Origin: Eledone cirrhosa
Taxonomy: Eukaryota
DNA: 64,000 nucleotides
Assembly (NCBI GenBank): GCA_964016885.1
Contig: OZ024743.1
Location: 86,118,001-86,182,000 of the forward strand
Reading direction: 5' to 3'
Of the stretch, positions 1 through 64,000 are shown piece after piece; the first letter of the stretch is position 1, and the number at the start of each line of letters is the position of its first letter. The notes under the pieces were generated by a model. That model saw only the letters and a list, made by a program, of their open reading frames with translations. It was not told the origin of the DNA and did no database searches. The translations under genes were made by a program, and so were the position numbers.

Positions 1-350
<350 letters not shown>

Positions 351-351
351 T

Positions 352-797
352 CGTGTGGACTATGTATTGATGAATGAATAAATATTCTAAACAGATTACG
401 CAATAGTGATTGCCTAAACACGAGAAATTAATTCTTCACACGTTGTCCACACGTCTGGAAACACCTCTTATATAACTACAAAGCTCTTATATAACCAAAA
501 GCATCCTAATTTTCTTATCAACTAGAAACTTTTGAACTTTCGCAGTTATCTCTCTTACACCTCTCGCACGCAATTTAGTATTGCCTGTGTGAAGTGATCA
601 TTTCTGCACATGCGCGTTCGTACGGTTGTCCTTCCTGTTCCATATAACCATGTCCATTACGAGCTGAGGATCTGCTAAGGTGAAACAATTGTTCTCGGTA
701 TGGTGAACTAACTGTTGTGTAACCACTTCTACCTAACTCGTCCCATGGACTGAGTGCTCTACCACTACGGATATTACTTTCCAGTGTTCTACCACTA
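352..797 (+). mobile_element. Penelope-like terminal (pLTR) remnant between (TA)n arrays
   Basis: Contains a minimal hammerhead (660-697), upstream TGCACATGCG motif and downstream GGACTGAGT motif shared with other termini in the window. Confidence 0.55.
660..697 (+). ncRNA. Minimal type I hammerhead ribozyme (candidate)
   Basis: cgag-CTGAGGA-t-ct-gctaa-gg-t-GAAA-caattg-TT-ctcg; stem I cgag/ctcg, palindromic stem III ACAATTGT; stem II weak. Confidence 0.65.
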
Positions 798-811
798 TAT
801 ATATATATAAT

Positions 812-3800
812 ATGTTTTTCTTACCAATCTCTTTCACAAAACCACCGCTTCGGCTATCACTCCTTAAGTTTAGACCTGGTTGCTTTTCGATATGCTAGAT
901 GGACTATAGAATTCTGGAGAGTCTGAAGAATCTGGACACTCAATGACAATGTCAAAGATAAAGATAAATTATCATGTTGCCAGACGAGAATGCAAGGACT
1001 CCTCTTTATTTCGGCCGCGGATGGCTAACATAACCCCATCTTCCTCACCCCTCCCTGCGCTTCATCCTTCCCACCCACCAAACGCAATCCAAAACTTCAG
1101 AGTTGGTACCATGAATGTAGGCACTTTAAAAGGTTGCTCTAACGAGATTGTAGAGATGCTTGAACATAAGGAAGTTGATGTTTGCTGTATTCAAGAGACC
1201 AGGTGGAGGGGTGGGTCTGCTAGATTCATTGTGGGTAAAAAACGATGTTATAAACTTTTCTGGGTGGGAAATGACAATGGGCTGGTTGGAGTAGGAATCA
1301 TGTTAGCAGAAAAATGGGTAGATAAGGTAATAGACGTAAATAGAGTGAATGACAGAATAATCAAAATAAGACTTGTCCTAAATAGAACTACTGTGACAAT
1401 AATATCTGCGTATGCACCCTAATCCGGACTGCCTGGCGTTTTAAAGACAGATTCTATGAGTCGCTAATGCTCACTGCCTCCCAAATAACCAACAGTGACT
1501 ACATAATTATTGCTGGCGACCTAAATGATCATGTTGGACAACATTGTGACAGCTATGACGGAATCCATGGAGGCTATGGGTTTGGTACTAGAAATGAAGA
1601 AGGCTCTAGAATCCTGGAATTCTGTGACGCTAATAACCTAACTATCTGTAACACAAACTTAAAAAAATGAGATAATCACTTGATCACCTATAGATCAGGG
1701 GAACACGCCAGTCAGATAGATTATATCCTTACCAGAAGACGTGATAGAGTGTCTGTTGTAAACACTAAATCCCTCATGAAGAATGCACCTCCCAACATAG
1801 CCTCATAGTTAGCGACCTCATAGTCAGGACAAGACGTACTCGACAACAGAGGAGGACTACCCTAAGGAGAAGAATATGGAAGTTAAAGGACCCCACAGCT
1901 AGTAACGAATTTAAAAGCATATTACTTGATGCTTTTGACAGTAAGGAAGAGCAATTAGAGATGTACAATATAGAGGAACAGTGGGAATTCCTGAAAGTTA
2001 ACCTGCTGAAGGCAACAGATGAAATCTGTGGCTGGAGCAGACCTATAGGCTGGAGGAGAGTAACGTGGTGGTGGAACAGTAAGGTGGAGGAGTCAATCAA
2101 GGCCAAAAAGCAGACTTGGAAAGTATGGCAGGATGGGGGAAGTTGAGAACACTATCAAGTGGCCAGGAGGGAAGCTAGGAAACAAGTGTACCTTGCAAGA
2201 AGGGAAGCAGAGGAAAGAAAGTTCAAGCATGTTTTACAACGCGAGGACCAAAGACCGTGAGGTGTTCAGGATTGCTAGGCAATGTGTCAAGGAAAACCAT
2301 GATATTGTCGGGGAGAAGTGTGTCCATAATGATGATGGTGTACTTGCCATCACTGATGCTGACAAGAAGGAAGCTTGGAAGTGTCACTATGAGAGGCTAC
2401 TAAATGAGGAGAATAAATGGGAAAAAGATCCAATAGATGGACCAGCAGTGCAAGTTGAAGGTAGTATAATAAGTAAGGCAGTCAAAGATATGAATACAGG
2501 CAAGGCTGCTGGGCCTTTGGCTTCGGAGATAGTTGCTGAAATGCTGAAAGCATCAGGAACGGTGGGACACACTATGGTCACCCGGATAGTAAACCAAGTC
2601 ATACAGAATGGCGTCATACCAAAAGACTGGCGTAGCAGCATCATCATTAACTGCTACAAGGGTAAAGGAGATGCCCTAGATAGGGGAAACTATAGAGGCA
2701 TTAAATTAATTGACCAGGTCATGAAGGTCACAGAAAAAGTTATAGCGCAACTAATCAGAGAACAAATTGATCTAGACGAACTGCAGTTTGGGTTTGTGTC
2801 AGGTAAAAGTACCACAGACGCTCTTTTCCTTGTACGACAACTACAAGAGAAGTACCTAGCTAAAAGTAAACCTCTCTACTTAGCTTTTGTTGACTTGGAG
2901 AAAGCATTTGACAGAGTCCCCTTTGCTTTTATCTGGTGGGCCCTTAGAAAACTAGGAGTTGATGAATGGTTTCTGAGAGCCATACAAGCCATGTATAAAG
3001 AAACAGTCAGCCAGGTTAGTATTAACAACGAATATAGTGAAGAGTTTAGTGTAAAAGTTGGTGTTCATCAAGGCTGTCCTAAGCACCCTACTATTTATTA
3101 TTGCCCTTCAGGCTATAACAGAGGAGTTCAAGACCGGCTGCCCATGGGAACTCTATATGCAGATGATCTAACGCTCATAGCTGAATCAATGGCTGAACTA
3201 GAGAAGAAATTCCAAACATGGAAGCATGGCCTAGAATCAAAAGGCCTTAAAGTTAACTTGTCTAAGACTAAAGTTTTAGTATGTAGGAAGGAAAATGGGG
3301 CACAGGTACCCTCTGGGAAATGGCCATGCTCAGTGTGTAGGAAAGGAGTAGGTAGAAATTCCATTTTATGTCCCAAATGCAAAGTATGGGTACATAAAAG
3401 ATGTAGTGGGATCACAGGTAAGCTATCCAAGAACGTAGATTTTATATGTGGCCGGTGCTCAGGTGCAATAAGTAGCAAGTGCCCACAGGATACTAGCTCC
3501 TTCTATTGCCCAGATGGCTCTATAGAAATAGTGGACACCTTCCATTACCTGGGTGACAAAATCAGCAGTGGTGGAGGGTGTTCAGAAAGTACAGTAGCCA
3601 GAGTCAGAACGGGATGGAAAAAGTTCAGAGAGCTTATACCACTATTGGCCACTAAAGGTTTCTCTCTAAAAATGAAAGGCAGACAGTATGATGCCTGCAT
3701 ACGAACAGCAATGTTACATGGCAGTGAGACATGGGCAGAAGATCTGCTCAGGCTGGAGAGGAACGAAGCATGCATGCTCCGCTGGATGTGTAATAGTAAT

Positions 3801-4165
3801 ATACATGAACAGCAAAGCATAAAAGAACTAAATGAGAAATTAGGTATAAGAGGGATCAGATGCTGTTTACTCGAGAGAAGACTACATTGGTATGGTCACG
3901 AGATGCGCATGAAAGACAACAGCTGTATAAAAAAGTGGGTGTCATGACAAAAAAACACACAGCTCACGCTGTAATGTGGCCGTGTAGGTAACACGGTAAA
4001 AACCTCACAGTCCACACTGTAAACGTGGTTGGTGTTAGGAAGGGCATCCAGCCGTAGAAAACCCGCCAGACAGTCCTATACGAGCGAGACGAGCAAGTGG
4101 GACAATCCCCATCTAAACCCAAGCTAGCGTGGAAGATAGATGTTAACCGATGATGATGATGATGA
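812..4165 (+). pseudogene. RTE LINE family B, near full-length decayed copy (APE + RT + PHD)
   Basis: ORF pieces 943-1422, 1467-1670, 1961-2146, 2133-3947 with GTMNVG, CCIQETRW, SAYAP, YADD; stop codons and frameshifts; deletion near 3935; (GAT)n tail. Confidence 0.95.
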
Positions 4166-4210
<45 letters not shown>

Positions 4211-4213
<3 letters not shown>

Positions 4214-4725
4214 CGTTTCTGAATTTGTTTAGCAAGATTCTTTATCTGAAATCGTGTGTTGAAACCGGTACTGTTATACTTTGGGAGGGTCATGTTGCCA
4301 ATAAGAAACACACGCACCAGTTGCTTTCACTTCAATTTATTATATATTTATAAATTTACAAATCTACAAACTTATAAATTTCTGGTTGGTTGGTTGGTTC
4401 CACAACCAGATAGTTGTTTATATATAGTCATAGTCCTTTCGTCACACACTCTGTGACCTCTTCAGTGACTGGGGATTCCTTTCTTTGTTTCTGTGCCTTT
4501 CCTTTCTTCTGTCCTACGCCATTTTGTTTCTGTGTGTGTGTTGTGTGCTCAGTTTGCGCATGCGCCACATCCGGGTGTCTGTGTGTGTGTGTTTGTGTTC
4601 ATTTATCTATTTGTTTATTTATTTATTTATTTATTGTTGGTTGGTTGTTTGTTCTATGTGTGTGTGTGTTTTCATTTTGTCCTTAATTGTAAGTTGTGAT
4701 GTTGCTGTTCCACTCATATTTTCTA
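4211..4725 (-). mobile_element. Solo Penelope-like pLTR plus ORF-start tail, related to the element at 45681-49225
   Basis: TGCGCATGCG, AAAATGGCG, hammerhead, then ATG (4293) encoding MTLPKYNSTGFNTRFQIKNLAKQ, homologous to 45682-45750. Confidence 0.7.
4426..4470 (-). ncRNA. Minimal type I hammerhead ribozyme
   Basis: agtca-CTGAAGA-g-gtcac-agagtgt-gtgac-GAAA-ggac-TA-tgact; perfect 5-bp stems I and II. Confidence 0.85.
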
Positions 4726-4726
4726 T

Positions 4727-5226
4727 TTAATTTTGGTTGTAATTCTTTTGCAATTGTCCTTTCCTCATCTTGTATGAAACATAGCGAATGTCTTCATGTA
4801 CCACCAGCCTAATGAGCTTTTCATCCACGCCTTTCTCCCTTGCAATGGCACGCATCGACTTGCTAGGTTCATTGTTGATGATATCCTGAACTTCAGCGAT
4901 GAACTCGGGTGTTCTAAAGGCGCTAGATCGTCGATCATGTGTTTTCCTCTCTGATGTTGTTTCGTAGTCGAATCCTAAATCTTCCAATTCCTTTCTGACC
5001 TTTTCCACGATTCTCCTGCTGACGCTGAGAAAGTCTGAAATTTCCTTATTTGTCCTCCCGGCGCGGATTCCAAGAAGAACTCCATGTCTCTTCCATAAAT
5101 TATTCTGAAAATAAATAATGGAAATATAGTCACTGTTTTTATGAAGACAAGAGTGACAATGGAAGTAAAAAAAATTTGCATAAAATTAGCAGTTGAAAAT
5201 TGCGAACAAATATCATCCACACCCTG
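4727..5226 (-). mobile_element. Tc1/mariner-superfamily (maT-like) 5' remnant with N-terminal HTH
   Basis: RTPEFIAEVQDII...KSMRAIAREKGVDEKLIRLVVHEDI HTH-like peptide; terminus TA|CAGGGTG on the - strand. Confidence 0.7.
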
Positions 5227-5290
5227 TATATAATATATATATATATATATAGTATATATATATTATATATATATATATATGTATATATAT

Positions 5291-5411
<121 letters not shown>

Positions 5412-5575
5412 ATATATATATATATATATACGATATTAACAAATGGAAACTATATTTATAAAACCATATTTATTTCATTATACATATTTCAAGGACACCA
5501 AGTTAAATTATGGTGTGCTTTCATCAGATAAAATATAATATAGAGCAGTTTTATAAATAAATATTGACATACCGT

Positions 5576-5918
5576 GGAGGCACATGGCTTAGTGGTTAGA
5601 ACATTGGCCTTGCAATCGAAAGGTTGTGAGTTCAATTCTCAGACCGGGTGATGTGTTGTTTCCTTGAGCAAGACACTTTATTTCACATTGCTCCAGTTTA
5701 CTCAGCTGTAGAAATGAGATGATAGGGACTGGGGTCCATATCATTCCACTGCAAAGTGGTTGTGTAGGTGCCACGGCAAAAAAGCACGCAGCACTCACTG
5801 CAAATGAGGTTGGTGTTAGGAAGGGCATCCAGCTGTAGAAATCAAGCCAAAATCAGTTACCGTCCCACCCTTGCAAGCAGGGAAAAAGCGGACGTAAAAT
5901 GAAATGATGATGATGATG
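5576..5918 (+). mobile_element. tRNA-derived CORE/Ceph-type SINE (family 1)
   Basis: A box TGGCTTAGTGG, B box GAGTTCAATTC, CORE-like CCTTGAGCAAGACACTT, RTE-UTR-derived body, (GAT)n tail. Confidence 0.85.
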
Positions 5919-6429
5919 AAATGATACCCTTAAAGAATGCAACCATTACTGTTGGAAGCTCCTGGATAGTATCTATATTTGCTTGTTGTATCCCAACAAT
6001 TTAAATAGAACTTTTACATATATATATATATATATTATATATATAATATATATTATATATATATATTATATATATAATATATATTATATATATATTATAT
6101 ATATATAATATATATTATATATATATATATCATCATCATCATCATCACCGTTTTACGTCCGTTCTTCCACGCTAGCATGGGTTAGACGGGTTGTCCTGTT
6201 GTGGGCAGTGTCTGGTCGGCTGACCATGCCTTGCTCATACAGGAACTGATCTGGCTTGATTTCTACAGCTGGATGCCCTTCCTAACACCAACCTCATTTA
6301 CAGTGAGTGCTGGGTGCTTTTTCGTGGCGCCTACACGTCCACTTTACAGTGTGGGCTGGGTGCTTTTTTGCCGTGGCACCTCCACGGCCACCTTGCGGTG
6401 GGGGGGGGGGGGCATATTGTTTATATGCT

Positions 6430-9400
6430 TCAGCATGTACCCATGGGAGGTCGGGTACCCTGTATTACTGCGTGACGCCAGAAGTCACGGTCGTGTGTCA
6501 TTGACTTTGAGAGGTGTAGTTGGGTAAGGTCGGCTTTTATCACCTCATCCCAAGTCATCTTGGGTCTCCCCACTCTGCGGTTTCCATCAACTTCTAGTGC
6601 TCTGCACCTTTTTATGCAGCTGTCATCCTTCATACGCATCACATGTCCATACCAGCGTAACCGCCTCTCCTGCACGCAGCATTTGATTCCTCTTATGCTC
6701 AGTCTCTCTCTCAATTCCTTTATGCTTTGTCGTTCACGTATATTACTGTTACACATCCATCGGAGCATGCAGGCTTCGTTTCTCTCTAATCTACGTAAGT
6801 CTTCCACCTTCAGCGCCCAGGTCTCACTACCATGCAACATCGCTGTTCGGATACACGCATCATACAGTCTGCCTTTCATTCTGAGGGAGAAGCCTTTTGC
6901 AGCTAGCAGTGGTAGTAGTTCCCTAAACTTCTTCCATCCCGTTCTTACCCTAGTTATTGTACTTTCTGAGCACCCACCTCCGTTGCTAATTCGGTCACCT
7001 AGGTAGCAGAAGCTGTCTACTGTTTCTACAGGGCCCTCCCAGAGATTGGTGGTACTTGTTTCCTGTGGCTGTTTGCTTGCTGTTTCAGCACAGCTGCTGC
7101 ATGTGAATCCTACATTCTTAATTAAGCTTCCTGAGATCCCGCTACATCTCTTGTGTACCCATTGTTTGCATTTGGGGCAGAGAATGGAGTTCCTACCTAC
7201 ACCTTTCCTACATACTGAGCAAGGCCATTTCCCTGAGGGGATCTGGGTTCTGTTTTCTCGTCTACTTACAAGGACCTTAGTCTTTGTCATGTTGACTTTG
7301 AGGCCCTTTCTCTCTAGTCCCTGCTTCCAGGTTTGGAATTTATTCTCTAGTTCTACCATAGATTCAGCTATGAGTGCGAGGTCATCAGCATACAGGAGTT
7401 CCCATGGGCATCCGGTCTTAAACTCCTCCGTTATTGCCTGCAGGACTATGATGAACAGGAGAGGGCTAAGAACAGAGCCCTGGTGTACCCCAACCTGTAC
7501 GCTAAATTCCTCGCTATACTCATTGCCAATCCTAACTTTGCTGACTGCTCCCCTATACATGGCTTGTACCGCTTTCACAAGCCATTCATCTACTCCTAGT
7601 TTTCTAAGAGCCCACCAGATTACTGCACGTGGAACTCTGTCAAAGGCTTTCTCAAGGTCGACAAATGCCAAGTAGAGTGGCTTACTTTTAGCTAGGTACT
7701 TTTCCTGTAATTGCCTCACAAGGAAGAGGGCATCAGTGGTGCCTTTCCCTGGTACAAACCCAAATTGCATCTCGTCTATATTCACCCGGTCCCTAATCAG
7801 CTGTGCTATAACTCTTTCTGTTAATTTCATGACCTGGTCCATCAACTTTATACCTCTATAGTTTCCTCTATCTAGTGCATCGCCTTTACCTTTGTAGCAG
7901 TTGACAATGATGCTACTGCACCAATCTTTTGGTATGGCCCCCTCTAGTATTACCTGGTTAACGATACGTGTGGTTATAGTGTGACCTACAGACCCAGATG
8001 CCTTCAGCATCTCGGCAGCTATACCCGATGGACCGGTTGCCTTCCCTATCTTCATATCTCTGATTGCCTTACTTACTACGCTGCCGCTGACTTGTACTGC
8101 TGGTCCCTCTATAGGGTCTACGTGGGGTAGGGTCTCTTCTTCCCATGCATTCTCCTCATTTAGTAATCTATCATAATGACTCTTCCATGCATCTTTCTTC
8201 TCAGCACTTGTGAGGGCAAGCTCACCTTTATCATTCCGGATACACTTCTCTCCAATGACATCACAACTATCTCTGACACACTGCCTCGCAATCTTGAATA
8301 CCTCCTGTTTCTGGTCCTCACGTTGTAAAACATGCTTGAATTTTCTATCCTCTGCTTCCCTCCTAGCTAAGTATACTTGTCGCCTAGCTTCCCTCTTGGT
8401 CTCTATGTAATGTACCCTGCTCCCCCCGTTCTTCCATTCTTTCCATGCCTGTCTCTTGGCCTTGACTGCTTCATCTACCTTATTGTTCCACCACCAAGTC
8501 ACTCTCCTCCTGCTTGAGGTCTTACTCCAGCCACAAACCTCATCCGTCGCCTCTAGTAAGTTATTTTTTAGGAACTCCCAGTTCTCTTCTACGTTAAATG
8601 TCTGTATCTGTTCTTCTTTACTGTCGTAGGCGTTGAGTAAAATATCTTTAAATCTGTTACTGGTTGAGGGGACTTTCAGCTTCCAGATCTTTCTTCTCCA
8701 GGTTGGCCTCTGTTTCAGGGCTCGTCTAGTTCTGACCGTGAGGTCGCTGACAACTAAGCTATGTTGGGATGTACATTCCTCACTAGGGAAGGCTTTTGTG
8801 TTTACGACCGTCCATCTGTCACGTCCTCTGATGAGGATAAGATCTAACTGACTAGAGTGCTCCCCTGATCTATAGGTGATCAGGTGGTTGTCGGGTTTTT
8901 TAAAGTTTGTGTTACATATCGACATGTCATTGGCGTCGCAGAATTCTAGAAGTCTGAATCCTTCCTCATTCCTTGTGCCAACTCCATGGCCTCCATGTAC
9001 TCTATTGAAGCCGTCGCAGTGTTTACCTACGTGTCCGTTAAAATCTCCTGCAATGATTAGGAAGTCCTTGTCGTCTGTTAGAGCAGTAGTGTGTATTAGG
9101 GACTCGTAAAACCTATCCTTAAGTTCGTCTGGCAGCCCCGATTGGGGTGCGTAAGCTGATATTATTGTGGTAATTGTCTTATTCAGGACTAGTCTAAGTT
9201 TAATGATTCTTGCATTTACCCTGTACACTGAGATTACTTTATCTACCCACTTGTCAGCTAATAGTATACCTACACCACCCATCCCATCGTCATTTCCCAC
9301 CCAGAAAAATTTGTAGCACTGGCTTTTTCCTACAAGGACTCTAGCAGACCCTCCTCTCCATCTAGTCTCTTGCACACAGCATACATCAACTTCCTTTCGC

Positions 9401-9549
9401 TCTAGCATTTCTACGATTTCTCCTGCTCTTCCTTTCATTGAGCCTACATTGATGGTACCAACTCGGAGTTTTGGGCATTTGTCGACACTCGTAGGGGAGG
9501 GTCTCTGGGTTGGCGCTTCACGTGGGTGCTTGGTAGCTCGCAGATTCAT
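6430..9549 (-). CDS. RTE polyprotein (APE endonuclease + reverse transcriptase with inserted PHD finger), 1039 aa, intact
   Basis: GTINVG, QETRW, AGDFNGH, SQH, QFGF, FVDLEKAFD, QGSVLSP, YADD, C4HC3 motif, [13 protein letters not shown]. Confidence 0.97.
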   Translation of the reverse strand: MNLRATKHPREAPTQRPSPTSVDKCPKLRVGTINVGSMKGRAGEIVEMLERKEVDVCCVQETRWRGGSARVLVGKSQCYKFFWVGNDDGMGGVGILLADKWVDKVISVYRVNARIIKLRLVLNKTITTIISAYAPQSGLPDELKDRFYESLIHTTALTDDKDFLIIAGDFNGHVGKHCDGFNRVHGGHGVGTRNEEGFRLLEFCDANDMSICNTNFKKPDNHLITYRSGEHSSQLDLILIRGRDRWTVVNTKAFPSEECTSQHSLVVSDLTVRTRRALKQRPTWRRKIWKLKVPSTSNRFKDILLNAYDSKEEQIQTFNVEENWEFLKNNLLEATDEVCGWSKTSSRRRVTWWWNNKVDEAVKAKRQAWKEWKNGGSRVHYIETKREARRQVYLARREAEDRKFKHVLQREDQKQEVFKIARQCVRDSCDVIGEKCIRNDKGELALTSAEKKDAWKSHYDRLLNEENAWEEETLPHVDPIEGPAVQVSGSVVSKAIRDMKIGKATGPSGIAAEMLKASGSVGHTITTRIVNQVILEGAIPKDWCSSIIVNCYKGKGDALDRGNYRGIKLMDQVMKLTERVIAQLIRDRVNIDEMQFGFVPGKGTTDALFLVRQLQEKYLAKSKPLYLAFVDLEKAFDRVPRAVIWWALRKLGVDEWLVKAVQAMYRGAVSKVRIGNEYSEEFSVQVGVHQGSVLSPLLFIIVLQAITEEFKTGCPWELLYADDLALIAESMVELENKFQTWKQGLERKGLKVNMTKTKVLVSRRENRTQIPSGKWPCSVCRKGVGRNSILCPKCKQWVHKRCSGISGSLIKNVGFTCSSCAETASKQPQETSTTNLWEGPVETVDSFCYLGDRISNGGGCSESTITRVRTGWKKFRELLPLLAAKGFSLRMKGRLYDACIRTAMLHGSETWALKVEDLRRLERNEACMLRWMCNSNIRERQSIKELRERLSIRGIKCCVQERRLRWYGHVMRMKDDSCIKRCRALEVDGNRRVGRPKMTWDEVIKADLTQLHLSKSMTHDRDFWRHAVIQGTRPPMGTC

Positions 9550-9789
9550 ATTTCATCTATTGATTCAGAGTTGCTCGTGTATTCCCAGCTCATCCATCCA
9601 TAACGGTGGGAAAATTGAGGGCTAGAAGAACAGTGGTGGTGGGGTAATGGCAGGGTGTGTTGGGATGCGCCAGAGGAGGAGAGAGTTAGTTAGGCAGGTA
9701 GTAGCAGCAGCAGTGGAAATGGCATGCTAGGTTTGATTGGTCGAATAGACTATGGTGGTGTGTGGGGGTGGGGGGGAGGGAAATTGTGA

Positions 9790-10496
9790 GGTAGGAACTG
9801 AGGGTCGCATGGTAAATATCCAAGTTAATACTACATCAGTAAAATTAACAATAATAACGTCATGAAAAAAACTACTAAGAGAAACCCTAGAAAATTTATC
9901 GCTAATACAGCAGGGAAAATTTAACGCTAATACAGCAGGGAACATCATAATATTAACGACAATATGTAGGCTAAAATACCTTCGTAGATTAGATGGATGG
10001 CTGGAATAATTGGAGTCAGCTCTAGTGATACATTTTAGCAGAGAAGAATGGGAAAGTATCTTATCTCTTCAATATTTTCAGATTGAATGAATTAGGTTAA
10101 AGACAGGGTAGTAAGCCTTAAAGAAGTGCATAGAGAGGGGGGGTAGGAACTGAGGGTCGCATGGTAAATATCCAAGTTAATACTACATCAGTAAAATTAA
10201 CAATAATAACGTCATGAAAAAAACTACTAAGAGAAACCCTAGAAAATTTATCGCTAATTCAGCAGGGAAAATTTAACGCTAATACAGCAGGGAACATCAT
10301 AATATTAACGACAATATGTAGGCTAAAATACCTTCGTAGATTAGATGGATGGCTGGAATAATTGGAGTCAGCTCTAGTGATACATTTTAGCAGAGAAGAA
10401 TGGGAAAGTATCTTATCTCTTCAATATTTTCAGATTGAATGAATTAGGTTAAAGACAGGGTAGTAAGCCTTAAAGAAGTGCATAGAGAGGGGGGGT
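9790..10496. repeat. Two-copy ~352 bp tandem repeat at the 5' end of RTE-A
   Basis: gtaggaactgagggtcgc at 9791 and 10143; copies almost identical. Confidence 0.9.
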
Positions 10497-10617
10497 ATAT
10501 ATATATAATATATAATATATATTATATATATATATTATATATATATAATATATATTATATATATATATATATATATTGGAAAATGTGTGTAATCCTTGGT
10601 ACAGTTAGGTATATTAA

Positions 10618-11670
10618 GACAGGGGGGAAGAAAAAAATGGCTTCACTTGTGCTTTCAACAAATTTATTTTCTTCACAAAATCCAAAAATAATTTTTTTCC
10701 GGATTAGAAAAAATTTCTATGCATGTATGTGTGAACGGATGTATATATACGGACATATGTATATGTGTGTGTGTGTGTGTGTGTATGTGTGTATGTGTGT
10801 GTGTATGTGTATATATGTATATTTAGTTATGTATCTTTATGTGTGTATATATGTGTATATGTATGTATATATATATATATATATATATATACCCATGTGG
10901 AGGTATGAGTACATATTCGTGTGTGTACGTATGTGTATATGTGTTTTTATATGTGTCTTTATATGTTTTTGTGTATGTATGTGGATGTATATGTACATGG
11001 GTGTGTGATTAATGGTGTGTGCCTATATATTCCTACATATGCCCGTGTGTGTATGTACGTATATACGCACATATGTGTGTGTTGAACAAAGGACTAATTT
11101 TGGGATGGACGTAGAAAAATTCTTCAGGGTGAAAAATAATTGTTTACAAGCTTGGCAGGTGCTGTTTGCTTATGACCATTTTAGATACAAAGGAATACTA
11201 AAAGCTTTTTCCACTGAATAAAGGAATTTTTCGAGAATGACCGGGGCAGGCCGCGCTTGCTACATTTCTCCCCACCCAACCCTACTCACTGTCTCAACTC
11301 ATTACTGCTATTAACATTTCTCAACACACCTACACCCCTACATTTATTAAAGGGGGAGAGGAAAAAAAAAAAAAAAAAAAACCCCACCGCACCACAGACA
11401 TGTTAAATCCCTATATATAGAACAACACACCACATACACATCAGTTTGACAAGCGCACCTCAGTGTGAAAGGTCTTTCTAAATCGAAACAATACCTCCTA
11501 CGTTAACCAAGAACTCCTAAGACCTAACCAACAACCAACGACTTAATTTATAAAATAAAAAAAAATAAAAAAAATGCTTTCTAATCCGGAAAAAAATTCT
11601 TTTTGGATTTTGTGAAGAAAATAAATTTGTTGAAAGCACAAGTGAAGCCATTTTTTTCTTCCCCCCTGTC
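10618..11670. mobile_element. Non-autonomous DNA transposon with ~95 bp TIRs, flanked by TTAA
   Basis: TTAA|GACAGGGGGGAAG...ccggattagaaa is inverted at 11578-11670|TTAA; no coding capacity. Confidence 0.75.
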
Positions 11671-11754
11671 TTAATATATATATATATATATATATATAAA
11701 TATATTATATATATATATATATTATATATATAATATATATTATATATATATAAT

Positions 11755-14691
11755 TTCCTAATCATTGCAGGAGATTTTAACGGACACGTAGGTAAACACT
11801 GCGACGGCTTCAATAGAGTACATGGAGGCCATGGAGTTGGCACAAGGAATGAGGAAGGATTCAGACTTCTAGAATTCTGCGACGCCAATGACATGTCGAT
11901 ATGTAACACAAACTTTAAAAAACCCGACAACCACCTGATCACCTATAGATCAGGGGAGCACTCTAGTCAGTTAGATTTTATTCTCATCAGAGGACGTGAC
12001 AGATGGACGGTCGTAAACACAAAAGCCTTCCCTAGTGAGGAATGTACATCCCAACATAGCTTAGTTGTCAGCGACCTCACGGTCAGAACTAGACGAGCCC
12101 TGAAACAGAGGCCAACCTGGAGAAGAAAGATCTGGAAGCTGAAAGTCCCCTCAACCAGTAACAGATTTAAAGATATTTTACTCAACGCCTACGACAGTAA
12201 AGAAGAACAGATAGAGACATTTAACGTAGAAGAGAACTGGGAGTTCCTAAAAAATAACTTACTAGAGGCGGCGGATGAGGTTTGTGGCTGGAGTAAGACC
12301 TCAAGCAGGAGGAGAGTGACTTGGTGGTGGAACAATAAAGTAGATGAAGCAGTCAAGGCCAAGAGACAGGCATGGAAAGAATGGAAGAACGGGGGGAGCA
12401 GGGTACATTACATAGAGACCAAGAGGGAAGCTAGGCGACAAGTATACTTAGCTAGGAGGGAAGCAGAGGATAGAAAATTCAAGCATGTTTTACAACGTGA
12501 GGACCAGAAACAGGAGGTATTCAAGATTGCGAGGCAGTGTGTCAGAGATAGTTGTGATGTCATTGGAGAGAAGTGTATCCGGAATGATAAAGGTGAGCTT
12601 GCCCTCACAAGTGCTGAGAAGAAAGATGCATGGAAGAGTCATTATGATAGATTACTAAATGAGGAGAATGCATGGGAAGAAGAGACCCTACCCCACGTAG
12701 ACCCTATAGAGGGACCAGCAGTACAAGTCAGCGGCAGCGTAGTAAGTAAGGCAATCAGAGATATGAAGATAGGGAAGGCAACCGGTCCATCGGGTATAGC
12801 TGCCGAGATGCTGAAGGCATCTGGGTCTGTAGGTCACACTATAACCACACGTATCGTTAACCAGGTAATACTAGAGGGGGCCATACCAAAAGATTGGTGC
12901 AGTAGCATCATTGTCAACTGCTACAAAGGTAAAGGCGATGCACTAGATAGAGGAAACTATAGAGGTATAAAGTTGATGGACCAGGTCATGAAAGTAACAG
13001 AAAGAGTTATAGCACAGCTGATTAGGGACCGGGTGAATATAGACGAGATGCAATTTGGGTTTGTTCCAGGGAAAGGCACCACTGATGCGCTCTTCCTTGT
13101 GAGGCAATTACAGGAAAAGTACCTAGCTAAAAGTAAGCCACTCTACTTGGCATTTGTCGACCTTGAGAAAGCCTTTGACAGAGTTCCACGTGCAGTAATC
13201 TGGTGGGCTCTTAGAAAACTAGGAGTAGATGAATGGCTTGTGAAAGCGGTACAAGCCATGTATAGGGGAGCAGTCAGCAAAGTTAGGATTGGCAATGAGT
13301 ATAGCGAGGAATTTAGCGTACAGGTTGGGGTCCACCAGGGCTCTGTTCTTAGCCCTCTCCTGTTCATCATAGTCCTGCAGGCAATAACGGAGGAGTTTAA
13401 GACCGGATGCCCATGGGAACTCCTGTATGCTGATGACCTCGCACTCATAGCTGAATCTATGGTAGAACTAGAGAATAAATTCCAAACCTGGAAGCAGGGA
13501 CTAGAGAGAAAGGGCCTCAAAGTCAACATGACAAAGACTAAGGTCCTTATAAGTAGACGAGAAAACAGAACCCAGATCCCCTCAGGGAAATGGCCTTGCT
13601 CAGTATGTAGGAAAGGTGTAGGTAGGAACTCCATTCTTTGCCCCAAATGCAAACAATGGGTACACAAGAGATGTAGCGGGATCTCAGGAAGCTTAATTAA
13701 GAATGTAGGATTCACATGCAGCAGCTGTGCTGAAACAGCAAGCAAACAGCCACAGGAAACAAGTACCACCAATCTCTGGGAGGGCCCTGTAGAAACAGTA
13801 GACAGCTTCTGCTACCTAGGTGACCGAATTAGCAACGGAGGTGGGTGCTCAGAAAGTACAATAACTAGGGTAAGAACGGGATGGAAGAAGTTTAGGGAAC
13901 TACTACCACTGCTAGCTGCAAAAGGCTTCTCCCTCAGAATGAAAGGCAGACTGTATGATGCGTGTATCCGAACAGCGATGTTGCATGGTAGTGAGACCTG
14001 GGCGCTGAAGGTGGAAGACTTACGTAGATTAGAGAGAAACGAAGCCTGCATGCTCCGATGGATGTGTAACAGTAATATACGTGAACGACAAAGCATAAAT
14101 GAATTGAGAGAGAGACTGAGCATAAGAGGAATCAAATGCTGCGTGCAGGAGAGGCGGTTACGCTGGTATGGACATGTGATGCGTATGAAGGATGACAGCT
14201 GCATAAAAAGGTGCAGAGCACTAGAAGTTGATGGAAACCGCGGAGTGGGGAGACCCAAGATGACTTGGGATGAGGTGATAAAAGCCGACCTTACCCAACT
14301 ACACCTCTCAAAGTCAATGACACACGACCGTGACTTCTGGCGTCACGCAGTAATACAGGGTACCCGACCTCCCATGGGTACATGCTGAAGCATATAAACA
14401 ATATGCCCCCCCCCCCCCCACCGCAAGGTGGTCGTGGAGGTGCCACGGCAAAAAAGCACCCAGCCCACACTGTAAAGTGGACGTGTAGGCGCCACGAAAA
14501 AGCACCCAGCACTCACTGTAAATGAGGTTGGTGTTAGGAAGGGCATCCAGCTGTAGAAATCAAGCCAGATCAGTTCCTGTATGAGCAAGGCATGGTCAGC
14601 CGACCAGACACTGCCCACAACAGGACAACCCGTCTAACCCATGCTAGCGTGGAAGAACGGACGTAAAACGGTGATGATGATGATGATGATG
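11755..14691 (+). mobile_element. RTE LINE family A, 5'-truncated young copy
   Basis: Reverse complement of ~6129-9065 with very few differences; (GAT)n tail; inside (TA)n. Confidence 0.97.
11893..14388 (+). CDS. 5'-truncated RTE ORF (partial APE, intact RT and PHD), 831 aa
   Basis: About 7 aa differences from 6430-9549 over the shared part. Confidence 0.9.
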   Translation: MSICNTNFKKPDNHLITYRSGEHSSQLDFILIRGRDRWTVVNTKAFPSEECTSQHSLVVSDLTVRTRRALKQRPTWRRKIWKLKVPSTSNRFKDILLNAYDSKEEQIETFNVEENWEFLKNNLLEAADEVCGWSKTSSRRRVTWWWNNKVDEAVKAKRQAWKEWKNGGSRVHYIETKREARRQVYLARREAEDRKFKHVLQREDQKQEVFKIARQCVRDSCDVIGEKCIRNDKGELALTSAEKKDAWKSHYDRLLNEENAWEEETLPHVDPIEGPAVQVSGSVVSKAIRDMKIGKATGPSGIAAEMLKASGSVGHTITTRIVNQVILEGAIPKDWCSSIIVNCYKGKGDALDRGNYRGIKLMDQVMKVTERVIAQLIRDRVNIDEMQFGFVPGKGTTDALFLVRQLQEKYLAKSKPLYLAFVDLEKAFDRVPRAVIWWALRKLGVDEWLVKAVQAMYRGAVSKVRIGNEYSEEFSVQVGVHQGSVLSPLLFIIVLQAITEEFKTGCPWELLYADDLALIAESMVELENKFQTWKQGLERKGLKVNMTKTKVLISRRENRTQIPSGKWPCSVCRKGVGRNSILCPKCKQWVHKRCSGISGSLIKNVGFTCSSCAETASKQPQETSTTNLWEGPVETVDSFCYLGDRISNGGGCSESTITRVRTGWKKFRELLPLLAAKGFSLRMKGRLYDACIRTAMLHGSETWALKVEDLRRLERNEACMLRWMCNSNIRERQSINELRERLSIRGIKCCVQERRLRWYGHVMRMKDDSCIKRCRALEVDGNRGVGRPKMTWDEVIKADLTQLHLSKSMTHDRDFWRHAVIQGTRPPMGTC

Positions 14692-15090
14692 AATATATAT
14701 TATATATATATAATATATATTATTATATATATATACATAATATATATATTATATATATATAATATATATATAATATATATTATATATATATATATAATAT
14801 ATATAATATATATAAATATATATAATATATATATTATATATATATATATATAATATATATATTATATATATTTATATATATATATACATATATATATATA
14901 TAATATATATATTATATATATATATATATTATATATAATATATATATAATATATATATATTATATATAATATATATATTATATATATATATTATATATAT
15001 ATATATATTATATATATATATTATATATATATATATTATATATATATTATATATATATATATATATAATATATATATTATAATATATATA

Positions 15091-15503
<413 letters not shown>

Positions 15504-15511
15504 ATATATAT

Positions 15512-16711
15512 ATCATCATCATCATCATCATCACCGTTTTACGTCCGTTCTTCCACGCTAGCATGGGCTAGACGGGTTGTCCTGTTGTGGGCAGTGTCTG
15601 GTCGGCTGACTATGCCTTGCTCATACAGGAACTGATCTGGCTTGATTTCTACAGCTGGATGCCCTTCCTAACACCAACCTCATTTACAGTGAGTGCCGGG
15701 TACTTTTTCGTGGCGCCTACACGTCCACTTTACAGTGTGGGCTGGGTGCTTTTTTGCCGTGGCACCTCCACGACCACCTTGCGGTGGGGGGTGTGGGGGA
15801 ATATTGTTTATATGCTTCAGCTTGTACCCATGGGAGGTCGGGTACTCTGTATTACTGCGTGATGCCAGAAGTCACGGTCGTGTGTCATTGTCTTTGAGAG
15901 GTGTAATTGGGTAAGGTCGGCTTTTATCACCTCATCCCAGGTCATCTTGGGTCTCCCCACTCCGCGGTTTCCATCAACTTCTAGTGCTCTGCACCTTTTT
16001 ATGCAGCTGTCATCCTTCATACGCATCACATGTCCATACCAGCGTAACCGCCTCTCCTGCACACAGCATTTGATTCCTCTTATGCTCAGTCTCTCTCTCA
16101 ATTCATTTATGCTTTGTCGTTCACGTATATTACTGTTACACATCCATCGGAGCATGCAGGCTTCGTTTCTCTCTAATCTACGTAAGTCTTCCACCTTCAG
16201 CGCCCAGGTCTCACTACCATGCAACATTGCTGTTCGGATACACGCATCATACAGTCTGCCTTTCATTCTGAGGGAGAAGCCTTTTGCAGCTAGCAGTGGT
16301 AGTAGTTCCCTAAACTTCTTTCATCCCGTTCTTACCCTAGTTATTGTACTTTCTGAACACCCACCTCCGTTGCTAATTCAGTCACCTAGTTAGCAGAAGC
16401 TGTCTACTGTTTCTACAGGGCCCTCCCAGAGATTGGTGGTACTTGTTTCCTGTGGCTGTTTGCTGCTTGCTGTTTCAGCACAGCTGCTGCATGTGAATCC
16501 TACATTCTTAATTAAGCTTCCTGAGATCCCGCAACATCTCTTGTGTACCCATTGTTTGCATTTGGGGCAGAGAATGGAGTTCCTACCTACACCTTTCCTA
16601 CATACTGAGCAAGGCCATTTCCCTGAGGGGATCTGGGTTCTGTTTTCTCGTCTACTTACAAGGACCTTAGTCTTTGTCATGTTGACTTTGAGACCCTTTC
16701 TTTCTAGTCCA
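15512..16711 (-). mobile_element. RTE family A, 5'-truncated copy (PHD to 3' tail), one premature stop
   Basis: Matches ~13497-14690; TAA at 16390-16392. Confidence 0.95.
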
Positions 16712-16729
16712 TATATATATATATATGTA

Positions 16730-16778
<49 letters not shown>

Positions 16779-16782
<4 letters not shown>

Positions 16783-16989
16783 ACGAAGGAAATGTGGTAA
16801 GGAACCAGGTGGACCATAACGCACCAAAGTACTCAATACTTGAGGTAGTAGAGTGGGTAATAGGAACCAGTAAGACCCCGACAGCTGAGCTCAAGCCGTT
16901 TCGACGGCTAATTCTGGACTGAATTAGCCGTCCAGAATTAGCCGTCGAAACGGCTTGAGCTCAGCTGTCGGGGTCTTACTGGTTCCTAT
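16779..16989. mobile_element. Short terminal fragment with a perfect 60-bp fold-back, possibly Penelope-like
   Basis: Arms 16860-16919 and 16930-16989; contains GAAAcgg and GTATTGAGT; embedded in (TA)n. Confidence 0.55.
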
Positions 16990-17000
16990 ATATATATGTA

Positions 17001-17059
<59 letters not shown>

Positions 17060-17063
<4 letters not shown>

Positions 17064-17570
17064 AAAGAATAGAGGTGTAACACACAAGTTATTATATATT
17101 GGTAAACGGAATAGAAAATGCTGACAAATTGTTCACAGTTGAAAAATGGTTTAATTAGGAATAAAAGAGTATTAGTGATTGTATGGGTTAGTATTCAGTT
17201 GTGGTTTTAAGTTTTTAAGTTTTTACCGGTTGCGCATTTCTAAATGCTTTTCAAAAATAATTTTGAGATAGAGTGTCCGTGTTGTTTGCTCTGATCTGAT
17301 TAGTTTTGGGAATTCTACCTGTTTTTATGTTAAAAAAGGGGCTCCAGCGTTACTTTGGTGTTGCAAAAATTCTTGTGGTCAAAACAATTTTGATTGGTCG
17401 GTAGAGGTCATGTGAATGTAAAAAATTGATTTTGCGCCAAGACTGTTTTTATGTTAAAAAAGTGGCTCCAGCGCTATTTGGTGTTTGCAAAAATTCTTGT
17501 GGTCAAAACAATTTTGATTGGTCGGTAGAGGTCATGTGAATAAAAAATTGGTTTTGCGCCAAGATTGAGA
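17060..17570 (-). mobile_element. Possible Penelope-like terminus with degenerate hammerhead and ~120 bp tandem duplication
   Basis: TTGAAAA-gcattt-ag-aaatgc-GCAA-ccgg-TA at 17221-17257; duplicated unit 17320-17563 with CCAAT and TTGGCGC motifs. Confidence 0.4.
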
Positions 17571-18029
17571 AATGACTCTTTCACAACAAATATGTGTGTG
17601 TGTGTGTGTGTGTGTAGTAGTAGTAAGGTGTTCGATGTTGTGATAATGGTTAGCAGGGATGTGTGTCAAATGGCTATTAAGATAAGTGTGTGTGTGTGTG
17701 TGTGTATATATAGCAGAGTAATTCGTGGTAGCAGGGATGGTCAGTAAGAATGTCAAAAGATATTTTTCAGCTTTTGTCTTATACGGAGAAGTGTGTGTGT
17801 GTGTGTGTGTATAAGTCTCTTTGTATGTTAATGTAAGCGTGTGTATGTGTGTGTGTATATATGTGTGTGTGTGTGTGGGTGGACCAGTATTTTTTTCGCC
17901 CTGGTAAAATGGTGTACATTATTCGATTTTTTCAGTAAAATCGGTTCTCTTAATAGAACATCAAAAATCTTAACAATTAAAGGTGTGAAATGATATTCAC
18001 TACATATATATACACATACATATATTCAC

Positions 18030-18079
<50 letters not shown>

Positions 18080-18275
18080 TATACACATATATTTTTCTGT
18101 GTTGCACCATAGAGCATGTGTGTTTACGTATGTCATTGTGTTTATATGTGGGTGGAGATGTGTGCTGATGTAGGTATGTATGTTAACGTGTGTATGTTGT
18201 GGGTTCGTCCACACCCTGTATATAATATATATATATATATATATAGTATATATATAGTATATATATATATATGTA

Positions 18276-18309
<34 letters not shown>

Positions 18310-18315
18310 CTATAT

Positions 18316-18470
<155 letters not shown>

Positions 18471-18634
18471 ATATATATATATATATATATGATATTAACA
18501 AATGGAAACTATATTTATAAAACCATATTTATTTCATTATACATATTTCAAGGACACCAAGTTAAATTATGGTGTGCTTTCATCAGATAAAATATAATAT
18601 AGAGCAGTTTTATAAATAAATATTGACATACCGT

Positions 18635-18978
18635 GGAGGCACATAGCTTAGTGGTTAGAACATTGGCCTTGCAATCGAAAGGTTGTGAGTTCAATTCTCA
18701 GACCGGGTGATGTGTTGTTTCCTTGAGCAAGACACTTTATTTCACATTGCTCCAGTTTACTCAGCTGTAGAAATGAGATGATAGGGACTGGGGTCCATAT
18801 CATTCCACTGCAAAGTGGTCGTGTAGGTGCCACGGCAAAAAAGCACGCAGCACTCACTGCAAATGAGGTTGGTGTTAGGAAGGGCATCCAGCTGTAGAAA
18901 TCAAGCCAAAATCAGTTACCGTCCCACCCTTGCAAGCAGGGAAAAAGCGGACGTAAAATGAAATGATGATGATGATGA
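18635..18978 (+). mobile_element. SINE family 1 (segmentally duplicated copy)
   Basis: Near-identical to 5576-5918, including flanks. Confidence 0.85.
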
Positions 18979-19352
18979 AATAATACCCTTAAAGAATGCA
19001 ACCATTACTGTTGGAAGCTCCCGGATAGTATCTATATTTGCTTGTTGTATCCCAACAATTTAAATAGAACTTTTACATATATATATATATATATATTATA
19101 TATATAATATATATTATATATATATATTATATATATAATATATATTATATATATATTATATATATATAATATATATTATATATATATATATATATTATAT
19201 ATATATATTATATATATATAATATATATTATATATATATATTATATATATAATATATATTATATATATATATATTATATATATATATTATATATATATAA
19301 TATATATTATATATATATATATATTATATATATATATTATATATATATATAA

Positions 19353-19384
<32 letters not shown>

Positions 19385-19425
19385 TGGAAAATGTGTGTAA
19401 TCCTTGGTACAGTTAGGTATATTAA

Positions 19426-19567
19426 GACAGGGGGGAAGAAAAAAATGGCTTCACTTGTGCTTTCAACAAATTTATTTTCTTCACAAAATCCAAAAAGAAT
19501 TTTTTTCCGGATTAGAAAAAATTTGTATGCATGTATGTGTGAACGGATGTATATATATACGGACATA

Positions 19568-19627
<60 letters not shown>

Positions 19628-20499
19628 TGTGTATGTGTATATATGTATATTTAGTTATGTATCTTTATGTGTGTATATATGTGTATATGTATGTATATAT
19701 ATATATATATATATATATACCCATGTGGAGGTATGAGTACATATTCGTGTGTGTACGTATGTGTATATGTGTTTTTATATGTGTCTTTATATGTTTTTGT
19801 GTATGTATGTGGATGTATATGTACATGGGTGTGTGATTAATGGTGTGTGCCTATATATTCCTACATATGCCCGTGTGTGTATGTACGTATATACGCACAT
19901 ATGTGTGTGTTGAACAAAGGACTAATTTTGGGATGGACGTAGAAAAATTCTTCAGGGTGAAAAATAATTGTTTACAAGCTTGGCAGGTGCTGTTTGCTTA
20001 TGACCATTTTAGATACAAAGGAATACTAAAAGCTTTTTCCACTGAATAAAGGAATTTTTCGAGAATGACCGGGGCAGGCCGCGCTTGCTACATTTCTCCC
20101 CACCCAACCCTACTCACTGTCTCAACTCATTACTGCTATTAACATTTCTCAACACACCTACACCCCTACATTTATTAAAGGGGGAGAGGAAAAAAAAAAA
20201 TTAAAAAAACCCCACCGCACCACAGACATGTTAAATCCCTATATATAGAACAACACACCACATACACATCAGTTTGACAAGCGCACCTCAGTGTGAAAGG
20301 TCTTTCTAAATCGAAACAATACCTCCTACGTTAACCAAGAACTCCTAAGACCTAACCAACAACCAACGACTTAATTTATAAAATTTAAAAAAAAAAAAAA
20401 AAATGTTTTCTAATCCGGAAAAAAATTCTTTTTGGATTTTGTGAAGAAAATAAATTTGTTGAAAGCACAAGTGAAGCCATTTTTTTCTTCCCCGCTGTC
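19426..20499. mobile_element. Second copy of the TTAA-flanked TIR element
   Basis: Near-identical to 10618-11670, including the left flank. Confidence 0.75.
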
Positions 20500-20567
<68 letters not shown>

Positions 20568-20596
20568 AATTTATATTATATATATATAAAATATAT

Positions 20597-20653
<57 letters not shown>

Positions 20654-20662
20654 AATATATAT

Positions 20663-20696
<34 letters not shown>

Positions 20697-20718
20697 ATTA
20701 TATATATATAATATATAT

Positions 20719-20750
<32 letters not shown>

Positions 20751-20891
20751 AATATATATTATATATATATACATAATATATATATTATATATATTATATA
20801 TATATATATATATTATATATAATATATATATTATATATAATATATATATTATATATATATATTATATATTATATATATATTATATATAATA

Positions 20892-20939
<48 letters not shown>

Positions 20940-20944
20940 ATATA

Positions 20945-21248
20945 TGATGAGGTCATAGCCATTCAATGGCTATCATCGAAATATACATAGCAGTAAATAA
21001 AGGATTGAGTTCATGCAATTGACTTATGTTTTGTCACTGTATATATATATATATATACAGTGAATATATATATATATACAGTGACGAAACATAATTCAAT
21101 TGCATGAACTCAATCCTTTATTTACTGCTATGTATATTTCGATGATAGCCATTGAATGCCTATGACCTCATCAAGCAGTTAGTCAGTTCTTAGATATGCC
21201 AGCTCGGTATTTATAGTGTTGATGGTATCAGAGCCTTGGGACATATAT

Positions 21249-21308
<60 letters not shown>

Positions 21309-21627
21309 CATATATATATATATTATATATATATAATATATATATTATATATATATTATATATATATTATATATATATATATATAAATATATATATATAA
21401 TATATATTATATATATTATATATATATATATATATCCATATATATATGTATATATATATAATATATGTCCCAAGGCTCTGATACCATCAACACTATAAAT
21501 ACCGAGCTGGCATATCTAAGAACTGACTAACTGCTTGATGAGGTCATAGGCATTCAATGGCTATCATCGAAATATACATAGCAGTAAATAAAGGATTGAG
21601 TTCATGCAATTGAATCATGTTTCGTCA

Positions 21628-21630
<3 letters not shown>
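20945..21630. mobile_element. Cluster of three ~165 bp hammerhead-bearing repeats in alternating orientation (20945-21041 +, 21079-21243 -, 21466-21630 +)
   Basis: Direct sequence comparison; separated only by (TA)n. Confidence 0.85.
21530..21585 (+). ncRNA. Hammerhead ribozyme, C3U variant with long stem II
   Basis: actgc-TTGATGA-ggtcataggcattcaatggctatcatc-GAAA-tataca-TA-gcagt; TATAAATA at 21494 upstream, AATAAA directly downstream. Confidence 0.8.
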
Positions 21631-21707
<77 letters not shown>

Positions 21708-21871
21708 ATATATATATATATATATACGATATTAACAAATGGAAACTATATTTATAAAACCATATTTATTTCATTATACATATTTCAAGGACACCAAGTT
21801 AAATTATGGTGTGCTTTCATCAGATAAAATATAATATAGAGCAGTTTTATAAATAAATATTGACATACCGT

Positions 21872-22215
21872 GGAGGCACATAGCTTAGTGGTTAGAATAT
21901 TGGCCTTGCAATCGAAAGGTTGTGAGTTCAATTCTCAGACCGGGTGATGTGTTGTTTCCTTGAGCAAGACACTTTATTTCACATTGCTCCAGTTTACTCA
22001 GCTGTAGAAATGAGATGATAGGGACTGGGGTCCATATCATTCCACTGCAAAGTGGTCGTGTAGGTGCCACGGCAAAAAAGCACCCAGCGCTCACTGTAAA
22101 TGAGGTTGGTGTTAGGAAGGGCATCCAGCTGTAGAAATCAAGCCAAAATCAGTTACCGTCCCACCCTTGCAAGCAGGGAAAAAGCGGACGTAAAATGAAA
22201 TGATGATGATGATGA
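21872..22215 (+). mobile_element. SINE family 1 (third duplicated copy)
   Basis: Same sequence and flanks as 5576 and 18635. Confidence 0.85.
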
Positions 22216-22321
22216 AATGATACCCTTAAAGAATGCAACCATTACTGTTGGAAGCTCCTGGATAGTATCTATATTTGCTTGTTGTATCCCAACAATTTAA
22301 ATAGAACTTTTACATATATAT

Positions 22322-23022
22322 ATCATCATCATCATCATCGTTTAACGTCCATGTTCCACGCTTGCATGAGTTTGGACGGGAGTTTTCTCACTTGAGGCAA
22401 GAGTGGTTGTCTTGCTCGCATAGGACTGTCTGGCGGGTTTTCTACAGCTGGATGCCCTTCCTAACACCAACCACATTTACAGTGTGAGACTGGGAGGTTT
22501 TTACCGTGTTGCCTACACGGCCACATTACAGCGTGGACTGTGTTTTATTGTCGTGACACTTACACGATCTCATTTGTTTCGGCCTGGATGTTGTGGCACC
22601 AACGTAACTTTACATTGAAAGGGGCGGTGTGGATGGGGTGGGGGTGGTGGGACGGGGGTGTATTTTGTTAGAGATGCCTACTGACTGTAGTAGGTTTTAC
22701 TTTGTATTTAGGTAAGGCGGGTCTTCTCTATTACTGAGTGCCGCCAAAGATCTCGGTCCAGTGACATTGTCTTGGAGAGGTGTAAGTGTGTGAGGTCGGA
22801 GTTTATCAGGTCGTCCCAGGTTTTTCTGGGTCTGCCTACTCCGTGGCTACCGTCTATCTTTATTGCCCTGCACTTTTTTATACGGCAGTCGTCTTTCATG
22901 CGCATCACATGACCATACCAACGTAGCCTTCTCTCGAGTAAACAACATCTGATCCCTCTTATTTCTAATTTTTCCCTTAGTTCGTTTATGGTTTGCCGTT
23001 CGCGTATATTACTATTACACAT
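22322..23022 (-). mobile_element. RTE family B 3' fragment
   Basis: [14 protein letters not shown]...IEKTRLT, 3' UTR and (GAT)n matching ~30015-30714. Confidence 0.93.
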
Positions 23023-23186
23023 CAGTGACGAAACATAAGTCAATTGCATGAACTCAATCCTTTATTTACTGCTATATATATTTTGATGATAGCCATTGAA
23101 TGGCTATGACCCCATCAGGCAGTTAGTCAGTTCTTAGATATGCCAGCTCGGTATTTATAGTGTCGATGGTATCAGAGCCTTGGGAC

Positions 23187-23188
<2 letters not shown>
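23023..23188 (-). mobile_element. Diverged copy of the ~165 bp hammerhead repeat
   Basis: Core reads CTGATGG...AAAA-tatata-TA (canonical C3, but A9 and G12 mutated). Confidence 0.8.
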
Positions 23189-23277
<89 letters not shown>

Positions 23278-23342
23278 TTATACATATATATTTATATATA
23301 TATATATATACATATATATAAATATATTTATATATATATATG

Positions 23343-23376
<34 letters not shown>

Positions 23377-23393
23377 ATATATATTATATATAT

Positions 23394-23467
<74 letters not shown>

Positions 23468-23482
23468 ATAATATATATATTA

Positions 23483-25850
23483 TCATCATCATCATTTTAA
23501 GTCCGCTTATCCTTGCTTGCAAGGGTGGGGTGGGTCTTATTCAGCGCAGCATCTCTCCACTTGTCACGGTCCTTTGTCATCTCCACCGTGAGCTTCAGCG
23601 ATCTGAGGTCTGTTCTCAACACCTCCGCCCACGTTTTTCATGGTCTACCTCTACCATGTCTCCCTTCAACAGGCATTTCCTGACACTTCTTCACCCATTG
23701 GTCATCCTCCATGCGCATCACATGTCCATACCACCTCAGTCTCTTCTCTCGCACACAACATTCTATCCCTCTCAGACACAGTTTCTCTCTCAACACATCC
23801 ATGCTGGGTTGTTCACACACATTGACATTGCACATCCAATGGAGCAGGCTTGCCTCATTTCTCTCCAGCCGTCGCATATCCTCTGCGGTTGCTGCCCATG
23901 TCTCACTACCATGCAGCATCGCGCTCCTCACACAGGCATCATATAACCGGCCTTTCGTACACAGGGAGAAACCCTTCTTTGTCAGGAGAGGAAGCAGCTC
24001 CCTAAACTTCTTCCAACCCGTCCTTATTCTAGATACTATGGCCTCGGAACACCCCTCTCTCATGCTAATTTGATCTCCTAGGTACCGGAAGCTATCCACC
24101 ACTTCTATAACACCCTCTTGCATTTGAAAAATGTGTCTATCAATGCGACCTACCTGTTAGTTTGCCTGCTATTCCACTACATCTCTTGTGTACCCACGAT
24201 CTGCATTGTGTGCATTTTATAGAATTTATGCCAGTTCCTTTTCTGCATATCAAACATGGCCTTTTCCCTGACGGAATCAGAGTTTTGTCCTCTTTTCTAC
24301 TCATCAACACTTTTGTCTTAGCTAGGTTCACTCTCAGTCCTCTTGCTTGCAACTGCTGTTTCCATAGCCAGAATTTATTCTCTAGCTCCTCTACTGATTC
24401 TGCTATAAGAACCAGATCGTCAGCATAGAGAAGTTCCCATGGACAGCCAGTCTTAAACTCCTCTGTTATGGCTTGGAGGACTATAATGAACAAGAGCGGG
24501 CTGAGGACCGAACCTTGATGTACTCCTACTTGTAAACTCCATTCCTACCCTGACTTTACTGACAGTACCTCTGTACACAGTTTGCACTGTCCTCACAAGC
24601 CATTCCTCAACACCTAGTTTCCTTAGGGACCACCAGATGACAGATCGGGGTACCCTATCAAAGGCCTTCTCTAGGTCAACAAAGGCTAAGTATAGTGGCT
24701 TATTTTTCTCTAAAAACCTCTCTTGTAATTGTCTCACCAAGAAGAGGGCATCTGTTGTACTCTTCCCAGACACAAAACCAAACTGCACCTCATCTAGTTT
24801 GACCCTTTCTCTAATTAGTTGCGCTAATATCCTTTCTGCCACTTTCATAACCTGATCCATCAGTTTTATACCCCTATAATTGCTCCTCTCCAGAGCATCC
24901 CCTTTTCCTTTGTAGCAATTTATGAGAATACTGCTGCACCAGTCTTTGGGTATGACACCACCATAAATAGCCTGATTGATGATGCGTGCAGCTAGTTTAG
25001 TGCCTACGTCCCCTGATGCCTTCAGCATCTCAGCAACTATCCCCGATGGTCCAGCACCCTTACCATTTTTCATTTCCTTAATCACCTCTTGGACCCTATA
25101 TTCGTCAATCTCAATAGCTGGTCCCTCTGTCGGATCTACTGAGGGTAATTTCTCTCTCTCCCATTCGTTCTCCACATTCATCAGTCTCTCATAATGACAT
25201 TTCTAGGCCTCCTTTTTCTGATCATTCTTGACACTAAGTACACCGGCATCATTCCCGACACATTTATCTCCAACAACATCCTGATTTGCATTGACACACT
25301 GCCTGTCCCGCTGCCTAACTAATAAGAAGTCTATCTGGCTTACGTGCTCGCCAGATTTGTAGGTTATTAGGTGGTTGGCAGGTTTCTGGAAGTTAGTGTT
25401 GCAAATAGTCAGTGTACTTGCATCACAAAATTCAAGAAGTCTCACTCCTTGTTCATTTCTTGAGCCGTAACCGTGCCCACCATGTACCCCAGTGTAACCA
25501 TCCTGGAGCTGTCCAACATGACCATTGAAGTCCCCTGCTAGCATAATGATGTCTCTATCCTCTGTCATTGCGGTTGTTTGTAAAAGTTGCTCGTAAAAGC
25601 AGTCTTTCTCTTCTTTGTCTAGGCCTGCTTGGGGAGCATAGGCAGAGATTGTCAGTAGTCTCCTGTCTACAACTAATCTAAGCTTAATTATTTGATACAC
25701 TGGTTAGATGCTCTTCCTAACACCAGCGCCACTTTACAGCATGGATTGGGTGCTTTTATTTGTGCCACCAGCACTAGAGAGGATATCTTACTCGTCTCAA
25801 TGGCCCTCCTCTACCCCTCCATTTTACAGCATGGTCATAACCCCCCCCCC
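23483..25850 (-). pseudogene. RTE family C copy with several internal deletions
   Basis: ORF pieces 25203-25700, 24453-25181, 24140-24493, 23638-24123; 5' UTR at 25700-25850; (GAT)n tail. Confidence 0.93.
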
Positions 25851-26117
25851 CCCACTTATTGACACTCACGACACACACACACACACACACTCACTCACCA
25901 ACACTCATGCATACAAAACTACAAACACACACGTCACTCACACACCAACATTCATGCATACAAATACTCACACCACTCACACACACAAACACATACATAT
26001 ATATATATATATATTACCGTCAGTACTGATACAAAATCAAAATCATGTCAACTGTTGACTTTTCCAGCAATGCACTGGGACAATCACTGCCCCGTGCCAA
26101 CAACAGAATAGTTAATG

Positions 26118-26225
26118 ACAGTATCGGTAGAGGGTCGGACGCCATGCTTTGACGCGTAGAGTTACGGTCCTTGCCATCCTGAGTTCAAACCCTGCCGAGG
26201 TTAACTTTGCCTTTCATCTTGATCG
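26118..26225 (+). mobile_element. SINE family 2, partial
   Basis: cagtatcggtagagggtcggac...GAGTTCAAACCC...ctttgcctttcatc. Confidence 0.75.
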
Positions 26226-26600
26226 CTGGTGATGGTGGTGGTGGTGGATGATGTCACTGATGGTGATGGTGGTGGATGGTGCCAGTTCATGGTGGCTGTG
26301 GTGGTAGTGGTGGTGGTGAAGGTGGTGGATGGTGTCAGTGATGGTGATGGTGGTGGTGGTGGATGATGTCACTGATGGTGATGGTGGTGGATGGTGCCAG
26401 TTCATGGTGGCTGTGGTGGTAGTGGTGGTGGTGAAGGTGGTGGATGGTGTCAGTGATGGTGATGGTGGTGGTGGTGGATGATGTCACTGATGGTGATGGT
26501 GGTGGATGGTGCCAGTTCATGGTGGCTGTGGTGGTAGTGGTGGTGGTGAAGGTGGTGGATGGTGTCAGTGATGGTGATGGTGGTGGTGGTGGATGGTGTC
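26226..26600. repeat. GGT/GAT-derived minisatellite, 115 bp period, ~3 units
   Basis: gccagttcat at 26281, 26396, 26511. Confidence 0.85.
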
Positions 26601-26935
26601 AGTGCTGGTGGTGGCAGTTGTTGTTGTTGTTGTTGTTGCTGCTGCTGCCGTTGTTGTTGTTCATTTCACTGATGCTGCTGCTGCAGACAATGGTGCTGTT
26701 GCTGTTGTTGTAGTCGCTAGGTTGAAATTTTGAAATTTGTTCGCTTCGCGTGTGTGATATATAATATACATATATATACATACACATATATATATATATA
26801 TACATACACACACACACGTATTCAACACAGACAATGGTGTTGTTGCTGTTGTAGTTGCTGTTGTTGTTGTAGTAGTTGTTGCTGTGTTGAAATCTGGTTG
26901 CATCCACTGAGATATATATATATACATACATATAT

Positions 26936-26999
<64 letters not shown>

Positions 27000-27128
27000 T
27001 AAAATAACAGATTAAAGTTTAAGCAAAGAATCGCTGCTTTCACCCTTAACGGGATCTTCTGAAACTAACAAAGTCAATCTGTAAACGCAGAACTGGATAT
27101 TTCAAAAAACGTTATATATATATATATA

Positions 27129-30100
27129 AAATCTGGACGCTCAGCGACAATGCCAAAGTTAAAGACAAACACACCTCGTGGACGAGAATGCGAGCATGCC
27201 TCTTTGTTTCGGCCGCGGATGGCTAACACAACCCCATCTCCCCCCGCTCCCCACCTTTCCCACCCCCCAAACGCAATCCAAAACTTCAGATTTGGTACCT
27301 TGAATGTAGGCACCTTAAAGGGTCGCTCTAACGAGGTTGTAGAAATGCTTGAACGTAAGGAGGTCGATGTTTGTTGTATTCAAGAGACCAGGTGGAGGGG
27401 TGGATCTGCTAGATTCATTGTTAGATTCATTGTGGGTAGAAAACGATGCTATAAGCTTTTCTGGGTGGGAAATGACAATGGGCTGGGTGGGGTAGGAATT
27501 ATGGTAGCAGAAAAGTGGGCAGATAAGATAATAGACGTAAATAGAGTGAACGACAGAATAATTAAAATAAGACTTGTCCTCAATAGAACCACGGTGACAG
27601 TAATATCCGCGTACGCACCCCAATCCGGACTGCCCAGCACTATAAAAGACAGATTCTATGAGACACTGATGCTCACTACCTCCCAAATAACCGACAGTGA
27701 CTATATAATTATTGCAGGCGACCTAAACGGTCACGTTGGACAACATTGTGATGGCTACGACGAAATCCATGGAGGCTATGGGTTTGGTACTAGAAATGAG
27801 GAAGGCTCCAGAATCCTGGAATTCTGTGACGCAAATAACCTAACTATCTGCAACACTAACTTCAAAAAAAGAGACAATCACTTGATCACCTACAGATCAG
27901 GGGAACATACCAGCCAGGTAGATTATATCCTTACCAGAAGACGTGACAAAGTGACTGTTGTAAACACTAAATCCCTCCCCCATGAAGAATGCACCTCCCA
28001 ACATAGACTGATAATTAGCGACCTAATAGTCAGGACGAGACGTACTAGACAACAGAAGAGGACTATCCTCAGGAGAAAAATATGGAAGCTAAAGGACCCC
28101 ACAGCCAAAAATAAATTCCAAAGCATATTACTTGATGCTTTCGACAGTAAGGAAGAGCAATTAGAGTCGTACAAGGTAGAGGAACAGTGGGAATTCCTGA
28201 AAGCAAACCTGCTGACGGCGACAGACGAAGTCTGTGGCTGGAGCAGGCCTGTAGGCAGGAGGAGAGTAACATGGTGGTGGAACAGTAAGGTGGAGGGGTC
28301 AATTAAGGCCAAAAAGCAGGCTTGGAAAGTATGGCGGGATGGGGGAAGCAGAGAAGACTATCAAGTGGCCAGGAGGGAAGCTAGGAGACAAGTGTACTTC
28401 GCAAGAAGGGAAGCAGAGGAAAGAAAGTTCAAGCATGTTCTACAATGTGAGGACCAAAAACGTGAGGTGTTCAGGATTGCTAGGCAATGTGTCAAGGAGA
28501 ACAGTGATATTGTCGGGGAGAAGTGTGTACTTAACGATGACGGCGTACTTGCCATCACCGACGCCGATAAGAAGGTAGCTTGGATGTGTCACTATGAAAG
28601 GCTACTAAATGAGGAGAATAAATGGGAGAAAGACAGTCTCCCCCACATCGACCCAATAGAGGGACCAGCAGTGTTAGTCAAGGGTAGTATAATAAGTAAG
28701 GCAATCAAAGATATGAAGACAGGCAAGGCGGCTGGGCCTTCGGAAATAGTTGCTGAGATGCTGAAGGTATCTGGTACGGTGGGACACACCATGGTCACCC
28801 GGATAGTCAACCAAGTCATACAGAATGGGGTTGTTCCGAAGGACTGGCGTAGCAGCATCATCGTTAACTGTTATAAGGGTAAAGGAGATGCCCTAGATAG
28901 GAGTAACTATAGAGGCATTAAATTAATCGACCAGGTCATGAAGGTCACGGAAAAAGTAATAGCGCAACTAATCAGAGAGCGAATTGATCTAGATGAAATG
29001 CAGTTCGGGTTTGTGTCAGGAAAAAGTACCACAGACGCTCTTTTCATTGTACGACAACTACAGGAGAAGTACCTAGCTAAAAGTAAACCCCTATACTTAG
29101 CTTTCGTCGACTTGGAGAAGGCCTTCGACAGAGTCCCCCGTTCCATTATCTGGTGGGCTCTTAGAAAACTAGGTGTTGATGAATGGCTTGTGAGAGCTAT
29201 ACAAGCCATGTATAAAGAAACAGTCAGCAAGGTTAGAATTAACAACGAATATAGTGAAGAGTTTAGTGTAAAAGTTGGTGTTCATCAGGGATCTGTTCTT
29301 AGCTTCCTACTATTTATTATTGCCCTCCAGGCTATAACAGTGGAGTTCAAGACCGGCTGCCCATGGGAACTCCTATACGCAGATGATCTAACGCTCATAG
29401 CTGAATCAATGACCGAGCTAGAGAAGAAATTCCAAACATGGAAGTACGGCCTAGAATCAAAAGGCCTTAAAATTAACCTGGCTAAGACTAAAGTTCTAGT
29501 TTGTAAGAAAGAAAATAAGGCGGCGGTCCCCTCCGGGAAGTGGCCATGCGCAGAGTGTAGGAAAGGCGTAGGTAGAAACTCCATTTTGTGTCCCAAATGC
29601 AAAGTTTGGGTGCATAAAAGATGTAGTGGGATCACAGGTAAGCTAACTAAGAACATAGATTTTACATGTGGCCGGTGTTCCGGCGCAATAAGTAGCAGCA
29701 AGTGCCCACAAAATACTAGCTCTTTCAGCTGCGCAGAGGGTTCTATAGAAATAGTGGACAGCTTCCGTTACCTGGGTGACAAAATCAGCAGTGGGGGAGG
29801 GTGCTCTGAAAGTACAGTAGCTAGAGTCAGAACTGGGTGGAAAAAATTCAGAGAGCTTATACCACTATTAGCCGCTAAAGGGTTCTCCCTAAAAATGAAA
29901 GGCAGGTTGTACGATGCCTGCATACGAACAGCAATGTTGCATGGCAGTGAGACCTGGGCATTGTGTGCAGAAGATATACGCAGACTAGAGAGAAACGAAG
30001 CTTGCATGCTCCGCTGGATGTGTAATAGTGAACGACAAAGCATAAACGAACTAAGGAAAAAATTAGAAATAAGAGGGATCAGATGTTGTCTACTCGAGAG

Positions 30101-30714
30101 AAGGCTACGTTGGTATGGTCACGTAATGCGCATGAAGGACGATAGCTGTATAACAAAGTGCAGGGCAATAAAGATAGACGGTAGCCACGGAATAGGCAAA
30201 CCCAGAAAAACCTGGGATGAGCTGATAAACTCCGACCTCACACACTTACACCTCACCAAGACAATGTCACTGGACCGAGACCTTTGGCGGTACTCAGTAA
30301 TAGAGAAGACCCGCCTTACCTAAATACATAGTAAAACCTACTACAGCCAGTAGGCATCTCTAACAAAATACACCCCCGTCCCACCACCAACACCCCATCC
30401 ACACCACCCCTCCTATGTAAAGTTATGTTGGTGCCACAACATCCAGGCCGAAACAAATGAGATCGTGTAGGTGTCACGACAAAAAAACACACAGTCCACG
30501 CTGTAATGTGGCCGTGTAGGCAACACGGTAAAAACCTCCCAGACCCACACTGTAAATGTGGTTGGTGTTAGGAAGGGCATCCAACTGTAAAAAACCTGCC
30601 AGACAGTCCTATGCGAGCAAGACAATCACTCTTGCCTCAAGTGGGAATACCCCGTCCAAACCCATGCAAGCGTGGAACACGGACGTTAAACGTTGATGAT
30701 GATGATGATGATGA
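27129..30714 (+). mobile_element. RTE family B copy with intact ORF
   Basis: ORF plus 3' UTR and (GAT)n; 5' UTR truncated at a TA run. Confidence 0.97.
27150..30323 (+). CDS. RTE polyprotein (APE + RT with inserted PHD finger), 1057 aa
   Basis: All APE and RT motifs present; PHD at 29547-29678; in-frame 12-nt duplication (RFIVRFIV). Confidence 0.96.
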   Translation: MPKLKTNTPRGRECEHASLFRPRMANTTPSPPAPHLSHPPNAIQNFRFGTLNVGTLKGRSNEVVEMLERKEVDVCCIQETRWRGGSARFIVRFIVGRKRCYKLFWVGNDNGLGGVGIMVAEKWADKIIDVNRVNDRIIKIRLVLNRTTVTVISAYAPQSGLPSTIKDRFYETLMLTTSQITDSDYIIIAGDLNGHVGQHCDGYDEIHGGYGFGTRNEEGSRILEFCDANNLTICNTNFKKRDNHLITYRSGEHTSQVDYILTRRRDKVTVVNTKSLPHEECTSQHRLIISDLIVRTRRTRQQKRTILRRKIWKLKDPTAKNKFQSILLDAFDSKEEQLESYKVEEQWEFLKANLLTATDEVCGWSRPVGRRRVTWWWNSKVEGSIKAKKQAWKVWRDGGSREDYQVARREARRQVYFARREAEERKFKHVLQCEDQKREVFRIARQCVKENSDIVGEKCVLNDDGVLAITDADKKVAWMCHYERLLNEENKWEKDSLPHIDPIEGPAVLVKGSIISKAIKDMKTGKAAGPSEIVAEMLKVSGTVGHTMVTRIVNQVIQNGVVPKDWRSSIIVNCYKGKGDALDRSNYRGIKLIDQVMKVTEKVIAQLIRERIDLDEMQFGFVSGKSTTDALFIVRQLQEKYLAKSKPLYLAFVDLEKAFDRVPRSIIWWALRKLGVDEWLVRAIQAMYKETVSKVRINNEYSEEFSVKVGVHQGSVLSFLLFIIALQAITVEFKTGCPWELLYADDLTLIAESMTELEKKFQTWKYGLESKGLKINLAKTKVLVCKKENKAAVPSGKWPCAECRKGVGRNSILCPKCKVWVHKRCSGITGKLTKNIDFTCGRCSGAISSSKCPQNTSSFSCAEGSIEIVDSFRYLGDKISSGGGCSESTVARVRTGWKKFRELIPLLAAKGFSLKMKGRLYDACIRTAMLHGSETWALCAEDIRRLERNEACMLRWMCNSERQSINELRKKLEIRGIRCCLLERRLRWYGHVMRMKDDSCITKCRAIKIDGSHGIGKPRKTWDELINSDLTHLHLTKTMSLDRDLWRYSVIEKTRLT

Positions 30715-31155
30715 TACACACATTCAACAAAGAAGTTAGCAGTTTGTCAACAGTCAACAGGTCAGCCACCTTAGTGTAGATAGGTAGGGTAATGACTTAT
30801 GTGGTGGTGTTTGGGAGCAAGTGTAGACGTTATTGTGGTGGCAGGGGGCAGTGAGATATAACAAGTTCATAGTTCACTTGTCCCTTTTCCTCTCTTTTCA
30901 AAATTTGAATTTATGGCCATTTTGTAAGCGTAAAATGTAAAAATTTTAAATAGAGATTGCTCTGGAAAAATATATGGAATATTTTTGTAGCTACCACAGC
31001 TTTTGTCAGAACATTTCCCGGCGGCCAATGAGCAAACATTTTGTTGTATTTTGGTCTTTTAGAATACAAAAATTAGTAAAAACTTACCCCACGAAAAACA
31101 GTGTGTTGTCCCATCTATGATCTCCCTCTATATTATATATATATATATATATATT

Positions 31156-31404
31156 TTAGGAACGATCGACTTTCGTCAAATCGGACCGACGAAACAATGT
31201 TTCCGTTGGTCTTTCCAATTGCTAATATATCTATCGGTCGCAACTCCAGGTAGAAGGAGCAACGTGAAATGAAGTGACTTGCTCAAGAACATAACGCATC
31301 GCCCTGTCCAGGAATCGAACTCACAACCTTACGATTGCGAATCCAATTCTTTAACCACTCAGCCACACGCCTTCACACGCCTTGTGAAGGCGTGTGGCTG
31401 AGTC
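31156..31404 (-). mobile_element. tRNA-derived CORE-SINE (family 3, different tail) with 5' fold-back duplication
   Basis: TGGCTGAGTGG A box, GAGTTCGATTCC B box, TCTTGAGCAAGTCACTT CORE. Confidence 0.8.
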
Positions 31405-31486
31405 ACACATATATATATATACATATATATATATATACATATATATATATTATAGATATGTAATATATATATTATATATGTATATA

Positions 31487-33999
31487 TCATCATCATCATC
31501 ATAGTTTAACGTCCATCTTCCACACTTGCATGGGTTTGGACGGGAATTTTCCCACTTGAGGCAAGATTGGTTGTCTTGCTCAAATAGGACTGTCTGGCCG
31601 GTTTTCTAGGGCTGGATGCCCTTCATAACACCAACCACATTTACAGTGTGGACTGGGAAGGTATAACCGTGTTACCTACATGGCCACATTACAGCGTGGA
31701 CTGTGTATTTTTTTGTCGTGACACCTACACGACCTCATTTGTTTCGGACTGGATGTTGTGGTACCAACATAACTTTACACGAAAGGGGTGGTGTGGATGG
31801 GGTTGGGGTAGTGGGACGCGGGTGTATTTTGGTAAGAGGTGCCTACTGACTGTAGTAGGTTTCACTTTGCACTTAGGCAAGGCGGGTCTTCTGTATTACT
31901 GCGTAGCGCCAAAGATCTCGGTCCAGTGACATTGTCTTGGAGAGGTGAAAGTGTGTGAGGTCGGAATTTATCAAATCGTCCCAGGTTTTTCTGGGTCTGC
32001 CTACTCCGTGGCTACCATCTATTTTAATCGCCCTGCACTTTTTTATACGGCTGTCGTCTTTCATGCGCATCACGTGACCATCAAAGATATGAAGACAGGC
32101 AAGGCAGCTGGGCCTTCGGAGATAGTTGCAGGCATCTGGAATGGTGGGACACACTATGGTCACCCGTATAGTTAACCAAGTAATACAGAATGGGGTCATA
32201 CCAAAAGACTGGCGTAGCAGCATCATCATTAACTGCTACAAGGGTAAAAGAGATGCCCTAGATAGGGGAAACTATAGGGGTATTAAAATTAATTGACCAG
32301 GTCATGAAGGTCACAGAAAAAGTTATAGTGCAACTAATCAGAGAACAAATTGATCTAGACGAACTGCAGTTTGGGTTTGTGTCAGGTAAAAGTACCACAG
32401 ACGCTCTTTTCCTTGTACGACAACTACAAGATAAGTACCTAGCTAAAAGTAAACCCCTCTACTTAGCTTTTGTAGACCTGGAAAAAGCCTTTGACAGAGT
32501 CCCCCTTTCCATTATCTGGTGGGCTCTTAGAAAACTAGGTGTAGATGAATGGCTTGTGAGAGTTATACAAGCTATGTATAATGAAACAGTCAGTAAGGTT
32601 AGATTTAACAATTAATATTGTGAAGAATTTAGTGTAAAAGTTGGTGTTCACCAAAGCTCTGTCCTTAGCCCCCTCCTATTTATTATTGCCCTTCAGGCTA
32701 TAACAGAGGAGTTCAAGACCGGCTGCCCATGGGAACTCCTATACGCAGATGATCTAACACTCTTAGCTGTATCAATGGCTGAACTAGAAAAGAAATTCCA
32801 AACATGGAAGCATGGCCTAGAATCAAAAGGCCTTAAAGTTAACTTGTCTAAGACTAAAGTCCTAGTTTGTAGAAAGGAAAATAAGGCACAGGTACCCTCA
32901 GGGAAATAGCCTTGCTCAGTGTGTAGGAAAGGAGTAGGCAGAAATTCCATTTTATGTCCCAAATGCAAAGTATGGGTACATAAAAGATCTAGTGGGATCA
33001 CAGGTAAACTATCTAAGAACGTAGACTTTATATGTGGCCGATGCTCAGGTGCAGTAGGTAGCAAGTGTCCACAGGATACTAGCCCCTTCTATTGCCCAGA
33101 TGGTTCTATAGAAATAGTAGACACTTTCCGTTACCTGGGTGACGAAATCAGCAGTGGTGGAGGGTGTTCTGAAAGTACAGTAGCCAGAGGCAGAACGGAA
33201 TGGAATGATACATGGCAGTGAGACATGCGTAGACTGGAAAGGAACAAAGCATGCATGCTCCGTTGGATGTGTAATAGTAATATACATGAACGGCAAAGCA
33301 TAAATGAACTAAGTGAGAAATTAAGAATAAGAGGGATCGGATGCTGTTTACTCGAGAGAAGACTATGTTGCTATGGTCACGTGATGTGCATGAAAGACGA
33401 CAGCTGTATAAAAAAGGGCGATCAAAATTGTTGGTAGTTACGGAGTAGGTAGACCCAGAAAAACCTGGGACGACTTGATAAATTCCGACCTCACACACTT
33501 TCACCTCTCCAAGACAATGTCACAGGACCGAGATCTTTGGCGCTACGCAGTAATACAGAAGACCCGCCTTGCCTATGTACAAAGCGAAACCTACAGTCAG
33601 TAGGCACCTCTTAACCAAATATACACCCCAATCTACTACCCACCCCTACCCTATCCTCCCACTCCCACCAACACCAGCCTCTCTCTATAAAGTTGGTACC
33701 ACAACATCCAGTCCAAATAAATGAGATAATGAGATCGAGATCGTGTAGGTGTCACGAGAAAAAACACCCAGTCCACGCTGTAATGTGGCCGTGTAGGTAA
33801 CACGGTAAAAAGTTCCCAGTTCCACACTATAAATGTGGTTGGTGTTAGGAAGGGCATCCAGCCGTAGAAAACCTGCCAGATAGTCCTATATGAGCGAGAC
33901 ATGGTCACCTGACCAACCTTGCCTCAAGTGGGACAACTCCCGTCTAACCCAAGCTAGCATGGAAAATGGACGTTAAACGAAGATGATGACGATGATGAT
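31487..33999. mobile_element. Two 5'-truncated RTE-B copies fused head-to-head (- 31487-32081; + 32080-33999)
   Basis: Both ends have a 3' UTR and (GAT)n tail; junction cacgtgaccATcaaagatatg; decayed ORFs. Confidence 0.9.
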
Positions 34000-34004
34000 A
34001 ATGT

Positions 34005-34045
<41 letters not shown>

Positions 34046-34061
34046 TATATATATAATATTT

Positions 34062-34250
34062 AGTATTACTGGTACTTTATTTTATTGACCCTGTAAGGAC
34101 GAAAGACAAAGTTGACCTCGGCGGGATTTGAACTCAGAATGGAAAGGGCCGTAACTCTATGCGTCAAAGCATGGCGTCCGACTCTCTACCGATACTGCCA
34201 ATTCACCGTAAGTGGATTGGCAGTATCGGTAGAGGGAGTATTGGCAGTAT
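34062..34250 (-). mobile_element. SINE family 2 with inverted duplication of its 5' end
   Basis: B box and Meta-like domain on the - strand; tggcagtatcggtagag repeated on the + strand. Confidence 0.75.
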
Positions 34251-34951
34251 AAGTGTTATAATATAATGGCCATTAACCGGGAATGTTGACATTTGAAAAT
34301 GTTAAAGAAGTCAATAAGCTATAAAATATATTTAATCAACAGCCACGAAATTTAGTAGATAAATTATGTAATATTCATTCATTATTTATTCAAAGTAATC
34401 CAACTTATTTTACAAACGGGATTAAAAAAATATAATCTGGACGCAGTCCCGCACTCCTTTCTTTATTATAGTTTAGATATATAATATATATATATATATT
34501 CCTCTCTCTCTCTCTATATATATACAGAGGAAGGGAAGGAACTGTGTACCAGGAAGTTGCAGAGATTATGGGCACACTTAAAGGTAGTGGTGTGCCCATT
34601 CTGGTACCCATGGCTACCCTATATATACATATATATATAGGCGGTGAATTGGCAGAGTCATTAAAATGTTGGATTGAATGAGTTGTGGTATTTGTTTCAA
34701 CTCTCAGCAGACTGAGTTCAACTTTGCTTTTCATCCTCCAGTACTGGAGTCATTTCATCGTCTATATCTCTTTTTCACTTCCTCTTTATCACTTTCTCCC
34801 CTTCTCTGGAAGAAATTAGTTGTGTTCAGACCTGGAGAAGGGATCGACTCTGCCAAATTTAAAATGCCCAATAAATGTTGTTTGTCACTTGAGCACCCCT
34901 ACAACTTCACCACGAGTTATGGGTTGATACATAAATCTAATATTTATATAT

Positions 34952-35034
34952 ATGTTACTTTTACAGAAGCTACAACAGCTAATAATGCTTCAAATATCCT
35001 TTGGTTGTATCTCTTGCACAGTCCTACCAAGATG
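34952..35034 (+). CDS. Duplicate of the putative first coding exon (signal peptide) of the host gene
   Basis: Identical to 41810-41892; ends TG|gtaagt; lies in the 34522-35548 duplication. Confidence 0.55.
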
Positions 35035-35067
35035 GTAAGTAATTATTATTATTATTATTATTATTGT

Positions 35068-35258
35068 CAGTGGATTGGCAGTATCGGTAGAGAGTCGGAC
35101 GCCATGCTTTGCAGCAAAGAGTTACGGCTTTTTATGGTCTGAGTTCAAATCCCGCTGAGGTTAAGTTTGCCTTTCATTCTTACGGGGTTGATAAAATATA
35201 GTACCAGTAATACACTGGGATAATTGCTGGCCTTGTGCCAAAAGTAGAAATAATAATT
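35068..35258 (+). mobile_element. tRNA-derived Meta-domain-type SINE (family 2)
   Basis: TGGCAGTATCGG, GAGTTCAAATCC, gcctttcatt...ggggttgataaaat..agtaccag, TAA/ATT tail. Confidence 0.8.
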
Positions 35259-35548
35259 ATTATTATTGTTCTGTCAGTCTCAGTCATTGATGTTATTTAA
35301 CTGGAAACTTTGTTGAAATGAATATCAAGCTGCTACCTGCAGCCTCAGATATTCAGGACGTATCGGAGGGTTCTTGCTGTTCCCAGCAAGCAAGCCTTTT
35401 GAAGTGTTCCAAAATACGGGGCTGGACTAATCTTCTTTAACCATCCTTGGAAACTCCTTGAGATAGTACCTAGTGCTCCTATGACAATAGGGACGACCTT
35501 GATCTCATGGCAGTTCCAAATCCTTTTTAACTCCCACTTTAAATCCTG
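35259..35548 (-). mobile_element. 3' end of R4/Dong-like element (duplicate of ~42126-42416)
   Basis: Direct sequence match. Confidence 0.8.
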
Positions 35549-37340
35549 GTATGGGTGGCGTAAGCCTTCTGCTATCAGAGGGTTTTCGGCAAACGCTGCC
35601 TGTCATCCCTAAAGGGACAAGAGCTGATGAAGTGTGTGCCTGCCTTAAGTCGTCCATGTTGTGGCCCCAGGTGAAAATTTTGTACCTGAGCACAAATATG
35701 TGTGCTCATTTGCATGGGAGTGAGTTGGCGACATTTGGCTTACCATCAGAGAGGAAGCTAACACATTGGCGCCGGATTTGTTGCGGGAAACAGCATATGA
35801 CATCGAATCTCTTTTCCAATATTTAGAGGAAAATGAGCCCAAACTTCTGTCGGACCAAAGGTTGGCCTATTTAACTATCATTGACGCGGTTCAAAATCAG
35901 ACTGGGGGTATTTACTTTCTTGATGCTCCTGGGGGTACCGGAAAAGATTTTGTAACGAAATTGATTCTCGCTAAGATTCGTCAGGAGAAAAAATTGCGTT
36001 GGCCGTTGCATCATCCGGGATCGCTGCTACTTTGCTGCCAGGAGGCAGGACAACACATTCAACCTTTAAACTCCCCTTGGATTTAGTAAAAACTGAGACA
36101 CCAACATGCAATATCAGCAAGAGCTCACACGAAGCTCTGGTTCTCAAAAAATTTTGACTCATTGTTTGGGATGAGTGCACAATGGCACAGAAGGGTGCCC
36201 TTGAGGCATTGGACAGGACCCTGAAAGACATTAGGGATTCTACGGTTCCTATGGGTGGTGTAATCCTTCTGCTATCAGGGGATTTTCGGCAAACGCTGTC
36301 TGTCATCCCCAAAGAGACAAGAGCTGATGAAGTGCGTGCCTGTCTTAAGTCATCCACGTTGTGGCTCCAGGTGAAAACTTTGTACCTGAGCACAAATATG
36401 CGTGCTCATTTGCATGGTGACAACATGTCTGCAGTATTTGCTCAGAACATTTTAGCACTTGGTGAGGGCAAGGTCCTTTCGGATGACAAGGGCGGCATAG
36501 CAATCGACTTCCTGTGCAACATTGAGCAGCCCTTCTGACCTTTGGGAAGCAGTTTTTCCTAATGTCTCATCTTTAAAAACTTCGATTGGCTCAGCGAAAG
36601 AGCCATCCTTGCTCCGAAAAATGCCATAGTTAATTTTATTAATGAGCAGCTGATTGAGAAGATTGCTGGTAAAGAGCACATCTTCAAATCTATCAACCGG
36701 ACGTCAGACCCCGATGATATCGTTAATTATCCGGTTGAGTTATTAAATTCCCTTGAGCCCCCAGGGCTCCCACCTCACATTCTTAAGCTTAGGGTTAGCT
36801 GTCTCATTATGCTAATAAGGAACTTGCGCCCACCAAAGCAGTGCGACGGTACTCGCATGGTCGTCAAGTCACTGACGCCCCATTTGATTGAGGCCACCAT
36901 TGTAATGGGGTGCGGGAGAGGGGATAATGTATTCATTCCAAGGATGAACATTTTCCCCTCGGCATCAGATATTCCGTTCGATTTCCGGCGAACCCAATTT
37001 CCGGTGAGACCATGTTGTGCCATGTCCATTAACAAGTCACAAGGGCAAACATTGTCGGTGGCGAGCATCCATTTGGGGGAGCCACACTTCTCCCATGTTG
37101 CCTGTTCCCGCGTAGGGAGCAGGAATGCACTTTTTGCTTACACTCCTCAATTCGCTATTGGAAGATTATTATCCCATCATTGATTGTCCAAAATGCTAAT
37201 TGGTTCGTAACTTTTAATAACCGGTTCAACTGCTTTATGCACTTAATTGATAAGTTTATTTGCTTTCAAGCCACGTTTACCTGTATGTAACTTTTCATAG
37301 CAAATGAACAAACCCGAGCAATGTCGAGCTAAACTGCTAG
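35549..37340 (+). mobile_element. Helitron 3' part, decayed PIF1-like helicase
   Basis: DAPGGTGK, VWDECTM, GDFRQ, QFPVRPCCAMSINKSQGQT; 3' hairpin-like cccgagcaatgtcgag then CTAG|T at 37337-37340; internal duplication 35549-35717 ~ 36250-36417. Confidence 0.9.
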
Positions 37341-37502
37341 TACATTATATATATATAATATATATATTATATATATGTAATATGCATATTATATATATAT
37401 AATATATATATATATATTATATATATATTATATATATATTATACCTAAATACAAAGTAAACCTACTACAGTCAGTAGGCATCTCTAACAAAATAACAATA
37501 GG

Positions 37503-37667
37503 GTGGTGGATTGGCAGTATCGGTAGAGGGTCGGACGTCATGCTTTGACGCATAGAGTTACAGCCCTTTCCATTCTGAGTTCAAATCCCGCCAAGGTTAA
37601 CTTAAAATAAAGTACCAGTAATGTACTGGGAAATTGCTGGCCTTGTGCCAAAAGTAGAAACAATTAT
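37503..37667 (+). mobile_element. SINE family 2 (internally deleted)
   Basis: Same head and tail as 35068. Confidence 0.75.
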
Positions 37668-37992
37668 ATATATATAACATATATTATATATATATAATAT
37701 ATATATATTATATATATATTATATATATATATTATATATATATAATATATATATATTATATATATATAATACATATATTATATATATATATAATATATAT
37801 ATGTGTGTGTGTTTGTGAGTGGTGTGTGTGAGTGGTGTGTGTGATTGTATGCATGAATGAGTGTTGGTATGTGAGTGGCGTGTGTGTGGTTGTGGTTTGT
37901 ATGCATGAGTGTTGGTGTGTGAGTGTGTGTGTGTGTGCGTCGTGTCAATAATTTTTTTTTTTAATTTTAATTTAAAAAATTTTTTTTTTTTT

Positions 37993-40900
37993 TATGACCA
38001 TGCTGTAAAATGGAGGGGTAGAGAGGGCCCTTGAGTCTAGTAAGACATCCTCTCTAGTGCTGGTGGCACAAATAAAAGCACCCAGTCCATGCTGTAAAGT
38101 GGCGCTGGTGTTAGGAAGGGCATCCAACCAGTGTATCAATGCCAAAACGCTTATCAGCACAGCAACAAATAGGAACAACAACAAAATATGAAGACGTCGC
38201 ATCTCAGAATTGCAACACTTAATGTTGGCACTCTCAGAGGTAGATCTGCTGAAATAGCGGAGATGCTGGAGAGAAGGCATGTGGATGTGTGCTGCGTGCA
38301 AGAGGTGAGATGGAGAGGTGCCTCTGCGAGACTAGTCGTAGGCAAACGTCTTAGCTATAAGCTATTCTGGGTAGGTAAGGATGATGGGTTAGGGGGAGTA
38401 GGCATTTTCCTGGTTGAGAAATGGATCAATAAGACAATAGAGGTAGTTCGAGTTAGTAATCGAATAATTAAGCTTAGATTAGTTGTAGGTAGGAGACTAC
38501 TGACAATCATCTCGGCCTATGCTCCCCAAGCAGGCCTAGGCAAAGATGAGAAAGACTGCTTTTATGAGCAACTTTTGCAAACAACCGCAATGACAGAAAA
38601 CGGAAACATCGTTATGTTAGCAGGAGACTTCAATAGTCATGTTGGACAGCTCCAGGATGGTTACACTGGGGTACATGGTGGGCACGGTTACGGTTCAAGA
38701 AATGAAGAAGGAGTGAGACTTCTTGAATTTTGTGATGCAGGTACATTGACTATTTGCAACACAAACTTCCAGAAACCTGCCAATCACCTAATAACCTACA
38801 AATCTGGTGAGCACATAAGCCAGATTGACTTCTTACTAGTTAGGCAGCGGGACAGGCAGATAGTGTCTAATACCAAGGCATACCCTGGGGAAGAATGTAC
38901 CCCACAGCATAGGTTAGTTGTTAGTGATATCTCAGTAAGCAAGAGATGGAATGAGACATATAGGAAGGTGTGGAGAAGAAAGGTCTGGAAGCTAAAAGAC
39001 CTTTACTAAAATACAAATTTAGGAAAGCCCTTCAAGATGTATATGACGAAAAAGAAGACGATTTAGAGACGTATGACATAGATAATAACTGGAATTTCTT
39101 ACGTGACAACTTGCTGCAGGCTACTGATGAAACTTGTGGCTGGAGCAGAGCTCCAACCAGACAGAGAGTAACCTGGTGGTGGAACAGCACAGTAGATAAG
39201 GCTTTTAGAGACAAAAGACTAGCATGGAAGGCTTGGAAAAAGGGTGGGTGTAGGGAAGAATATACAGCCACTAAGAGAGAAGCTAGACGTCAGGTGTACT
39301 TAGCACGCAGGGAGGCAGAGAGTAGGAGGTTTGCCAATGTTCTGCGACGGGAAGATCAGAGGCGTGCGATGTTCCACATTGCAAGGCAGTGTGTCAATGC
39401 AAATCAGGATGTTGTTGGAGATAAATGTGTCCGGGATGATGCCGGTGTACTTAATGTCACGAATGATCAGAAAAAGGAGGCCTGGAAATGTCATTATGAG
39501 AGACTGATGAATGTGGAGGACAATGGGAGAGAGAGAAATTACCCTTGGTAGATCCGACAGAGGGACCAGCTATTGAGATTGATGAATATAGGGTCCAAGA
39601 GGCGATTAGGGAAATGAAAAATGGTAAGGCTGCCGGACCATCGGGAATAGTTGCTGAGATGCTGAAGGCATCAGGGGATGTAGGCACTAAACTGGTTGCA
39701 CGCATCATCAATCAGGCTATATTTGGTGGTGTCATACCCAAAGACTGGTGCAGCAGTATTCTCATAAATTGCTACAAAGGTAAAGGGGATGCTTTGGAAA
39801 GGAGCAATTATAGGGGTATAAAACTGATGGATCAGGTTATGAAAGTGGCAGAAAGGATTTTAGCACAACTAATTAGAGAAAGGGTCAAACTAGATGAGAT
39901 GCAGTTTGGTTTTGTGCCTGGGAAGAGTACAACAGATGCCCTCTTCTTGGTGAGACAATTGCAAGAGAGGTTCTTAGAGAAGAATAAGCCACTATACTTA
40001 GCCTTTGTTGACCTAGAGAAGGCCTTTGATAGGGTACCCCGATCTGTCATCTGGTGGTCCCTAAGGAAGCTAGGTGTTGAGGAATGGCTTGTGAGGACAG
40101 TGCAAACTTTGTACAGAGGTACTGTCAGTAAAGTCAGGGTAGGAATGGAGTTTAGTGAGGAATTCCAGATACAAGTAGTAGTACATCAGGGTTCGGTCCT
40201 CAGCCCGCTCTTGTTCATTATAGTCCTCCAAGCCATAACAGAGGAGTTTAAGACTGGCTGTCCATGGGAACTTCTCTATGCTGACGATCTGGTTCTTATA
40301 GCAGAATCAGTAGAGGAGCTAGAGAATAAATTCTGGCTATGGAAACAGCAGTTGGAAGCAAGAGGACTGAGAGTGAATCTAGCTAAGACAAAAGTGTTGA
40401 TGAGTAGAAAAGAGGACAAAACCCTGATTCCGTCAGGGAAATGGCCATGTTCGATATGCAGAAAAGGAACTGGCATAAATTCTATAAAATGCACACAATG
40501 CAGATCCTGGGTACATAAGAGATGTAGCAGGATAGCAGGCAAACTAACAGGTAGGGAGAAATATGTATGCAGTAGATGTACAGGGAAATTAGACAGTAGA
40601 AGTCGCATTGATAGACACATTTTTCAAATGCAGGAGGGCGCTATAGAAGTGGTGGATAGCTTCCGGTACCTAGGAGATCAGATTAGCATGGGAGGAGGGT
40701 GTTCCGAGGCCATAGTATCTAGAATAAGGACGGGTTGGAAGAAGTTTAGGGAGCTGCTTCCTCTGTTGACGAAGAAGGGTTTCTCCCTGCGTACGAAAGG
40801 CCGGTTGTATGATGCCTGTGTGAGGAGCGCGATGCTGCATGGTAGTGAGACATGGGCAGCAACTGCAGAGGATATGCGATGGCTGGAGAGAAATGAGGCA

Positions 40901-41278
40901 AGAATGCTCCGTTGGATGTGCAGTGTAAATGTGTGTGAACGACCCAGCATAAATGTGTTGAGAGAGAAACTATGTCTGAGAGGGATAGAATGTAGTGTAC
41001 GGGAGAGGAGATTGAGATGGTATGGACATGTGATGCGCATGGAGGATGACCGATGGGTGAAGAAGTGCCAGGAATTGCCAGTTGAAGGAAGACGTGGTAG
41101 AGGTAGACCACGAAAAACATGGGCGGAGGTGGTGAGAACAGACCTCAGATCATTGAAGCTCACGGTGGAGATGACGAGGGACCGTGACGAATGGAGAGAT
41201 GCTGTGCTGAATAAGACCCGTCCCACCCTTGCAAGCAGGGAAAAGCGGACGTAAAATGATGATGATGATGATGATGAT
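37993..41278 (+). pseudogene. RTE family C, near full-length, two frameshifts
   Basis: ORFs 38188-39009, 38970-39551, 39545-41254 together give APE+RT+PHD (40448-40579); very short 3' UTR and (GAT)n. Confidence 0.96.
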
Positions 41279-41292
41279 ATTATATATATATT

Positions 41293-41324
<32 letters not shown>

Positions 41325-41331
41325 CATTATA

Positions 41332-41386
<55 letters not shown>

Positions 41387-41809
41387 GGAAGGGAAGGAAC
41401 TGTGTACCAGGAAGTTGCAGAGATTATGGGCACACTTAAAGGTAGTGGTGTGCCCATTCTGGTACCCATGGCTACCCTATATATACATATATATATAGGC
41501 GGTGAATTGGCAGAGTCATTAAAATGTTGGATTGAATGAGTTGTGGTATTTGTTTCAACTCTCAGCAGACTGAGTTCAACTTTGCTTTTCATCCTCCAGT
41601 ACTGGAGTCATTTCATCGTCTATATCTCTTTTTCACTTCCTCTTTATCACTTTCTCCCCTTCTCTGGAAGAAATTAGTTGTGTTCAGACCTGGAGAAGGG
41701 ATCGACTCTGCCAAATTTAAAATGCCCAATAAATGTTGTTTGTCACTTGAGCACCCCTACAACTTCACCACGAGTTATGGGTTGATACATAAATCTAATA
41801 TTTATATAT

Positions 41810-41892
41810 ATGTTACTTTTACAGAAGCTACAACAGCTAATAATGCTTCAAATATCCTTTGGTTGTATCTCTTGCACAGTCCTACCAAGATG
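41810..41892 (+). CDS. Host gene exon 1: signal peptide MLLLQKLQQLIMLQISFGCISCTVLPR(W)
   Basis: ATG, open frame, donor TG|gtaagt (phase 2) that matches the next exon. Confidence 0.65.
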
Positions 41893-41899
41893 GTAAGTA

Positions 41900-41932
<33 letters not shown>

Positions 41933-41935
41933 GTC

Positions 41936-42125
41936 AGTGGATTGGCAGTATCGGTAGAGAGTCGGACGCCATGCTTTGCAGCATAGAGTTACGGCCCTTT
42001 ATGGTCTGAGTTCAAATCCCGCCGAGGTTAAGTTTGCCTTTCATTCCTACGGGGTTGATAAAATATAGTACCAGTAATACACTGGGATAATTGCTGGCCT
42101 TGTGCCAAAAGTAGAAATAATAATT
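41936..42125 (+). mobile_element. SINE family 2
   Basis: Duplicate of 35068 copy. Confidence 0.8.
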
Positions 42126-44290
42126 ATTATTATTGTTCTGTCAGTCTCAGTCATTGATGTTATTTAACTGGAAACTTTGTTGAAATGAATATCAAGCTGC
42201 TACCTGCAGCCTCATATTCAGGACGTATCGGAGGGTTCTTGCTGTTCCCAGCAAGCATGCCTTTTGAAGTGTTCCAAAACACGGGCCTGACTAATCTTCT
42301 TTAACCATCCTTGGAAACTCCTTGAGATAGTACCTAGTGCTCCTATGACAATCGGGACGACCTTGATCTCATGGCAGTTCCAAATCCTTTTTAACTCCCA
42401 CTTTAAATCCTGGTATCGGTTAATTTTCTCCCTCTCCTTTTCTTGCACTCTCATGTCAAATGGGCAGGCTACATTTACAATCAGGCACAATCTCTTTTCC
42501 TTGTCAAAAACCGCCAGGTCAGGTCTGTTGTGTTCTAATTTCTTGTCCGTCTGTATCCTAAAATCCCATAGCACCTTCACCTGATCATTTTCTATCACCG
42601 ACTCTGGCTTAAGCTCATACCACTTCTCAGAATGTGGTAAATTGTTTACTTTGCATCGGTGCCAGTGAATCACCCTGCCTATCACATCATGTCTCCAGCC
42701 TTTATAGTGAGTCTGGGCTAGCTGTTTACACTCAGATACAATGTGAGCCACAGTCTCCTCTCTCTCTCCACAGCTCCTACACAGTGAGCTAGCCTCCTGC
42801 TTGTCAATATGGTGTTTCACTCACTTTGTTCTGAGGGCTTGCTCTTGCACAGCCATTAGCATTCCTTCTGTAGCTTTTTTAAGGTCTCCTCTTTTTAACC
42901 AGTTCCATGTCTGTAGATCTCTGAATTCCGTTTTCTTAAAGAAGGTGTTATGAAGGGATTTTTCATTAAGGTTGCTCTTCCTCTTTGTTATTCCTTCCTT
43001 GGACGATAAGATCTCTTCTACCTTCAGATCTCTTTAAGTAGAATCTATCAACATCACTCCTTGTGGAACATGTTGTAGATAGTCATTAGCTTCCTAATCT
43101 TTCTATCCATTTCTTTTTGATCAGTAACATTCCATTTCAGAATTACCGCACTGTACCCAATAATAGACACAACTCGGGAATTTACTGCACTTATGACATT
43201 CCTACTATTTAGATGTGATTTTAGAATGTTTCTTATACTCCTTGTGTATTCAGATCTTATCAATTCCTTCATTTTTTTGTTCTTGATGTCATCTGCCTCC
43301 AGAACACCTAAATATTTGTATCCCTCTTCAGTGTCAATTTCCTTTTTTATCTCACCTATTGGTACCTGGATTCCATTGCTTCTACTCAATTTACCCTTCT
43401 TCATCACTAGGACTCCATTAACACCAAATTCCATACATATCATTGCTGAAAATACATCCAACTCCTTCTCACTCTTCCTAAAGAGTTTAAGATCGTCCAT
43501 GAAGAGAAGGTGGTTGATGGTAAGCTCTCCTCTTCCCAGCTTGTATCCTGCTCTCACGTTTCGCAATATGTGGGACAGGGGTATGAGGGTAAGGACAAAC
43601 AGCAAAGGGGACAAACTAACTCCCTGGAAGTACCTTTCTTGATCTTCACGCCTCCCAAGGATTCTCCACCTGATGTTAGCTCTGTTTCCCAGGACTTCAT
43701 ACTTTTACTTAATAGCTGTCTGATGTTGTCTGCCACCTTGAAGATCTCTAGGCTTTTGGTTATTCAAGAATGAGGTACCATGTTGAATGGCTTCTTGTAA
43801 TCTATCCATTCCATGGCAAGACCAGTATGCCTCCTCTTGCAATTCCTTATTACCATCTTATCAATAAGTAACTGGTCTTTTGTACCACGGGACTTTTTTC
43901 GGTATCCTTTCTGTTCATCCAGTAACAAGTTGTTTATGTGGAGGTGATAGTAAATTTCCTCAGACACAATGCTTGTTAACAGTTTCCACATTACGGACAG
44001 ACATGTGATCGGCCTATAGTTGGTAACCTCATTACCCTTGATTCAGTCTTTCATTACCAGAACTGTGGCACCTTTTGTCAACCGCTTTGGTACTTCACCC
44101 GACATCAAGTAGTCATTGAACATGGCTGTCAGTTTTAGGTGGAGGGATGTTATATTTTTTTATCCAATATTCTTGCAAACCATCTGGGTCTGGTGATTTC
44201 CAGTTGGTTAGTTTTTTGGCCTGCCCTTTAAGAGTTTCAGCTGTGATACTCAAATCAGGTTGTTGGTGTGCTTGTTCACTAATCTTGTGC
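42126..44290 (-). pseudogene. R4/Dong-clade non-LTR retrotransposon (RT + CCHC + restriction-like endonuclease), decayed and 5'-truncated
   Basis: EQKG...[35 protein letters not shown]...H...C, RHD, PDL, VPIVIGALG; (TAA)n 3' tail. Confidence 0.9.
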
Positions 44291-44517
44291 ATCTTTTGTT
44301 GTAGCACCATTACAACCACCTTACAAGGTGGAATGGGCATCTTTTGTTGTAGCACCAGTATGACCACCTTACAAGGTGGACTGGGTATCTTTTGTTGTAG
44401 CACCATTACGACCACCTTACAAGGTGGACTGGGTATCTTTTGTTGTAGCACCATTAAGACCACCTTACAAGGTGGACTGGGTATCTTTTGTTGTAGCACC
44501 AGTACGACCAGCTTACA
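44291..44517. repeat. 48-bp minisatellite (~4.7 units) related to the RTE UTR hairpin module
   Basis: atcttttgttgtagcacc at 44291, 44339, 44387, 44435, 44483. Confidence 0.9.
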
Positions 44518-44875
44518 GTTCAAGTATTGAGCTTTGTATGACTGACACAATGAATTAGAAAATTGAGCTGAAAGACTCTTTAACATCCTGCAATGATTTA
44601 GCAGGAAATAACTAAAAACAGGTTTGTTAATTCAAATATTTATAGTGTCTTTACTAGTAGACATATTGTTATGAAAATTTGCAATAAACTAAAGACTTTG
44701 CTTGGCAGCATTAGAATATAAACTTCAATTTTGAATATGTTGCAGTCATTGTTTTATACTTTTCAAGAATATCTTACTAATCTGGTTTCATGTGATACAT
44801 AACATTAAGAGTTAAATATTAAATATCTTCTAACCCATATTCTAAACACAGAAAGACTTTGATTTGACTTTGCAG

Positions 44876-45027
44876 GCAATACTTATCTATATTGGGTGAT
44901 ATTAAATATTGCTGTATATGTGACAAAGATTTTAGTAAAGATGATATCATTCAAGAATGTTATAGGAAGAATAAAGACGACCATACACTTTTGCCATTCT
45001 GCTCTTGTCAAGAGCAAAATATTCCTC
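44876..45027 (+). CDS. Host gene exon 2: Cys-rich extracellular module (6 Cys)
   Basis: gactttgcag acceptor, gtgagt donor, 152 nt, phase 2-1, QYLSILGDIKYCCICDKDFSKDDIIQECYRKNKDDHTLLPFCSCQEQNIP. Confidence 0.75.
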
Positions 45028-45059
45028 GTGAGTATAACTTTTGATCTTTACATAACACT

Positions 45060-45218
45060 CTGTGTGTGTGTGTGCATGTGAGTGTGTGTGTGCATGAGAG
45101 TGTGTGCAGTTGCGTGTGTGTGAGGGTGTGCGTGCATGTGTGTGTCTATGTGCATGTGTGTGTGTGTGTGTGTGTGCATGAGAGCGTGTGCAGTTGTGTG
45201 TGTGTGAGGGTGTGCGTG

Positions 45219-45261
<43 letters not shown>

Positions 45262-45370
45262 CTGTGTGCATGTGAGTGTGCATGTGTGTGTATAAGGGTG
45301 TGTGTGTACACGAGAGTGTGTGTGTGTATGTGAGGAAGTGTATGTGCATGTGTGTTCATGTATGTGTGTC
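45060..45370. repeat. TG-rich low-complexity/minisatellite
   Basis: Directly visible. Confidence 0.9.
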
Positions 45371-45896
45371 ACTGCCTATTTTTTCAGCATTTTATTAAGA
45401 TAATTATTATGATAACAGCTGTTCCAACACTTCTACCAAAAGACAAATAAAGCAGTTTAATATTGATCCATTTTAATGTGGTGGAATGGCAGAGTTGGTA
45501 GAGCGTCAGATAAAATCTCATTGTAAAATTTGTTCTGGCTCTTTACATTCTGGGTCCTCTATACTGTCTCTGTTATTGAAAAAATGTAGTCTTGTCTGAT
45601 TATCCTGTGAGTATGCAGGTGAAACTCCAAAGTAATAAGGTTCACTGCTTAGCCATAATAAATGAATATATATATATATATTTGTTTTGCAAGGTTTTTG
45701 ATATGAAATCGTGTGTTGAAACAAATATTGTTATACTTGGGGAGGGTCATATTGTTGTAATAATATTGCCAGAAATAATAACAGAACAGACTCACTGTTT
45801 GGTTGGTTTTCGCTTCTGTATCTTTTATATCTCCATAGTTAATTTATTTGGCAATGAATGTTTATCATTGATTGAGCAACGGTTAAAAATACAGAT

Positions 45897-46476
45897 CATC
45901 ATCATCATCATCATCATCATCATTTTACGTCCACTTTTCCCTGCTTGCAAGGGTGGGACGGGTCCTATTCAGCACAGCATCTCTCCACTTGTCACGGTCC
46001 TTCGTCATCTCCACTGTGAGCTTCAGCGATCTGAGGTCTGCTCTCACCACCTCCGCCCATGTTTTTCGTGGTCTTTCTCTACTACATCTTCCTTCAACTG
46101 GCATTTCTTGGCACTTCACCCATCGGTCATCCTCCATGCGCATCACATGTCCATACCATCGCAGTCTCCTCTCCCGCACACTACAATTTATTCCTCTCAG
46201 ACACAGTTTCTCTCTCAACACATCCATGCTCAGTCATTCACGCACATTGACATTGCTCATCCAACGGAGCATGCTTGCCTCATTTCTCTCCAGCCATCGC
46301 ATATCCTCTGCAGTTGCTGCCCGTGTCTCACTACCATGCAGCATCGCGTACCTCACACAGGCATCATACAACCGTCCTTTCGTACACAGGGAGAAACCCT
46401 TCTTCGTCAACAGAGGAAGCAGCTCCCTAAACTTCCTCCAACCCATCCTTATTCTAGATACTATAGCCTCGGAACA
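45897..46476 (-). mobile_element. RTE family C 3' fragment nested in the Penelope pLTR
   Basis: CSEAIVSRIR...TRPTLASREK and (GAT)n. Confidence 0.93.
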
Positions 46477-46499
46477 TATATAAATATATATATATAGTC

Positions 46500-46543
46500 T
46501 ATCAAAGTTCTTTCGTTGCACATCTGCAACATCATCAGTGGTA
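46500..46543 (-). ncRNA. Minimal type I hammerhead ribozyme in the Penelope pLTR
   Basis: tacca-CTGATGA-t-gttgca-gatg-tgcaac-GAAA-gaac-TT-tgata. Confidence 0.85.
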
Positions 46544-48247
46544 CTATTATGTTTCCTCCAATTTATTGTATTGTATTGTAATGTCTACGCCATTTTTATT
46601 TTATTCATTTATTTATTTCTTCTTGTCGCCGTCTCTGCGCATGCGTTTGCATGTGTGTATAATGTTTGGTGTATGTGTTCGCATTTGAGTGTATGTGTTT
46701 TGGTTTTTGTATTCTATCTTTGTTTACTAGTGTGTGTTTATATGTGTTTGTTGTTATTGTACTTGTGTATATATTTATTTATTTATTTATATTTTCCTTA
46801 AGTCAGTATTGTTTGTTTGGGTATGGTTGTTGCTATTCCATTCGTTTTTTCTGTTTAACTTTGGTTTTCTAAGCTCTATTTCACTTGCTTCTCTGATTTG
46901 CCTACATATTGAGTCATTTCTATGTTTAGATATTATTTTAATTTCTATGTTGTCTATATTACCATCATGTCTTTCTCTGTCATGTTCGTATAGTACTGAA
47001 CCGTTTTTTGTCCTTTTAATTCCTCCCTGTGCTGGTCTATTCTTTCTCCTATGCTTCGAGCTGTCTCACCTATGTATGTTGTTGTCATGTTTCTGCAAGT
47101 ACCCTCTGTACATCTTATGCTATAGACTACATTTCTAGTATCACAGTTTATCTAGGGGTTCATTTTACACATAACACATTTCTTATTAGTACAGTGGGTT
47201 TTCTGAAAGGGGTATGTTTTGCTGATCAGGGATTTTATGGTAGTTCCTGGCTTTTCTACCACTTTAATCTTTAAGTGGGTCTTTCTTAGGGCCTTTCTAC
47301 ATTGGTTAGCTAACCCCCCCCCCCCCCGGGGTAGCATCCACGAACATGACACTCTGGTATCTCTGGTTGTTGTACCATGAAGTGGTTTTCCCTATCTTAT
47401 GTTTAGTCCTATCTAAGCTATTCCATGATTTGCTCCTGTATAATAGGCAAATTCCTTTTGTGTCCATTTCTATGAGGGTCTTATACTTCTCCATGGCTTC
47501 TTTGTATACTCTGATTCTGTCTCTTTGGTTGTAGCCAGAGAACTGCATGCGGTTGATGAAATGTTGGATGTGTCTTTCCATTTCTGTTGGGTCGCACATG
47601 CGGGACACGTTCTTCATCACTCGTACCAAGTCTGCAATCAGAATATTAAACTTAGCATTACTGGACATTGCTGAGTTTTTGAGTATTAGATATTTGGAGG
47701 CCATGGGTTTAGCGTAGTGTGAGTGGAGAATTTGGGCTCTCTCGTCTATAGTGTTAATCCAGAGTTCCGTGTCTAATACAGGTAGTCTATTGTTAGAGTG
47801 TTTGGAAGGGTAGTCGATAGTTACAGTTATACTCTGGTGTATGGAATTAGCTGGATGCTTTCCATTGTGCTACGTTCTAAATCAAACTTGTTAGTGCTCT
47901 CTTGTGGGGATGTCCTTATTACTATATTGATGTCGTCTACGTAACGAGAGTACATGACAAGGTCTATGGAGCTGTCTTCAAGGAGTTATTTGAGTCTCCT
48001 TTCCCACCATACCATAAATAGATTGGCAACATCACCAGCTATGCTGATGCCAATGGCTGCTCCCTCATTCTGGGTGTAGATCTTTTCGTTAAATTTAAAC
48101 ATATGGCCCTTTAGGGTATTTTTAACACTAGCTCCTATTGCATGTGTGACCATTTTTCTCACCTGATCATTGTTTTTGGGTGTCCGCATAGCTTTGGTCC
48201 ATCCATTCCATCTTCCCATGGGAGTCTTTTTAGCTATTGAGGTTATG

Positions 48248-48278
<31 letters not shown>

Positions 48279-49225
48279 GGGGGGGGCTACCCCTTATGTC
48301 TCTACTGGGGAAGAAACAGCTAGGTACTCGGTGTCATAAGTAAGTCTAAGTAGAAGGCCCAGTTCATCTGTGTCGATGTCGCAGAACTCCACTTCGCTCT
48401 CACTGATTATTTCCACACATTTTTCCACAGCAAAATCAATGTTAATGGATGGGTACAGTGAAACCACATCCATACTGCCTATTATGCAGTTGGATAGGTT
48501 TTTGTTTTTGTTTCACTCATTGATTCTGCTGAGGAGGTCCTCTGTACTGTCACATATATCTGGGGACATCTTAATTATGTGGCGTATAACCATCGAGAGA
48601 AAGTAGGAGATCCTGTAGTTGCTAGCAATATTGACTACGCATACAGGTCTTGTTGGTGGTCCTGTCATTGGGTCGTCAGTTGTCTTATGGTCTTTGCGGA
48701 GCCCATACACGGGTGGTATGTCACCATCCCTTGTGCGCTGCTTGAGCCTAATTAGGCCTTCTACAGGTTTCCTTCCAAGTTGGATTTCTGGTCTGCTTTG
48801 TCTCTTAGTATATTGGTCTACTACCTGTCTAAGTTTATTTCTAGCTATGGTAAACTGTTCCTCTGCTTCGTCATCTATTTGTTGTGGTATACAAACTCTT
48901 TTATTAAAAGGTAATTTAGTGGGATAAATTTTGTTCATTTTGTATGTTTTGTCAGCTGGGTTGAAGAATAGATTCTCTGAGGGGTTGTCATTAAATCTAT
49001 CGTTATAGTTATGTGTGCTACTATTATTGTTATTATGGTTGTTGTTGTTCCTACCGTTGACATTATTATTATTGTTATGATTGTTAAATGTATTGTTGTT
49101 GTTTTCTCTATTGTTATTGTTGTTGTTACTGTTATTTGTACCATTGTGGTTGTTACCTGTATTATGTTTGTTGTTGTTGTTGTTGTTGTTGTGTCTATCG
49201 TTAACGTTGCTACTCCTATTATTTC

Positions 49226-49866
49226 CATCATCATCATCATCATCCATTTTCCACACTAGGATGGGTTAGACAGGTTTATATCATTTGGGGCAAGTTGGGT
49301 CGGGTGACTGTGTCTCACTCGGATAGGACTGTTTCTGGCTGGTTTTCTACAGCTGCATACCCTTCCTAGTGCCAACCACATTTACAGTGTGGACTAGGAG
49401 CCTTTTTACCGTGACACCTACACAACCACTTTACAGTGTGAACTAGGTGCTTTTTGTCGTGATACCTACCCGACCACTTTACAGATTGGGCTGGATGTTT
49501 TGTGGTACCAACATAACATTACAGAATAAGGGTGGTGTGGACGGAAGTGGAAGGGAAATGTAGGGGGTGTGGAGTTGAGTCTATATTGGATTAAGAGATG
49601 CCTACTGAGTGTAAGTCTTTAAGTCTGTGCGCAAGAGAAGGCGGTCCTTCTGCATTACTACATAGCACCAAAGATCTCGATCCTGTGTCATTGTCTTAGA
49701 GAGGTTCAAGTGTGCAAGGTCAGTTTTTATCACCTCATCCCAGGTCTTTCTGGGTCTACCTACTCTCTAGTTTCCATCAATTTTGATTGCCCTGCACTTT
49801 TTTATACACCTGTTGTCCTTCATACACATCACATGACCATACCAAGCAATCTCCTCTCTAGTAAAC
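49226..49866 (-). mobile_element. RTE 3' fragment (A/B-related subfamily)
   Basis: C-terminal RT remnant, 3' UTR modules, (GAT)n. Confidence 0.85.
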
Positions 49867-49870
49867 TGCT

Positions 49871-50031
49871 AGGGGGACAACCGTCGATGCATTTTGAACT
49901 TAGATGTCAGGACGGTGTTTCACGGACAAAAAACTATATATTTCGTCTGTTTCAAAGTCCGGTAGAGGCAAGCGGGAAACAGTCCTAACGAGAACCATTT
50001 AAGTTTGAAATGCATTGACAGTTGTGCCCCT
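49871..50031. mobile_element. MITE, ~160 bp, ~32 bp imperfect TIRs
   Basis: agggggacaaccgtcgatgcattttgaactta / taagtttgaaatgcattgacagttgtgcccct; TGCT on both sides. Confidence 0.75.
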
Positions 50032-50149
50032 TGCTTCTTCCGGACACTGCTCGGAGGCGCTGACTGCCAGTGCTATATAGCTATGGCTTTCAGAATATTT
50101 ATTTATAAACATACCGTATTTCTTTAGATTTATAAAATTCACACACACG

Positions 50150-50196
<47 letters not shown>

Positions 50197-50879
50197 TAGA
50201 GGTAGCTCATAGATAGGACAACACACGGTTTTTCGTGGGGGTAAGTTTTTACTAATTTTCGTATTCTGAAAGACCAAAATACAACATTTTTGCTCATTGG
50301 ACGCTGGGAAATGTTCTGACAAAAGCTGTGGTAGCTACAGAAATATTCCATATATTCTTCCAGAGCAATCTCTATTTAAAAATTTTACATTTTATGCTTA
50401 CTTGTCTGCCATTGCAAAATGGCCATAAATTCAAATTTTGAAAAGAGAGGAAAAGGGACAAGTGAACTATGAACTTGAACATCTCACTGCTGCCTGCCAC
50501 CACAATAACGTCTACACTCGCTCCCCACCACCACCACCACCACCACCACCACCACATAAGTCATTACCCTATCTAAGGTGGCTGACCTGTTGACAAACTG
50601 CTAACTCCTTTGTTGTATGTGTGTGTATATATATATGTATATGTGTGTATATATGTATGTATATATATATCTCAGTGGATGCGACCAGATTTCAACACAG
50701 CAACAACTACAACAACAACAGCAACTACAACAACAGCGACAGCATCAACAACAACAGCAACAACACCATTGTCTGTGTTGAATGTGAGTGTATGTATGTA
50801 TATATATATATGTGTATACATATATATGTATGTGTATATATCACACACGCGAAGCGAACAAATTTCAAAATTTCAACCC

Positions 50880-51310
50880 AGCGACTACAACAACAGCAAC
50901 AACAACAACAACTTCCACCACCATCACCATACTGACACCATCCACCACCTTCACCACCACCACCACCACCACCACCACCACCACCACCATCACCACCATC
51001 ACTGGCACCATCCACCATCACTGACTCCATCCACCACCTTCACCACCACCACTACTACCACCACCACCATCACTGGTACCATCCACCACCACCACCACCA
51101 CCACCATCACTGTCACCATCCACCACCACCACCATCACCATCACTGACACTATCCACCACCTTCACCACCATCACTGGCACCATCCACCACCACCACCAC
51201 CATCACTGATACCATCCACCACCACCACCTTCACCATCATTGACACCATTCACCACCAACACCACCTTCACCATCACTGACACTATCCACCACCACCACC
51301 ATCACCAGCG
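50880..51310. repeat. CAC/CAT low-complexity tract (inverted paralog of ~26226-26650)
   Basis: Shared unique flanks in inverted orientation. Confidence 0.85.
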
Positions 51311-51710
51311 ATCAGGCCTTAAAAACAACTATAATAATAATACTAAATAACTATTCTGTTCTTGGCACGGGGCAGCGATTGTCCCAGCGCATTGCTGGTG
51401 CCTTGTTTTGTGGGGCCCGGAGAGTGGAGAGCCGTTGCTCTTTGCTGTAAAGCAAACAATTATTATTATTATTATATAAAAACTGAGCTGGACTGGAAAA
51501 GTCAACAGTTGACATGATTTTGATTTTGTATCAATACTGATGGTAATATATATATATATGTATGTGTTTGTGTGTGTGAGTGGTGTGAGTATTTGTATGC
51601 ATGAATGTTGGTGTGTGAGTGACGTGTGTGTTTGTAGTTTTGTATGCATGAGTGTTGGTGAGTGAGTGTGTGTGTGTGTGTCGTGAGTGTCAATAAGTGG
51701 GGGGGGGGGG

Positions 51711-54540
51711 GTTATGACCATGCTGTAAAATGGAGGGGTAGAGAGGGCCCTTGAGTCTAGTAAAACATCCTCTCTAGTGCTGGTGGCACAAATAAAAGCA
51801 CCCAGTCCATGCTGTAAAGTGGCGCTGGTGTTAGGAAGGGCATCCAACCAGTGTATCAATGCCAAAACGATTTATCAGCACAGCAACAAGTAGATAGGGG
51901 GAGTAGGCATTTTCCTGGCTGAGAGATGTATCAATAAGACAATAGAGGTAGTTCGAGTTAGTAATTGAATAATTAAGCTTAGATTAGTTGTAGGCAGGAG
52001 ACTACTGACAATCATCTCTACCTATGCTCCCCCTGCAGGCCTAGGCAAAGAAAAGAAAGACTGCTTTTACGAGCAACTTTTACAAACAACCGCAATGACA
52101 GAGGACAGAGACATCGTTATGCTAGCAGGGGACTTCAATGGTCATGTTGGACAGCTCCAGGATGATTACACTGGGGTACATGGTGGGCACGGTTACAGCT
52201 CAAGAAATAAAGAAGGAATGAGACTTCTTGAATTTTATAAAGCAAGTACACTGACTATTTGCAACACTAACTTCCAGAAACCTGCCAACCACCTAATAAC
52301 CTACAAATCTGGCGAACACATAAGCCAAATTGACTTCTTACTAGTTAGGCAGCGAGACAGGCAGATAGTGTCTAATACCAAGGCATACCCTGGGGAAGTA
52401 TGTACCCACAGCATAGGTTAGTTGTTAGTGATATCTCAGTAAGCAAGAGATGGAATGAGACATATAGGAAGGTGTGGAGAAGAAAGGTCTGGAAGCTAAA
52501 AGACCTTTCACTAAAATACAAATTTAGGAAAGCCCTTCAAGATGTGTATGACGAAAAAGAAGACGATTTAGAGACATATGACATAGATAATAACTGGAAT
52601 TTGTTACATGACAACTTACTGCAGGCTACTGATGAAACTTGTGGCTGGAGCAGAGCTCCAACCAGACAGAGAGTGATCTGGTGGTGGAACAGCACAGTAG
52701 ATAAGGCCATTAGAGACAAAAGACTAGCATGGAAGTCTTAGAAAAAGGGTGGGAGTAGGGAAGGATATACAGCCGCTAAGAGAGAAGCTAGACGTCAGGT
52801 GTTCTTAGCACGCAGGGAGTCTGAGAGTAGGAGGTTTGCCAATGTTTTGCGACGGGAAGATGAGAGGTGTGCGGTGTTCCACATTGCAAGGCAGTGTGTC
52901 AATGCAAATCAAGATGTTGTTGGAGATAAATGTGTCCGGAATGATGCCGGTGAACTTAGTGTCACAAATGATCAGAAAAAGGAGGCCTGGAAATGTCATT
53001 ATGAGAGACTGATGAAAGTGGAGAACGAATGGGAGAGAGAGAAATTACCCTCAGTAGATCCGACAGAGGGACCAGCTATTGAGATTGACGAATATAGGGT
53101 CCAAGAGGCGATTAAGGAAATGAAAAATGGTAAGGCTGCTGGACCATTGGGGATAGTTGCTGAGATGCTGAAGGCATCAGGGGACGTAGGCACTAAACTG
53201 GTTGCATGCATCATCAATCAGGCTATATATGGCGGTGTCATACCCAAAGACTGGTGCAGCAGTATTCTCATAAATTGCTACAAAGGTAAAGGGGATGCTC
53301 TGGAGAGGAGCAATTATAGGGGTATAAAACTGATGGATCAGGTTATGAAAGTGGCAGAAAGGATATTAGCACAACTAATTAGAGAAAGGGTGAAACTAGA
53401 TGAGATGCAGTTTGGTTTTGTGCCTGGGAAGAGTACAACAGATGCCCTCTTCTTGGTGAGACAATTACAAGAGAGGTTTTTAGAGAAAAATAAGCCACTA
53501 TACTTAGCCTTTGTTAACCTAGAGAAGGCCTTTGATAGGGTACCCCGATCTGTCATCTGGTGATCCCTAAGGAAACTAGGTGTTGAGGAATGGCTTGTGA
53601 GGACAGTGCAAACTTTGTACAGAGGTACTGTCAGTAAAGTCAGGGTAGGAATGGAGTTTAGTGAGGAATTCCAGATACAAGTAGGAGTACATCAAGGTTC
53701 AGTCCTCAGCCCGCTCTTGTTCATTATAGTCCTCTAAGCCATAACAGAGGTGTTTAAGACTGGCTGTCCATGGGTACTTCTCTATGCTGATGATCTGGTT
53801 CTTATAGCAGAATCAGTAGAGGAGCTAGAGAATAAATTCTGGCTATGGAAACAGCAGTTGGAAGCAAGAGGACTGAGAGTGAACCATGCTAAGACAAAAG
53901 TGTTGATGAGTAGAAAAGAGGACAAAACTCTGATTCCGCCAGGGAAATGGCCATGTTCGATATGCAGAAAAGGAACTGGCATAAATTCTATAAAATGCAC
54001 ACAATGCAGATCCTGGGTACACAAGAGATATAGTGGGATAGCAGGCAAACTAACAGGTAGGGAGAAATACGTATGCAGTAGATGTACAGGGAAATTAGAC
54101 AGTAGAAGTCGCATTGATAGACACATTTTTCAAATGCAGGAGGGTGCTATAGAAGTGGTGGATAGCTTCCGGTACCTAGAAGATCAGATTAGCATGGGAG
54201 GGGGGGGGAGGCCATAGTATCTAGAATAAGGATGGGTTGGAAGAAGTTTAGGGAGCTGCTTCCCCTGCTGATGAAGAAGGGTTTCTCCCTGTGTACGAAA
54301 GGCCAGTTATATGATGCCTGTGTGAGGAGCGTGATGCTGCATGGTAGTGAGACATGGGCAGCAACTGCAGAGGATATGCGATGGCTGGAGAGAAATGAGG
54401 CAAGCATGCTCCGTTGGATGTGCAATGTCAATGTGCGTGAATGTGCATGAATGTGTTGAGAGAGAAACAGTGTCTGAGAGGGATAGAATGTACAGGAGAG
54501 GAGACTGAGGTGGTATGGACATGTGATGCGCATGGAGGAT
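51711..54540 (+). pseudogene. RTE family C decayed copy, 3' end lost
   Basis: ORF pieces 52095-54450 with stops; 5' UTR as at 37993. Confidence 0.93.
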
Positions 54541-54741
54541 GCCATGGCACCTCCATGACCACTTTGCAGTGGAATGATAGGGACCCCAGTCCTATCATCT
54601 CATTTCTAGAGCTGAGTAAACTGGAGCAATGTGAAAGAAAGTGTCTTGCTCAAGGAAACAACACATCACCCGGTCTGAGAATTGAACTCACAACCTTTCG
54701 ATTGCAAGCCCAATGCTCTAACCACTAAGCCATGTGCCTCC
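54541..54741 (-). mobile_element. SINE family 1, 5' half
   Basis: A/B boxes and CORE on the - strand. Confidence 0.85.
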
Positions 54742-54747
54742 ATATGT

Positions 54748-55021
54748 ATCATCATCATCATCATCATCCTCATCGTTTAACGTCCATCTTCCACTCTTGC
54801 ATGGGTCTGGACGGGAATTTTCCCACTTGAGGTAAGATTGGTTGTCTTGCTCGTATAGGACTGTCTGGCAGGTTTTCTACGGCTGGATGCCCTTCCTAAC
54901 ACCAACCACGCTTACAGTGTGGACTGGAAGGTTTTTACCGTGTTACCTACACGGCCACATTACAGCGTGGACTGTGTTTTTTTTTGTTGTGACACCTGCA
55001 CGACCTCATTTATTTCGGACT
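54748..55021 (-). mobile_element. RTE family B-type 3' UTR fragment
   Basis: Matches ~30450-30714. Confidence 0.85.
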
Positions 55022-55069
55022 GTATGTATAAATGTATGTATATATAAAAATACATATATAGGTGTGTGT

Positions 55070-55200
55070 AGATCCTGAGTTAAATTGGGAGTAATCACTG
55101 TTAAAAAGCTACTCAATACATTAGTAGAATGTAAACCTGATATTTAATATAAAATGGTTTCTACAGGACTAGAACTGTTTCATTCATATGAAATCATCAA
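55070..55200 (-). mobile_element. Penelope-like terminal remnant with truncated hammerhead
   Basis: TTGATGA-t-ttc-atat-gaa-t-GAAA-cag-TT-ctag, then GTATTGAGT; 5' strand of stem I missing. Confidence 0.45.
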
Positions 55201-55476
55201 TATATAAATATATATGTGTGTGTGTATGCATGTATAAACACATGAATACTCACATGCAATTTACTTATTCTGTGAATAACCTTGTGGATTGTTGCCCACT
55301 GGCCATTGGTCTCTTTTGATCATCGGTGTCTTTGACAGCATTTAGCTGTTTTAACAGTTGTTCTAGCGATGAGTTTTCTCATTTTTAGATGTATTCAAAT
55401 ACACTCTTTCTTCCTCTCAATCAGAGACAACATAGCTTCTTTCATTTAAAATAAATGTTAAACATTTTATTTGCAG

Positions 55477-55626
55477 AATGTTCCAAATCTATGACCATAT
55501 GCAACCAAGAAGTAAACTGCCCAGGTAATCGAGTGTATCAGGAATGTGAGGTACCATTTCTTAATAATGCTACACTAACCTGTAATGATAGTTTGCTGTG
55601 GCAACCTTCTTTTCAGTGTCCTAAAG
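55477..55626 (+). CDS. Host gene exon 3: Cys-rich, sushi/CCP-like module (6 Cys)
   Basis: ttttatttgcag acceptor, AG|gtaaat donor, 150 nt, phase 1-1, CSKSMTICNQEVNCPGNRVYQECEVPFLNNATLTCNDSLLWQPSFQCPK. Confidence 0.8.
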
Positions 55627-55675
55627 GTAAATAAGAATTTGTTGTTTTATTATTGGATATTTTTGTGGATTGGCA

Positions 55676-55863
55676 GTGGATTGGCCGTATCAGTAGAGGG
55701 TCGGACGCCATGCTTTGCAGCATAGAGTTACGGCCCATTACGGTCTGAGTTCAAATCCCGCCAAGGTTAACTTTGCCTTTCATCCTTACGGGGTCGATAA
55801 AATCAAGTACCAGTAATGTACTGGGTAATTACTGGCCTTGTGCCTAAAGTAGAAACAATTATT
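55676..55863 (+). mobile_element. SINE family 2, full-length
   Basis: A/B boxes, gcctttcatccttacggggtcgataaaat. Confidence 0.85.
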
Positions 55864-56635
55864 GGACATTTTTAGTGAGGGTTAACTGGTGTTTGAGTGG
55901 TTAGGGTTGAAGAAATCATTATTGGCTATTTACCCCCCCCCCCCCCCCCCCCCCCCCCTCCACACACACACACACACCAAAAAAACCCTCCACACCCACA
56001 CCCACACACACCTTCACGCACTTGCCCCCACCAACACACACTCACAACCCCCCCACACACAAATATCCGCCACACTTACAAATGCCCCTCACACTCATAC
56101 ACCCCCACACACTCCCAAACACCCCCACCCACTCCCAAACACCCCCACACACCCACAAACACTCTCATATCTTCCCACACACCACACCAACCCCCTCACT
56201 CACAAAGACCCCCACACTTAAAAATGCCCTCATACACTTACAACAAAGCCCCCCCCCCCAACGTTCACAAACACCTCCACAATCAAGTGCAAGTCAGAGA
56301 TCCCCTTCTGTTGGTGGTGGTGGCGTTAGTGGTAGTAGTGGTGGTGGTAACATCGATAACCTTGGTTGATCTCACTTGGGGATATAGCCAGATCGGAGAT
56401 AGTTGCTTCTGATAGGTCTCTCTGGAAGGTGTGTCTGAAGACTCTACTCCCAGAACCATTTGAGAGAGGAGGAGGAAGAAGATGTATATATGTGTGTTTT
56501 ATGTGTATTTCATTATTATCATCATTTAACATTTGCTTTTTCACATTGACACTTTTCCATCACAGACCAAGTCAGTAATTATTTGGAGCTACTCTGACCT
56601 CTCAGGTGGTCCAGGGGCCCACATCTCACATATCT

Positions 56636-56902
56636 TCTAGCACTTTACAAAGTGCACTGGCACCAGCATGGGGAAGTTGGTGTGTCCTTGGCACAATATA
56701 AGGGTCCTCTGAACCCTTTATTTAGCATGGTTTCTACAGCTGTATGCCAACCACTTTACAGAGTGCACTGGGTGCATTGTATAATGGCACCAGCACTAGG
56801 AATATTGGCATGTTCTTGATCCAACTAAAGGGTCCCTTCAACCCTTTATTTGGCATGGTTTCTACAGCAGGATGTCCTTCTTAATGCCAAATACTTTACA
56901 GA
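56636..56902 (-). repeat. Old tandem copies of an RTE-UTR/SINE-body module
   Basis: Two diverged ~140 bp units with ggtttctacagc...cactttacag. Confidence 0.55.
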
Positions 56903-57033
56903 CTTCCCTGAGAGTATACATTATATCTAATTTGCCTATAGGTGTAACTAGATGACTTTCTTGTAATGATAGCTATATCACTCAAAATTATGTCAACATT
57001 TTACCAAATCTTTTAATGTTTATTTTATTTTAG

Positions 57034-57153
57034 ATATAAAACTTGGAGTACCACAGAAATTATCAGCTGATTTAATGAGAGTTTCTATAATATTGGTTGT
57101 GATAATATTATTGTTATCTATATCAATAATTTGTATCAGATTTTGGAAAATAG
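57034..57153 (+). CDS. Host gene exon 4: transmembrane helix
   Basis: ttttattttag acceptor, AG|gtttgt donor, 120 nt, phase 1-1, (D)IKLGVPQKLSADLMRVSIILVVIILLLSISIICIRFWKI. Confidence 0.8.
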
Positions 57154-58701
57154 GTTTGTATAATATTGAATTTTGATAGTTGTATCATAGTGATTGAGAA
57201 ACGTGTACAGATTTTATTGTTATACAAAAATAATGTGACTTGTGTGTATGTGTGTGTGATAGAGAGAGAGTGTGTGTGTATGCATTCATGTATGTGTTGT
57301 CTCTTTCTCTTAATTTCGACTTTATTTTTGACTGGCCACCATCCTGGTGGCAAAGTTATGAAGAAAAGGAAATTTCTGTCATCCCTTGTGCTATCTTTTG
57401 AATCATAAGAACGTTTTGCATATTTTGAAAGTTCCAGATATCAGTCATTTTTAGCTTATGAATTAAGAAACTATGTTCTTTCTCCACAAATCTAAGTTCA
57501 GTCATACTTTAGTTCAGGCAGGTAGGTACATATCCTGTAGCACCAATGATAATAGTTCTTAAACTGAATGTGTATCTCGGTTATTAGATCTGCAAACTCT
57601 TCATCAATGGTCTGTAGGTATTCTCTTTCTCTTGTACTTTTTCTTACTACATTGACATCAACTAAGCAGCTGAATTCTACATCAGAGTATGTTTTTAATG
57701 TGTAGTTCCAAACAATTATATAAGGCTGGTTGTGTTTTAACCCTTTAGCACTTACATTACTCTATATTTACTATTATATTTTTACAGTAAAGGCTTTACC
57801 TCACATAATTATCTCTTATAATATCGAATCTATGAGATTTTGATATTATCTATTTTGAGAACAATACCTTGACATCAGTATGAGTGGCCAGTTAGAGCCA
57901 GTTTGAACAAAAAGAGGTAAGAGAATTCTGGCAGGATACAGCCAGTTTAAATGCTAAAGGTTTTTATGTTTAGGTTCCATCAATATTCCTTTGAGCCATC
58001 GGTTTCAACATATTTTCCCTATTTGATTTGATTTTTGTCTTCCATAATGCATTCTTGATCATTCTAGCTATCACACCATACCTCATGGGGAGGTAAAAAC
58101 GAGAAGATATTCTTTCTCAGTTGGCAATAATGTCGCTAACAGTCTAAATTTATTGTCAACTGATAACCTTCCTCTTTTGTGCAGTAGGTACTTGGTAGGG
58201 GTTTCTTGTTCCAGGATTGCATGGAGATATCCTTGATGGCTGGATGTTAGGAACTTGTTGGAACTCCATGTTGGGCTTTTAGTATGGTTTATCTCCTTTA
58301 TGGTCTGTGTTTTTGTATCAAGTATCCGTGTTCAATTTTCTCAGTGTATTGTGTATGTATGTGTATGTGTATATGTATGTATGCATGTATGTATGCATGC
58401 ATGCATGTATGTATTTGTGCATGTATGGATCTATGGATGCATGCATGCTTTTTCTTATGCTCTCTGATGTGCTGAACCTTAGTTGTATGTTGCCATATGT
58501 CCCAGCAGATAGAATTACAAAAGTATTACTCCAGAGAATGACAAGGGAGTTTCACTGAAAGAGCAGGTCCAACTTGCAGAGCTTGTTCATGTGGATCACC
58601 AACTCCATCTCAACAGCAATGAGTAGGGAGGTGGTTCAGAGGCTCAGGATACTAGAAGTTTCCACCACTCTAGGTTCAATGATAAATAGGAAAGTGACAA
58701 A

Positions 58702-59170
58702 TACGAGTTGCATTCAAAAAGTATCCAACCTTTGGGCATAAAAAAAAAACAATTTTGTACATTTCACAAATTTTATTTAATCACTTTCAAAAAATTCCCC
58801 TTGAAAGTTCACACACTCCTCCCAGTGGTTCTGCCACTGCTGGTAACACCTCTGGAGAGCTCTTTAGTTGCTTTTCCACTCATGACTCACATCGCTTCCC
58901 TTTCAGTGGGGTTTTCAGATTGGGGAAGAGCCAGAAGTCACATGGTGCCAAGTTGGAAAATTAGGGAGTCTGTTGAACATGCAGTGTGTTGTTCTTGACC
59001 AGGAAAGCTTGGATTATGTGGGCATGCTTACTGATCTCATTGAGTGTAGCATGTGAAGGGAGACAACCAGCAATAAGTGTAATGACAGCAGGTGAAGGCC
59101 AAAGGCATCTATCATGGATCTGCAATGGCATTTGCATTGCTCGAGATCCAGAGACTGAGCGTCAGTGAAA
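58702..59170 (-). mobile_element. mariner remnant, internally deleted
   Basis: TA|CGAG-type terminus; SNLAPCDFWLFPNLK (YSPDLAP motif) on the - strand. Confidence 0.7.
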
Positions 59171-59464
59171 CACCGATACGGAAACAATTGCTGATCAGTT
59201 GGGTATCAAACGTGAGCCACTGATTTGGGGGTGGGAGTCAAAGCAGAAACCTGTCAGATAGCTCTGCTCAAGCAGGTGCATAAGGCTGTCCAAAACTTTG
59301 TCACACTGGATTGCATTCCATATGCATTAAGATTTGATATCAAGGAAAGGAAGGCCGTCTGCTTCAAGTGATATAGGCTGCTTACAGATTCCTGATCATA
59401 GTAGGCTCTGATGTGTTGTGGAGAACATTGTCTGAGACATGCTTTCAATTTTATTCACAATCTT

Positions 59465-59620
59465 TTACATTCTGAGTTCAAATCCTGCTGAGGTCAACTT
59501 CAACCCTTTCAAGGTTGATAAAATAAAGTACCAGTAAAGTACTGGGGTCAATATAAATGACTACCCTTTACTCCAAATGTCTGGCCTTGTGCTGATAGTG
59601 CTAGAAAGACTTATTATTAG
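59465..59620 (+). mobile_element. Old SINE family 2-like copy
   Basis: GAGTTCAAATCC...ggttgataaaataaagtaccag. Confidence 0.65.
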
Positions 59621-59984
59621 TGGACCAGTGTATCAACATTGACAGCAGCAGTGTTGAACATATTTAAGTTTTGGACTCCAGGATTAGTATGTCATATATA
59701 CCAGGATTACTGGATATATGGACAATAATTTAAAAAACTGGAAAATTTGCATTGTGATAAATTAATGTATAAGTAACTTTGGATAAATAACTATTTGTTT
59801 AATGTTTAATATTTTCAAGTATTAACAAACAACCGCAGCAGTTTTCCAGACATATACTGACTTGATTATAGGAACTCAAGTGTCTTTTGTATTATGAAAA
59901 CAGAAAAGGAAGGGAAAGGCAAAGGCTCTAGGGTCACAGAGAATGGGAGGGCGATGGGCTCTAGGTCTAGGGTTGTGCGCAAAA

Positions 59985-60180
59985 GTATTCCCGTGAACAA
60001 TGGCCAGTGACATCCGCTGCAACAGACACCCAACCTCATGGGGCTCCTTCCTCAGACAGGCTGTTGACATTCCGATCTTGCAGAGGGGCTTGGCAGTATG
60101 AGGTCCAAGTACGCCTAAGGTCTCAATGGTGACCGGTGCGAAGAGGAATCAGCCAGACAAGCCACCATATTTATTTAATT
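59985..60180 (-). pseudogene. C-terminal RLE fragment of a CRE-like non-LTR retrotransposon
   Basis: KYGGL...FAPVTIETLGVLG...LQRMSLAIVHGN. Confidence 0.6.
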
Positions 60181-60497
60181 GTAAACCAAACTTTTTATTG
60201 TAGAAACATGACTGAGATAGGAAATGTAACTTTGATACAAACACATGGCATATTATTGTAGTTGATCATCAAGAGGGCAGTGGATTCACGCTATTGTTAA
60301 AGGATTGGACAAAATACTTTCTAGCATTTAGTAATAGACCTTTAATTTCTGAGTTCAAATCCTTCCAGGATTGATAAAAGTACCAGTTAAGTATTAGGGT
60401 TAATATAATTGACTTTCCTCTCCCTCAAATTGGTGGCCTTGTATTAATTATAGAAAGAATTATATTGTTTTGTTCTGTATATGACAATTCTAGCGGT

Positions 60498-60534
<37 letters not shown>

Positions 60535-60554
60535 TGATGATGATATAGTTATAG

Positions 60555-60677
60555 GTATTATCTCACTCAACATTCATAATAGTGAAAGGAATGAAGAAAC
60601 CAATGAATCAAATTACTTTTTAAGTGATACATCAGAGCATGTTAGTAATCATAATATCAATCACAAGAGTAGAACTA
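60555..60677 (+). CDS. Host gene putative exon 5: cytoplasmic repeat exon copy 1
   Basis: ttatag acceptor (weak), A|gtaagt donor, 123 nt, phase 1-1, IISLNIHNSERNEETNESNYFLSDTSEHVSNHNINHKSRT. Confidence 0.6.
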
Positions 60678-60745
60678 GTAAGTATGACTTTCTGAAATAT
60701 CAATGTATATGTCAATTGTATATCTGTCCAACACATCTGATAACT

Positions 60746-61315
60746 GGATGTTCCAAGGCCATAGTATCTAGAATAAGGACAGGATGGAAGAAGTTTAGGG
60801 AGCTACTTCCTCTGTTGACAATGAAGGGTTCTCCCTATGAATGAAAGGTTAGTTGTATGATGCCTGTGTGAGATGCGCAATGCTGCATGGTAGTGAGACA
60901 TGGGCAGCAACTGCGGAGGATATGCGAAGGCTGGAGAGAAATGAAGCTAGCATGCTCTGGTGGATGTGCAATGTCAATGTGTGTGAATGACCAAGCATGG
61001 ACAAGTTGAGAGTGAAATTGTGTATAAGAGGGCTAAACTGTAGTGTGCTGGAGAAAGACTGCGTTGGTATGTACATGCGATCTGCATGGAAGATGACTGG
61101 TGGGTGAAGAAGTGCCAAGAAATCCCGGTGGAAGGAAGATGCAGTAGAGGAAGACCACGAAAATCATGGGCGTAGGTGGTGAGAGCTGACCTCAGATTAT
61201 TGCAGCTCACAGAGGAGTTGACAAGGGACCATGATGAATGGAGAGATGCTGTGCTGAAGAGGACCCATCCCACCCTTGCAAGCAGGGAAAAGCAAACGTA
61301 AAATGATGATGATGA
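60746..61315 (+). mobile_element. RTE family C old 3' fragment
   Basis: C-terminal region and (GAT)n tail. Confidence 0.88.
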
Positions 61316-61504
61316 TATATATATATGTATTAAACTTATGCCAAAAAACTTTATAAAGGGGGTGTATAAGTCAGACAGACTAAAATAAGAAAGTTTCACT
61401 CATATAAACGTCTCCCTACCATGGTTTCAAAAAACAAAAAAACTACTAGACATTTCAAATCATTGGAATAACTGATATTGGAAAAATTCGAAGCTTAGGT
61501 CACA

Positions 61505-62140
61505 AGAGCAATAAATGAGCTCAAATATGCCAAAGCTGCTGGGGATCATGAAATTCAGCCCGACATGTTAAAAGCCTTAAATAGAGAAGGTATTCTCTGG
61601 CTGACTTGTGTGTGCTGGGTGGCTTGGATCTTTGGAAAGGCACCTAAGCATGGCAATCAGGAGTGATAATCTCAATTTTCAAAAAGGAAGAGAAGTGAGA
61701 TTGCCTAATTATAGAGTGATCTCCTTGTTAAGTCTCATCAGTAAAGACTATGCTAAGTCTCTGGCAAAGAGATGTAGGGAGATTGTCGAGTCCAAGCTAG
61801 TTGACGAACAGTGTGGGTATGGTCCTAGATGCAGCACAGCTGACCAAATATTCACATTGTGGCAAGTCTTGGAGAAATAATTGGAGTATTACCAAGAGGT
61901 GTATGCTTGTTTCATAGACCTTGAAAAATCATATGCCTGCATTCCCAGGGAGCTATTATGGAAGGTTTTGCAGGAGTATGGGATCAGTGGATAGTTTCGT
62001 GTTACCCTGATGTTTCTATACAAATACTCTAATATTTGCGTTCAGTTTAATAGTGTTAAGTTGAAACCATTCAATGTGGGTGTCAAACTCCATGAAGGGT
62101 GCACACTGCCACGTCTCCTGTTCATAATCTACACGAACAA
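61505..62140 (+). pseudogene. Old RTE (Expander/Rex3-like) RT fragment
   Basis: NYRVISLLS, EQCGY, STADQIFTL, CFIDLEK. Confidence 0.75.
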
Positions 62141-62289
62141 GATTGATAAAATAAAGTACCAGTTAAGTATTAGGGTTAATATAATTGACTTTCCTCTCCT
62201 CCAAATTGGTGGCCGTGTGTTAATTATAGAAAGAATTATATTGTTTCGTTCTGTATATGACAATTCTAAAGGTTATGTCTATATATATA

Positions 62290-62595
62290 TATCATCATAT
62301 AATGTCCATCTTCCATGCTAGCATGGGTTAGACGGTTTTGTTCCATTTGATGTGGGAATAGCAGGTTTTTTTACAGCTGGATGCCCTTCTTAACACCAAC
62401 TATATTTACAGTGTAGACTGGGAGCCCTTTTACCATGTTTCCTACATGACCACCTTATAGTATGGACTGTTGTGTCATCGACACAGTGGATGGTACGGAA
62501 ATAGGAGGATGGGATAGGGTGTGTGGAGTGGGGTGTATATTGGGTTAAGAGGTGCCTACTGACTGTAGGTTTGTATACAAGGGAAGGCGGGTTTT
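62290..62595 (-). mobile_element. RTE 3' UTR fragment
   Basis: gtccatcttccatgctagcatgggttagacgg and ctggatgccctt motifs. Confidence 0.75.
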
Positions 62596-62611
62596 ATATA
62601 TATATATATAT

Positions 62612-62963
62612 GGAGGCACATGGCTTAGTGGTTAGAGTATTGGCCTTGCAATCGAAAGGTTGTGAGTTCAATTCTCAGACCGGGTGATGTGTTGTTTCCT
62701 TGAGCAAGAAACTTTATTTCACATTGCTCCAGTTTACTCAGCTGTAGAAACGAGATGATAGGGACTGAGGTCCTTATCATTCCACTGCAAAGTGGTCGTG
62801 CAGGTGCCACGGCAAAAAAAGCACCCAGCACTCACTGTAAATGAGGTTGGTGTTAGGAAGGGCATCCAGCTGTAGAAATGAAGCCAGCATCAGTTCCCGT
62901 CCTACCCTTGCAAGCAGGGAAAAAGCAGACGTAAAATGAAATGATGATGAATGATGATGATGA
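62612..62963 (+). mobile_element. SINE family 1, independent full-length copy
   Basis: As 5576-5918 but with different flanks. Confidence 0.87.
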
Positions 62964-62998
62964 TATATATATATATATATGTATATATATACTTATAG

Positions 62999-63166
62999 AT
63001 ATTTTCTCACTCAAAATTCATAATGGTGAAAGGAATAAAGAAACCAATGAATCACATAACTTTTTAAGTGATACATCAGAGTATGTTAGTAATGAAAATA
63101 CCAACACAACAGACGATCAGACGGATACATTGTCAAATGATTATATCAATCACAGGAGTATAGCTA
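62999..63166 (+). CDS. Host gene putative exon 6: cytoplasmic repeat exon copy 2
   Basis: cttatag acceptor, A|gtaagt donor, 168 nt, phase 1-1, IFSLKIHNGERNKETNESHNFLSDTSEYVSNENTNTTDDQTDTLSNDYINHRSIA. Confidence 0.65.
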
Positions 63167-63235
63167 GTAAGTATGACTTTCTGAAATATCAATGTATATG
63201 TCAATTGAATATCTGTCCAACCCATCTGATAACTC

Positions 63236-63420
63236 TATCATTGTAACCATGTATGTCATTGTAACCATGTCATAACTGTATGTCATTGTAATCACGTTGT
63301 AACTGTATGTCAGTGTAACCATGTGATAACTGTATGTTATTGTAATCATGTCATAACTGTATGTCATTGTAACCATGTGATATCCTATGTCAATGTAACT
63401 ATGTGATAACTGTATGTCAA
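63236..63420. repeat. 27-bp minisatellite
   Basis: atgtcattgtaaccatgtcataactgt-like units. Confidence 0.85.
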
Positions 63421-63606
63421 TATAGTCATGAATGTGACAATTTTATGTCTGTCCAACCCATGTGACACCTGTATGTCTATGTTGGAACTCTGTTGATTCC
63501 AAAGACGTGCTCTAATTGATTCAATCAACAGACCTACCTACTCATGAAATTAACATGTAAGTGGCCGAGAATTTTACTGACATATTTTCCTCAACATAGT
63601 TCTCAG

Positions 63607-64000
63607 GATGCAGTAGCATCATTGTCAACTGCTACAAAGGTAAAGGTCATGCACTAGATAGAGGAAACTATAGAGGTATAAAGCTGATGGACCAGGTCAT
63701 GAAATTAACAGAAAGAGTTATAGCACAGTTGATTAGGGACTGGGTGAAACTAGATGAGATGCAATTTGGGTTTGTGCCAGGAAGAGGCACCACTGATGCC
63801 CTCTTCCTTGTGAGGCAGTTACAAGAAAAGTACCTAGCTAAAAGTAAGTCGCTCTACCTGGCATTCGTCAATCTCGAGAAAACCTTTGACAGAGTTCCCC
63901 GTGCTATAATCTGGTGGGCTCTTAAAAAACAAGGAGTAGATGAATGGCTTGTGAAAGCTGTACAAGCCATGTATAGGCGAGTGTCAGCAAAGTTATGATT
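63607..64000 (+). pseudogene. RTE family A-related RT fragment
   Basis: NYRGIKLMDQVMK...QFGF...FVNLEKTFD. Confidence 0.9.

What the first reader, a model, noticed from the sequence alone, without database searches (positions are those of the whole stretch)
4211..4725. Readable Penelope pLTR architecture: NRF1-like site, YY1-like site, hammerhead, then conserved ORF start
Seen: this solo unit and the 3' end of the Penelope element (45681-46650, once the nested RTE is removed) have the same order on the - strand. That order is TGCGCATGCG (4555; 46636), AAAATGGCGTAG (4514; 46585), a hammerhead with one extra nt after A9, then an ATG peptide MTLPKYN(STG/NIC)FNTRF(Q/H)IKNLAKQ. The peptide has five synonymous differences between copies (cca/ccc, ata/atc, aag/aaa, aat/aac, gct/gca) while the spacers are unalignable. 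Stems I and II differ in sequence yet keep pairing. Known: Penelope 3' tails repeat the ORF N-terminus. Inference: promoter, ribozyme and start region are under selection across subfamilies.
Basis: partly seen in the sequence, partly recalled or inferred. Interest (0 to 1): 0.72.

Follow-up and report, generated by a model that had tools for sequence, protein, structure and literature searches.

The report
Penelope retroelement end with promoter footprint
This is the tail end of a very abundant Penelope-like jumping gene; short copies across the genome stop just ahead of a conserved YY1-type DNA word, which likely marks where the element's RNA starts, while long copies run past that point and so keep the upstream, NRF1-type word that likely belongs to the promoter.

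Summary
Observation confirmed. Window 4208-4749 (- strand) is a 5'-truncated copy of an abundant Penelope-like element (family A); 45667-49203 is a sister family (B, 66% amino-acid identity in RT/endonuclease). The 23-residue peptide starts intact 1210-1291-aa ORFs in both families. The hammerhead with an extra base after A9, the repeated ORF start and the 'tail' are published PLE features. What goes beyond the papers I searched: 5' ends of short copies pile up 0-19 nt before the YY1-like word (14 of 59 at risk; genome-wide TA-junction counts 459 versus 26 and 51 in control windows). ORF-bearing copies seldom stop there (1 of 39), and none of 78 ends at the hammerhead cut site. This likely marks a TATA-less start site, as in L1, and implies circular or multimeric templates for long copies. 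The NRF1-like word is half-lost in one active subfamily but recurs in a distant Hydra-like family. Factor binding, the start site and cleavage are untested; no RNA reads were laid. The scan noted the same pile-up earlier on other DNA (e1-9926904).

The parts
4208..4749 (-). Whole 5'-truncated family-A Penelope-like copy, inserted at a (TA)n run
   Evidence: blastn to intact copy L229, 95-99% identity; 5' junction at 4749 (L001)
4683..4748 (-). Last 21 codons and stop of the GIY-YIG endonuclease domain
   Evidence: translation equals the C-terminus of intact ORFs
4567..4574 (-). ETS-like word, family A only (motif name recalled)
   Evidence: intact in 84 of 92 spanning A copies; not seen in B
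4555..4565 (-). NRF1-like palindrome, upstream of the inferred start site (motif name recalled)
   Evidence: intact in 60 of 92 spanning A copies, right half only in a subfamily (12 of 92); B variant in 19 of 27
4522..4541 (-). Inferred dispersed transcription start zone (mode near 4529-4531)
   Evidence: pile-up of 5' ends of sister copies; inferred, no RNA data
4514..4525 (-). YY1-like word; also encodes a Met-Ala-stop upstream ORF
   Evidence: 84 of 92 spanning A and 21 of 27 spanning B copies carry one of two exact variants; uORF
4426..4470 (-). Minimal type I hammerhead: extra G at 4458, 6-bp stem II, predicted cut between 4431 and 4430
   Evidence: cleavage not tested; Rfam gives no hammerhead hit
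4312..4317 (-). 5' splice-site-like word before the ATG (counterpart at 45790-45795 in B); function unknown
   Evidence: sequence; not tested
4270..4293 (-). ORF codons 1-8, ending at the short 3' end used by tail-less and inverted copies
   Evidence: about 50 of 160 A ends fall at +20 to +26
4208..4269 (-). About 60-nt 'tail' (ORF codons 9-28), ending at the long 3' end
   Evidence: about 100 of 160 A ends fall at +81 to +90
45667..49203 (-). Decayed family-B element lacking its 5' part (RT, CX4CXXC linker, GIY-YIG, 3' pLTR)
   Evidence: blastn to intact L275, 83-89%; ORFs
46635..46646 (-). Family-B NRF1-like word
46585..46596 (-). Family-B YY1-like word
46495..46546 (-). Family-B hammerhead, extra T after A9
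45896..46479 (-). RTE-type LINE fragment nested in the TA run behind the hammerhead (ends approximate)
45682..45750 (-). Family-B ORF start repeat
   Evidence: same N-terminus as the intact 1210-aa ORF

Best explanation
The stretch is the 3' pseudo-LTR of an abundant Penelope-like retrotransposon: the end of the endonuclease gene, then a likely promoter (NRF1-like word, inferred start zone, YY1-like word), a predicted self-cleaving hammerhead, and a repeat of the first 28 codons of the ORF. Shown: element identity, ORF start, two fixed 3' ends (+24 and +84), (TA)n targeting, stem II covariation, and the pile-up of 5' ends before the YY1-like word. Inferred mechanism: host RNA polymerase II starts about 10 nt before the YY1-like word, which positions the start as in L1, helped by the upstream NRF1-like word. 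The element's RT starts internally at +24 or +84, as shown for the anole element. On linear RNA, RT runs off at the cap and leaves short copies that begin at the start zone. ORF-bearing copies are made from a template with no end at this point, most likely a unit-length circle cut and rejoined at the two hammerheads. RT therefore passes the start zone and re-copies the 3' UTR, which rebuilds the upstream promoter words ahead of the next ORF.
For: Intact ORFs begin with the peptide: 14 of 20 fetched A copies have 1227-1291 aa, and a B copy has 1210 aa. 5' ends of tail-bearing A copies: 14 of 59 at risk end in -242..-221, against 1 in the next 66 nt upstream and 8 in the 66 nt downstream; scan test p=5e-4, 0 of 2000 simulations. 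Family B, with unrelated spacers: 6 of 16 at risk (5 loci) end in the same window relative to the word. Genome-order sample: 6 of 30, vs 1, 0 and 1 in the next three windows (at least three loci overlap earlier sets). Genome-wide (TA)4 junctions, reverse-strand counts: 459 at the YY1-like word, 26 at the NRF1-like word, 51 at the hammerhead, 10-13-fold after scaling by copies at risk. ORF-bearing A copies cross the same sequence and stop there 1 of 39 times (Fisher p=0.004). No end at the predicted cut site, 0 of 78. Equally spaced B hits about 4.1 kb apart indicate full-length tandem arrays. The genome encodes an NRF1 DNA-binding domain (PF10491). A distant Hydra-like family carries a perfect NRF1-type palindrome about 50 nt before its own hammerhead in 11 of 20 copies. 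In human promoters YY1 drives initiation immediately upstream and on one strand (10.1101/2023.06.27.546584, passages), and it sets the L1 start (PMC11602158, passages).
Against: No RNA evidence was obtained: the runs offered were contigs with small shares, and no reads were laid. An untemplated cap-derived G is not evident: 3 of about 34 junctions by eye, vs about 2 of 49. The NRF1-like word is half-lost in an active subfamily and absent from some B copies. ORF-bearing B copies stop at the zone 2 of 12 times, so the short/long contrast is weaker in B (pooled 3 of 51, p=0.016). The Hydra-like family has no YY1 word. A YY1 orthologue was not searched. The anole study found no reads ending at the hammerhead cut and no need for cleavage in vitro (PMC11167929). 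Control anchors differ in subfamily coverage, so the fold change is approximate. Circle, multimer and strand transfer cannot be told apart here.
Confidence: 0.68

Rival explanations
1. The pile-up marks a local RT stall or a preferred joining site (A/C-rich tract, nearby palindrome), and the conserved words are RNA-level or incidental, not promoter elements.
For: The zone is A/C-rich and many 5' ends abut inverted partners. Smaller clusters lie at -127, -83 and -23, where TA microhomology or palindromes exist. No cap-G signal.
Against: ORF-bearing copies pass the same sequence and stop there 1 of 39 times. The peak tracks the word in family B with different spacers. It also appears at plain (TA)n junctions without inversion.
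Confidence: 0.14
2. The start zone is real, but the conserved word is kept as a translational control element (a Met-Ala-stop upstream ORF near the cap) rather than as a YY1 site.
For: The stop codon right after Met-Ala is conserved in both families, beyond the YY1 core.
Against: The A/G variation at the third base (both variants common) fits the YY1 motif as well as a Kozak purine. The position just after the start matches YY1 in human promoters. The two roles can coexist.
Confidence: 0.12
3. The shared words survive by descent only, and the short copies descend from one or a few truncated masters.
For: A and B are related (44% of same-residue codons differ). One shared 11-mer arises in 9% of shuffles.
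Against: Two collinear words occur in 5 of 3000 shuffles. The peak holds several A subfamilies and family B, with different flanks and ends spread over 20 nt. The NRF1-type word recurs in a distant clade.
Confidence: 0.06

Closest known systems
Canonical C-terminal EN+ PLEs of the Neptune/Nematis type (Craig et al. 2021, PMC8557442; passages, section 11 and a supplement search read)
   Same: Single ORF with RT and C-terminal GIY-YIG, CX2-5CxxC linker, CCHH motif, (TA)n targeting, partial tandems, inverted 5'-truncated partners, tail.
   Different: The tail is about 60 nt rather than 30-40; the ORF is 1210-1290 aa with an Asn-rich insert; Neptune vs Nematis is not resolved.
[quoted passage not shown]
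   Same: Type I, extra base between A9 and G10.1, long stem II, short stem I, near-palindromic stem III implying dimer action; a circular template is proposed there.
   Different: No promoter words or start-site mapping in the parts read.
Drosophila virilis Penelope promoter (Schostak et al. 2008, PMC2377424; passages)
   Same: TATA-less promoter and start site inside the pLTR, upstream of the hammerhead and ORF.
   Different: There it is an internal Inr/DPE promoter with a 75-bp intron; here NRF1-like upstream and YY1-like downstream words, and no intron shown.
Anolis Poseidon element PAc (Frangieh et al. 2024, PMC11167929; parts 1-2 of 4 read)
   Same: Two internal RT start sites within the ORF 5' end define the tail; AT-rich targets.
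   Different: There the hammerhead overlaps the start codon; here it lies 130-230 nt upstream of it.
YY1 site of mammalian L1 promoters (PMC11602158; passages)
   Same: YY1-type word a few bases after the RNA start.
   Different: Unrelated retrotransposon class; binding is shown for L1 and only inferred here.

Membership tests
EN+ Penelope-like element | Single ORF with RT and C-terminal GIY-YIG endonuclease | tested here: met
   Intact ORFs. They get no Pfam hit themselves, but homologues P0045 and P0046 hit GIY-YIG and RVT_1; YVDD/YIDD and a YIGET core are visible; weak match to the I-TevI catalytic domain, E=0.34.
EN+ Penelope-like element | pLTR from partial tandem, inverted 5'-truncated partner, optional tail | tested here: met
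EN+ Penelope-like element | Hammerhead in the pLTR | tested here: met
   Core, stems and covariation in 221 copies; Rfam scan negative.
Neptune/Nematis clades | CX2-5CxxC linker and CCHH in the endonuclease | tested here: met
   CX4CXXC and two Cys plus two His seen in both proteins; definitions.
Neptune vs Nematis | RT phylogeny with named reference elements | not tested
   No named reference sequences were in hand; the supplement search did not settle it.
Hydra or Naiad clade | Loss of CCHH with CxCX5C linker (Hydra); N-terminal endonuclease (Naiad) | tested here: not met
Active minimal hammerhead | Self-cleavage as a dimer | not testable with these tools
   Only structure was examined; no copy ends at the cut site (0 of 78).
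YY1-positioned promoter | Motif just downstream of the RNA start, on the sense strand | tested here: inconclusive
   The genomic 5'-end pile-up fits; no RNA 5' ends; cap-G not evident.
YY1-positioned promoter | YY1 binds the word | not testable with these tools
   Orthologue not searched; binding needs an assay.
NRF1 site | Full palindrome conserved and factor present | tested here: inconclusive
   Factor domain present; palindrome intact in 60 of 92 A and, as a one-base variant, in 19 of 27 B copies; half-lost in one subfamily.

The most novel reading that the evidence does not exclude
Penelope-like elements of different clades in this genome use a housekeeping-type host promoter (NRF1 upstream; YY1 downstream in families A and B). 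They avoid losing upstream promoter DNA by copying hammerhead-cut, rejoined RNA circles. The genome then records two template pools: capped linear RNA, giving short copies that end at the start site, and circles, giving ORF-bearing tandems that rebuild the promoter.
Probability: 0.3. Interest if true: 0.72.

Novelty: new variant of a known kind. Interest (0 to 1): 0.5.

Why it matters
The PLE replication cycle, the role of the hammerhead and the origin of the partial tandems are open questions (PMC8557442, PMC11167929), and a PLE promoter has been dissected only in D. virilis among the papers found. These families are very abundant (27,061 exact word-plus-hammerhead matches) and include intact young copies. 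Copy ends therefore act as a fossil 5'-end map and give base-level predictions for the start site, two factor sites and a circle junction. Thousands of scattered NRF1/YY1-type units (8,488 exact pairs) could also act as dispersed promoters in the host. The element class, hammerhead, tail and ORF-start repeat are already known.

Tried and rejected
Rfam scan: no hammerhead hit, only microsatellite-driven miRNA matches and two weak tRNA matches. Pfam: no hit for either intact ORF. PDB: one weak match. RNA runs: 24 listed, all contigs, RNA ones with shares of 0.10 or less; nothing was laid, so start site and splicing stay open. Long open frames in the first peptide search were mostly (TA)n read-through; only 3 of 14 fetched loci were true ORF starts. 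Cap-derived G: not distinguishable from control by eye. Extra nucleotide constraint in the peptide: not seen. Pile-up at the hammerhead cut: none; a small cluster 5 nt downstream (5 of 78) is explained by TA microhomology. 5'-UTR intron like that of D. virilis: donor-like words exist, but I saw no shared acceptor before the ATG; untested. End pile-up in the Hydra-like family: ends look concentrated within about 20 nt of the hammerhead, but there was no control and microhomology confounds it; inconclusive. Rows dropped before the 14-of-59 count: copies whose alignment did not reach the ATG, tail-less or inverted partners, 5 ORF-start sites and 1 duplicate locus (103 to 98). Forward-strand counts were set aside because overlapping TA shifts inflate them. 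Literature searches for a PLE promoter with YY1/NRF1 or a start-site footprint listed none; subscription journals are not covered, and only one paper's supplement was searched.

Full report
Observation. The two words, the hammerhead and the peptide are present in both units in the stated order, with five synonymous and four non-synonymous codon differences. Each word occurs at only these two places in the window. Two collinear shared GC-containing 11-mers arise in 5 of 3000 shuffled UTR pairs, and one alone in 258 of 3000. The unit at 4211-4725 actually runs 4208-4749 and includes the last 21 codons of the endonuclease, so it is a 5'-truncated copy.

Identity. Peptide searches of the own genome gave about 35,000 and 39,000 first-look candidates, and an exact word-plus-hammerhead pattern matches 27,061 times against 6 for the reversed control. 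The peptide starts intact ORFs: 14 of 20 fetched family-A copies have 1227-1291 aa, and a family-B copy has 1210 aa. [quoted passage not shown] A and B are 66% identical over RT/endonuclease, and 44% of same-residue codons differ. The best named homologue is an Octopus vulgaris protein at 68%. Copies end in (TA)n at about +24 or +84 of the ORF, often with an inverted partner, which matches the tail and internal RT start shown for the anole element and the rotifer pLTR layout (PMC3846280, passages). The first 28 residues are more conserved than residues 29-170 (p=0.002) and align with N-termini of distant homologues. Synonymous divergence there is ordinary (7 of 20 vs 212 of 487).

Hammerhead. 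In 221 non-redundant copies the core carries one extra base (G in 150 of 153 A, T in 68 of 68 B), and stem II has two compensatory pairs between the families. Stem I is 4-5 bp in A but 2 bp before a mismatch in B, and stem III is a near-palindromic stub. This is the published minimal, dimer-dependent PLE hammerhead. Cleavage was not tested.

Promoter words. Among copies spanning the 3' UTR, the YY1-like word is exact in 84 of 92 A and 21 of 27 B copies. The NRF1-like palindrome is intact in 60 of 92 A and, as a one-base variant, in 19 of 27 B; a subfamily that includes ORF-bearing copies keeps only its right half. An ETS-like word precedes it in A only. The genome encodes an NRF1 DNA-binding domain. 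A third, distant family with a Hydra-like endonuclease tail, one copy of which lies at window 520-795, has a perfect NRF1-type palindrome about 50 nt before its own hammerhead in 11 of 20 copies, but no YY1 word. The motif names are recalled, and binding is untested.

Start-site footprint. I mapped how far each copy extends 5'. Of 98 tail-bearing A copies, 59 reach position -221 and 14 end in -242..-221, directly before and at the YY1-like word; 1 ends in the next 66 nt (scan p=5e-4 on the 103-row set). Family B shows 6 of 16 (5 loci) in the same window relative to the word, and a genome-order sample 6 of 30 (partly overlapping). Genome-wide, (TA)4 lies within 22 nt before the YY1-like anchor at 459 reverse-strand sites, against 26 and 51 for anchors upstream and downstream. 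In human promoters YY1 drives initiation immediately upstream and sets the L1 start, so the peak most likely is the RNA 5' end. Against this: no clear cap-derived G, and no RNA reads.

Short versus long copies. ORF-bearing A copies stop in this window 1 of 39 times (p=0.004) and B copies 2 of 12 times (pooled p=0.016). These sets were chosen for N-terminal identity or long open frames. A sequence-intrinsic stall should act on both classes, so it is disfavoured. Long copies continue seamlessly into the 3' UTR and the previous ORF, equally spaced hits indicate 4.1-kb tandem arrays, and none of 78 copies ends at the predicted cut. A linear unit transcript cannot template such copies. A hammerhead-derived circle, as proposed in PMC4209133, is the simplest source, but multimeric transcripts or strand transfer fit too. 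Any of these re-copies the upstream word in front of the next ORF.

Novelty and verdict. The element class, hammerhead, tail and ORF-start repeat are known. The D. virilis promoter is Inr/DPE-type; searches listed no paper with NRF1/YY1 words or a genomic start footprint for a PLE. Also read without bearing on the verdict: 10.64898/2026.07.22.740005 (part 1 of 5) and PMC13282606 (passages). Verdict: real, a new variant of a known kind; identity about 0.98, start zone about 0.75, YY1 and NRF1 as the actual factors about 0.5 each, circular template about 0.45; interest 0.5.

Noticed in passing
window 520-795 (+); L327-L346: 3' end of a distant, Hydra-like PLE family (2,422 first-look candidates) with its own hammerhead at 664 and an NRF1-type palindrome about 50 nt upstream, perfect in 11 of 20 copies.
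   Followed up: partly
window 5527, 18586, 21823 (-): Three copies of another hammerhead-like motif with a long stem II beside (TA)n, probably a further PLE family.
   Followed up: no
L031 1155-2030; L038 4664-6100 and opposite strand: Tandem arrays of a 422- or 466-nt unit, each with a hammerhead-like core, retrozyme-like.
   Followed up: no
L055, L084, L129, L193; L068, L161, L166, L169: Two more hammerhead families with 4-bp stem II and pyrimidine-rich upstream sequence, next to (TA)n.
   Followed up: no
window 4312-4317 and 45790-45795 (-): Splice-donor-like words shortly before the ATG in both families, with no shared acceptor seen before the ATG.
   Followed up: no
window 4514-4522 and 46585-46593 (-): The YY1-like word encodes a conserved Met-Ala-stop uORF; further uATGs lie before the main ATG (1 in A, 6 in B).
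   Followed up: partly
L231 and L275 ORFs, residues about 240-440: Asn/His/Thr-rich low-complexity insert, recalling the Asn-rich inserts of rotifer Penelope ORFs.
   Followed up: no
G000:C1:14384386-14392859; C3:90463886-90472313; C2:348856605-348865039: Three equally spaced family-B hits each, about 4.1 kb apart, indicating young head-to-tail arrays.
   Followed up: partly
window 4727-5185 (-): HTH-bearing fragment, probably a Tc1/mariner-type transposase (label recalled; weak HTH hits), abutting the 5' end of the unit.
   Followed up: no
window 35503-37183 (+); 42218-44200 (-); 34678-35142 vs 41536-42009: PIF1-like helicase fragments, a restriction-like-endonuclease LINE remnant, and a duplicated ~470-nt segment (labels by eye); the window is otherwise dominated by RTE-type LINEs.
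   Followed up: no

What the first reader, a model, noticed from the sequence alone, without database searches (positions are those of the whole stretch)
20945..23188. Small hammerhead-bearing repeat arranged as alternating inverted copies in (TA)n
Seen: a ~165 bp unit with TATAAATA, a hammerhead with an unusually long (~11-12 bp) stem II, and AATAAA right after the cleavage site. It occurs six times (15091, 15455, 20945, 21079, 21466, 23023), nearly always TA-flanked and in tail-to-tail or head-to-head pairs. Copies vary at core positions (TTGATGA vs CTGATGG; GAAAtataca vs AAAAtatata), implying an ancestral CTGATGA...GAAAtatataTA. The far end on the opposite strand reads gtgacGAAAcataagTC, like half of a second, antisense hammerhead. 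No ORF. Inference: solo Penelope pLTRs or a retrozyme-like non-autonomous element, possibly with ribozymes in both polarities.
Basis: partly seen in the sequence, partly recalled or inferred. Interest (0 to 1): 0.74.

Follow-up and report, generated by a model that had tools for sequence, protein, structure and literature searches.

The report
Penelope hammerhead end, locally mirror-duplicated
The repeat is the short end-piece of an abundant Penelope-type jumping gene that carries a predicted self-cutting RNA; the six damaged copies here share a variant found nowhere else in the genome and were likely duplicated on the spot at TA repeats, and the proposed second, opposite-strand ribozyme is not there, so this is mostly a known kind of element.

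Summary
The six copies and the sense hammerhead are real. The 165-bp unit is the end (pLTR) of a roughly 4-kb Penelope-like retrotransposon with RT, C-terminal GIY-YIG and Hydra-clade motifs; 3,358 genomic copies end at the same base in (TA)n and 1,488 keep an intact hammerhead. None of the six window copies does. No antisense hammerhead: 0 of 18 parent tails have CTGANGA upstream. No head-to-tail arrays, so not a retrozyme. TATAAATA is a minority variant. The alternating arrangement is local: one haplotype occurs 5 times in 3 Gb, all in this window, inside an 18-kb mosaic of re-copied blocks joined at (TA)n; DNA template switching is the likely cause. The best lead is family-wide: 13 of 61 copies start at one site, far more than at the cleavage site or other TA words, as if reverse transcriptase starts inside the RNA and runs off its 5' end. 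The scan noted this element type before in this genome, and the run-off idea in another genome.

The parts
21466..21630 (+). Full 165-bp solo pLTR unit (unit positions 1-165) of the Penelope-like element
   Evidence: matches both pLTRs of full-length element L032
21530..21585 (+). Type I hammerhead fold in that copy: stem I 21530-21534/21581-21585, core 21535-21541 (C3 changed to U), long stem II 21542-21568, GAAA 21569-21572, (AU)-palindrome stem III (broken by one change), predicted cut after 21580
   Evidence: sequence; family core; folds; pair counts; cleavage not tested
21587..21592 (+). AATAAA, candidate polyadenylation signal
   Evidence: 118 of 130 outside copies; also in the sister family; function inferred
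21494..21501 (+). TATAAATA: minority variant of a TATAAACA-type word, not a conserved TATA box
   Evidence: 10 of 122 outside copies
21079..21243 (-). Full unit, 1 difference from the 21466 copy; head-to-head with it across a 222-bp degenerate (TA)n spacer
23023..23187 (-). Full unit, most divergent (7-8 differences); two core changes (A9, G12); 3' end joined to an RTE LINE stub
23023..23041 (+). Antisense half-motif (GAAAC-loop-GTC); the reverse complement of the element's main 3' end; no upstream catalytic half
20945..21039 (+). Partial unit 71-165, begins inside the core; tail-to-tail with the 21079 copy across 39 bp
15083..15197 (-). Partial unit 1-115, ends in the TA word of stem III
15456..15508 (+). 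Partial unit 1-53, ends at an internal CATAT word; with the previous copy and spacer it forms a block that repeats 21138-21513
   Evidence: 370 of 376 aligned letters identical, 36 gap letters
5430..6017 (+). Block X, first copy; repeated at 18491-19076 (99.3%) and 21726-22313 (99.0%)
6130..9063 (.). Block R (RTE LINE part); repeated inverted at 11755-14700 (99.5%) and directly at 15504-16710 (97.7%)
10576..11673 (+). Block Y; repeated at 19384-20502 (about 99%)
22340..23023 (-). 5'-truncated RTE LINE abutting the 23023 copy

Best explanation
The 165-bp unit is the end repeat (pLTR) of a 4-kb Penelope-like retrotransposon, likely of the Hydra clade, and the six copies here likely descend from one dead insertion that was re-copied in both orientations by DNA template switching at (TA)n tracts. 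Step 1 (shown): the parent has pLTR, 85-bp tail, RT, GIY-YIG nuclease, 3' UTR and a second pLTR; copies end at two fixed sites (+166/172 and +253) in (TA)n. Step 2 (inferred from the Anolis PLE in vitro work): the nuclease nicks (TA)n and reverse transcription starts inside the RNA at those two sites. Step 3 (inferred, about 55%): the fixed start of the solo unit is the 5' end of the RNA, so the unit is a run-off cDNA made from an RNA that the hammerhead had not cut. Step 4 (common origin shown by haplotype, about 85%; mechanism inferred, about 60%): after insertion the copy, its TA flank and neighbouring LINE and unique blocks were duplicated in several rounds, the self-complementary (TA)n allowing a switch to either strand. 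The sense hammerhead is predicted to work as a dimer in the parent; all six local copies are predicted inactive; there is no antisense ribozyme.
For: Parent; motifs RWR, DKT, CxCx5C, CxxC..E, CxH, GIY-like match the Hydra description. Ends: 3,358 at the main 3' site, 235 with tail; 937 start at TA|TGTCCC against 923 that extend upstream. Unbiased sample: 13 of 61 start at -3..+1, 0.4 expected; 7 more at +5..+16; 1 in the 20 nt upstream; at most 2 at any other ATAT word; 9 copies in 8 loci start there without a TA flank; at most 44 start at the cleavage site, 6 of 15 inspected being true starts. Local origin: haplotype 5 of 5 in the window; shared 2-bp deletion (4 of 130 outside), shared 3' G (4 of 138 outside), shared TA-flank start; block 15092-15503 repeats 21138-21513 with its spacer; LINE and unique blocks without pLTR are duplicated too; two partial copies lack the 3' end that retrotransposition needs.
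Against: The tree of 113 rows does not make the three full window copies one clade: the 23023 copy pairs with L011 (98/84), though gaps were ignored and the bootstrap had not settled. No protein tree, so the clade rests on motifs; the element is longer than typical Hydra elements and Pfam gave no RT hit and only a sub-threshold GIY-YIG hit. No RNA data for the start site. Upstream pLTRs of ORF-bearing copies start at -413, -387, -201, -130 and +107, none at +1, which simple run-off does not explain. Block ends were defined by cutting at TA tracts, so the 26 of 28 count is partly circular. Mis-assembly is not excluded (uninformative). Stem II covariation rests on one compensatory change between two families.
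Confidence: 0.8

Rival explanations
1. The mosaic was made by the Penelope enzyme itself: read-through RNAs from the founder pLTR carried flanking sequence and were inserted again into nearby (TA)n.
For: pLTRs can mobilise unrelated sequence in trans (PMC3846280 passages); the nuclease targets (TA)n; multi-copy loci with shared variants occur elsewhere (L059, L113); the 21466 copy is followed by block X.
Against: Blocks X1, X2, Y1 and R1 have no pLTR beside them; two partial copies lack the 3' end where every normal insertion starts; the family's own inverted pairs have no TA spacer (13 of 30 tail loci, arms within 4 nt); all haplotype copies stay within 8 kb.
Confidence: 0.25
2. The mosaic is partly an assembly artefact of a repeat-rich, TA-rich region.
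For: Long (TA)n tracts and 99%-identical blocks are hard to assemble; the contigs laid could not bridge the junction.
Against: Copies differ by 1-8 nested substitutions and blocks by 0.5-2.3%, which fits serial events of different age better than one error; both orientations occur.
Confidence: 0.12
3. The unit is a non-autonomous retrozyme that replicates through its own circular RNA.
For: About 937 copies have the same two ends and a type I hammerhead; animal retrozymes are proposed to derive from pLTRs (bioRxiv 10.64898/2026.07.22.740005).
Against: No head-to-tail junction (0 hits with spacer 0-20 nt); solo and parent-linked copies share the same variants and mix in the tree; unit ends do not sit at the cleavage site.
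Confidence: 0.06
4. The fixed 5' start is a pause or microhomology site (ATAT pairing with the TA target), not the RNA's 5' end.
For: The site carries ATAT and most solos are TA-flanked; 29 of 42 copies that reach it go on upstream.
Against: Equal or longer TA words at +47, +107, -159 and -199 collect 0-2 independent ends each; copies without TA flank start there too.
Confidence: 0.35
5. The element carries hammerheads in both polarities, as some viroids do.
For: A strict GAAAC-loop-GTC half-motif arises in only 1 of 2000 shuffles (pattern chosen after seeing it).
Against: A general half-motif arises in 150 of 2000 shuffles; 0 of 18 tail sequences have CTGANGA; none on the whole antisense strand from -443 to +253; the sister family lacks the antisense GAAAC.
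Confidence: 0.03

Closest known systems
Hydra clade of C-terminal EN+ Penelope-like elements, incl. Hydra-1_Obim (Craig et al. 2021, PMC8557442; passages, section 11 and parts of the supplement read)
   Same: RW(R), DKT, CxCx5C linker, CxxC and CxH around the EN end, (TA)n insertion, canonical hammerhead about 100 nt from the 3' end, tail and inverted 5'-truncated partners.
   Different: A different family from Hydra-1_Obim (its listed hammerhead differs); unit about 3.6-4.5 kb against generally under 3 kb; stem II longer than those in their table; stem III is a pure (AU) palindrome; tail 85 bp against 30-40.
[quoted passage not shown]
   Same: Type I, long helix II, short palindromic helix III predicted to need a dimer; mostly solo genomic copies; pairs on opposite strands 100-700 bp apart already reported.
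   Different: Here the opposite-strand copies are TA-spaced local duplicates of one founder, all with broken cores.
Poseidon_Ac of Anolis (Frangieh et al. 2024, PMC11167929; parts 1-2 of 4 read)
   Same: Two internal RT start sites that define the tail; AT-rich target; uncut RNA as template.
   Different: That paper, in the parts read, does not describe a fixed 5' end of short copies; different clade.
Animal non-LTR retrozymes (PMC7229834, passages; bioRxiv 10.64898/2026.07.22.740005, part 1 of 5)
   Same: Short non-coding unit with type I hammerhead, related to pLTRs.
   Different: No head-to-tail arrays, no separate lineage, direct sequence continuity with a coding parent.

Membership tests
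EN+ Penelope-like element | One ORF with RT followed by GIY-YIG nuclease | tested here: met
   730-aa open frame in L135 with RT motif and GIY-like motif; Pfam GIY-YIG E 0.002, under the curated cut-off, no RT hit
EN+ Penelope-like element | Partial-tandem pLTRs, optional tail, inverted 5'-truncated partner | tested here: met
   L032, L132, L134-L137, L139; 13 of 30 tail loci have an abutting inverted arm
Hydra clade | RWK-type motif, DKT for DKG, no GxKF/Y | tested here: met
   RWR and DKT present, GxKF/Y not found in the two L135 frames
Hydra clade | CxCX5C linker; CxxC and CxH around conserved E and N | tested here: met
Hydra clade | CCHH motif absent from the nuclease | tested here: inconclusive
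   none seen by eye; no alignment to reference PLE nucleases
Hydra clade | (TA)n insertion and canonical hammerhead near the 3' end | tested here: met
Hydra clade | Typical (described as 'generally', not defining) length under 3 kb | tested here: not met
   pLTR-to-pLTR spacing 3.6-4.5 kb in 5 loci
Hydra clade | Placement in the RT tree | not tested
   reference proteins were seen only in a supplement and compared by eye
Type I hammerhead ribozyme | CUGANGA and GAAA core, three helices, UH site | tested here: met
   family: 93 of 118, 1,488 exact copies; window copies 0 of 6 intact
Type I hammerhead ribozyme | Covariation in helices | tested here: inconclusive
   one pair changed on both sides and one G.U to G-C between two families; 9 of 500 shuffles as high
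Type I hammerhead ribozyme | Self-cleavage | not testable with these tools
   needs an assay
Non-LTR retrozyme | Head-to-tail tandem repeats with a hammerhead in each unit | tested here: not met
   0 genome hits; none in the loci
Non-LTR retrozyme | Circular RNA intermediate | not testable with these tools
   no RNA holder listed
Both-polarity ribozyme RNA (viroid-like) | Complete hammerhead on the antisense strand | tested here: not met
   0 of 18

The most novel reading that the evidence does not exclude
The solo 165-bp units are integrated 'strong-stop' cDNAs: the transcript starts at -3..+1 of the upstream pLTR and ends by cleavage (+115) or polyadenylation in the downstream one, so the RT start sites (+170, +253) exist only near its 5' end; RT primes there from nicked (TA)n, runs off after 165 nt, and either integrates or jumps to the repeated sequence at the RNA's 3' end, as LTR elements do. 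About a fifth of all copies would be fossils of that step.
Probability: 0.35. Interest if true: 0.65.

Novelty: new member of a known kind. Interest (0 to 1): 0.3.

Why it matters
As filed, it is one more Hydra-type Penelope family and one locally rearranged locus: modest. Two points have use. First, inverted hammerhead repeats in (TA)n can be duplication scars and should be haplotyped before a new element architecture is claimed. Second, the sharp 5' hot spot in a family of several thousand copies gives a cheap test (CAGE or 5' RACE) of how Penelope elements turn an internally primed RNA into full and more-than-full-length copies, an open question named in PMC8557442 and PMC11167929.

Tried and rejected
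Rfam scan: no hammerhead model hit; only TA-driven microRNA matches under their thresholds. Pfam: no RT hit on the 730-aa frame. RNA evidence: no RNA holder listed. Laying three contig sets of one sample on 22800-23192 could not bridge the junction and says nothing either way. Tree of full copies: star-like, window clade not recovered. TATA-box reading rejected. Antisense hammerhead rejected, also in a circular reading, since no CTGANGA lies on that strand. Retrozyme arrays rejected. A 'passenger family fused at the cleavage site' idea was weakened: 11 of 25 loci share a downstream flank too, so the fragment was largely amplified inside another repeat. One search used a list one entry short (60 of 61); one search corrects it. 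Literature: five searches; (Penelope-like, strong-stop, strand transfer, template jump; 3 of 4 terms) listed one unrelated paper, which is the only basis for saying the strong-stop reading was not found in print; subscription papers and bioRxiv supplements were not searchable. Look-ups of earlier findings by sequence and near this place returned nothing.

Full report
Observation. Eleven of twelve ends touch (TA)n; the exception joins an RTE LINE stub. The sense strand has a type I hammerhead layout with an 11-position stem II, an (AU)-palindrome stem III and AATAAA six bases after the predicted cut. The genome is about 3.0 Gb; from that, and from the by-eye likeness of the parent protein to Hydra-1_Obim, I infer an octopus-type cephalopod.

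The parent. A genome search gave 387 candidates, 40 scored, 30 fetched. Ten of the 26 non-window loci among L001-L030 extend upstream of the unit. L032 holds pLTR, tail, RT, GIY-YIG, 3' UTR and a second pLTR 3.95 kb on; of nine more stretches fetched, L132, L134-L137 and L139 show the same plan, and L135 has a 730-aa open frame. It carries RWR, DKT, CxCx5C, CxxC..E and CxH and no GxKF/Y, the features given for the Hydra clade (PMC8557442 section 11). Pfam support is weak, no tree was built, and the element is longer than typical, so the clade is likely rather than shown.

The hammerhead. 93 of 118 outside copies have the intact core and 1,488 copies match a natural intact 56-nt motif exactly. 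A sister family keeps the fold with one compensatory change, a G.U to G-C change and the same C.C mismatch; that is one event, so modest support. Co-folding pairs the two stem III palindromes into 8 bp, as proposed for PLE hammerheads (PMC4209133). No window copy is intact: three have C3 changed to U, one has A9 and G12 changed, two are cut short. TATAAATA is in 10 of 122 outside copies; AATAAA in 118 of 130.

No antisense ribozyme. In the parent the unit's end runs on into an 85-bp tail. None of 18 distinct tail sequences has CTGANGA upstream of the antisense GAAA, none lies on that strand from -443 to +253, and the sister family lacks the half-motif. The strict half-motif is rare in shuffles (1 of 2000) but was chosen after the fact; a general one appears in 150 of 2000.

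Not a retrozyme. No head-to-tail junction with a 0-20 nt spacer exists in the assembly. Solo and extended copies carry the same variants at similar rates and mix in a star-like tree.

How copies end. 3,358 exact matches end at the main site in (TA)n, 235 continue into the tail, as with the two internal RT start sites of the Anolis element (PMC11167929). At the 5' side 937 start at TA|TGTCCC and 923 extend. I fetched the first 60 places of the list (61 copies, chosen by 3' end only): 13 start at -3..+1 against 0.4 expected, 7 at +5..+16, 1 in the 20 nt upstream, and at most 2 independent ones at any other ATAT word. Nine copies in eight loci start there with no TA flank. At the cleavage site at most 44 start, and only 6 of 15 inspected are true starts. 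I infer that the site is the RNA's 5' end (it reads TCATAT, initiator-like by recalled consensus; D. virilis Penelope starts inside its upstream pLTR, PMC2377424 passages) and that uncut RNA is the usual template. Against this, ORF-bearing copies have upstream pLTRs that begin at -413 to -130 or +107, which needs a jump, a circle or read-through; no RNA run was available.

Why the copies alternate here. The family's own inverted pairs are head-to-head with arms within 4 nt and no TA spacer (13 of 30 tail loci). TA-spaced or tail-to-tail partners are rare: 0 of 30 solo loci, 2 of 60 unbiased loci. The window's 19-nt haplotype occurs five times in the genome, all in the five window copies that cover it. 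The copies also share a 2-bp deletion (4 of 130 outside), a 3' G (4 of 138 outside) and the first TA-flank interruption. Block 15092-15503 repeats 21138-21513 with its spacer. Between 5.4 and 23.2 kb a unique block occurs three times, another twice, and a LINE segment three times in both orientations at 97.7-99.5%, the neighbour changing across (TA)n tracts. Two partial copies stop at internal TA words and lack the 3' end that retrotransposition starts from. Serial DNA template switching at self-complementary (TA)n fits best; long TA repeats form cruciforms and stall repair (abstract of bioRxiv 10.64898/2026.01.20.700634; PMC2621351 seen only in the listing). Capture by the PLE enzyme (PMC3846280 passages) and mis-assembly remain open; the tree does not group the 23023 copy with the other two, and laying contigs did not help. 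Similar local duplicates with shared variants occur at L059 and L113.

Verdict. A new family of a known kind in a locally rearranged locus. The scan has noted Hydra-type pLTR hammerheads several times in this genome and the run-off reading in another genome; I had noted that reading before seeing it and do not count it as support. Interest 0.3.

Noticed in passing
window 16779-16989: A second small TA-flanked element with a 130-bp palindrome holding GAAAC on both arms and no CTGANGA; similar pieces lie in L005, L010, L021, L023, L029, L031. Likely the folded-back end of another Penelope family.
   Followed up: partly
L216-L240; L157, L173, L199: The last 55 bp of the pLTR, starting at the predicted cleavage site, sit behind an unrelated 250-bp repeat; 149 exact junction matches; 11 of 25 loci share the downstream flank, 2 lack the pLTR part, others end in long (TA)n.
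   Followed up: partly
L079, L092, L095, L149, L034:196-346: Sister hammerhead family (CTGAAGA core) with the same long stem II, C.C mismatch, (AU) stem III, AATAAA and a small hairpin at the tail start; L034 holds it as a mirror pair.
   Followed up: partly
window 47306-49265 (-): Fragments of another Penelope-like RT, Naiad-like by recalled motifs.
   Followed up: no
window 929-3937, 6430-9552, 27069-30323, 38173-41254, 51969-54544: At least three families of RTE-type LINEs; two copies have open frames over 1,000 aa.
   Followed up: no
unit +10..+21 (window 21475-21486): The word GCTCTGATACCA recalls the 3' end of plant initiator tRNA (from memory, untested); probably chance in an animal element.
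   Followed up: no
L142, L143, L145, L147, L152-L154: The (TA)4 of stem III has expanded to (TA)6-8 in 7 of 15 loci inspected: a microsatellite inside a ribozyme helix.
   Followed up: partly
window 9790-10497: Near-perfect tandem duplication of about 350 bp (99.7%) inside the mosaic.
   Followed up: no
window 36563-37183 (+): Helicase-like fragment of Helitron type by recalled motifs.
   Followed up: no
L134:7004-7798 and L031 (about 6140-6620): RT and nuclease fragments of other Hydra-like families.
   Followed up: no
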